Of a stretch of DNA of 32,000 nt, positions 1 through 32,000 are shown in pieces. Position 1 is the stretch's first letter. Each line of letters opens with the position of its first letter. The notes beneath the pieces are model-generated. The model saw nothing but the letters and a program-made list of their open reading frames with translations, ran no database searches and was not told the origin of the DNA. The translations under genes and the position numbers were made by a program. The stretch comes from Sedimentisphaera cyanobacteriorum (GTDB lineage Bacteria; Planctomycetota; Phycisphaerae; Sedimentisphaerales; Sedimentisphaeraceae). The stretch is taken from contig NZ_CP019633.1 of NCBI RefSeq assembly GCF_001997385.1, positions 2,130,001 to 2,162,000 of the forward strand. The letters run 5' to 3'.

Positions 1-482
1 TGATATGGGCTCTCTCTGGCCTTCTGCTGATACTTATCATCCTTATACAAAAAGGTAAAGGCGGAGGGCTAGGTTCTGCATTCGGCGGTGCCGGTTCTAC
101 GAGCCTTCTGGGAACTAAGACCGGAGACTTCCTTACGTGGGTAACGATAGGGCTTGTTTCGGTGTTCCTTATTTTCAGTGTGGTAATGGCGAAATATTAC
201 CGCCCCAGTGATCTGGAACAGCTCAAACAGAAAGAGCCGGATATTGAGGCTGTTGATGAGTCTATGCTTATAGACGAAGAGGCAGAAAAATCCGGCCAGA
301 GCGAAACAGGTCAGCAGGAAGCTGAGCAAACCGGTGAGGATATTGAGAGTCAGCTTGAAAGCTCTGCTGATGAAATTCAGCAGTCTGCCGAGCAAAGCGC
401 CGGTGAAGCAGAAGAGCAGCTCAAATCGATTGGCAGTGAGGCCGCAGAAAAGGCAGCCGAGCAGCAGGACAATACAGAGTAA
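1..482 (+). CDS. secG: Preprotein translocase subunit SecG, 5' end cut by the window edge, with a long acidic C-terminal tail
   Basis: Reading frame 3 from position 3 gives IWALSGLLLILIILIQKGKGGGLGSAFGGAGSTSLLGTKTGDFLTWVTIGLVSVFLIFSVV. This is the typical SecG TM1, G-rich loop and TM2. The same frame continues into the listed ORF 162..482, which is E/Q/S-rich. Confidence 0.8.
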   Translation, partial: IWALSGLLLILIILIQKGKGGGLGSAFGGAGSTSLLGTKTGDFLTWVTIGLVSVFLIFSVVMAKYYRPSDLEQLKQKEPDIEAVDESMLIDEEAEKSGQSETGQQEAEQTGEDIESQLESSADEIQQSAEQSAGEAEEQLKSIGSEAAEKAAEQQDNTE

Positions 483-584
483 AGCTGCTTATATATAAAA
501 AAATAATTACAGGGCAGCAGTGAGAAAACTCTCTGCTGCTCGTGTAGTTTGAAATAAGCATTCATCTATTTTAAAGGTTTTGCA

Positions 585-1466
585 ATGCTTTACAGTATGA
601 CAGGTTACGGCGAGGCTTACCTTGAGAGCTGCGGGATGGCTTTTTCTGTACAGGTTCGTGCGGTGAACAACAAGTTTCTCAAAACCAGCCTGAAAATCCC
701 TGAAATGCTTTGCTTTCTGGAAGAACGGATTGACAAACTGCTCAGGGAACAATTCACGAGAGGCTATATAACCCTCACGCTCTCAGTTAAATCCCTTGAA
801 GAGAAGCCGCTGATAGACTTCAATCAGTCTGCACTGAACTACTATATAAAACAGCTGAGCAGCTTTTCAGATAAGAGCAGCATGCTTAGGATAAACGCCG
901 CCAACCTTCTGCATCTTCCCGGCGTGATAGAGGCTTATGATATAGATGATGAGCAGAAAGCAAAGATTACGGATGCGGCTGTTGAGTTAGTAACAAACGC
1001 CTGCGACAAGCTCACCGCAATGCGAGGAGAAGAGGGAGAGGAGCTGAGGAAGGATCTTCTCAAAAACTGCGATGAGATTGAATCTTTCCTGGACGACATT
1101 GCCGGGAAGGTTTCGATTGTAGTTAAGGAATATTCAGAGAGGCTCCGAAAAAGAATTAATGAGCTCTTGAAAGATGGGAAGATAAGCGTTGAAGAGAACA
1201 CCCTGATCAGGGAAACAGCTGTTTTTGCAGACCGCTCAGATATCTCGGAAGAGGTTTCAAGGCTGAAATCGCACATAAAGCAGTTTCGTGATATCAGCGA
1301 GGATGGCAGGGGAGTCGGCAAGAGGCTGGATTTTCTTGCTCAGGAGATGTTTAGGGAAGCAAATACGATAGGCAGCAAGGCCTCGGATGCCGGGATATGC
1401 CAGCTTGTTGTAGATGTGAAAAGCCGGATAGACAGGATTAAAGAACAGGTTCAGAATGTCGAATAA
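585..1466 (+). CDS. yicC: YicC-family stress-induced protein (UPF0701)
   Basis: 293 aa. N-terminus is MLYSMTGYGEA and the C-terminus is LDFLAQEMFREANTIGSKA...IKEQVQNVE, both characteristic of the YicC family. It overlaps the gmk start by 11 nt. Confidence 0.8.
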   Translation: MLYSMTGYGEAYLESCGMAFSVQVRAVNNKFLKTSLKIPEMLCFLEERIDKLLREQFTRGYITLTLSVKSLEEKPLIDFNQSALNYYIKQLSSFSDKSSMLRINAANLLHLPGVIEAYDIDDEQKAKITDAAVELVTNACDKLTAMRGEEGEELRKDLLKNCDEIESFLDDIAGKVSIVVKEYSERLRKRINELLKDGKISVEENTLIRETAVFADRSDISEEVSRLKSHIKQFRDISEDGRGVGKRLDFLAQEMFREANTIGSKASDAGICQLVVDVKSRIDRIKEQVQNVE

Positions 1467-2010
1467 TGGCAGACTTTTTGTAGTAAGCGGTCCGAGCGGT
1501 GTAGGCAAGGGCACTATTGTAAAAAGGCTCGATAAGTCTAACGCTGTATTAAGCGTTTCTGCCACTACAAGACAGCCCGGAAAGGGCGAGAAGAACGGGA
1601 TTGACTACTGGTTCATCACCCGCAGCGAGTTTGAAGAACGCATCGAAAAGGGACTTTTCCTTGAATATGCCGAGGTGTTCGGCAATCTTTACGGTACGCC
1701 CACAGACAAAACGCAGGAAGCTGTGGAAAGCGGGAAGGACGTGATTCTCGAGATAGACGTTCAGGGCGGGCTGCAGGTGAAAAATAAGTGGCAGGAGGCT
1801 GCGATGATATTTATAATGCCTCCTTCACGAGAAGAGCTGGAAAAGAGAATACGCAGCAGAGCAAGAGACAGCGAAGAGATTATAAGCAAAAGGCTTGAAG
1901 AGGCGGACAAAGAGATTGAAATCGGCAAAAGTCATTACGAGCATTTTGTAGTGAATGACGTGCTTGATAAAGCCGTAAGTAAAGTACAGACAATAATAAA
2001 CTCATATTAA
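1456..2010 (+). CDS. gmk: Guanylate kinase
   Basis: 184 aa with P-loop GPSGVGKGT and the motifs SATTRQPGKGEKNGIDYWF and EYAEVFGNLYGT. Sits in the conserved yicC-gmk-rpoZ arrangement. Confidence 0.93.
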   Translation: MSNNGRLFVVSGPSGVGKGTIVKRLDKSNAVLSVSATTRQPGKGEKNGIDYWFITRSEFEERIEKGLFLEYAEVFGNLYGTPTDKTQEAVESGKDVILEIDVQGGLQVKNKWQEAAMIFIMPPSREELEKRIRSRARDSEEIISKRLEEADKEIEIGKSHYEHFVVNDVLDKAVSKVQTIINSY

Positions 2011-2026
2011 AATAAAGGTCTTTATT

Positions 2027-2230
2027 ATGATTGAAGCACTAAAACGAGACGAGATATATCAAAAGGTTGGCGGGAGCTTTAAGCTTTCGGCTCTGCTACA
2101 AAAGAGGATGCGCGAGATTATGGACGGGGCACGCCCGCTTATCGAGGATACAGCAGACAAAACAGTGATAGAGATCGTTGTTGAAGAAATTCTCGAAGAT
2201 AAGATAACATACGAAATAGAAGAAGATTAG
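2027..2230 (+). CDS. rpoZ: DNA-directed RNA polymerase subunit omega
   Basis: 67 aa. The core VGGSFKLSALLQKRMREIMDGARPLIE fits the omega pattern, and the gene lies immediately after gmk. Confidence 0.7.
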   Translation: MIEALKRDEIYQKVGGSFKLSALLQKRMREIMDGARPLIEDTADKTVIEIVVEEILEDKITYEIEED

Positions 2231-2241
2231 AAGAAGGCATT

Positions 2242-2790
2242 ATGCAGGGTAAGAACGTACTTCTCGGAATAACAGGCGGGATAGCAGCCTACAAAGCAGC
2301 GGACGTAGCTTCTCGGCTTCGTAAAAAAGGCGCATCGCTGAAAACCATTATGACCGAGAACGCCTGCAAACTTATCCAGCCCAAGCTCATTGAGGCGGTA
2401 AGCGCAGGGCCAGTTTACACATCTATGTGGGATTCGAAAGATAATATTATCACTCATTTGGATCCTGTAAACAGCAGCGATTTGATTCTCGTAGCCCCTG
2501 CTACAGCAAACATTATTGCTAAGATGACACACGGCATTTGCGATGATCTTCTCAGCTCGGCATTATGCGCAGGCTGGGACAGAAATCTTTTCATCGCTCC
2601 TGCTATGAATAATAATATGTGGAACAATCCTGCAACCCAGAGGAATATCCAGCTCCTGAAGGATTCTGGCGTAAAAACCATCGGCCCGCAGTCCGGCCAT
2701 CTCGCCTGCGGGACAAGCAATATAGGCAGAATGACAGAGCCTGAAGAGATTGTGGAAGAGCTTTGCAGTCATATGGGGCAGGGCGAGTAG
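2242..2790 (+). CDS. coaC: Phosphopantothenoylcysteine decarboxylase (flavoprotein; CoaC domain only, no fused CoaB)
   Basis: 182 aa. Contains the flavoprotein fold motif KNVLLGITGGIAAYKAADVASRLRKKGA plus APATANIIAKMTHGICDDLL and PAMNNNMW. The ORF stops after the decarboxylase half. Confidence 0.85.
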   Translation: MQGKNVLLGITGGIAAYKAADVASRLRKKGASLKTIMTENACKLIQPKLIEAVSAGPVYTSMWDSKDNIITHLDPVNSSDLILVAPATANIIAKMTHGICDDLLSSALCAGWDRNLFIAPAMNNNMWNNPATQRNIQLLKDSGVKTIGPQSGHLACGTSNIGRMTEPEEIVEELCSHMGQGE

Positions 2791-2943
2791 CTCAGTGAAC
2801 TGCGTTTTATTTTTCATCCGGCTTTGATACAAACCATATCCGACTTTTCGCAAAAGCCGGTGATTTCGGCTGTTTAAAAATCGCTTAATTTCAGAAAACT
2901 GCGAACTGAACCGGAAAATCTGAATAGATAATACAATAACTGC

Positions 2944-2969
2944 TGCGGAAACTCCGCAAGCATTTTTTT
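2944..2969 (+). terminator. Rho-independent terminator candidate downstream of coaC
   Basis: Stem TGCGGA (2944-2949) pairs with TCCGCA (2953-2958) around a 3-nt loop. A T7 run follows at 2963-2969. Confidence 0.5.
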
Positions 2970-3052
2970 AAAGTTCAAAAAGCTGATTGTCATTAACAGC
3001 TCTATCTGTAAAATACTCTGTAAAATGTTAACATTAATTTCGGGTTTTTATC

Positions 3053-5302
3053 GTGAGAAACAGATTAAGCATAATTGCTGCGGTTCTGCTGATTTTATTT
3101 ACAGCTGCATACGCTGGAGAAGACTTAAACAAAGCCTGCATTGCAATTTCAAAAGGAAATTTCAAAAAGGCGGAGAAAATAGTTCAAAACAGCTCGGAAG
3201 AGGGCATTGACAAGGCCGAAAATCTTCTGGGCAGCTATGAGAAGTTTTCTGAAAGCCGTGAGAAATTCCGCAAAGACAAATACAGCGAGAAGCAGCAAGA
3301 GCTCCAAGAACTCATTGACGACTGCCTTAACGGGAAGGAATCAAATATCCTCAAGCTTGATGAATTTGCTGAGCAGTACGTTGAGGAAAAAGAAAAAGAA
3401 GAGGATGCAGAAGACGAGCAGGACTCTGATAGCCCTGAAAACATAACTCCTCCGACCGCTCCAAACAGCCAGGATGAGGAAGAAAAAGACAGCGAAACAG
3501 AAGCTCTAATCGATTTCTTTGTTGCGATGAGCAATGTCAAGGAATACGCATCAGACAAGCAGCATGAGGAGCTGCTTAAAAGCGAGCTGATGGAAAACCT
3601 CAAGGAAACTGCAATCTCCAAGGCGATTGAACTGGAAGACAAAGGCAAATGGGCAGAGTCTTATACCGGCTGCTACTACTGGCTGAATACTCTCTATGAA
3701 GATAATCAGGAGTATGAGGACAAGGCTGATAACCTTCTTGAGAAGATGACTGTGAAAAGCAGTTTTATTGATTCTCCCTGCGAAACAGCCGAAAACAGGG
3801 CAGAGGGCATCGAGCTGATTATGCTCAAGCGGACAATCAAAGTGCTTACGTACACATACATTACCCCGCTGGATTTCGAAAAAATGCTGCATGCCGGGCT
3901 GGACAGATGCATCACGGTTGCGGAGGTTCTTTCATTCCCGGATGAAGACATCGCAGTAAGCTACGACAGAAGTGGGATTAACGATTACTTTGCAGGTGTG
4001 CGGAATATAAAGGAAAAGTACACCTCTTCAATACTCGAAAACTACTACCATACCCAGGTGTTTCAGGCGTTTAATGAAGTGCTGGCTTTGAACAAAAAGA
4101 CGCTTAAACTTCCTTCTGAAGTTTTAATAATGCACTTTACCGAATCACTGCTCAGCGAGCTGGATCCGTACACAAATATCGTATGGCCGTTTTTCGTAAA
4201 GGAATTTCAGAAATCGATCACTCAGGAATTTTCGGGTATCGGAGTTGAGATAAGCAAGGAAGGAGGAAGGCTAATAGTAAACAGCCTTCTTCCAAACACG
4301 CCTGCATTCGGCTCCGGCCTTGATGCTGAGGATGTTATTCTTGAAGTGGACGGGGTGTCCACTGAAGGAATGAGCATCAACTGCGCTGTTTCAAAGATCA
4401 GCGGGCCTGAAGGTACGACCGTAAGCCTTAAAGTGCGTCATAAGGGTTCGGACAAAACCGAAATCATAAAGATTGAGAGGGGCAGAATTGTCGTTCCAAC
4501 CGTTAAAGGCTGGAAGAGGCAGAAAGAGGAAGACTGGTCATACCTGATAGACGAGGAAAACAAGATAGGCCTGATCCGCCTTACGAGCTTCTCCGAAGCA
4601 ACAACAGAGCAGATGAAAAAGGCCATTGAAGATATGCGCAAAGATGCCCTCAACGGCTTGATTTTAGACCTCAGATACAATTCGGGCGGCCTGCTTTCAA
4701 CAGCCGTTGATATCGTTGATATGTTCATCAAAAAAGGGCCGGTCGTAAGTACCAAGCCGCGAATGGGGATGCCCGAAGAGCATTTTGCCCAGCACGAAAC
4801 ATTCCTGCCGGACTGCCCGCTTGTGGTTCTGATAAACGAAGGCTCGGCCTCCGCATCGGAAATTGTATCAGGAGCACTGAGCGACCCAAGATATGAGCGT
4901 GCCACTCTCGTTGGTTCGAGGACATTCGGCAAGGGTAGCGTTCAGACTGTTACAGCAGCTCCGGGCAAGGGGGCTCAGCTGAAATATACGATGGCATTCT
5001 ATTATCTGCCTTCAGGGCAGCCTGTAAAAAACCGCTATCAGCTTGAAGAGGCGGGCAGGAAAGACTGGGGCATCGCACCGGATGTGAAGCTTGAGATGTA
5101 CGGAAGCGAATTTGAAGACTACTTCGATGTTCAGCAGGGCAACGACATACTTGTACAGGACGGTCATGTATTCAGCGAAGAGGAAGACCGAAAGAAAAAA
5201 CACAGTGCAGAAGAAACAGTGAACTCTGATCCTCAGCTTGAGATGGGACTTATCGTTTTGAAAGCCAAGATGCTTGCTGAGGGTATGGATGTAAAATTTT
5301 AA
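3053..5302 (+). CDS. S41-family C-terminal processing peptidase with a PDZ domain and a long N-terminal extension (GTG start)
   Basis: 749 aa with N-terminal signal-like MRNRLSIIAAVLLILFTAAYA. PDZ segment is GIGVEISKEGGRLIVNSLLPNTPAFGSGLDAEDVILEVDG. S41 motifs are LILDLRYNSGGLL, NEGSASASEIVSGAL and GSRTFGKGSVQ. Confidence 0.88.
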   Translation: MRNRLSIIAAVLLILFTAAYAGEDLNKACIAISKGNFKKAEKIVQNSSEEGIDKAENLLGSYEKFSESREKFRKDKYSEKQQELQELIDDCLNGKESNILKLDEFAEQYVEEKEKEEDAEDEQDSDSPENITPPTAPNSQDEEEKDSETEALIDFFVAMSNVKEYASDKQHEELLKSELMENLKETAISKAIELEDKGKWAESYTGCYYWLNTLYEDNQEYEDKADNLLEKMTVKSSFIDSPCETAENRAEGIELIMLKRTIKVLTYTYITPLDFEKMLHAGLDRCITVAEVLSFPDEDIAVSYDRSGINDYFAGVRNIKEKYTSSILENYYHTQVFQAFNEVLALNKKTLKLPSEVLIMHFTESLLSELDPYTNIVWPFFVKEFQKSITQEFSGIGVEISKEGGRLIVNSLLPNTPAFGSGLDAEDVILEVDGVSTEGMSINCAVSKISGPEGTTVSLKVRHKGSDKTEIIKIERGRIVVPTVKGWKRQKEEDWSYLIDEENKIGLIRLTSFSEATTEQMKKAIEDMRKDALNGLILDLRYNSGGLLSTAVDIVDMFIKKGPVVSTKPRMGMPEEHFAQHETFLPDCPLVVLINEGSASASEIVSGALSDPRYERATLVGSRTFGKGSVQTVTAAPGKGAQLKYTMAFYYLPSGQPVKNRYQLEEAGRKDWGIAPDVKLEMYGSEFEDYFDVQQGNDILVQDGHVFSEEEDRKKKHSAEETVNSDPQLEMGLIVLKAKMLAEGMDVKF

Positions 5303-5324
5303 GTCAGCTTTAGGGAGGCCTTCA

Positions 5325-6623
5325 ATGAGCGGCAAAATTGTTCTGGTAGGACTTGACGGGGTACCTGTAAAGGTTATAGAGAAATTCGTTGAGATGGGGG
5401 TTATGCCTAATATGGCAGAGCTCATCGATAAAGGCGTGTTCCGGCAGACATCCTCTGCTATACCTGAAGTATCGAGTACGGCTTGGTCTTCTATAATTAC
5501 CGGCAGGAACCCGGGCGAACACGGGATATACGGGTTTACCGAGCTCAAGCCGAATTCTTACCAGCTCACCTTTCCGAACTACAAAAACCTTAAAGCAAGC
5601 CCTTTCTGGGATGAATGGCCGGGAGAGTCTGTTATAATCAATGTACCCGCTACCTACCCTGTAAGAAAGATGAACGGGGCTCATATCTCAGGCTTTGTAT
5701 CGATAGATATCGACAAGAGCGTTTATCCTCCAACAATACTCAACGACATAAAAAGCTACGACTACCGCCTTGATGTGGATTCAAGGAAAGCCCATGAATC
5801 GATGAACGCTTTTCTCGATGATGTTGAGGCAACGCTGGATGCGAGGATCTCTGTGTATAGGTATCTCTGGAACGAATACAACAACTGGCAAAACTTTATG
5901 CTCGTTTTTACCGGCACAGACCGGCTTATGCACTTTATGTTTGATGCTTTTGAAGACGAGAAGAGCAAATACAACAGCGCCTTCACACTGCATTTCAGCA
6001 GGATCGATAAAATCTTAGGAGAGATTGCCTCAATGATGGACGAAGACGATTTGCTCGTGCTTATGTCCGACCACGGCTTCGAGAGGCTTGATTACGATGT
6101 ATATGTAAATAATTTCCTTGCGAAAAACGGTTATCTGGAATTCGCCGGCAAGCCCGGCTGGGAAAATATCGCCTACCACAGCAAGGCCTTCGCCCTCGAC
6201 CCGGCAAGGATATACATAAACCTCAAAGACAAGTACCCGCAGGGAAGCGTTTCAAGGTCAGACAGGCCTAAGGTGGTAAAAGAACTTATGGAGCTCTTTG
6301 CACACTGGAAAATAAACGGCAAGAAGGTTGTGAAGGATATCTATCGCGGCGAGAATATATACAGCGGCCCCGAGGCCAAGCACGGACCGGACATTGTGCT
6401 AGTGGGCAATGGCGGATTCAACCTCAAAGCCTCTTTCGCAACAAACAAGATATCATCAAAGGGTATATTTACAGGAAAACATACTCAGGACACTTCCTTT
6501 GCCCTGTTCGCCGGGCTTAAAGACGATTCGATACTGCCCGATAACCTTTCAATAGATCAGATTATTCCGCTTATCGAAAAGGACAGGGGCATTAAACGCA
6601 TAAGCAGCCCCGGGCGAAGATGA
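5325..6623 (+). CDS. Alkaline-phosphatase-superfamily protein (type I phosphodiesterase/nucleotide pyrophosphatase-like)
   Basis: 432 aa with the motifs VLVGLDGVP, EVSSTAWSSIITGRNPGEHGIYGF, FTGTDRLMH and LMSDHGF (metal-binding DHG). GGGAGG Shine-Dalgarno lies upstream of the ATG. The stop overlaps the next start as ATGA. Confidence 0.75.
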   Translation: MSGKIVLVGLDGVPVKVIEKFVEMGVMPNMAELIDKGVFRQTSSAIPEVSSTAWSSIITGRNPGEHGIYGFTELKPNSYQLTFPNYKNLKASPFWDEWPGESVIINVPATYPVRKMNGAHISGFVSIDIDKSVYPPTILNDIKSYDYRLDVDSRKAHESMNAFLDDVEATLDARISVYRYLWNEYNNWQNFMLVFTGTDRLMHFMFDAFEDEKSKYNSAFTLHFSRIDKILGEIASMMDEDDLLVLMSDHGFERLDYDVYVNNFLAKNGYLEFAGKPGWENIAYHSKAFALDPARIYINLKDKYPQGSVSRSDRPKVVKELMELFAHWKINGKKVVKDIYRGENIYSGPEAKHGPDIVLVGNGGFNLKASFATNKISSKGIFTGKHTQDTSFALFAGLKDDSILPDNLSIDQIIPLIEKDRGIKRISSPGRR

Positions 6624-7758
6624 AACCGGATTTTGACAAAGTTATTGATAAATCCGGCACCTACGCGCTCAAAGAATATAAATACAGAAGAAGCGAGTGT
6701 CTGCCGATGTGGGTGGCGGATATGGATTTTGCATGCCCCGAGCAGGTGCTTGAATCGGTAAAGCAGAGGGCTGAACACCCAATTCTCGGATATACCCTTG
6801 CCAAAGAGCTGGACGAGATTATCACAGAAAGGATGGATGAATTTTACGGCTGGAAGATTCAGCCTGAATGGATTGTCTATACAGCAGGCGTTGTATCGGG
6901 GATAAACTGCTCCTGCCGAGCAGCGGAAAAAGCAGGCAGAGCCGTGGTGAATACACCGATTTACCCGCCATTCTTGAGCGTTCCGCCGTTTCAGGGGCTG
7001 AGCTTAGAAAAAAACCGGCTCGTTTTCAGCGGCAGCAAATGGGAGATAGACTTCGAAGACCTCCAGCAGAAGCTCTCAGCAGGCAGTGAAGCTCTTTTGG
7101 TTTTCTGCAATCCGCATAACCCCACAGGAAGATGTTTTAACCGAAAAGAGCTTGAAAGGGCAGCCGAGATTTGCCTCGAAACGGGCTCGATTATCTGCAG
7201 CGACGAGATACACTGCGAGCTTCTTCTTGGTGAAAGCAGGCATACACCCATTGCCTCGCTGGGAAAAGATATCGAACAGAATTCGATTACGATGATGTCT
7301 CCTTCTAAAACGTTCAACCTAGCGGGGATGATGACAGGATTTGCGATTATACCAAACAAAGCGATAAGGCGGAGATTCGCTTATGCCAAGGAAAACCTCT
7401 CATCTCATCCAAACGTATTTGGCATAAAGACAGCCAAAGCTGCATATCAGCATGGTGAAAACTGGCGTAAGGCCCTGCTTGAATATCTCACAGAAAACCG
7501 CAATCTAATCACCGAACGGCTTGAGCAGTACGGGATTGCCCCTGCGAGCCCGAGGCCACATATCTCTACTGGCTTGACTGCACAAATACTGGCTTGGAAA
7601 ACCCGCAAAGACACTTCGAGAGATTCGGCGTTGGCCTTTCAGACGGCGTACACTTTGACGCCCCGGGCTGGGTTAGGCTTAATTTCGCCTCGCCCCGAAG
7701 TATTTTAGGGCTCGCTCTTGAGCGCATAGAAAAGGCCCTGAATAGTCAGAGCCTTTAA
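6620..7758 (+). CDS. PatB/MalY-type PLP-dependent cystathionine beta-lyase/aminotransferase, apparently frameshifted near 7539-7542. The ORF as listed ends at 7708, but the homologous C-terminus continues in another frame to 7758.
   Basis: N-terminus FDKVIDKSGTYALKEYKY...LPMWVADMDFACP and the motifs NPHNPTGRCF and SPSKTFNLAG fit class I/II aminotransferases of the PatB type. From about 7540 the listed frame gives non-family sequence (ASPRPHISTGLTAQ...). The frame in phase with position 7558 reads EATYLYWLDCTNTGLENPQRHFERFGVGLSDGVHFDAPGWVRLNFASPRSILGLALERIEKAL and stops at 7756-7758. Confidence 0.8.
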
Positions 7759-7788
7759 GGTAAAAAAAAATAGAAAAGTTGTTTTGCT

Positions 7789-9201
7789 TTAGTACATATG
7801 GTTTAAGTCTCTCGAGGCTTCCAGAGCCTCCATCGTATCTATTGGAGCGCCCGGGTCATTCTCCTCTGCCATCCACTTATCAAGCCTGTCGCTGAGCCTT
7901 TGCTTAATTGTAGCGTATTTGGGGTCTTCTGCAAGGTTTTTCAGTTCGTACGGGTCTTCAGCGGTGTTGTAGAGCTGTTCTGCGGGCCGGCGGGTGTATC
8001 TCTCCACAAGCTCGTACATATCTTCATTATTGAAACAGTTAGACACCCACGAATGCCAGTAATCCATATTGCCCATCAGGTGCTTTTCAATGTATATTCT
8101 GTCGGGGCTTAGATTCCGAATGTATCTGTACTGCCCGTCAAAGACTGTCCTGATAGGATAAGGAGGCCCTTCCGGTACGTTGTTGTGAATCCCGTACACA
8201 TAATCGCGGTGTTTATCGGTATTGCCTTTTATCACCTCAAGAAAGCTGCTGCCGTCAAACTTAAACTGATTCGGATTTGCGCCGCCCAGATCGAGTATGG
8301 TAGGCAGGAAATCACAGTACTGCACCATAGCATCTGTCCGCTTGCCTGCCGGAGTAACTCCCGGCCAGCGGGCAATGAGTCCTGTATGCACTCCGGTATC
8401 CCAGTTTGTCCATTTGTTCCCCGGGAACTGCGAGCCCTGCTCGGAAGTAAAGAGCACAAGGGTATTCTCTGCCTTGCCGGTGTCTTCAAGGGCTTGAAGA
8501 ACATCTCCCACCTGCGAATCCATATATGTTATTTCCGCGAGATACTTGCCGAAATTCGTACGTGTTTTCGGTGTGTCTGCAAGGTTTGGCGGGAGCTTTA
8601 TCTCGTTATTCGGATACTGGCTCGCATCGCCCATAACCCACGGAACGTGAGGCTCAACAAGGGCTACCGTAAGATAGAACGGGGCAGAATCATCTTCCAT
8701 AAAACGCTTGATATACTTGGTATCGTGAGGGTTGGTGGGGTTTCTAACGCAGTTTTGGTCGAAGCCGTCGAGGAATTCAAACGGGAAGGCAGTTTCCGGC
8801 CTGATATGCCTTTTGCCTGCAAGACCCGCACGATAGCCGAGTTTGTCGAGATAGTGCGGAGCTGTTTTTATATCCGGCCTGCAAAAAGAATGATTCCAGC
8901 TCGCCCCATTGCTTATCGGATAAAGCCCGCTTTGAAGCTCAGACCGGCACGGAACGCACATCGCCTCTGAGAGATAGGCTTTGTTAAACACAAGCCCCTG
9001 GCTTGCAAGATTGTTGATATTAGGCGTTAGAGCATTTTGCCCGCCGTAAATGGGCAGATCGTTGTAGGTGCAGTCGTCGGCCATAATCAAAAGCACATTC
9101 GGGCGAGAATTATCCTGCGAAGCCGCTTTGCTGAGCGTCCCTCCCGCCGCAGCGGCGACAGCAGAGCTCAGGGCGTACTTTAGAAAATTTCTTCGTTTCA
9201 T
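7789..9201 (-). CDS. Cys-type sulfatase (arylsulfatase family) with a Tat-type signal peptide
   Basis: 470 aa. N-terminus is MKRRNFLKYALSSAVAAAAGG, followed by NVLLIMADDCTYND. The formylglycine motif is C-V-P-C-R within AMCVPCRSELQSG. Confidence 0.9.
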   Translation of the reverse strand: MKRRNFLKYALSSAVAAAAGGTLSKAASQDNSRPNVLLIMADDCTYNDLPIYGGQNALTPNINNLASQGLVFNKAYLSEAMCVPCRSELQSGLYPISNGASWNHSFCRPDIKTAPHYLDKLGYRAGLAGKRHIRPETAFPFEFLDGFDQNCVRNPTNPHDTKYIKRFMEDDSAPFYLTVALVEPHVPWVMGDASQYPNNEIKLPPNLADTPKTRTNFGKYLAEITYMDSQVGDVLQALEDTGKAENTLVLFTSEQGSQFPGNKWTNWDTGVHTGLIARWPGVTPAGKRTDAMVQYCDFLPTILDLGGANPNQFKFDGSSFLEVIKGNTDKHRDYVYGIHNNVPEGPPYPIRTVFDGQYRYIRNLSPDRIYIEKHLMGNMDYWHSWVSNCFNNEDMYELVERYTRRPAEQLYNTAEDPYELKNLAEDPKYATIKQRLSDRLDKWMAEENDPGAPIDTMEALEASRDLNHMY

Positions 9202-9223
9202 TTTTTTTTCGAACCTCTCTAAG

Positions 9224-10624
9224 TTATTGGTTTTTGTGTTTTCTTACATATTTCCACTGACGCTTCTTTGCGTTAAGCTCTGTTTCTATGCCTTTATCGC
9301 CCTGCTGAGCCATCCATTCATCGAGTTTTGCCTTGAGGCGTTTGAAAGTGTCTTCATAGCCCGGGTTGTCTGCAAGGTTGTTGATATTAGCAGGGTCTGC
9401 GACTACATCGTAAAGCTCGAATTCAGGGCGATGCTGATATTTATGGGTAAAGTGCCTGGCGTGCCTGTCGCCCTTCTGGGCAAGCTCCATCATAGACTTA
9501 AACTCAGGATAAGGCCTTTCTGTGAGCATATTCTGGAATTCGTTATCCGGCATCAGGTTCCAAATAAGACGGTAGCGTTTATCTCTCACTGAACGGATCG
9601 GATAAGGCTCTTTACTGTAGTAAATGCCTCTGGTTGTCTGGAGACCGAATGTATATTTCTTGTGCTTGTCAGTTTTGCCTGTGAGAAGATTCAGCATACT
9701 CCTTCCATCGAGAACTTCAGGCACATTCCCGCCCGCTGCTTCAATGAAGGTAGGCGTTACATCCACATATTCCACGATTGCATCGCTCTCGCTGCCAGGC
9801 TTAACCTTCCCTGGCCAGCGGACAATCATAATCGAACCGAGCCCGTCTTCATAGCATGTCCATTTGGCAAACGGAAGAGAATTTCCCTGCTCCGAGACAA
9901 CCATTACCATCGTATTATCTGAGAGCTTGTGTTTATCGAGCAGATCGAGAATATGTCCCACCTGATCATCGTAGTATGTTATCTCAGCGAGATATTTAAC
10001 CCACCTTTTACGCATAATCGGCGTATCGGGCAGATATGGAGGCAACACAATCTTATCCGGGTCGTACTGAGAAGGGTCGCCTTTGTTCCAAGGCGTATGC
10101 GGCTCATTAGAGCACGCAAACAGGCAGAAAGGAGTGTCCTTTTCTGTGCACTCAGAAAACATTTTATCGACAGCTTTCATATCAGGATTGTGCTTCTTCC
10201 CGCTGTACTCAAACGGAAAAACGCTTTCGGGCTGTATGTGCCGCTTGCCCGAGAGGGCAACCCTGTAGCCGAGGGGTTTTAGGTAATGAACTATGCTCTT
10301 TGTCCCCTCCTTTGCGCAGGTGTGATTCGGATATGCCCCGCTCTTGACCGGATACAGTCCTGTATAGATGTTGTGCCTTGTGGGCGAGCACATCGGGGCG
10401 GCCTGAAAGCAGCTGTTCATCTTCATTCCCTGCTTTGCGAGTCTGTCTATATTGGGGGTGTGGGCATCGCCGCCGTAGCAGCCTATATCACGAAACGTGC
10501 AGTCGTCTGCCATAATGAAAACGAAATTCGGCTTCTCTGAATGCCCTGCTGCCTCAAGCAAACTTCCAGCTCCAAGACTGAAAGCGGCTGCCGAGGCGTA
10601 TTTCACAAAATCCCTTCGTTTCAT
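9224..10624 (-). CDS. Cys-type sulfatase with Tat signal, tandem paralog A. Start placed at the internal MKRRDF rather than the ORF-track start at 10660.
   Basis: The listed ORF begins MEKCKTKQEQIK-MKRRDFVKY. The paralog upstream starts MRRRDFVKY, and its stop at 10627 would be overlapped by the longer start. AGGAA lies 9 nt upstream of the 10624 ATG. The FGly motif is C-S-P-T-R in PMCSPTRHN. Confidence 0.88.
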   Translation of the reverse strand: MKRRDFVKYASAAAFSLGAGSLLEAAGHSEKPNFVFIMADDCTFRDIGCYGGDAHTPNIDRLAKQGMKMNSCFQAAPMCSPTRHNIYTGLYPVKSGAYPNHTCAKEGTKSIVHYLKPLGYRVALSGKRHIQPESVFPFEYSGKKHNPDMKAVDKMFSECTEKDTPFCLFACSNEPHTPWNKGDPSQYDPDKIVLPPYLPDTPIMRKRWVKYLAEITYYDDQVGHILDLLDKHKLSDNTMVMVVSEQGNSLPFAKWTCYEDGLGSIMIVRWPGKVKPGSESDAIVEYVDVTPTFIEAAGGNVPEVLDGRSMLNLLTGKTDKHKKYTFGLQTTRGIYYSKEPYPIRSVRDKRYRLIWNLMPDNEFQNMLTERPYPEFKSMMELAQKGDRHARHFTHKYQHRPEFELYDVVADPANINNLADNPGYEDTFKRLKAKLDEWMAQQGDKGIETELNAKKRQWKYVRKHKNQ

Positions 10625-10626
10625 TT

Positions 10627-12024
10627 TTATTTGTTCCTGTTTTGTTTTACATTTTTCCATTTGCGTTTATCTGCATTGAGCTCGGTCTCTATGCCTTTAT
10701 CGCCCTGCTGAGCCATCCACTCATCAAGCCTTGCCTTGAGGCGTTTGAAAGTGTCTTCATAGCCCGGGTTGTCTGCAAGGTTGTTGATGTTTGCAGGGTC
10801 TGCTTTAACATCATAAAGCTCAAACTCAGGACGGTGCTGATATTTATGGGTAAAGTGCTTTGCGTGCCTGTCGCCATTTTCTGCAAGCTTCAGCATAGAC
10901 TTAAACTCTTTAGACCTCTCAGTTGCAGCATTTTCGAATTTGTTATCAGGCATAAGATTCCAGATAAGCCGGTACCGCTCATCCCTAACAGACCGGATTG
11001 GGTAGGGCTGTTTGCTGAAATGGATTCCGTTAGTTGTCTGGATGCCGAAAGTATATCTCTTGTGTTTGTCTGTTTTGCCTGTGAGAAGATTCACCATACT
11101 CCTGCCTTCAATCACATCGGGAACTTTTCCTCCCGCAGCTTCGATGAAGGTAGGCGTTACATCCACGTATTCCACGATTGCATTGCTCTCGCTGCCCGGC
11201 TTAACCTTCCCGGGCCAGCGGACAATCATAATTGAGCCCAGCCCGTCTTCATAGCATGTCCACTTGGCAAACGGAAGGGCATTGCCCTGCTCTGAGACAA
11301 CCATCACAATAGTATTTTCTGCGAGGTTGTGCTTCTCGAGCAGATCGAGAATCTGCCCCACCTGCTTATCAAAGTATGTTACTTCTGCGAGGTATTTGGT
11401 AAGAGATTCACGAACAACAGGCGTATCCGGTATATAAGAACGCAGCTTCAAATCCTCCGAATCATACTTTGAAGGATCGCCTTTGTTCCACGGCGTATGA
11501 GGCTCATTTGAACACGCAAACAGACAGAACGGACTGCCGTTTTCGTTTGAATCGTGGAAAAGCTCGTCTATTACCTTCATATCGGGGTTGTTGTTTTTTC
11601 TGCTGTATTCAAACGGAAAAACGCTTTTGGGGTGTATGTGCCGCTTGCCGGAAAGTGCAACCCTGTAGCCCAGAGGCCTTAAATAATGAACAATGCTCTT
11701 TGTGCCATCTTTTGCGCAGGTGTGGTTCGGATGTGCCCCGCTCTTAACCGGATACAGACCGGTATAGATGTTGTGCCTTGTAGGCGAGCACATCGGGGCG
11801 GCCTGAAAGCAGTTGTTCATCTTCATTCCCTGCGTTGCGAGCTTGTCTATGTTGGGCGTATGAGCCTGCCCGCCGTAGCAGCCGATATCACGGAATGTGC
11901 AGTCGTCTGCCATAATGAAAACGAAATTCGGCTTCTCTGAATGCCCTGCTGCCTCCAGCAAACTTCCAGCTCCGAGGCTGAAAGCGGCTGCTGAAGCGTA
12001 TTTTACAAAGTCTCTTCGTCTCAT
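10627..12024 (-). CDS. Cys-type sulfatase with Tat signal, tandem paralog B
   Basis: 465 aa. N-terminus is MRRRDFVKYASAAAFSLGAGSLLEAAGHSEKPNFVFIMADDCT and the FGly motif is PMCSPTRHN. It aligns collinearly with paralog A along its whole length. Confidence 0.9.
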   Translation of the reverse strand: MRRRDFVKYASAAAFSLGAGSLLEAAGHSEKPNFVFIMADDCTFRDIGCYGGQAHTPNIDKLATQGMKMNNCFQAAPMCSPTRHNIYTGLYPVKSGAHPNHTCAKDGTKSIVHYLRPLGYRVALSGKRHIHPKSVFPFEYSRKNNNPDMKVIDELFHDSNENGSPFCLFACSNEPHTPWNKGDPSKYDSEDLKLRSYIPDTPVVRESLTKYLAEVTYFDKQVGQILDLLEKHNLAENTIVMVVSEQGNALPFAKWTCYEDGLGSIMIVRWPGKVKPGSESNAIVEYVDVTPTFIEAAGGKVPDVIEGRSMVNLLTGKTDKHKRYTFGIQTTNGIHFSKQPYPIRSVRDERYRLIWNLMPDNKFENAATERSKEFKSMLKLAENGDRHAKHFTHKYQHRPEFELYDVKADPANINNLADNPGYEDTFKRLKARLDEWMAQQGDKGIETELNADKRKWKNVKQNRNK

Positions 12025-12043
12025 TTAATCGCCTTTCTTATAT

Positions 12044-13663
12044 TTAGCGTTTTACTTTTCTGCCCGGCTTTGGAATGCAGTTTACTCTCTCTGCCCATTC
12101 ATACCACTTTTGTGAGAGCTCTTTAACCAGCTCAGGCTTCTTCTCTGCAAGATCGTTAAGCTCTGTTCTGTCTGCTTCAAGGTCGTAAAGCTCCCATTTG
12201 TTTTCGTCTTCCCAGAGCTTATGGCGAACCGCTTTCCACTTGCCCTTCCTCACGGCTGCATGATACTCGTGTTCGAAGAACATATATTTATGGCCTTCTC
12301 TTTTTCCCGTAATTATTGCCGGGACGAGGCTTATGCCGTCAGATTTGTGCACGTCATTGCCTTTGAATTTCTCGGGATATTTTGCTCCCGCTAGGTCGGT
12401 GCAGGTAGCCATAATATCAATCAGATAGCCTGTTTCGTGGGTTATTGTGCCTTTTGTTTTAGCTGTAGCTTTAGGCCAGTGGGCTATAAGAGGCGTTGCA
12501 ATTCCGCCTTCGTGAACATAATGCTTGTATCGCCTGAAGGGCGTATTCGAGGCATTAGCCCATGCACGGCCGTAAGAGATGCAGCCGTAGTATTTCGGAT
12601 TGTTTACCCTGTCCAGCGGGGCTCCGCCGAGCTCGCCGCCTTCTGCACAACCGCCGTTGTCGCTCATAAACAGAATAAGCGTATTGTCCAGCTTGCCCTG
12701 CTTCTTGAGCGAGTCAACGAGCTTGCCTACGTTGTAGTCCATTGAATGCACCTGAGCGGCATAAACCGCCATGCGGTAGTCCATTTCGTCTTTCTTTTTC
12801 TCGCTGAGCGAATCCCAAGGCCTTGCGTCCCTCGGAGCCATTTCCCAGTCTTTCAAGAGCCCCATCTCAATCTGACGCTTGTTTCTTTCCTCGCGAAGCT
12901 TATCCCAGCCCTTCATATACTTCCCGCGGAATTTCTCCACATCTTCCTTTTTCGCATGCAGCGGCCAGTGAGGGGCGGTGTAGGCCAGATACAGGAAGAA
13001 AGGCTCCTGATCTTTCTGCTCTTTAATGAATTTTATCGCATTATCTGTGAATGCATCGGTGGTGTAATAGTTGGGGTCGTTTATTTCTATTTGTTCATTA
13101 TCCCGTGTGATACCCCTCGGATGTTCGGGGCGGAAAAAGTTTGAAGCTCCGGATAATATGCCGTAGAATCTGTCGAAACCTCGCTGGAGAGGCCAGAGAT
13201 GCCTTTCGGACATCCCAAGATGCCATTTGCCCGCCATATATGTATGATAGCCGGCGGTTTTCAGGACTTCTGCAATGGTAACATTGTTCTTATTCAAAAA
13301 TCCGCGATAGCCTACCGCTCCTTTGTCGTGCTTTCTTGTTCCGGGAGGGTTTGTCATATGCCCGATTCCGGTTTGATGCGGATGAAGGCCGGTCATTAGG
13401 CTTGCACGCGTTGGGCAGCATCTTGCTGTATTGTAGAATTGGCTGAAACGAACTCCGTTTTGGGCGAGTTTGTCGAGATTGGGGGTGTCGATTTCGCCGC
13501 CGTAGCAGCCTATATCTGAATACCCCATATCGTCAACGAGCACAACAACTATATTAGGCCTGTTTGCGGGAGCGGCCATTCCGTAGCTCCCCGCTGAGGC
13601 AGCAATAACGCCTGCACCTGCTGCCTTGAGGAAATTTCTTCTGCTTAAAACCTTATTGTCCAT
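12044..13663 (-). CDS. Cys-type arylsulfatase with Tat signal (larger, distinct subfamily)
   Basis: 539 aa with the motifs SRRNFLKAAGAGVIAASAG and NIVVVLVDDMGYSD. The canonical motif C-C-P-T-R-ASLMTG is present, along with GKWHLG. Confidence 0.92.
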   Translation of the reverse strand: MDNKVLSRRNFLKAAGAGVIAASAGSYGMAAPANRPNIVVVLVDDMGYSDIGCYGGEIDTPNLDKLAQNGVRFSQFYNTARCCPTRASLMTGLHPHQTGIGHMTNPPGTRKHDKGAVGYRGFLNKNNVTIAEVLKTAGYHTYMAGKWHLGMSERHLWPLQRGFDRFYGILSGASNFFRPEHPRGITRDNEQIEINDPNYYTTDAFTDNAIKFIKEQKDQEPFFLYLAYTAPHWPLHAKKEDVEKFRGKYMKGWDKLREERNKRQIEMGLLKDWEMAPRDARPWDSLSEKKKDEMDYRMAVYAAQVHSMDYNVGKLVDSLKKQGKLDNTLILFMSDNGGCAEGGELGGAPLDRVNNPKYYGCISYGRAWANASNTPFRRYKHYVHEGGIATPLIAHWPKATAKTKGTITHETGYLIDIMATCTDLAGAKYPEKFKGNDVHKSDGISLVPAIITGKREGHKYMFFEHEYHAAVRKGKWKAVRHKLWEDENKWELYDLEADRTELNDLAEKKPELVKELSQKWYEWAERVNCIPKPGRKVKR

Positions 13664-13898
13664 TTATTAAGCTCCATATTATTAAACATAAAGAACACTT
13701 TTTATTCTTTAACGCGAAAAATTAATTCCTGTAATATTAAATACCAGCTTGCAATGAATTTTTTCAAAAAAAGAATAAAATAGCGGTTTGAAAATATAAA
13801 CTTTAAGCATTTTGCCTTTTCTGAAAGCGGAGGTTCGATAAAAAATATGAAACAAATTAACAGCTTTGAACGTCTATAACTAAAAAAGGAACAGAAAA

Positions 13899-14879
13899 AT
13901 GATCAATATACTTAAAATGTATCTCTTTATTACTGCTTTTTGTTTAGCCCAAACAGCGCAGGCTGAGTATGACCCGCTTTTGAAGGGAGAAAGCGGTGAG
14001 TATATAACTCAGGAGCTTAATGTTTGCTATGGCGCAGCAGATAGAGAGATTCCGGTACTGGTTTACCGCCCCGAAAATGCCGAGGCAAGGCGGCCGGCCA
14101 TATTGTTCAGCCATGGGCTGGGCGGTTCCAGATACGGCTGTGAATATCTCGGGAGGCATTGGGCTGGTGCGGGTTTTGTTTGCTTCTTTTTGCAGCATCC
14201 GGGCAGCGACAGCTCGATATGGGAAGACTTGCCAGCTGGAGAGAGGCTGAAAGCCTTTAATCAAGCCGCTAACGGGAAAAACTATATGCACAGAATAAAC
14301 GATGTTCGGGCTGTGCTGGATTTTATAGAAAAGAAGGCAAAGCAAAAGCATGACTCGCTGGGTAAAATCATAGACCCAAACTCTATCGGGATGTCCGGGC
14401 ACTCATTTGGAGCTGTTACCACACAGGCAGTAAGCGGGCTGAGCGCGTGGAATGGGCGAAAGGTTTATTCGGATGACAGAATCAGGGCAGCTATAGCTCT
14501 GAGCCCTTCAGTGCCCAAGAATTCATCTGCTGATGAGGCTTTCGGCTCTGTTAATCGCCCTTGGATGCTTATGACAGGCACGAAAGACCAAAGTATAATC
14601 GGAACTGCATCTCCGGAAGAGAGGTTAAAGGTGTATGAAGCCTTGCCGGCGGGGGATAAGTATCAGATTGTTCTTCATAACGGAAAACACCTTGCATTTA
14701 CAGATCGTCAGCCCCGAAAATGGGGAAAAAGAAACCCCAACCACCACACAATAATAAAGGCAGCGAGTACTGCGTTTTGGGATTCATACTTAAAAAATGA
14801 CCCGCAGGCGAAAGAGTGGCTTGATGGGGATAAGATTGCCGCTATCCTTGAACCAAAGGATAAGTGGCAAAAGAAATAA
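13899..14879 (+). CDS. Secreted alpha/beta hydrolase (COG4188 / PAF-acetylhydrolase-like serine hydrolase)
   Basis: 326 aa with signal-like MINILKMYLFITAFCLAQTAQA. Contains the nucleophile elbow G-H-S-F-G-A (MSGHSFGAVT) and upstream ILFSHGLGGSR. Transcribed divergently from the sulfatase array. Confidence 0.7.
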   Translation: MINILKMYLFITAFCLAQTAQAEYDPLLKGESGEYITQELNVCYGAADREIPVLVYRPENAEARRPAILFSHGLGGSRYGCEYLGRHWAGAGFVCFFLQHPGSDSSIWEDLPAGERLKAFNQAANGKNYMHRINDVRAVLDFIEKKAKQKHDSLGKIIDPNSIGMSGHSFGAVTTQAVSGLSAWNGRKVYSDDRIRAAIALSPSVPKNSSADEAFGSVNRPWMLMTGTKDQSIIGTASPEERLKVYEALPAGDKYQIVLHNGKHLAFTDRQPRKWGKRNPNHHTIIKAASTAFWDSYLKNDPQAKEWLDGDKIAAILEPKDKWQKK

Positions 14880-15275
14880 TCCGAAGCGGTTGGAATTAGG
14901 GGCAGTTTAGCTTGCGCTGCGGTTTTAGATCGTACCTGCAATGGAATAATTGGTTTTGAGCCACGATTCTCATTTTTTTAAACCACAAAGACCCTAAGGG
15001 CAGGAAGAATTTTATAAATTATTTTCAGACAATTTTTTACATTCAATAAATATTTGTGAAATCAGTGTAACCTGCTGATAATAAACATCAAAGCGGCATA
15101 AATCTATTTGATTTTAGTCTGGGATAAACCGATTATTCATTAAAAATAGTAATACTTGAATGATAATGGAATTTTGTTAGTATTTAAAAAGAGCAGCCGG
15201 GTGTGTTGAACCCGGCTAATGGTAAAAGGTGTCTGTAATTAGTGTAGTGTTGGCTTTGTGTTTGATATTTTATTA

Positions 15276-15293
15276 TTGATATAAAAATATCAA
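15276..15293. promoter_or_regulatory. Perfect 18-bp AT-rich palindrome TTGATAT-AAAA-ATATCAA, 38 nt upstream of the argC ATG. Candidate operator (ARG-box-like architecture).
   Basis: Read directly: 15276-15282 TTGATAT, 15283-15286 AAAA, 15287-15293 ATATCAA. An extra half-site copy TTGATAT sits at 15262-15268. Confidence 0.4.
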
Positions 15294-15330
15294 ACTTATT
15301 TTTTAAGTCAAGCAAATTTTAGGAAAATTT

Positions 15331-16344
15331 ATGAAAAAAATTCGTGCGGCAGTTATCGGAGCTACCGGCTATACAGGCAGAGATACCATAGAAATACTCC
15401 TCAGCCATCGTTTTGCTGAGGTTACCTATCTCACAGCCTCATCAGATGATTCTGTGCCGGCAAGCAGTATGCACCCTCGGCTTACAGGCCGCTGCGGGCT
15501 GGATATCGAGCCGTTAAATTTCGACAAACTCGCAGATACAGCAGATGCTGCACTTTGCTGCCTTCCGCACAAGGTTTCTATGGGATTCGTCCCTCAAATG
15601 CTGGAAAAGGGGCTTAAGGTTGTCGATTTCAGCGCTGATTATCGGATTAAGGATGTTGAGGTTTATCAGGAGCATTACGCCCCGCATACCGACAAAGACA
15701 ATATAGCCCGCGCAGTTTACGGTCTTCCTGAGCTGTACCGCAGCGAGCTTAAAGGAGCAGACCTTGCAGCCAATCCGGGCTGCTTCCCCACAGGTTCAAT
15801 CCTTGGTATAGCTCCGCTTCTGAACTCGCAGGTCATAGATCCGAGCGATATATGCGTAAGCGCTGTAAGCGGGGCAACAGGAGCCGGCAAGAAGCCCTCG
15901 CCCGGACTGCATTTCCCAAACCACAACGAAAACATCCGTCCGTATAAAATCGGCTCGCACAGGCATATGCCCGAGATCGAGCAGATTTGCGCAGCAGTTG
16001 CAGGAGACGAGGTTAATGTGCTTTTCCAGCCGCATATTGGAAGCTTCGACAGAGGCATTATATCCTCTATCTACACCCGCCCTGTAAAAGATTTATCGCA
16101 GGCAGAGCTGGAGGATTTATTCAAAGATTTCTATGAATGCGAACCTTTCGTGCAGGTTTTGGATAGTCCCCCGGAGGTGAAGAACGTTGCCAACACGAAC
16201 TACTGCCATATATATCCGGCAGCGGTTAAGGGCAGAATTGCTGTTTTCACCGCTATAGACAATCTTGTTAAGGGTGCTTCCGGACAGGCAGTCCAGAATA
16301 TGAATATTATGTTCGGGATTGATGAAAAGGAAGGCCTGCTTTGA
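15331..16344 (+). CDS. argC: N-acetyl-gamma-glutamyl-phosphate reductase
   Basis: 337 aa. Contains the NAD motif AAVIGATGYTGRD, the active-site region ANPGCFPTG, and the C-terminal NLVKGASGQAVQNMNIMFG. Confidence 0.93.
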   Translation: MKKIRAAVIGATGYTGRDTIEILLSHRFAEVTYLTASSDDSVPASSMHPRLTGRCGLDIEPLNFDKLADTADAALCCLPHKVSMGFVPQMLEKGLKVVDFSADYRIKDVEVYQEHYAPHTDKDNIARAVYGLPELYRSELKGADLAANPGCFPTGSILGIAPLLNSQVIDPSDICVSAVSGATGAGKKPSPGLHFPNHNENIRPYKIGSHRHMPEIEQICAAVAGDEVNVLFQPHIGSFDRGIISSIYTRPVKDLSQAELEDLFKDFYECEPFVQVLDSPPEVKNVANTNYCHIYPAAVKGRIAVFTAIDNLVKGASGQAVQNMNIMFGIDEKEGLL

Positions 16345-16366
16345 TACCGTTTCCGAAAGGAGCAGT

Positions 16367-17002
16367 ATGAAATTAGTTTTACTCTCAGACATTCATTCTC
16401 GCTTTCCTCGAAGCGATGAGCTCGAATCAGAGCTCAAAACAGCCGATGCAGTATTGATTTCCGGCGATATAACCGGCTTCGGTTCCTACGATGAAGGCGA
16501 GGCGATTATCAAACACATCAAGAAATTCTGCAAGAGCGTGTTTGCAGTAGGGGGCAACTGCGACACATTTGAGATTGCCCGTATGATTGAGAATCTCGAC
16601 GTCAGCGTGCACGGACAGGCAGGAAACGCGGGCGGACTTTGCGTTACAGGAGTTAGCGGAGTTGAGCGGGGCAGAATGCCTTTAAACTTCTACGACATCC
16701 TTGAAAACTCCATCGCATCTGAGAAAAACTGCCGCAAACTTGCGGTTATATCGCACGAACCTGCATTCGGAACAGACCGCTGCGGGAGAAGCAGTTCACG
16801 AAAGGGAAATAGGAATATCAGGGAATTCGCTGAGAAATATCAGCCTGTATTAGCCGTGAGCGGGCACGTTCACGAGGCTTGGGGCAGCCAGAAAATAGGC
16901 AAAACCGTTTATATAAATCCGGGGGCTTGGCTGGAAAGACGCTTCGCAACTGTTATGCTTGATAATAACCTCGAATTTTCCGGAGCGGAGTTTCACAGCT
17001 GA
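16367..17002 (+). CDS. Metallophosphoesterase (calcineurin-like, YfcE/MJ0936-type). Start moved to 16367.
   Basis: MKLVLLSDIHS (DxH), ISGDITG (GD), GGNCD, VISHEP and SGHVHEA form the metallophosphoesterase motif series. GAAAGGAG Shine-Dalgarno lies just upstream of the ATG at 16367. The ORF-track start at 16319 lies inside argC. Confidence 0.8.
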   Translation: MKLVLLSDIHSRFPRSDELESELKTADAVLISGDITGFGSYDEGEAIIKHIKKFCKSVFAVGGNCDTFEIARMIENLDVSVHGQAGNAGGLCVTGVSGVERGRMPLNFYDILENSIASEKNCRKLAVISHEPAFGTDRCGRSSSRKGNRNIREFAEKYQPVLAVSGHVHEAWGSQKIGKTVYINPGAWLERRFATVMLDNNLEFSGAEFHS

Positions 17003-17035
17003 ACTTCAGCTCGGAGTGGCAATTAGATTTTTTCA

Positions 17036-17070
17036 GTGCAGCACGCAGAAGAATCGGCTGCACATTTTTT
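17036..17070 (+). terminator. Rho-independent terminator candidate after the argC-metallophosphoesterase pair
   Basis: Stem GTGCAGC (17036-17042) pairs with GCTGCAC (17057-17063) around a 14-nt loop. A T6 run follows at 17065-17070. Confidence 0.5.
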
Positions 17071-17087
17071 AAACCTTGGAATTTGAA

Positions 17088-19364
17088 ATGAATAAAAACC
17101 ACGTATCTAAAATCTCTAAACAGCTTAACGTTAGGCAGGAGCAGGTTGAATCAGCTGCCAAACTTTTGGGCGAAGGATGCACCGTACCGTTTATCGCAAG
17201 GTACAGAAAAGAGGCCACAGGCAATCTTGATGAAGTGGCGATTACTTCTGTGCGGGATACGCTCTCTCAGCTTGAGGAGCTGGATTCAAGGCGAGAAACA
17301 ATCCTCAAAACTATAGAAGAGCAGGGCAAGCTTACTGACAAGCTCAAGGCCGAAATAATGGCCGCTGAGACGCTCTCCAAGCTTGAAGATATATACCTTC
17401 CCTACCGCCCCAAGCGAAGGACAAGGGCAGCAATGGCAAAGGAAAAAGGCCTCGAGCCGCTTGCTGAATTTCTGCTTAAACAGTCAGATCAAAGCATCGA
17501 AAAAGAGGCTGAAAAATTCATCGAAGAACAGAAGGAAGTGCCAGATGCCAAGACAGCCCTTGCAGGGGCGAGGGATATTATTGCCGAAAAAATAAACGAG
17601 GATGCAGAGATACGTGAGAAAATCCGTGAGCTGTTCAGCAGTGAAGGCAGATTCGTAACGAAGGTTGTTAAAGGCAAAGAAGAGGAAGCGGAAAAATTCA
17701 AGGACTATTTCGAATGGTCTGAGCCGGTGAAGACAGCCCCTTCTCACAGGGTTTTGGCTATGCGCAGAGGCGCTTCTGAGAAACTGCTCACCCTGCATAT
17801 CGAGGCGCCCTCAGATAAAGCGGCTGAGATAATCGAAGAGAGGTATGTTGCAGCAGAGAATGAAGCGGGAATGCAGGTTAGAGCTGCGGGAGAAGATGCC
17901 TTCAAAAGACTGCTTAGCCTTTCAATGGAAACTGAGATTCGAATGGAAACCAAAAAGCTCGCTGATGAAGAGGCGATTAAGGTGTTCAGCGAGAACCTCC
18001 GCGAGCTCCTGCTCAGCCCTGCTCTCGGGGAGAAAAGCGTTCTCGCCCTAGACCCGGCCTTCCGGACAGGCTGCAAGTTAGTATGCCTTAGCAGGCAGGG
18101 CACACTGCTTTATGATGATGTGGTTTACCCGCATACAGGCGAGGCAAAGCGCAAAGAAGCAGAGGAAAAAATCAAGTCTCTATGCGAGAAATACGAAATT
18201 GAAACAATCGCTTACGGCAACGGAACAGCAAGCCGGGAGACAGGCGAATTTCTCAAGGCTATAGACCACGGCAGGGATATTCCGGTGGTTATGGTGAATG
18301 AATCTGGCGCTTCGGTGTATTCTGCCTCGGAGGCGGCAAGGGATGAATTCCCCGAGAAAGACGTAACTGTGCGCGGGGCGGTATCAATCGGCAGGCGTCT
18401 TATGGACCCGCTTGCAGAGCTGGTGAAGTTAGACCCTAAATCCATAGGTGTGGGGCAGTATCAGCATGATGTAGATCAGAAGAAGCTCAAGGCAGGCCTT
18501 GACGATACAGTAATCAGCTGCGTGAACAGTGTGGGCGTGGATATAAATACAGCCAGCAGGCAGCTATTGACATACGTATCAGGTCTCGGGCCTGCGATTG
18601 CAGGCAGGATAATCGAATACCGCGATACCAACGGGGCTTTCTCAGGCAGAGAAGAGCTTCGTAAGGTTTCGGGAGTGGGGGATAAATGCTTTCAGCAGTC
18701 TGCCGGCTTCCTTCGGATTAGAGGCGGAAGCAACCCGCTCGATGCAAGCGCTGTGCATCCGGAGTCTTACGGGATTGTGGAAAAAATTGCCTCGGATATA
18801 GGCAGCTGCATTAGCGAGATTATTGCAAACAGGCAGCTGGTTTCCAAGATTGAAATCGACAAATACATAACTGATAACATTGGCCGGCCAACATTGCTGG
18901 ATATAAAAGAAGAGCTTCTAAAGCCCGGCAGAGACCCGCGTAAGAAATTCGAGATTTTCAGCTTTGCTGAAGGGCTCAGCGATATAAAAGACTTAAAGCC
19001 CGGGATGAAAATTCCAGGCATCGTTACAAACGTTACCGCTTTCGGGGCTTTTGTGGATGTTGGGGTGCATCAGGACGGGCTCGTGCATATCAGCGAGCTG
19101 GCAGATAAATTCATCAAAGACCCGATGGATGTGGTGAAGGTTCATCAGAAGGTGATGGTTACCGTGGTTGATGCTGACCCTGAAAGGAAACGAATTTCTC
19201 TGAGTATGCGAGCAGCACCGGGGAAACCTGCCAAACCAAAACAATCCTCTCAAGGCAATGAAAACCGCAAACGTAACAGAAAACCGGAAAACAAAAAGCC
19301 AAAACCTGACAAAAAAAACAAAAACCCAAACACATTCGGAGAAGGCCTGAATATTGAGCTTTGA
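17088..19364 (+). CDS. tex: Tex-like transcription accessory protein (YqgF/HhH/S1 domains). ATG at 17088; the ORF track uses TTG at 17076.
   Basis: About 758 aa. N-terminus is ISKQLNVRQEQVESAAKLLGEGCTVPFIARYRKEATGNLDEV. Also contains DPAFRTGCKLV, GVGQYQHDV, and the S1 domain GIVTNVTAFGAFVDVGVHQDGLVHISEL. The C-terminal tail is K/N/P-rich. Confidence 0.92.
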   Translation: MNKNHVSKISKQLNVRQEQVESAAKLLGEGCTVPFIARYRKEATGNLDEVAITSVRDTLSQLEELDSRRETILKTIEEQGKLTDKLKAEIMAAETLSKLEDIYLPYRPKRRTRAAMAKEKGLEPLAEFLLKQSDQSIEKEAEKFIEEQKEVPDAKTALAGARDIIAEKINEDAEIREKIRELFSSEGRFVTKVVKGKEEEAEKFKDYFEWSEPVKTAPSHRVLAMRRGASEKLLTLHIEAPSDKAAEIIEERYVAAENEAGMQVRAAGEDAFKRLLSLSMETEIRMETKKLADEEAIKVFSENLRELLLSPALGEKSVLALDPAFRTGCKLVCLSRQGTLLYDDVVYPHTGEAKRKEAEEKIKSLCEKYEIETIAYGNGTASRETGEFLKAIDHGRDIPVVMVNESGASVYSASEAARDEFPEKDVTVRGAVSIGRRLMDPLAELVKLDPKSIGVGQYQHDVDQKKLKAGLDDTVISCVNSVGVDINTASRQLLTYVSGLGPAIAGRIIEYRDTNGAFSGREELRKVSGVGDKCFQQSAGFLRIRGGSNPLDASAVHPESYGIVEKIASDIGSCISEIIANRQLVSKIEIDKYITDNIGRPTLLDIKEELLKPGRDPRKKFEIFSFAEGLSDIKDLKPGMKIPGIVTNVTAFGAFVDVGVHQDGLVHISELADKFIKDPMDVVKVHQKVMVTVVDADPERKRISLSMRAAPGKPAKPKQSSQGNENRKRNRKPENKKPKPDKKNKNPNTFGEGLNIEL

Positions 19365-19423
19365 CAATAGGTTTAATAAAGGCGATAATTTTATAATACC
19401 GTTTTGATTTTCCTTAAGTAAGC

Positions 19424-20218
19424 GTGAAAGATTGGAATATGAATAGATACCTTGAGCTAAGCATTGAATATGCGAATCAAAGGTCTTACCTTGATGATTT
19501 GTTTTCTGTTTATCCTACTATTCCTGAAGGTATCAGAGATATAGACCAGCAGGCTTGGGGCAAGGTAGAAGCCGCATTCAATGAGGGCAATAATTACGAA
19601 TTGATTAGACGCCTTCTTGAATTTGATTTATTCCCAATAAAGGACAGTTATGTAGCGTACCTGCGGCGAGATAAAAGCGCCTTGGAAAGAAACCCTAAAA
19701 CAACAAACAGATTGGCTGGCCGGCTTTATGAGATGGGGTTGGATTTGATTTATCAGAAATGCAGCGAGGCAAAAGAAACTAACCGCCAGATAGGGCCTAT
19801 GTTTCGAAAATGGGCGGCAAGCAAATCTTTAGGTCTCATGCCCTGTTCTTTGGAGGAATTTGTCTCCAATAATGAAGATGCTGTTCTTAAAGGCAGTGAT
19901 GTACATTTGATGCGATTCGCAAAAGAACATTTAGGATATAATCACAATAAAGGGCTTGACTTAGTTGCAAGATTTAATGGTAAATATGTAATCGGAGAAG
20001 CAAAATTCCTTACAGATTTCGGCGGACACCAAAGTTCACAGTTCAGAGATGCTCTGGCAACGCTGAATGCTGAGGTTGATGCGGTTGCTGTAGCGGTATT
20101 GGATGGCGTATTGTACATCCCGGGAAAAAATAAAATGTACACAGAACTAACTGAAATTTATGCTGAAAAGAATATAATGAGTGCATTGCTGCTTAGAGAA
20201 TTCTTGTACAGCTTATAA
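19424..20218 (+). CDS. Uncharacterised protein, candidate type II restriction endonuclease (PD-(D/E)XK-like) paired with the downstream methyltransferase. Alternative ATG start at 19439.
   Basis: 264 aa with no family I can name from sequence. The segment GLDLVARFNGKYVIGEAKF fits a D...E-x-K nuclease motif. The stop lies 7 nt before the methyltransferase start. The region is AT-rich relative to its flanks. Confidence 0.45.
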   Translation: MKDWNMNRYLELSIEYANQRSYLDDLFSVYPTIPEGIRDIDQQAWGKVEAAFNEGNNYELIRRLLEFDLFPIKDSYVAYLRRDKSALERNPKTTNRLAGRLYEMGLDLIYQKCSEAKETNRQIGPMFRKWAASKSLGLMPCSLEEFVSNNEDAVLKGSDVHLMRFAKEHLGYNHNKGLDLVARFNGKYVIGEAKFLTDFGGHQSSQFRDALATLNAEVDAVAVAVLDGVLYIPGKNKMYTELTEIYAEKNIMSALLLREFLYSL

Positions 20219-20225
20219 GGTTGAA

Positions 20226-21281
20226 ATGAAAAATCTTTTGATAAAAGGCGAAAATCTGGAAGCTTTGGAGCTTCTGATAAAAGAAAGAGGGCTAGAAGGC
20301 AGTATAGACTTAGTTTATATAGACCCTCCCTTTGCAACTGGAACGGATTTTAAGGTTTCTTTGAATCGCAGCTCAACTGTAAGTTCATCCAGAACAGGCA
20401 GTCTTGCATATTCAGACAAAGTGAAGGGAAGCGAGTTTATAGAATTCCTGAGAAAAAGGATGCTCCTTCTAAAAGAGCTGCTATCAGAGAGAGGGTCTAT
20501 ATACCTTCATACTGATTGCAAGATTGGTCATTATGTTAAGATAATGATGGACGAGGTTTTTGGGGTTGAGAATTTCAGAAATGATATAACTCGAATAAAA
20601 TGTAATCCCAAAAATTTCAACCGTACTGGATTCAGTAATATAAAGGATATGATACTTTTTTATTCTAAAGGAAAAAATCCAATCTGGAACGAACCCCGTG
20701 AAGATTATTCTGAGAAAGACAGGGAAAAGTTGTTTCCTAAAAATGATTCGAACGGCAGGCGATATACTACAGTGCCGATCCACGCACCCGGAGAAACGAA
20801 AAACGGCAGGTCTTCGCAGGAATTCAAGGGAATAAAGCCGCCAGCAGGAAGGCATTGGCGGGTGGATGTGGAAACTCTGGAAAGCTGGGATAAACAGGGG
20901 CTGCTGGAATGGTCTTCCAGCGGCAACCCGAGAAAAATAATATATGCAGACGAAAAAGAAGGCAAGAGAGTTCAGGATATATGGGAATTCAAGGACCCCC
21001 AATACCCTACTTATCCAACTGAAAAAAACTCTAAAATGCTGGAGATGATAATTAAAACATCTTCCATAGAAGCGAGCACGGTTTTAGATTGTTTCTGCGG
21101 GTCTGGAAGTACGCTCAGAGCTGCAGAAAGACTCAACAGAAGCTGGATTGGAATAGACAGCTCTGCTCAGGCAATAGAAACATCGCAGAAAAATATTAGT
21201 AAAGACTTTTCTGCAAATGCTCTTTTCGATTCCTGCAGCGGCTATGAAATGTTAGATATTTCAGAACAGACAATGGTTTAA
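20226..21281 (+). CDS. Beta-class N6_N4 DNA methyltransferase, probably N6-adenine. Start moved to MKNLLIKG.
   Basis: Motif IV (SIDLVYIDPPFATG) lies near the N-terminus and motif I (LDCFCGSGSTLRAAERL) near the C-terminus, which is the beta permutation. YPTEKNSKMLEMII is FxTxKP-like. AAGG lies upstream of the ATG at 20226. Confidence 0.85.
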   Translation: MKNLLIKGENLEALELLIKERGLEGSIDLVYIDPPFATGTDFKVSLNRSSTVSSSRTGSLAYSDKVKGSEFIEFLRKRMLLLKELLSERGSIYLHTDCKIGHYVKIMMDEVFGVENFRNDITRIKCNPKNFNRTGFSNIKDMILFYSKGKNPIWNEPREDYSEKDREKLFPKNDSNGRRYTTVPIHAPGETKNGRSSQEFKGIKPPAGRHWRVDVETLESWDKQGLLEWSSSGNPRKIIYADEKEGKRVQDIWEFKDPQYPTYPTEKNSKMLEMIIKTSSIEASTVLDCFCGSGSTLRAAERLNRSWIGIDSSAQAIETSQKNISKDFSANALFDSCSGYEMLDISEQTMV

Positions 21282-21298
21282 TAAAGAATTTAATAATT

Positions 21299-22684
21299 AT
21301 GGCGGATAAACAGAAAAGCTGGCAGCACAGGCTGGAAAATACTCCCGATGAGCTTGCGATGAATTTCGTGGAGTCATTATCGTACGACAGAAGGCTCTAC
21401 AAATACGACATTCAGGGTTCAATCGCCCATTGCGAAATGCTCGAGAAGCAGGGGCTGATGAGCAGATCTGAGCGTGAGGCGGTAGTTAAGGGGCTGCTGG
21501 AAATACAGGCAGAGATTGAAGCGGGCAGCTTCGTGTTTGATGTATCTCAGGAAGATATACATATGGCAGTTGAGGCGGCGCTGATTGAGAAGACAGGGGA
21601 CGCAGGCCGCAAACTGCATACAGGCAGAAGCCGGAACGACCAGATAGCAACGGATATGCGGCTCTGGATGAGAGACCAGATCAGCGCGCTGCTGGATAAG
21701 CTCGCCGGCCTGCAGACGGCATTTGTTGAGCTAGCAGAGAAATACACCGAAGACGTGATGCCATCCTATACCCACCTCCAGCGGGCGCAGCCGATTGTGA
21801 TTGCGGCATACCTTCTCAGCTTCACCGAGCAGTTCGAGCGGGACAAGGGCAGGCTGAAAGACCTTGCTGTGAGGGTGAATATCTCGCCTCTGGGCAGCGG
21901 GGCTGCTGCCGGGTCCACTTTGCCGATAGACCGCGAGATAACAGCAGAAAAGCTCGGCTTTGCCGGAATAACTCAAAACAGCATAGACGCTGTTTCAGAC
22001 CGCGACTTCTGCGCGGAATTCGCTTTTGCCTGCTCGATGATTATGACCCACCTCTCCAAACTTGCAGAGGATTTCATAATCTTCAGCTCAACAGAATTCA
22101 GCTTCGTGAAGATCAGCGATAAATACTGCACTTCATCGAGTATGATGCCGCAGAAACGAAATCCCGATATGCTTGAGCTCATCCGAGGGAAAGCAGGGAA
22201 CGTGTTCGGCTCGCTGAGCTCGCTTATGATGATGCTCAAGGCGCAGCCCAGCACATACAACCGCGACCTGCAGGAGGAGAAGATCCATATCTTCAATGCA
22301 GCGGATTACGCGGAAAACTGCCTTGAAATGGCAGCGGCCATAGTTTCTAATACGCAGTTTCGTACGGATAAAATTGCCTCGGGTATAGACGAGGGCTTCC
22401 TCGATGCCACGAGCCTCGCTGAATATCTCGTGAAAAAGGGCGTACCTTTCCGTCAGGCGCACGGGACAGTGGGAACTGCAGTAGCCCTTTGCGAGAAACG
22501 TGGGCTTAAGCTTGCCGAGCTGGAGCTGGATGAATTCAAGAAGCTCTCTGATGCAGTGGAAGAAGATGTGTACGAAAGCCTCACCGCTGCAAATGTTGCC
22601 AAGGCCTATACAAGCCCTGGAGCAGCGGGGAAGGCGCAGTCTGAGGAGAGGATTCGGTATTGGAAAGAAAAACTGCAAGGGTAA
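21299..22684 (+). CDS. argH: Argininosuccinate lyase
   Basis: 461 aa with the motifs HTGRSRNDQIATD and YTHLQRAQP, and the fumarate-lyase signature SSSMMPQKRNPD. Confidence 0.95.
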   Translation: MADKQKSWQHRLENTPDELAMNFVESLSYDRRLYKYDIQGSIAHCEMLEKQGLMSRSEREAVVKGLLEIQAEIEAGSFVFDVSQEDIHMAVEAALIEKTGDAGRKLHTGRSRNDQIATDMRLWMRDQISALLDKLAGLQTAFVELAEKYTEDVMPSYTHLQRAQPIVIAAYLLSFTEQFERDKGRLKDLAVRVNISPLGSGAAAGSTLPIDREITAEKLGFAGITQNSIDAVSDRDFCAEFAFACSMIMTHLSKLAEDFIIFSSTEFSFVKISDKYCTSSSMMPQKRNPDMLELIRGKAGNVFGSLSSLMMMLKAQPSTYNRDLQEEKIHIFNAADYAENCLEMAAAIVSNTQFRTDKIASGIDEGFLDATSLAEYLVKKGVPFRQAHGTVGTAVALCEKRGLKLAELELDEFKKLSDAVEEDVYESLTAANVAKAYTSPGAAGKAQSEERIRYWKEKLQG

Positions 22685-22687
22685 AAG

Positions 22688-23536
22688 ATGAAAAAACAGA
22701 AGGTTGCAGACTTATACGAAAAGAAAAAAAACAGCGAGCGGTTTTCCCTTATAACCTGCTACGACTACACAATGGCGCGAATCCTCAGCAAAACAGGTGT
22801 TGATATGCTGCTGACAGGCGATTCTGCCTCGCAGATGGTTCTGGGAGAGAACAACACGCTCAATATATCTGTGGATATGCTCATTGCCCTAACTAAAGCA
22901 GTAAGAAGGGGAGCCCCCGATAAGCTCGTTGCGGCGGATATGCCTTTTATGTCTTACCAGCCTTCAATAGAGAGGGCGCTTATAAATGCGGGCAGATTTG
23001 CTGCCGAGGCGGAGGCAGATGCTGTGAAGATTGAATCCGGCTGGCCGCAGGTGGAAACGGTGCGTGCTGCGGCAGAAAGCGGAATCTGCGTTATAGCTCA
23101 TATTGGCCTGAGACCTCAGTCTATTGGGCTCAAGGGCAGGCCAAAGGCAGAAGGCACTTACGCAGAGGATGCCGCAGACCTTATCAGGCTCGCACTCGCC
23201 CTTGAACATGCGGGGGCAGGGTTTATCCTGCTTGAGGCAGCTGCAAGGGAAACAGCGGAGCTAATGCAGCAAAAGCTTTCTATTCCGCTGATCGGCTGCG
23301 GAGCAGGGCCTGCCTGCGACGGGCAGGTGCTTGTGGTTAATGATGTGATGGGGATGTTCGACGGGCCTTCACCTAAATTCGCAAGGAAATACGCCGAAAT
23401 CGGCGCCAGCATATCTGCTGCTGCAAATGCATATCACGAGGATGTTATTTCAGGCGCATACCCGCAGGACAATGAATGCTACCACATCAAACCCCGAGAG
23501 AAACAAAAGCTTGATGAGATGCTGAAAGACCTGTAG
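22688..23536 (+). CDS. panB: 3-methyl-2-oxobutanoate hydroxymethyltransferase
   Basis: 282 aa with the motifs SLITCYDYTMARIL, LLTGDSASQMVLGENNT, ADMPFMSYQ, VKIESG and HIGLRPQS. Confidence 0.92.
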   Translation: MKKQKVADLYEKKKNSERFSLITCYDYTMARILSKTGVDMLLTGDSASQMVLGENNTLNISVDMLIALTKAVRRGAPDKLVAADMPFMSYQPSIERALINAGRFAAEAEADAVKIESGWPQVETVRAAAESGICVIAHIGLRPQSIGLKGRPKAEGTYAEDAADLIRLALALEHAGAGFILLEAAARETAELMQQKLSIPLIGCGAGPACDGQVLVVNDVMGMFDGPSPKFARKYAEIGASISAAANAYHEDVISGAYPQDNECYHIKPREKQKLDEMLKDL

Positions 23537-23906
23537 CCTGTTTACGCTGGACTGCAACCATTAAAAACAGGCTTAGCCTCTAATGGGCTGGCGAACGTTA
23601 CAATTCTCTTGCCGGCCTTGCTAAAAAGACCATCGCCGACGCCTGAGATTCAAGCATATTTGAGCAAAGATAAGGCTTAAGCCTGAATAAAAGCTGAAGA
23701 ACTAAGCATTTCAGCAAGTAATATCCAAACCTGAATTATGCCCTGTATTTATACTGTAAAAAACCATTTAACGTGCATGATATGTGAACAGGATTTGGAA
23801 CAAGCCGTAAAAATACTCAGAGCTTTGCGTTGGTGAATCTACTTATTTCTAAAAACTTATAAGCTCTTTCAAACCAAAGACTTATGCTTTGTTTTTCTGC
23901 AAAAAT

Positions 23907-23934
23907 TTGACTTTTTATTTATATATGGTATGAT
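23907..23934 (+). promoter_or_regulatory. Sigma70-like promoter candidate for folC (TTGACT, 16 nt spacer, TGgTATGAT extended -10). It would give a leaderless or near-leaderless mRNA.
   Basis: TTGACT is at 23907-23912, TG at 23926-23927 and TATGAT at 23929-23934. The folC ATG is at 23944, only 9 nt after the -10 element. Confidence 0.35.
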
Positions 23935-23943
23935 AATAAAATT

Positions 23944-25374
23944 ATGGCACGCACAACAAAAACTAAATCGTGCAGCTCTTCCCGAAAAAAAGACGCCGGC
24001 AAAACCATCAGGGGTTATAAAGAGGCGATGGATTATATCTTTTCTCATACCGACTATGAGAAACAGCGTCTGCTGAGATATAATATTACGACCTTCGATT
24101 TGACCCGTATGTACAGGCTGCTGAAAGAGATGAAAAACCCTGAGAAAGGGCAAAATTTCATCCACATAGCCGGCTCAAAGGGCAAAGGTTCTACATCCAC
24201 CATGCTTGCAAGAATGCTTGAAGCAGGCGGGTACAAGGTGGGGCTGTACACCTCGCCGCACATAACTTCAATGCATGAAAGGATTTCGGTAAACAATAAA
24301 CATATAACAGAACGGCAGATGACTGCCCTAGTTCGTGAGATTAAGCCTGCAGTGGACAAGCTCGCAAAAGAGAATATTCAGCCTACATTTTTCGAGCTGC
24401 TCACGGCGATGGCTTTTGTTCATTTCAAGAACCAGAAAGCAGACTACGTTGTTTTAGAAACAGGCCTCGGCGGAAGGCTCGACAGCACAAACGTGGTTCA
24501 GCCCCTGATTACTGCTATAACGCAAATCAGCATAGACCATCAGCGTCAGCTGGGCTACAAAATCGAACAGATTGCCAAAGAGAAGGCCGGAATAATCAAA
24601 GAAGGCGTTCCAGTGGTAACGATAGATCAGGATGAGAACGCTCTTGAGGTAATCAAGGCTGATTCTGAGGCCAAAAACTCCCCGCTCTGGATTACCGGGG
24701 TGAATGTGGACTTCTCGAGCAGATTCGAATCCAGCAGAGAAGACGGGCCTCATACCAGAATCTGCGTGCAGTCTGAGACGAGCAAATTCGAGCATCTTAA
24801 AGTTCCGCTGCCGGGAGATCATCAGGCTCTCAACTGCGGGCTTGCTCTGACAATCATAGATCAGCTCAAAAATTTGGGCTGCGAAATCGAAAACGAGGAT
24901 ATCGTAAAGGGGCTTGAAAACGTGCATATGCCCGGCCGGATGGAGGTTGTGTTCAACGAACCGACGGTTATAGTTGATGCAGCTCACAACGCTGCCAGCC
25001 TCAGGGCTCTTATAGCCACTATCGGACAGCATATACCATACGATTCGCTTATCTTTATCTTCGGCTGCAATGCCGATAAGGATATACACGGCATGCTAGA
25101 CCAGCTCCAGTACGGGGCGGACAAGGTGATTTTCACGAGAAGCTCCTCGCCCAGGGCAATAAGCCCTGATGAACTTGCAGAGGAATACAACGAGCTTACC
25201 GGCAGGATGTGCCAGACCTCCCTCTCGCTCGGCGATGCTCTCAAAATTGCCGGAAGCGCCGTTACAAGAGGCGATGTAATCTGCATATCAGGCAGCGTTT
25301 ATCTCGTTGGCGATGCAATCAAACGGTTCAACAGAATCAAGGAAGCTGCAAGAGCTAATGCTGCTCAGCAGTAG
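23944..25374 (+). CDS. folC: Bifunctional folylpolyglutamate synthase / dihydrofolate synthase
   Basis: 476 aa. Contains the Mur-ligase P-loop HIAGSKGKGSTS plus YTSPH, LETGLGGRLDSTNV and DAAHNAAS. The N-terminus carries an extra basic segment of about 20 aa. Confidence 0.92.
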   Translation: MARTTKTKSCSSSRKKDAGKTIRGYKEAMDYIFSHTDYEKQRLLRYNITTFDLTRMYRLLKEMKNPEKGQNFIHIAGSKGKGSTSTMLARMLEAGGYKVGLYTSPHITSMHERISVNNKHITERQMTALVREIKPAVDKLAKENIQPTFFELLTAMAFVHFKNQKADYVVLETGLGGRLDSTNVVQPLITAITQISIDHQRQLGYKIEQIAKEKAGIIKEGVPVVTIDQDENALEVIKADSEAKNSPLWITGVNVDFSSRFESSREDGPHTRICVQSETSKFEHLKVPLPGDHQALNCGLALTIIDQLKNLGCEIENEDIVKGLENVHMPGRMEVVFNEPTVIVDAAHNAASLRALIATIGQHIPYDSLIFIFGCNADKDIHGMLDQLQYGADKVIFTRSSSPRAISPDELAEEYNELTGRMCQTSLSLGDALKIAGSAVTRGDVICISGSVYLVGDAIKRFNRIKEAARANAAQQ

Positions 25375-25396
25375 TTTTTGATAACTGAAGCTTAAA

Positions 25397-25431
25397 AGCC
25401 CGAAGAAGGATTAACTTCTCCGGGCTTTTTT
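25397..25431 (+). terminator. Rho-independent terminator of folC
   Basis: Stem AGCCCGAAGAAG (25397-25408) pairs with CTTCTCCGGGCT (25415-25426) with one mismatch, around the 6-nt loop GATTAA. A T-run follows to 25431. Confidence 0.7.
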
Positions 25432-25492
25432 AGTCGCCCCTGAAAAAGTTTAAAATTTTCCTTAAATTCTTTCCTGATAATGGTTTATATGA

Positions 25493-25520
25493 TTGAAAAG
25501 CTTTCGAGATATGGTATAAT
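25493..25520 (+). promoter_or_regulatory. Strong sigma70-like promoter inside the IS left end (TTGAAA, 16 nt spacer, TGgTATAAT)
   Basis: TTGAAA is at 25493-25498. A consensus TATAAT at 25515-25520 is preceded by TGG. It lies 54 nt upstream of the transposase ATG at 25575. Confidence 0.5.
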
Positions 25521-25574
25521 ATTGCAAGTGTTTATCTTACATCTATCAAAACATTGCAATATTGGGACAAAATA

Positions 25575-26918
25575 ATGAAGGCAAAAAACAATAAAGCAGG
25601 CTTACTCTTTCAGCAGCCATTAAAACCTCTTGTAAATCCTGATCACTCTTTAGTCCAACTCTCAGAGGTTGTCAACTGGTCTCGCTTTGAAGAAAAGTTT
25701 GGCAGTTTATACAGTCCTGATTCAGGCAGGCCGGCCAAGCCGATTCGCCTGATGGTCGGCCTTCAGTATCTCAAGTACACTTTCAATCTCAGCGATGAAG
25801 CAATCGTTGCCGGCTGGGTTGAGAATCCTTACTGGCAGTATTTCTGCGGCGAAAGATACTTCCAGCACGAGCCTCCTATTGATCCAACCAGTATGACTAA
25901 GTGGCGTAATAAGGTAAAATCTGATGGTCTTGAAGAGCTGCTCGAAGAAACTATCAAAGCCGGCTTGAAGCTTAAGGTTATCAAAAAGAACGATTTCAAC
26001 AAGCTCGTTGCAGATACAACCGTTCAGCAGAAGAACATCACTTATCCGACCGACGCAAAACTCTGCCACAAACTGCGCATTAAGCTTGTAGATCTTGCAA
26101 AAGCATCAAAACTCCAACTTCGCCAAAGCTACGAAAGGGTTGGGAAAAGGGCGTATGTAATGCAGGGCAGGTATCGACGTGCAAGACAGTTCAAAAGAGC
26201 TAAAAAAGAAGTGAAGAAATTAAGGAACTACCTGCGGCGAATTACGAAAGAGGTCGAGCGGAATATAGCAGGCAATGAGCAGTTAAGAATAATTTTTGAT
26301 ACATTGCTTCAAGCCGCTAAGAAGCTTTTAGCCCAGACAAAGAAAAGCAAAAATAAACTCTACAGTATTCACGAACCTCACGTCTGCTGCATTGGGAAAG
26401 GCAAAAGCCACAAGAAATATGAGTTTGGAAATAAGGTTGGAATTGTAACTACTGCCAAGAATAATTTTATCGTAGGAGCGTTGGGCTTTGAAGGAAACCC
26501 TTATGATGGCCATACTCTTCGGGCTAATCTGAAGCAGACAATGAATTTAATCGGGAGAGAAAAGCTTGGAGATGTTTATGTTGATGGAGGATACAAGAAA
26601 CATGGCTGCGAAGATATTGGAAATGTTGAAATTGTAGAAAAGGGCTGGCGAAAAAAGAAACGAAGTATCAAGAGGTGGATTAAGAGAAGATCGAGCATAG
26701 AACCAACGATAGGCCACCTCAAAGAAGACAACAGGTTGGGAAGAAACTTCTTGAAAGGTGTAGAAGGGGACAAAATGAACGCCCTCGGCAGCGCTTTTGG
26801 GTACAATATGCGTAAACTTCTAAAGAAGTTTACTTTTGCCTATATTTTTATGCTTAAAATTATTGAATTTTACAGAAATTTGGCAATGAAAAGCAAATTA
26901 AAGACTCGATTAGCCTGA
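25575..26918 (+). CDS. IS5-family DDE transposase (N-terminal DUF772-type domain). ATG at 25575; the ORF track uses TTG at 25554.
   Basis: N-terminal motif is PAKPIRLMVGLQYLKYTFNLSDEAIVAGWVENPYWQYFCG. The DDE-region motifs are ADTTVQQKNITYPTDAKL, VYVDGGYKKHG and RRSSIEPTIGHLKEDNRLGRNFLKG. Confidence 0.9.
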   Translation: MKAKNNKAGLLFQQPLKPLVNPDHSLVQLSEVVNWSRFEEKFGSLYSPDSGRPAKPIRLMVGLQYLKYTFNLSDEAIVAGWVENPYWQYFCGERYFQHEPPIDPTSMTKWRNKVKSDGLEELLEETIKAGLKLKVIKKNDFNKLVADTTVQQKNITYPTDAKLCHKLRIKLVDLAKASKLQLRQSYERVGKRAYVMQGRYRRARQFKRAKKEVKKLRNYLRRITKEVERNIAGNEQLRIIFDTLLQAAKKLLAQTKKSKNKLYSIHEPHVCCIGKGKSHKKYEFGNKVGIVTTAKNNFIVGALGFEGNPYDGHTLRANLKQTMNLIGREKLGDVYVDGGYKKHGCEDIGNVEIVEKGWRKKKRSIKRWIKRRSSIEPTIGHLKEDNRLGRNFLKGVEGDKMNALGSAFGYNMRKLLKKFTFAYIFMLKIIEFYRNLAMKSKLKTRLA

Positions 26919-27049
26919 TATATTTTTTTAGTTTCCCCAAAATCATTGATTTTTCAGGAACGACTTTTTAGTTCAATCTCGCTTTTTCTGCTGCTCGCTG
27001 CGGGTTTAAATGCTCTTCTAATTTTCAGCATTCAAAGCAGATCTTTGCT

Positions 27050-27091
27050 GTACATAAAAACAAAAAGCCGCATCCATTCAAGATGCGGCTT
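27050..27091 (-). terminator. Rho-independent terminator of rplU
   Basis: A perfect 10-bp stem pairs AAGCCGCATC (27065-27074) with GATGCGGCTT (27082-27091) around a 7-nt loop. On the minus strand it is followed by TTTTGTTTTT, the complement of about 27054-27064. Confidence 0.7.
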
Positions 27092-27122
27092 GTATTCCTG
27101 CTTTGATTTTGGTTTGAAGCAT

Positions 27123-27476
27123 TTATGCTTCGATTGCATCCACCACTACCTGAAGGTATTTCTGGCGGTGTCCAACTCTCTTTCTGCTGTGCTTCCTTCT
27201 GCGGAAATAAGTTGGGTAAACCTTTTTGCCCTTGAATACCGCAGTTTTCTCGGCCTCTTCGCCGGTTTTCTTGTCGAAGTATTTTACTTTCGCAGTAACC
27301 TTCGCACCGTCGATATACGGTTTGCCGATTTTGATTTCCTGCCCGTCGCTTACGAAGAGCACTTTATCCATCTCAAGCACTTCCGCACCGTTTTCCAGGT
27401 CGGTAAGTTCGATGTTGATCACATCTCCCTGAGACACTTTATATTGTTTTCCGCCTTGTTCTACTATTGCGTACAT
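27123..27476 (-). CDS. rplU: 50S ribosomal protein L21
   Basis: 117 aa. N-terminus MYAIVEQGGKQYKVSQGDVINIE is the canonical L21 start. The C-terminus is basic (RRRKHSRKRVGHRQ). Confidence 0.93.
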   Translation of the reverse strand: MYAIVEQGGKQYKVSQGDVINIELTDLENGAEVLEMDKVLFVSDGQEIKIGKPYIDGAKVTAKVKYFDKKTGEEAEKTAVFKGKKVYPTYFRRRKHSRKRVGHRQKYLQVVVDAIEA

Positions 27477-27601
27477 ATCTTAAACCTTGATTACTGAATT
27501 AATAAAGGAAAGTGGGATTATACGAAAAAAATATTTTTGTAAAGCCTTATTTTGAGCCTGAGAGGGGATTTTTTCATTTTTTTTGGCTCTCGGGCAGATT
27601 T

Positions 27602-28540
27602 TCATTTATCCTGCCTGCTGAATGAGTCTCTCGGGTGCGCTTTTTTGTAAACGTCTTTGAGTCTTTTTGTGGTTAGATGCGTGTAAACCTGAGTGGCAGC
27701 GATGGATTTGTGCCCCAGAAGCTCCTGCACGCTCCGCAGGTCTGCATTGTGGTCTAAGAGGTGGGTTGCGTAGCTGTGGCGGAGGGTGTGAGGGGTTGCA
27801 GATTTGCTGAGCCCCGCCTTCAGCAGATACTTCTTGAGCATCTTTCTTATGCCTCCGTCCTGAAGGCGCCGGCCGAATCTGTTCAGGAAAACCGCCTCTT
27901 GGTCAAAAGCCCCGCCCTTTTCCCTGAAATGGTTCTCGGCGAGCTTGATATAATCTTCAACCGCTCTTTTCGCTCTCTCGCCCAGCGGGCAGAGCCTTTC
28001 TCGACTGCCCTTGCCGCGTACTTTGACAATTCTGCCCCCGCTTTTGAAGCTGCTTCTGCAAAGGCCTGTAAGCTCGCTTATCCTGAGCCCGCCTCCGTAG
28101 AGAACTTCCAGTATCGCCTTGTCTCTCGCTCCCAGCCACGTGCTGAGGTCCTGTTCGCTGAGCAGGTAGTCTATTTCCTTTTCCGTGAGGAAATTCGGGA
28201 GCTTGCCGTCTGGTTTTGGGGTTCTAAGGCCTGTTATCGGGTTGATGCTTATCTTACCGCTCTGGAGCAGATGCTTATAGAAGCTTCTCAGCGAGGAGAC
28301 CCGCCTTGCGGCAGATTTCTTGCCAAGCCCTTCAAGGCTGCAGCGGGTTAGGTATGCACGGATAATCTCAGGGCCGGCATCAAAAATCGAGCCAAACTCC
28401 TCCTCTGAGAGAAAATCAGCGAAATCTTTCAAATCGTTTCGGTACGAGCTTACTGTAAGCTCTGCGCTGCCCCGCTGGCAGCGGAGAAATTCGAGAAATT
28501 CGCTTACTGCCGCTTCGTTTTTTTCGCTATAATCGCTCAC
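27602..28540 (-). CDS. Tyrosine recombinase, XerC/XerD family
   Basis: 312 aa. The N-terminal SAM-like domain contains ARRVSSLRSFYKHL. The catalytic region is GGLRISEL...HTLRHSYATHLLDHNADLRSVQELLGHKSIAATQVYTHL. Confidence 0.88.
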   Translation of the reverse strand: MSDYSEKNEAAVSEFLEFLRCQRGSAELTVSSYRNDLKDFADFLSEEEFGSIFDAGPEIIRAYLTRCSLEGLGKKSAARRVSSLRSFYKHLLQSGKISINPITGLRTPKPDGKLPNFLTEKEIDYLLSEQDLSTWLGARDKAILEVLYGGGLRISELTGLCRSSFKSGGRIVKVRGKGSRERLCPLGERAKRAVEDYIKLAENHFREKGGAFDQEAVFLNRFGRRLQDGGIRKMLKKYLLKAGLSKSATPHTLRHSYATHLLDHNADLRSVQELLGHKSIAATQVYTHLTTKRLKDVYKKAHPRDSFSRQDK

Positions 28541-28565
28541 TGCCCGCTCCGTTTGCCGGCTGATA

Positions 28566-29561
28566 TCAGCCGAATGAATCGTAATAAATGTTCTGCCCGA
28601 TAACGCCCAGCTCTTTCAGAACGTCAATTGAGGCGTATATCATCCCCGGGCTTCCGCAGAGAAACGCCTCGCAAGAGCTCAGATCGCTGCACCTTTGTTT
28701 CAAGGCATCGGTTACAAGCCCTGTCTGCCCCTGCCAGCTCTTGCCCGGGTAATGTATCACAGGGACAAATTTGAAATTCGGGATTGTTTTTTCGAATTCC
28801 CTCATCTCATCAAGCATATAGATATCATCTTCAGTTTCTGCGCCGAAAAAGTATGTTGCAGGCCTTTTATCTTGGGTGTTTCTCATCTCGAAGAGAAGGT
28901 TGCGTATTGAGCTCATCCCCGAACCGCCCGCTATCATCACAGCAGGGCTGCTGCTTTTGGTAAGGCCGAAATCGCCCTCGGGCCCTTCAAATTCGATCAC
29001 TTCACCCACCTTCAGATGCTCAAAGAGGTATTTTGTGCAGAGGCCGGAGGGGGTTTGGCGGATTATCAGCTCGAATTGAGATTTATCTGACGGGTCTGAG
29101 GCGAGGGAGAAGGTTCTGGTTACGGCAGTTTCCGAGCATTCATACGCAGGGGCTGTAAGCAGGATATACTGCCCGGGGCGGTAGTCCAGAGTGCCTTCAT
29201 TCATCTCGAAGCGGAAAAGCCTTATGTCTCCGGTGAGCGGGGTGATCTGCCGGCAGACGGCTTCGAACGTGTTTACGCCCTCGAGATGTTCCTCAAGCTC
29301 CACGGAAATATCACTCTGCACCTCAACCTGACACGCCAGCCGCCGGCCGTCTTCCAGCCGGCCCTTGGACTGCTGCTTCTTTTCTGCGTCGGTAAGCTGG
29401 CCTGCGGCGTCCGTTTTCACGCTGCACTTCCCGCATACGCCCCTGCCGCCGCATACGCCAAGCTCTATCCCCCCAGAGGCAAGCACCTCGCGGAGATTTG
29501 CACCTGCTCCGCAGCGTATTATCTTCTCTCCATTGTTTACCTTTACACTGAATTCATCCAT
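28566..29561 (-). CDS. 2Fe-2S ferredoxin domain fused to an FAD/NAD(P)-binding FNR-like reductase (NqrF-like, no TM segment)
   Basis: 331 aa. Contains the cluster motif CGGRGVCGKCSV...C, the FAD motif RTFSLAS (RxYS type), and the NAD motif VMIAGGSGMSSI. Confidence 0.8.
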   Translation of the reverse strand: MDEFSVKVNNGEKIIRCGAGANLREVLASGGIELGVCGGRGVCGKCSVKTDAAGQLTDAEKKQQSKGRLEDGRRLACQVEVQSDISVELEEHLEGVNTFEAVCRQITPLTGDIRLFRFEMNEGTLDYRPGQYILLTAPAYECSETAVTRTFSLASDPSDKSQFELIIRQTPSGLCTKYLFEHLKVGEVIEFEGPEGDFGLTKSSSPAVMIAGGSGMSSIRNLLFEMRNTQDKRPATYFFGAETEDDIYMLDEMREFEKTIPNFKFVPVIHYPGKSWQGQTGLVTDALKQRCSDLSSCEAFLCGSPGMIYASIDVLKELGVIGQNIYYDSFG

Positions 29562-29710
29562 TTAGTCCGCCTCGCTGATTTTTTATGTTTCCCTTATTGC
29601 AAACAGCATATTATACATATATCACTCATTTTACAACTAATCAAACTTTCTGCTTGCATCATTTAAATGTTAGTTTAGATTTAATAATATCTGTATGAAG
29701 TGAGGCATTT

Positions 29711-30346
29711 ATGAACATATCTAATGCGAAAATATACCACATAACTCATATCAACAATTTAGATAATATTATAAGAAACAGAGCTGTTTATTCGGATGCC
29801 AGGCTCTCAAAAATGGACATTAACACTGAAGTTGTTGGCATGGAAAGTATTAAATACAGAAGATTACACGAAATTAAGGTTAAATGTTACCCCCATACAA
29901 CAGTAGGTCAATATGTACCGTTTAATTTTTGCCCCAGATCAATTATGCTTTACATCTTACATAAGAGTAACCACGAGAATATTAAATACAGTGGTGGGCA
30001 AGCACCAATTTTACACCTTCAGGCAGACTTTCATAATGCGGTAGAATGGGCTGAAAAAAATAATGTTAAATGGGCATACACAGATATAAATGCTTCAACT
30101 TTTTATGCCAATTTTTATAATAAGTTAAACAATATAAACGAAAATATTAACTGGCAGGCAGTTAATTCAAAACACTGGCAAGACAAGGAAATTAAAGAGC
30201 GAAAGCAAGCTGAATTTTTGTTCTATGATTTATTTCCCCTTGAACTCATTGAAAAAATAGGGGTATTCAGCAAAGAGCAAAAACTACTGGTTTCAAAAAA
30301 AGTAAATAATATTGATGTCTCAATTGAAACTAGCTGGTATTATTAG
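29711..30346 (+). CDS. darT: DarT, DUF4433 ssDNA thymidine ADP-ribosyltransferase toxin
   Basis: 211 aa with the motifs IYHITHINNLDNII, QYVPFNFCPRSIMLY and AYTDINAS, and the catalytic-Glu region RKQAEFLFYDLFPLELIEKIGV. GAGG Shine-Dalgarno lies 7 nt upstream. A macrodomain gene follows 12 nt downstream. Confidence 0.85.
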   Translation: MNISNAKIYHITHINNLDNIIRNRAVYSDARLSKMDINTEVVGMESIKYRRLHEIKVKCYPHTTVGQYVPFNFCPRSIMLYILHKSNHENIKYSGGQAPILHLQADFHNAVEWAEKNNVKWAYTDINASTFYANFYNKLNNINENINWQAVNSKHWQDKEIKERKQAEFLFYDLFPLELIEKIGVFSKEQKLLVSKKVNNIDVSIETSWYY

Positions 30347-30358
30347 CTTGAGGCTTAT

Positions 30359-31405
30359 ATGATAAAAACAACAAAAGGCGACATTCTAAAAGCAGATACT
30401 CAGGCCATTGTGAATACGGTTAATTGCGTAGGCGTTATGGGAAGAGGTATTGCGCTGCAATTTCGTAAAACCTTTCCTGAAAATTTCAAGAGCTATAAAT
30501 CTGCCTGCGAAAAAAATAAAATTAAACCGGGGAAAATGTTTACCTTCAGCCTAAACAGTTTTTCAAACCCAAAGTATATCATCAATTTTCCCACTAAAAG
30601 GCACTGGAAAGGCAAAAGCAGGCTTGAAGATATTGAGTCTGGCTTAAAAAGTCTGGCCTTAGAAGTTCGCCAGCTGAAGATTGGTTCTGTAGCTTTGCCT
30701 CCTTTAGGCTGCGGACTTGGGGGGCTTTCTTGGGCTGAGGTCAGACCTATGATAGAAAAAACTTTTTCCTCTTTACCGGAAGTTGAAGTTTTGCTATACG
30801 AGCCTGCCGGTGCTCCTCAAGCTAAAGCAATGGCCAAAAAAAGGAAATGCCCTGAGATGACAGCTGGCAGGGCTGCCCTTATTGGATTGATGGACAACTA
30901 CTTAAAAGGGTTTATTGATCCTTTTGTAAGCCTGCTTGAGATTCATAAGCTAATGTATTTTATGCAGTTTTCCGGTGAAAATCTCCGTCTCAGATACGCC
31001 AAGGGGAAATATGGGCCTTATGCTGAAAATCTTCGACATGTTCTCAATGAAATAGAGGGGTACTTTATAGAAGGTTATGCCGATGCTGGAGATAACCCAG
31101 ATAAGCAGATAGAGCTTATTCCAAATGCGGTAAAACAGGCTGAGAGCTTTCTCAAGGGGCACAAAAATACTCTTGCCCGTTTTGAGAAGGTTGTGGATTT
31201 AATCCAAGGATTTGAGACACCGTATGGAATGGAGCTTCTTTCAACTGTCCATTGGGCAGCAGAAAAAGAAAACGCCAAAAACATTGAGCAGGTGGTTGAG
31301 AAAACCTATGCTTGGAACGAGCGCAAGAAGATGTTCAAGAAAGAGCATATAAAATTGGCTTACGAAGTGCTTAAAGATAAAGGGTGGGTTGAGGGCTGCT
31401 GTTAA
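30359..31405 (+). CDS. darG: DarG, macrodomain ADP-ribosylglycohydrolase antitoxin with a C-terminal toxin-binding domain
   Basis: 348 aa. The N-terminal macrodomain is GDILKADTQAIVNTVNCVGVMGRGIALQFRKTFPENF...INFPTKRHWKGKSRLEDI...LPPLGCGLGGLSW. A second domain of about 190 aa follows. Confidence 0.85.
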   Translation: MIKTTKGDILKADTQAIVNTVNCVGVMGRGIALQFRKTFPENFKSYKSACEKNKIKPGKMFTFSLNSFSNPKYIINFPTKRHWKGKSRLEDIESGLKSLALEVRQLKIGSVALPPLGCGLGGLSWAEVRPMIEKTFSSLPEVEVLLYEPAGAPQAKAMAKKRKCPEMTAGRAALIGLMDNYLKGFIDPFVSLLEIHKLMYFMQFSGENLRLRYAKGKYGPYAENLRHVLNEIEGYFIEGYADAGDNPDKQIELIPNAVKQAESFLKGHKNTLARFEKVVDLIQGFETPYGMELLSTVHWAAEKENAKNIEQVVEKTYAWNERKKMFKKEHIKLAYEVLKDKGWVEGCC

Positions 31406-31497
31406 TCTGTTTTCGCAGAAAAAAATGATGAAATCGCTGAGCAGATTTATATAATCGGATTCTCAATATAAGGCAGAAAAAATTAAGAGGTATAGAA

Positions 31498-31980
31498 ATG
31501 GCGAAGGCCCACGTTTACAAACGCGACCACATAAACACAGATGAGATAATCCCCGCGAGATACTTAAACACAGACAGCCGCGAGGAGCTTGCCAAGCACT
31601 GCTTAGAGGATCTGGATCCGGAATTTATGCAGAAGGCCGGTGAGGGCGATGTTATCGTCGGCGGGCAGGACTTCGGCTGCGGATCGAGCAGGGAGCATGC
31701 TGTATGGGCAATTCAGAACGCTGATTTGGGCGCTGTAATAGCCGAATCGTTTGCGAGAATATTCTACCGCAACTGCATCAACTGCGGATTCTACCCGATA
31801 GAGCTGAAAAACGCCTCAGAGCATATAAACGACGGGGACGAGCTCAGCATATACTACGAAAACGGCAAAATATTCAACAAAACTCAGGGCAGTGAGATTG
31901 ATTTCAAGCCTCTGCCGGATTTTGCTCTGGAAATCGTTCGCGACGGCGGCCTCCTGAACCACATCAGCAAGAAAGTTTAG
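31498..31980 (+). CDS. leuD: 3-isopropylmalate (or homoaconitate) dehydratase small subunit, short type-2 form
   Basis: 160 aa with the motifs INTDEIIPARYL, VGGQDFGCGSSREHAVWAI and ESFARIFYRNCIN. Confidence 0.88.
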   Translation: MAKAHVYKRDHINTDEIIPARYLNTDSREELAKHCLEDLDPEFMQKAGEGDVIVGGQDFGCGSSREHAVWAIQNADLGAVIAESFARIFYRNCINCGFYPIELKNASEHINDGDELSIYYENGKIFNKTQGSEIDFKPLPDFALEIVRDGGLLNHISKKV

Positions 31981-32000
31981 GGTTTGCCAAAACGTTTTTT

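Follow-up and report, generated by a model that had tools for sequence, protein, structure and literature searches.

A darT-darG operon in Sedimentisphaera cyanobacteriorum

The window, by which we mean the whole stretch of 32,000 nucleotides analyzed here, comes from Sedimentisphaera cyanobacteriorum, a planctomycete of the Phycisphaerae. Near its right end lie two intact open reading frames on the same strand, darT (29711-30346, plus strand, 211 aa) and darG (30359-31405, plus strand, 348 aa). The TAG stop codon of darT occupies 30344-30346 and the ATG of darG begins at 30359, which leaves an intergenic spacer of 12 nt (30347-30358, plus strand). A GAGG Shine-Dalgarno sequence is located 5 nt upstream of each ATG, at 29702-29705 for darT and at 30350-30353, within the spacer, for darG. 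Coordinates and sequence agree with the preliminary description, which reported two co-oriented genes 12 nt apart with GAGG before each. This bicistronic layout, with one Shine-Dalgarno sequence per gene, is shared by relatives of the pair, and the short spacer with its GAGG suggests that expression of darT and darG may be coupled.

The region upstream of darT (29647-29710, plus strand) forms its leader and presumably contains its promoter. No sigma-70-like promoter match above chance was found in this leader, a search for promoters or terminators around the two genes gave nothing beyond chance, and the window as a whole gave no Rfam matches. On the left, the pair is flanked by a host gene on the minus strand (28566-29561), divergent from darT as originally described. 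Its Pfam domains (Fer2, FAD_binding_6, and NAD_binding_1) are those of an NqrF-like Fer2-FAD-NAD(P) oxidoreductase, hereafter the reductase. On the right, host sequence (31417-31980, plus strand) comprises a conserved leuD promoter region and leuD itself, encoding the small subunit (ORF 31498-31980; TIGR02087, 188 bits), with a promoter-like TATAAT at 31450-31455 ahead of the gene.

Family, predicted fold, and conserved residues of DarT

The assignment of the first ORF to DarT (DUF4433) is borne out by three profiles, all far beyond chance. The protein matches PF14487 (DUF4433) at 3e-52 over the full model (positions 1-201; 177.7 bits, cut-off 22.5), the NCBIfam equivalog NF048013 with 195.3 bits (cut-off 150), and the PADLOC DarT model at 1e-56. 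It also matches the Thermus DarT structure 7omv at 3e-28. Its AF2 model has a pLDDT of 96.7, and Foldseek gave TM-scores of 0.88 to 7omv, 0.82 to M. tuberculosis DarT (7yk3_A), and 0.62 to DarT1 (8baq). As modeled, the fold is that of DarT2 (thymidine-specific) and not that of DarT1 (guanine-specific), and the gene is predicted to encode a DarT2-class ssDNA thymidine ADP-ribosyltransferase toxin.

The motifs quoted in the preliminary description are present, with YHITH at residues 9-13, YVPF at 68-71, and KQAEFL at 165-170 (including E168) in DarT, and NFPTKRHW at 76-83 (including K80) in DarG. In DarT, H10, R51 (codon 29861-29863), and E168 (codon 30212-30214) align with the NAD+-binding His H13, Arg R51, and the catalytic Glu E160 of the Thermus enzyme. 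R51 and E168 are invariant in an alignment of 52 sequences, in which H10 occurs in at least 90% of sequences; in a second alignment of 63 sequences, R51 is still invariant and E168 is found in at least 90%. M79 is conserved as well, and the position of Thermus H119 is occupied by asparagine, the majority residue of the family in that column. The roles of the conserved residues of DarT and DarG have been documented (PMC9967889, PMC11543638).

The antitoxin DarG

The second ORF, described earlier as a macrodomain DarG, matches the Pfam Macro, PADLOC, and NCBIfam equivalog models, the last above its cut-off. It matches PF01661 at 8e-25 over residues 18-131, PADLOC DarG at 3e-139, and NF048014 with 465 bits (cut-off 250) over model positions 2-338 of 338. 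The N-terminal macrodomain (residues 1-155; 30359-30823, plus strand), a predicted ADP-ribosyl-thymidine glycohydrolase, matches the DarG structures of M. tuberculosis and T. aquaticus (5m3i/5m31) at about 1e-49, with the NFPTK(K/R)HW motifs aligned. The catalytic, TARG1-like Lys K80 is encoded at 30596-30598 and W83 lies close by; both are invariant among 39 relatives. Residues 167-334 (30857-31360, plus strand) constitute the C-terminal DarT-binding domain, as shown by a match at 6e-22 to chain B of 7yk3, the DarT-DarG complex of M. tuberculosis, together with the NF048014 and PADLOC matches. The antitoxin, which the public record names an 'RNase III inhibitor', is a DarG, and the pair belongs specifically to the DarTG2 class, which combines a macrodomain antitoxin with a thymidine-specific toxin, a specificity that DarT would share.

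A species-specific segment in a variable slot

Comparison with the sister species S. salicampi defined the edges of the segment that carries the pair. Homology on the left covers positions 27062-29642 of the window at 83.5% nucleotide identity and ends at 29642; on the right, the leuD locus of S. salicampi is homologous (85%) from 31417 onwards. Between them lies a species-specific, AT-rich segment of about 1.77 kb (29647-31416, the left edge being uncertain by about ±5 nt) that contains darT and darG only. Its GC content is 0.30-0.42, compared with 0.49-0.53 in the flanks. Gene by gene, darT has a GC of 0.321 and darG of 0.419, whereas the reductase gene reaches 0.533, leuD 0.509, and a set of 21 housekeeping ORFs 0.491 ± 0.022. 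GC3 is 0.316 and 0.410, respectively, against 0.55 ± 0.04 in housekeeping ORFs, which places darTG 3-8 SD below housekeeping genes in both measures. The AT-richness noted earlier is therefore confirmed, although the two 60-nt lines counted by hand had overstated it.

Absence from the orthologous site in S. salicampi, together with the atypical composition, identifies the segment as a horizontally acquired islet and supports the insertion proposed in the preliminary description. Signatures of mobility were not found: there are no direct or inverted repeats above chance at the islet boundaries, no tRNA in the window, and no dedicated integrase marking the islet. A neighboring XerC/D-like gene was considered as the islet integrase and rejected, as it accompanies the reductase gene and rplU in relatives without darTG and is a host gene.

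Both flanks are shared with S. salicampi. The reductase has an orthologue that is 87% identical, with conserved xerC-rplU-folC neighbors, LeuD is 93% identical, and 81 nt upstream of leuD are conserved between the two species. No leuC is present anywhere upstream of leuD in the window, as had been stated. However, the leuC-less leuD cannot serve as a sign of insertion, because S. salicampi has it too and this state is older than the gain of darTG. In some Planctomycetota loci, large gaps separate leuC from leuD and leuD from leuB.

An empty site, with the reductase gene joined directly to leuD, had been suggested as a check. The flanks lie apart in S. salicampi, where other defence-type genes fill the same reductase-side slot. 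The slot there carries an HNH nuclease, joined in one strain by a PtuA-like ATPase. Metagenome contigs were scanned twice for exact patterns from the conserved left-flank sequence, with 0 hits. The separated flanks and the occupied slot point to a variable slot where synteny breaks down and not to a simple empty site. Judging from these sequences, the slot upstream of the reductase gene is a small variable site at which Sedimentisphaera genomes appear to swap defence-type cargo.

We conclude, with a probability of roughly 85%, that S. cyanobacteriorum acquired darTG horizontally and that the pair forms an intact toxin-antitoxin operon of the DarTG2 class. On each point where the preliminary description could have failed, the result was in its favor: the HMM matches are significant, the Glu of the AEFL motif is kept, the pair is missing in the sister species, and its composition is foreign.

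Asparagine at the motif tyrosine of DarT

One residue of the toxin departs from the family. Asn72 (codon 29924-29926, AAT; VPFNF) occupies the Tyr column (Thermus Y71) of the ARTD H-Y-E motif. The motif 'YVPF.F' reported earlier is indeed present, but its wildcard conceals an Asn where the family has Tyr. This column is filled in 144 sequences (the window DarT and 143 representatives), of which 129 carry Tyr and 7 carry Asn, the window DarT being one of the 7; the Asn variant accounts for about 5% of DarT clusters. It has arisen independently in 6 further clusters (50% identity), with R51 and E168 kept in all of them. We retain the protein in the DarT family because a single residue deviates in an otherwise complete motif set and the Asn variant recurs in nature.

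The Tyr of the H-Y-E motif (Thermus Y71) stacks on the nicotinamide and helps to polarize NAD+, so Asn in its place could weaken the toxin. A more speculative reading, to which we give little credence, is that Asn (H-N-E) is not neutral but has been selected repeatedly and independently to tune DarT2, for example towards lower basal toxicity, altered NAD+ handling, or altered target preference. If so, it would define a functional DarT2 sub-variant, represented here by the planctomycete copy. A comparison of the 7 Asn with the 129 Tyr sequences for residues covarying with Y72N gave a best uncorrected p of 0.004, a value that loses significance once multiple testing is allowed for. A recurrent Tyr-to-Asn change at the nicotinamide-stacking site is a cheap target for mutagenesis, both for DarT catalysis and for attenuated DarT2 editors.

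Proposed function and alternative explanations

By homology, DarT would spend NAD+ to place ADP-ribose on thymidine N3 within a short ssDNA motif, and this modification would block replication. The DarG macrodomain, through K80, would strip the adduct from DNA, while its C-terminal domain would neutralize DarT by binding it; expression of darT is expected to be toxic and darG to rescue it. During phage infection the balance would shift to DarT, so that replicating phage DNA would become ADP-ribosylated and the infection would abort. An anti-phage role of the S. cyanobacteriorum pair, supported indirectly by the PADLOC matches, by the defence-type content of the slot in S. salicampi, and by the defence island around the nearest relative, is plausible by analogy with DarTG homologues of demonstrated anti-phage activity (cited in PMC11543638, PMC11481870, PMC11825919).

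These homologues also weigh against the view that the pair is a selfish addiction module of no benefit to the host, kept since loss of darG beside a stable DarT kills, and merely stabilizing a rearrangement-prone junction. The segment does consist of the two toxin-antitoxin genes only and lies precisely where synteny breaks between the reductase block and the leuD block, and related modules are frequent on plasmids, including ones of 7-8 kb. Nevertheless, S. salicampi has defence-type genes in this slot, and the closest relative lies within a defence island. We regard pure addiction as unlikely, though worth keeping in mind, and addiction and defence are not mutually exclusive.

Still less probable, in our estimate, is an attenuated or decaying module in which the Y-to-N change has crippled DarT and left DarG as a free-standing ADP-ribosyl hydrolase. 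N72 is a single-nucleotide change (AAT from TAT) and is derived, the nearest DarTs reading VPFYFC; DarT is also further from its nearest relative (55%) than DarG (69%), and more AT-rich. Yet the darT ORF has its full length, its product matches the Pfam model from end to end, all other catalytic and invariant positions are retained, and the occurrence of Asn beside intact R51 and E168 in other clusters argues that it is tolerated. In addition, DarT1 is functional with Ser63 at the Tyr position, where it is dispensable (PMC11543638). Faster divergence of DarT was rejected as a sign of decay, because DarT outpaces DarG in all comparison pairs, namely 19 of 19 viral-contig pairs and the reference pair.

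It is very improbable that the pair, instead of serving immunity, regulates replication and growth endogenously, the role proposed for DarTG of M. tuberculosis: the DarTG2 class does include this mycobacterial system, whose non-defence roles involve ADP-ribosylation of the origin region and control of growth (PMC12170906), but the S. cyanobacteriorum pair is species-specific, compositionally foreign, and missing from S. salicampi at the locus, which makes a core regulatory role unlikely.

Comparison with known systems

The horizontally acquired operon is an unexceptional, intact example of the known phage-defence module DarT/DarG, a toxin-antitoxin system based on DNA ADP-ribosylation, and an uncharacterized new member of a well-known family. 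It adds a cultured Phycisphaerae host to the host range of DarTG2 and otherwise offers little beyond the corrected annotation of the antitoxin.

The DarTG2 systems of Thermus aquaticus and Thermus sp. 2.9, M. tuberculosis, and EPEC E. coli resemble it in gene order (darT, then darG) and tight spacing, in the DarT fold (TM 0.82-0.88) with equivalents of the His, R51, and E160, and in DarG, with K80 and W83 in NFPTK(K/R)HW and the C-terminal DarT-binding domain. It differs from them in its planctomycete host, in having Asn for Y71, and in sequence, identity being only about 32% to Thermus DarT and 24% to M. tuberculosis DarT. DarTG1 (E. coli C7), in which DarT1, guanine-specific, is paired with a NADAR antitoxin, shares the ART superfamily toxin and the toxin-antitoxin logic, and its DarT1 likewise lacks Tyr at the motif position (PMC11543638). 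In contrast to DarTG1, the antitoxin here is a macrodomain protein and not NADAR, and the fold match of DarT is weaker (8baq, TM 0.62, 15% identity).

Complete darTG modules were found on 102 plasmids and 19 viral contigs. Orphan DarG-like macrodomains of phages, which act as anti-DarTG counter-defence, are homologous to the window DarG, with 40-53% identity over residues 1-155. Nearly all of them lack the C-terminal domain and an adjacent darT, and no more than 3 of the 372 phage hits cover 80% or more of DarG, whereas the window DarG is full length and paired.

The nearest sequenced relative, on a metagenome contig, has the same architecture (214 and 348 aa), with DarG 70% and DarT 55% identical. 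Its darTG lies within a type I R-M operon together with GmrSD and a KAP NTPase, and SIR2-HerA adjoins this operon. The relative thus belongs to a multi-system defence island and keeps the Tyr (VPFYFC), whereas the copy in S. cyanobacteriorum is a stand-alone islet of two genes.

The gene pair encodes a DarTG2-class module

The two genes lie in tandem on the plus strand, darT at 29711-30346 (211 aa) and darG at 30359-31405 (348 aa). A 12-nt gap separates the darT stop codon (TAG, 30344-30346) from the darG ATG, and a GAGG is found 5 nt before each ATG, at 29702-29705 and 30350-30353, respectively. The preliminary description, read from sequence alone, had proposed a DarT/DarG antiphage module on a low-GC islet beside an orphan leuD. 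Both reading frames, their spacing and the two GAGG elements are exactly as it reported, and the motifs it named are present: YHITH (residues 9-13), YVPF (68-71) and KQAEFL (165-170) in DarT, and NFPTKRHW (76-83) in DarG.

Profile searches identified both families with high significance, in agreement with that proposal. DarT matches Pfam DarT (PF14487, 3e-52) over the entire model, PADLOC DarT (1e-56) and the NCBIfam equivalog "toxin DarT" (195 bits; curated cut-off 150 bits). DarG matches Pfam Macro (PF01661) at residues 18-131, PADLOC DarG (3e-139) and the NCBIfam equivalog "antitoxin DarG" (465 bits; cut-off 250 bits) over model positions 2-338 of 338. DarG, the flanking reductase and LeuD each show 100% identity to proteins recorded for Sedimentisphaera cyanobacteriorum (Planctomycetota, Phycisphaerae). 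In the public record, DarG (30359-31405) is annotated as "RNase III inhibitor" or "O-acetyl-ADP-ribose deacetylase". This is a mislabelling, as current NCBIfam and PADLOC models name DarG unambiguously.

Solved structures gave the same picture. DarT matches the DarT of Thermus sp. 2.9 (7omv, 3e-28) and of M. tuberculosis (7yk3_A, 3e-14). DarG residues 1-155 match the DarG macrodomain structures 5m3i and 5m31 (about 1e-49), and residues 167-334 match M. tuberculosis DarG as solved in complex with DarT (7yk3_B, 6e-22). Against the DarT2 structures of Thermus and M. tuberculosis, a very confident AlphaFold2 model of DarT (63 sequences in the input alignment; pLDDT 96.7, pTM 0.92) gives TM scores of 0.88 and 0.82, respectively; the score is just 0.62 against E. 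coli C7 DarT1, which is guanine-specific. DarTG2 systems have a macrodomain antitoxin and are thymidine-specific, while DarTG1 systems have a NADAR antitoxin and are guanine-specific (PMC11543638). The macrodomain antitoxin and DarT2-like fold therefore place the module in the DarTG2 class.

The pair occupies a species-specific islet at a synteny breakpoint

The left flank comprises folC (23944-25374), rplU (27123-27476, minus strand), a XerC/D-like recombinase gene (27602-28540, minus) and a Fer2-FAD-NAD oxidoreductase gene (28566-29561, minus), an arrangement shared with two genomes of the sister species S. salicampi. Nucleotide identity to S. salicampi is 83.5% over 27062-29642 and ends about 65 nt 5' of the darT ATG. 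On the right, the window resembles the leuD locus of S. salicampi from 31417 onwards, 12 nt past the darG stop, and the resemblance includes the 81-nt leuD upstream region with its TATAAT box; the LeuD proteins are 93% identical. These limits define about 1.77 kb of species-specific DNA (about 29647-31416), of which darTG is the entire content.

We found no flanking repeats, tRNA or dedicated integrase at the islet. The Xer-like gene was considered as its integrase and rejected; it is a host gene, kept beside the reductase in relatives without darTG. Separately, the folC-rplU interval carries an inserted IS5-family transposase gene (25554-26918; NF033578, 4e-151; GC 0.416). This interval spans 25375-27122 in the window and just about 146 nt in S. 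salicampi, and nucleotide homology skips 25362-27061.

The AT-richness of the pair is real at the level of whole genes. GC and GC3 are 0.321 and 0.316 in darT and 0.419 and 0.410 in darG, against 0.491 ± 0.022 and 0.55 ± 0.04 in 21 housekeeping ORFs of the window, 0.533 and 0.617 in the reductase gene, and 0.509 and 0.652 in leuD. The contrast is, however, milder than the two hand-counted lines of the preliminary description had suggested.

A simple empty site, which synteny might have revealed, is absent from S. salicampi, since the reductase and leuD flanks are not adjacent there. Beyond the left flank, both S. salicampi strains carry an HNH nuclease gene (PADLOC HNH, 3e-48), and the complete genome alone adds genes for a PtuA-like AAA ATPase (2e-28) and a 301-aa protein without any family match (slot at 6508-9816 of L002, from CP021023.1, and 8971-9816 of L001, the two reductase loci). 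No PtuB partner was recognisable for these Septu-like genes, and argG then lpxB follow the cargo. The site of darTG is a synteny breakpoint, and the slot is filled with other defence-type cargo in S. salicampi.

The orphan state of leuD (31498-31980) had been taken as a sign of insertion. It is real, with neither leuA nor leuC upstream of leuD anywhere in the window, and it departs from the leuA-leuC-leuD-leuB cluster that holds leuD in 49/49 Phycisphaerae and Planctomycetota loci with DNA upstream of leuD (comparison loci L006-L055). However, S. salicampi (leuD locus L087, 1-1628) also has no leuC within 1.1 kb 5' of leuD, where repeat-rich DNA and a contig end are found, and ilvB, ilvN and ilvC lie downstream. 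The lack of leuC beside leuD is therefore a trait of the genus that is older than the darTG gain, and not evidence of insertion.

In the S. salicampi repeats (L087 1-1060, NHPQ01000017.1, reaching the contig end), tandem units contain GTGGGAGAAA...CCCACAC palindromes, and CCGCCACAGGCGGAC hairpins recur. Several Planctomycetota leu clusters carry 2-5 kb insertions between leuC and leuD or leuD and leuB (L031 3456-7197; L033 9949-14794; L055 10481-15261; also L043, L044, L038 and L053); the ORFs of roughly 500 aa that they contain may be additional leuA/cimA-like genes.

Other features of the window

A Tsp45I-like type II restriction enzyme gene (Pfam 3e-114; PADLOC REase_II 1e-115) and a type II DNA methyltransferase gene (PADLOC 4e-165) occupy 19424-21281, with the start of the latter overlapped by the former. 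Both have a GC of 0.40, and their neighbours are a Tex-like gene and argH; the two are probably a second horizontally acquired defence system. On the minus strand, 7789-13663 holds four consecutive ORFs of 465-539 aa. Two of these were tested and both are sulfatases, in keeping with the sulfated-polysaccharide lifestyle of the group to which Sedimentisphaera belongs.

Relatives and vehicles of darTG

DarT has relatives in 1,409 clusters (50% identity, E ≤ 1e-3), the top one 50% identical, and DarG has more than 8,000 (E ≤ 1e-10), the top non-self match being 70% identical. That DarG is encoded inside a type I restriction-modification operon with GmrSD and a KAP NTPase, adjoined by SIR2-HerA. 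This locus, the closest darTG relative, is on metagenome contig SRR7048219_61503 (L085, 1-13047), where it lies between hsdS and hsdR, and a DDE transposase gene and the SIR2-HerA pair come after the operon. In all pairs compared, DarT was the faster-diverging of the two proteins, so the 55% versus 69% identity of the window pair is normal. The novelty claimed for the host lineage does not hold, because a Phycisphaerales MAG already carries a darT-darG pair (DarG 65% identical).

Full-length DarG relatives occur on 102 plasmids from many phyla, and darT is directly 5' of darG in 19 of 25 loci on IMG/VR viral contigs. DarG-like matches were found in 372 phage records; just 3 span most of DarG and the remainder are mostly macrodomain-only, consistent with the orphan-antitoxin counter-defence published for phages (PMC11825919, PMC11481870).

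Predicted activity and the Asn72 variant

The evidence best supports a live DarTG2 module (probability about 0.85; the alternatives partly overlap it, so the probabilities do not add up to one). Our results establish the family membership of both proteins, the architecture of the module, its key residues, its acquisition and its context. By analogy with characterised homologues in activity, base specificity and defence role, DarT would ADP-ribosylate thymidine N3 in an ssDNA motif with NAD+ as donor, stalling replication. The DarG macrodomain would reverse the adduct and its C-terminal domain would sequester DarT, with phage infection freeing DarT activity onto phage DNA and aborting the infection. 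A purely selfish addiction module is a somewhat unlikely alternative.

Residues were mapped by HMMER alignment to Thermus DarT and its published numbering (PMC9967889). Thermus H13, I14, T15, N19, R51, M78 and E160 are conserved as H10, I11, T12, N16, R51, M79 and E168. H119 corresponds to N127, where Asn is the family majority (120/139). All eight positions invariant across DarT and 51 relatives (R51, V69, P70, A128, E168, L170, W209 and Y210) are retained. DarG keeps K80, W83 and the glycine-rich loops, each invariant among 39 relatives; K80 is the catalytic lysine (K80A is inactive) and W83 stacks on thymine (PMC9967889).

The sole departure in the key residue set is Asn72 (AAT, 29924-29926), in place of the family Tyr. 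In Thermus this residue is Y71, which supplies the Tyr of ARTD [H-Y-E] and acts in nicotinamide stacking and NAD+ polarisation (PMC9967889, PMC11543638). Among 144 sequences with a residue there, window protein included, Tyr is found in 129 (about 90%) and Asn in 7. The Asn occurs in six other 50%-identity clusters. All clusters with Asn keep R51 and E168, and the nearest neighbours of each carry Tyr, so the change is recurrent and independent. Both of the closest DarTs with known context read VPFYFC, so Asn72 is derived in this lineage. No site covarying with Asn72 was found in DarT. DarT1 enzymes have a mechanistically dispensable Ser at the equivalent position (PMC11543638). We infer that Asn72 is a tolerated variant, possibly lowering activity, rather than the mark of a dead toxin; a toxin attenuated or decaying through Y72N is unlikely. 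An endogenous growth regulator, like that of M. tuberculosis, is very improbable.

With the live DarTG2 module as the preferred reading, both the observation and the interpretation of the preliminary description were right overall. The pair is an uncharacterised addition, in a cultured planctomycete, to a well-described family, and it goes beyond the ordinary solely in its H-N-E motif variant and in the variable defence slot that it occupies at a rearrangement junction.
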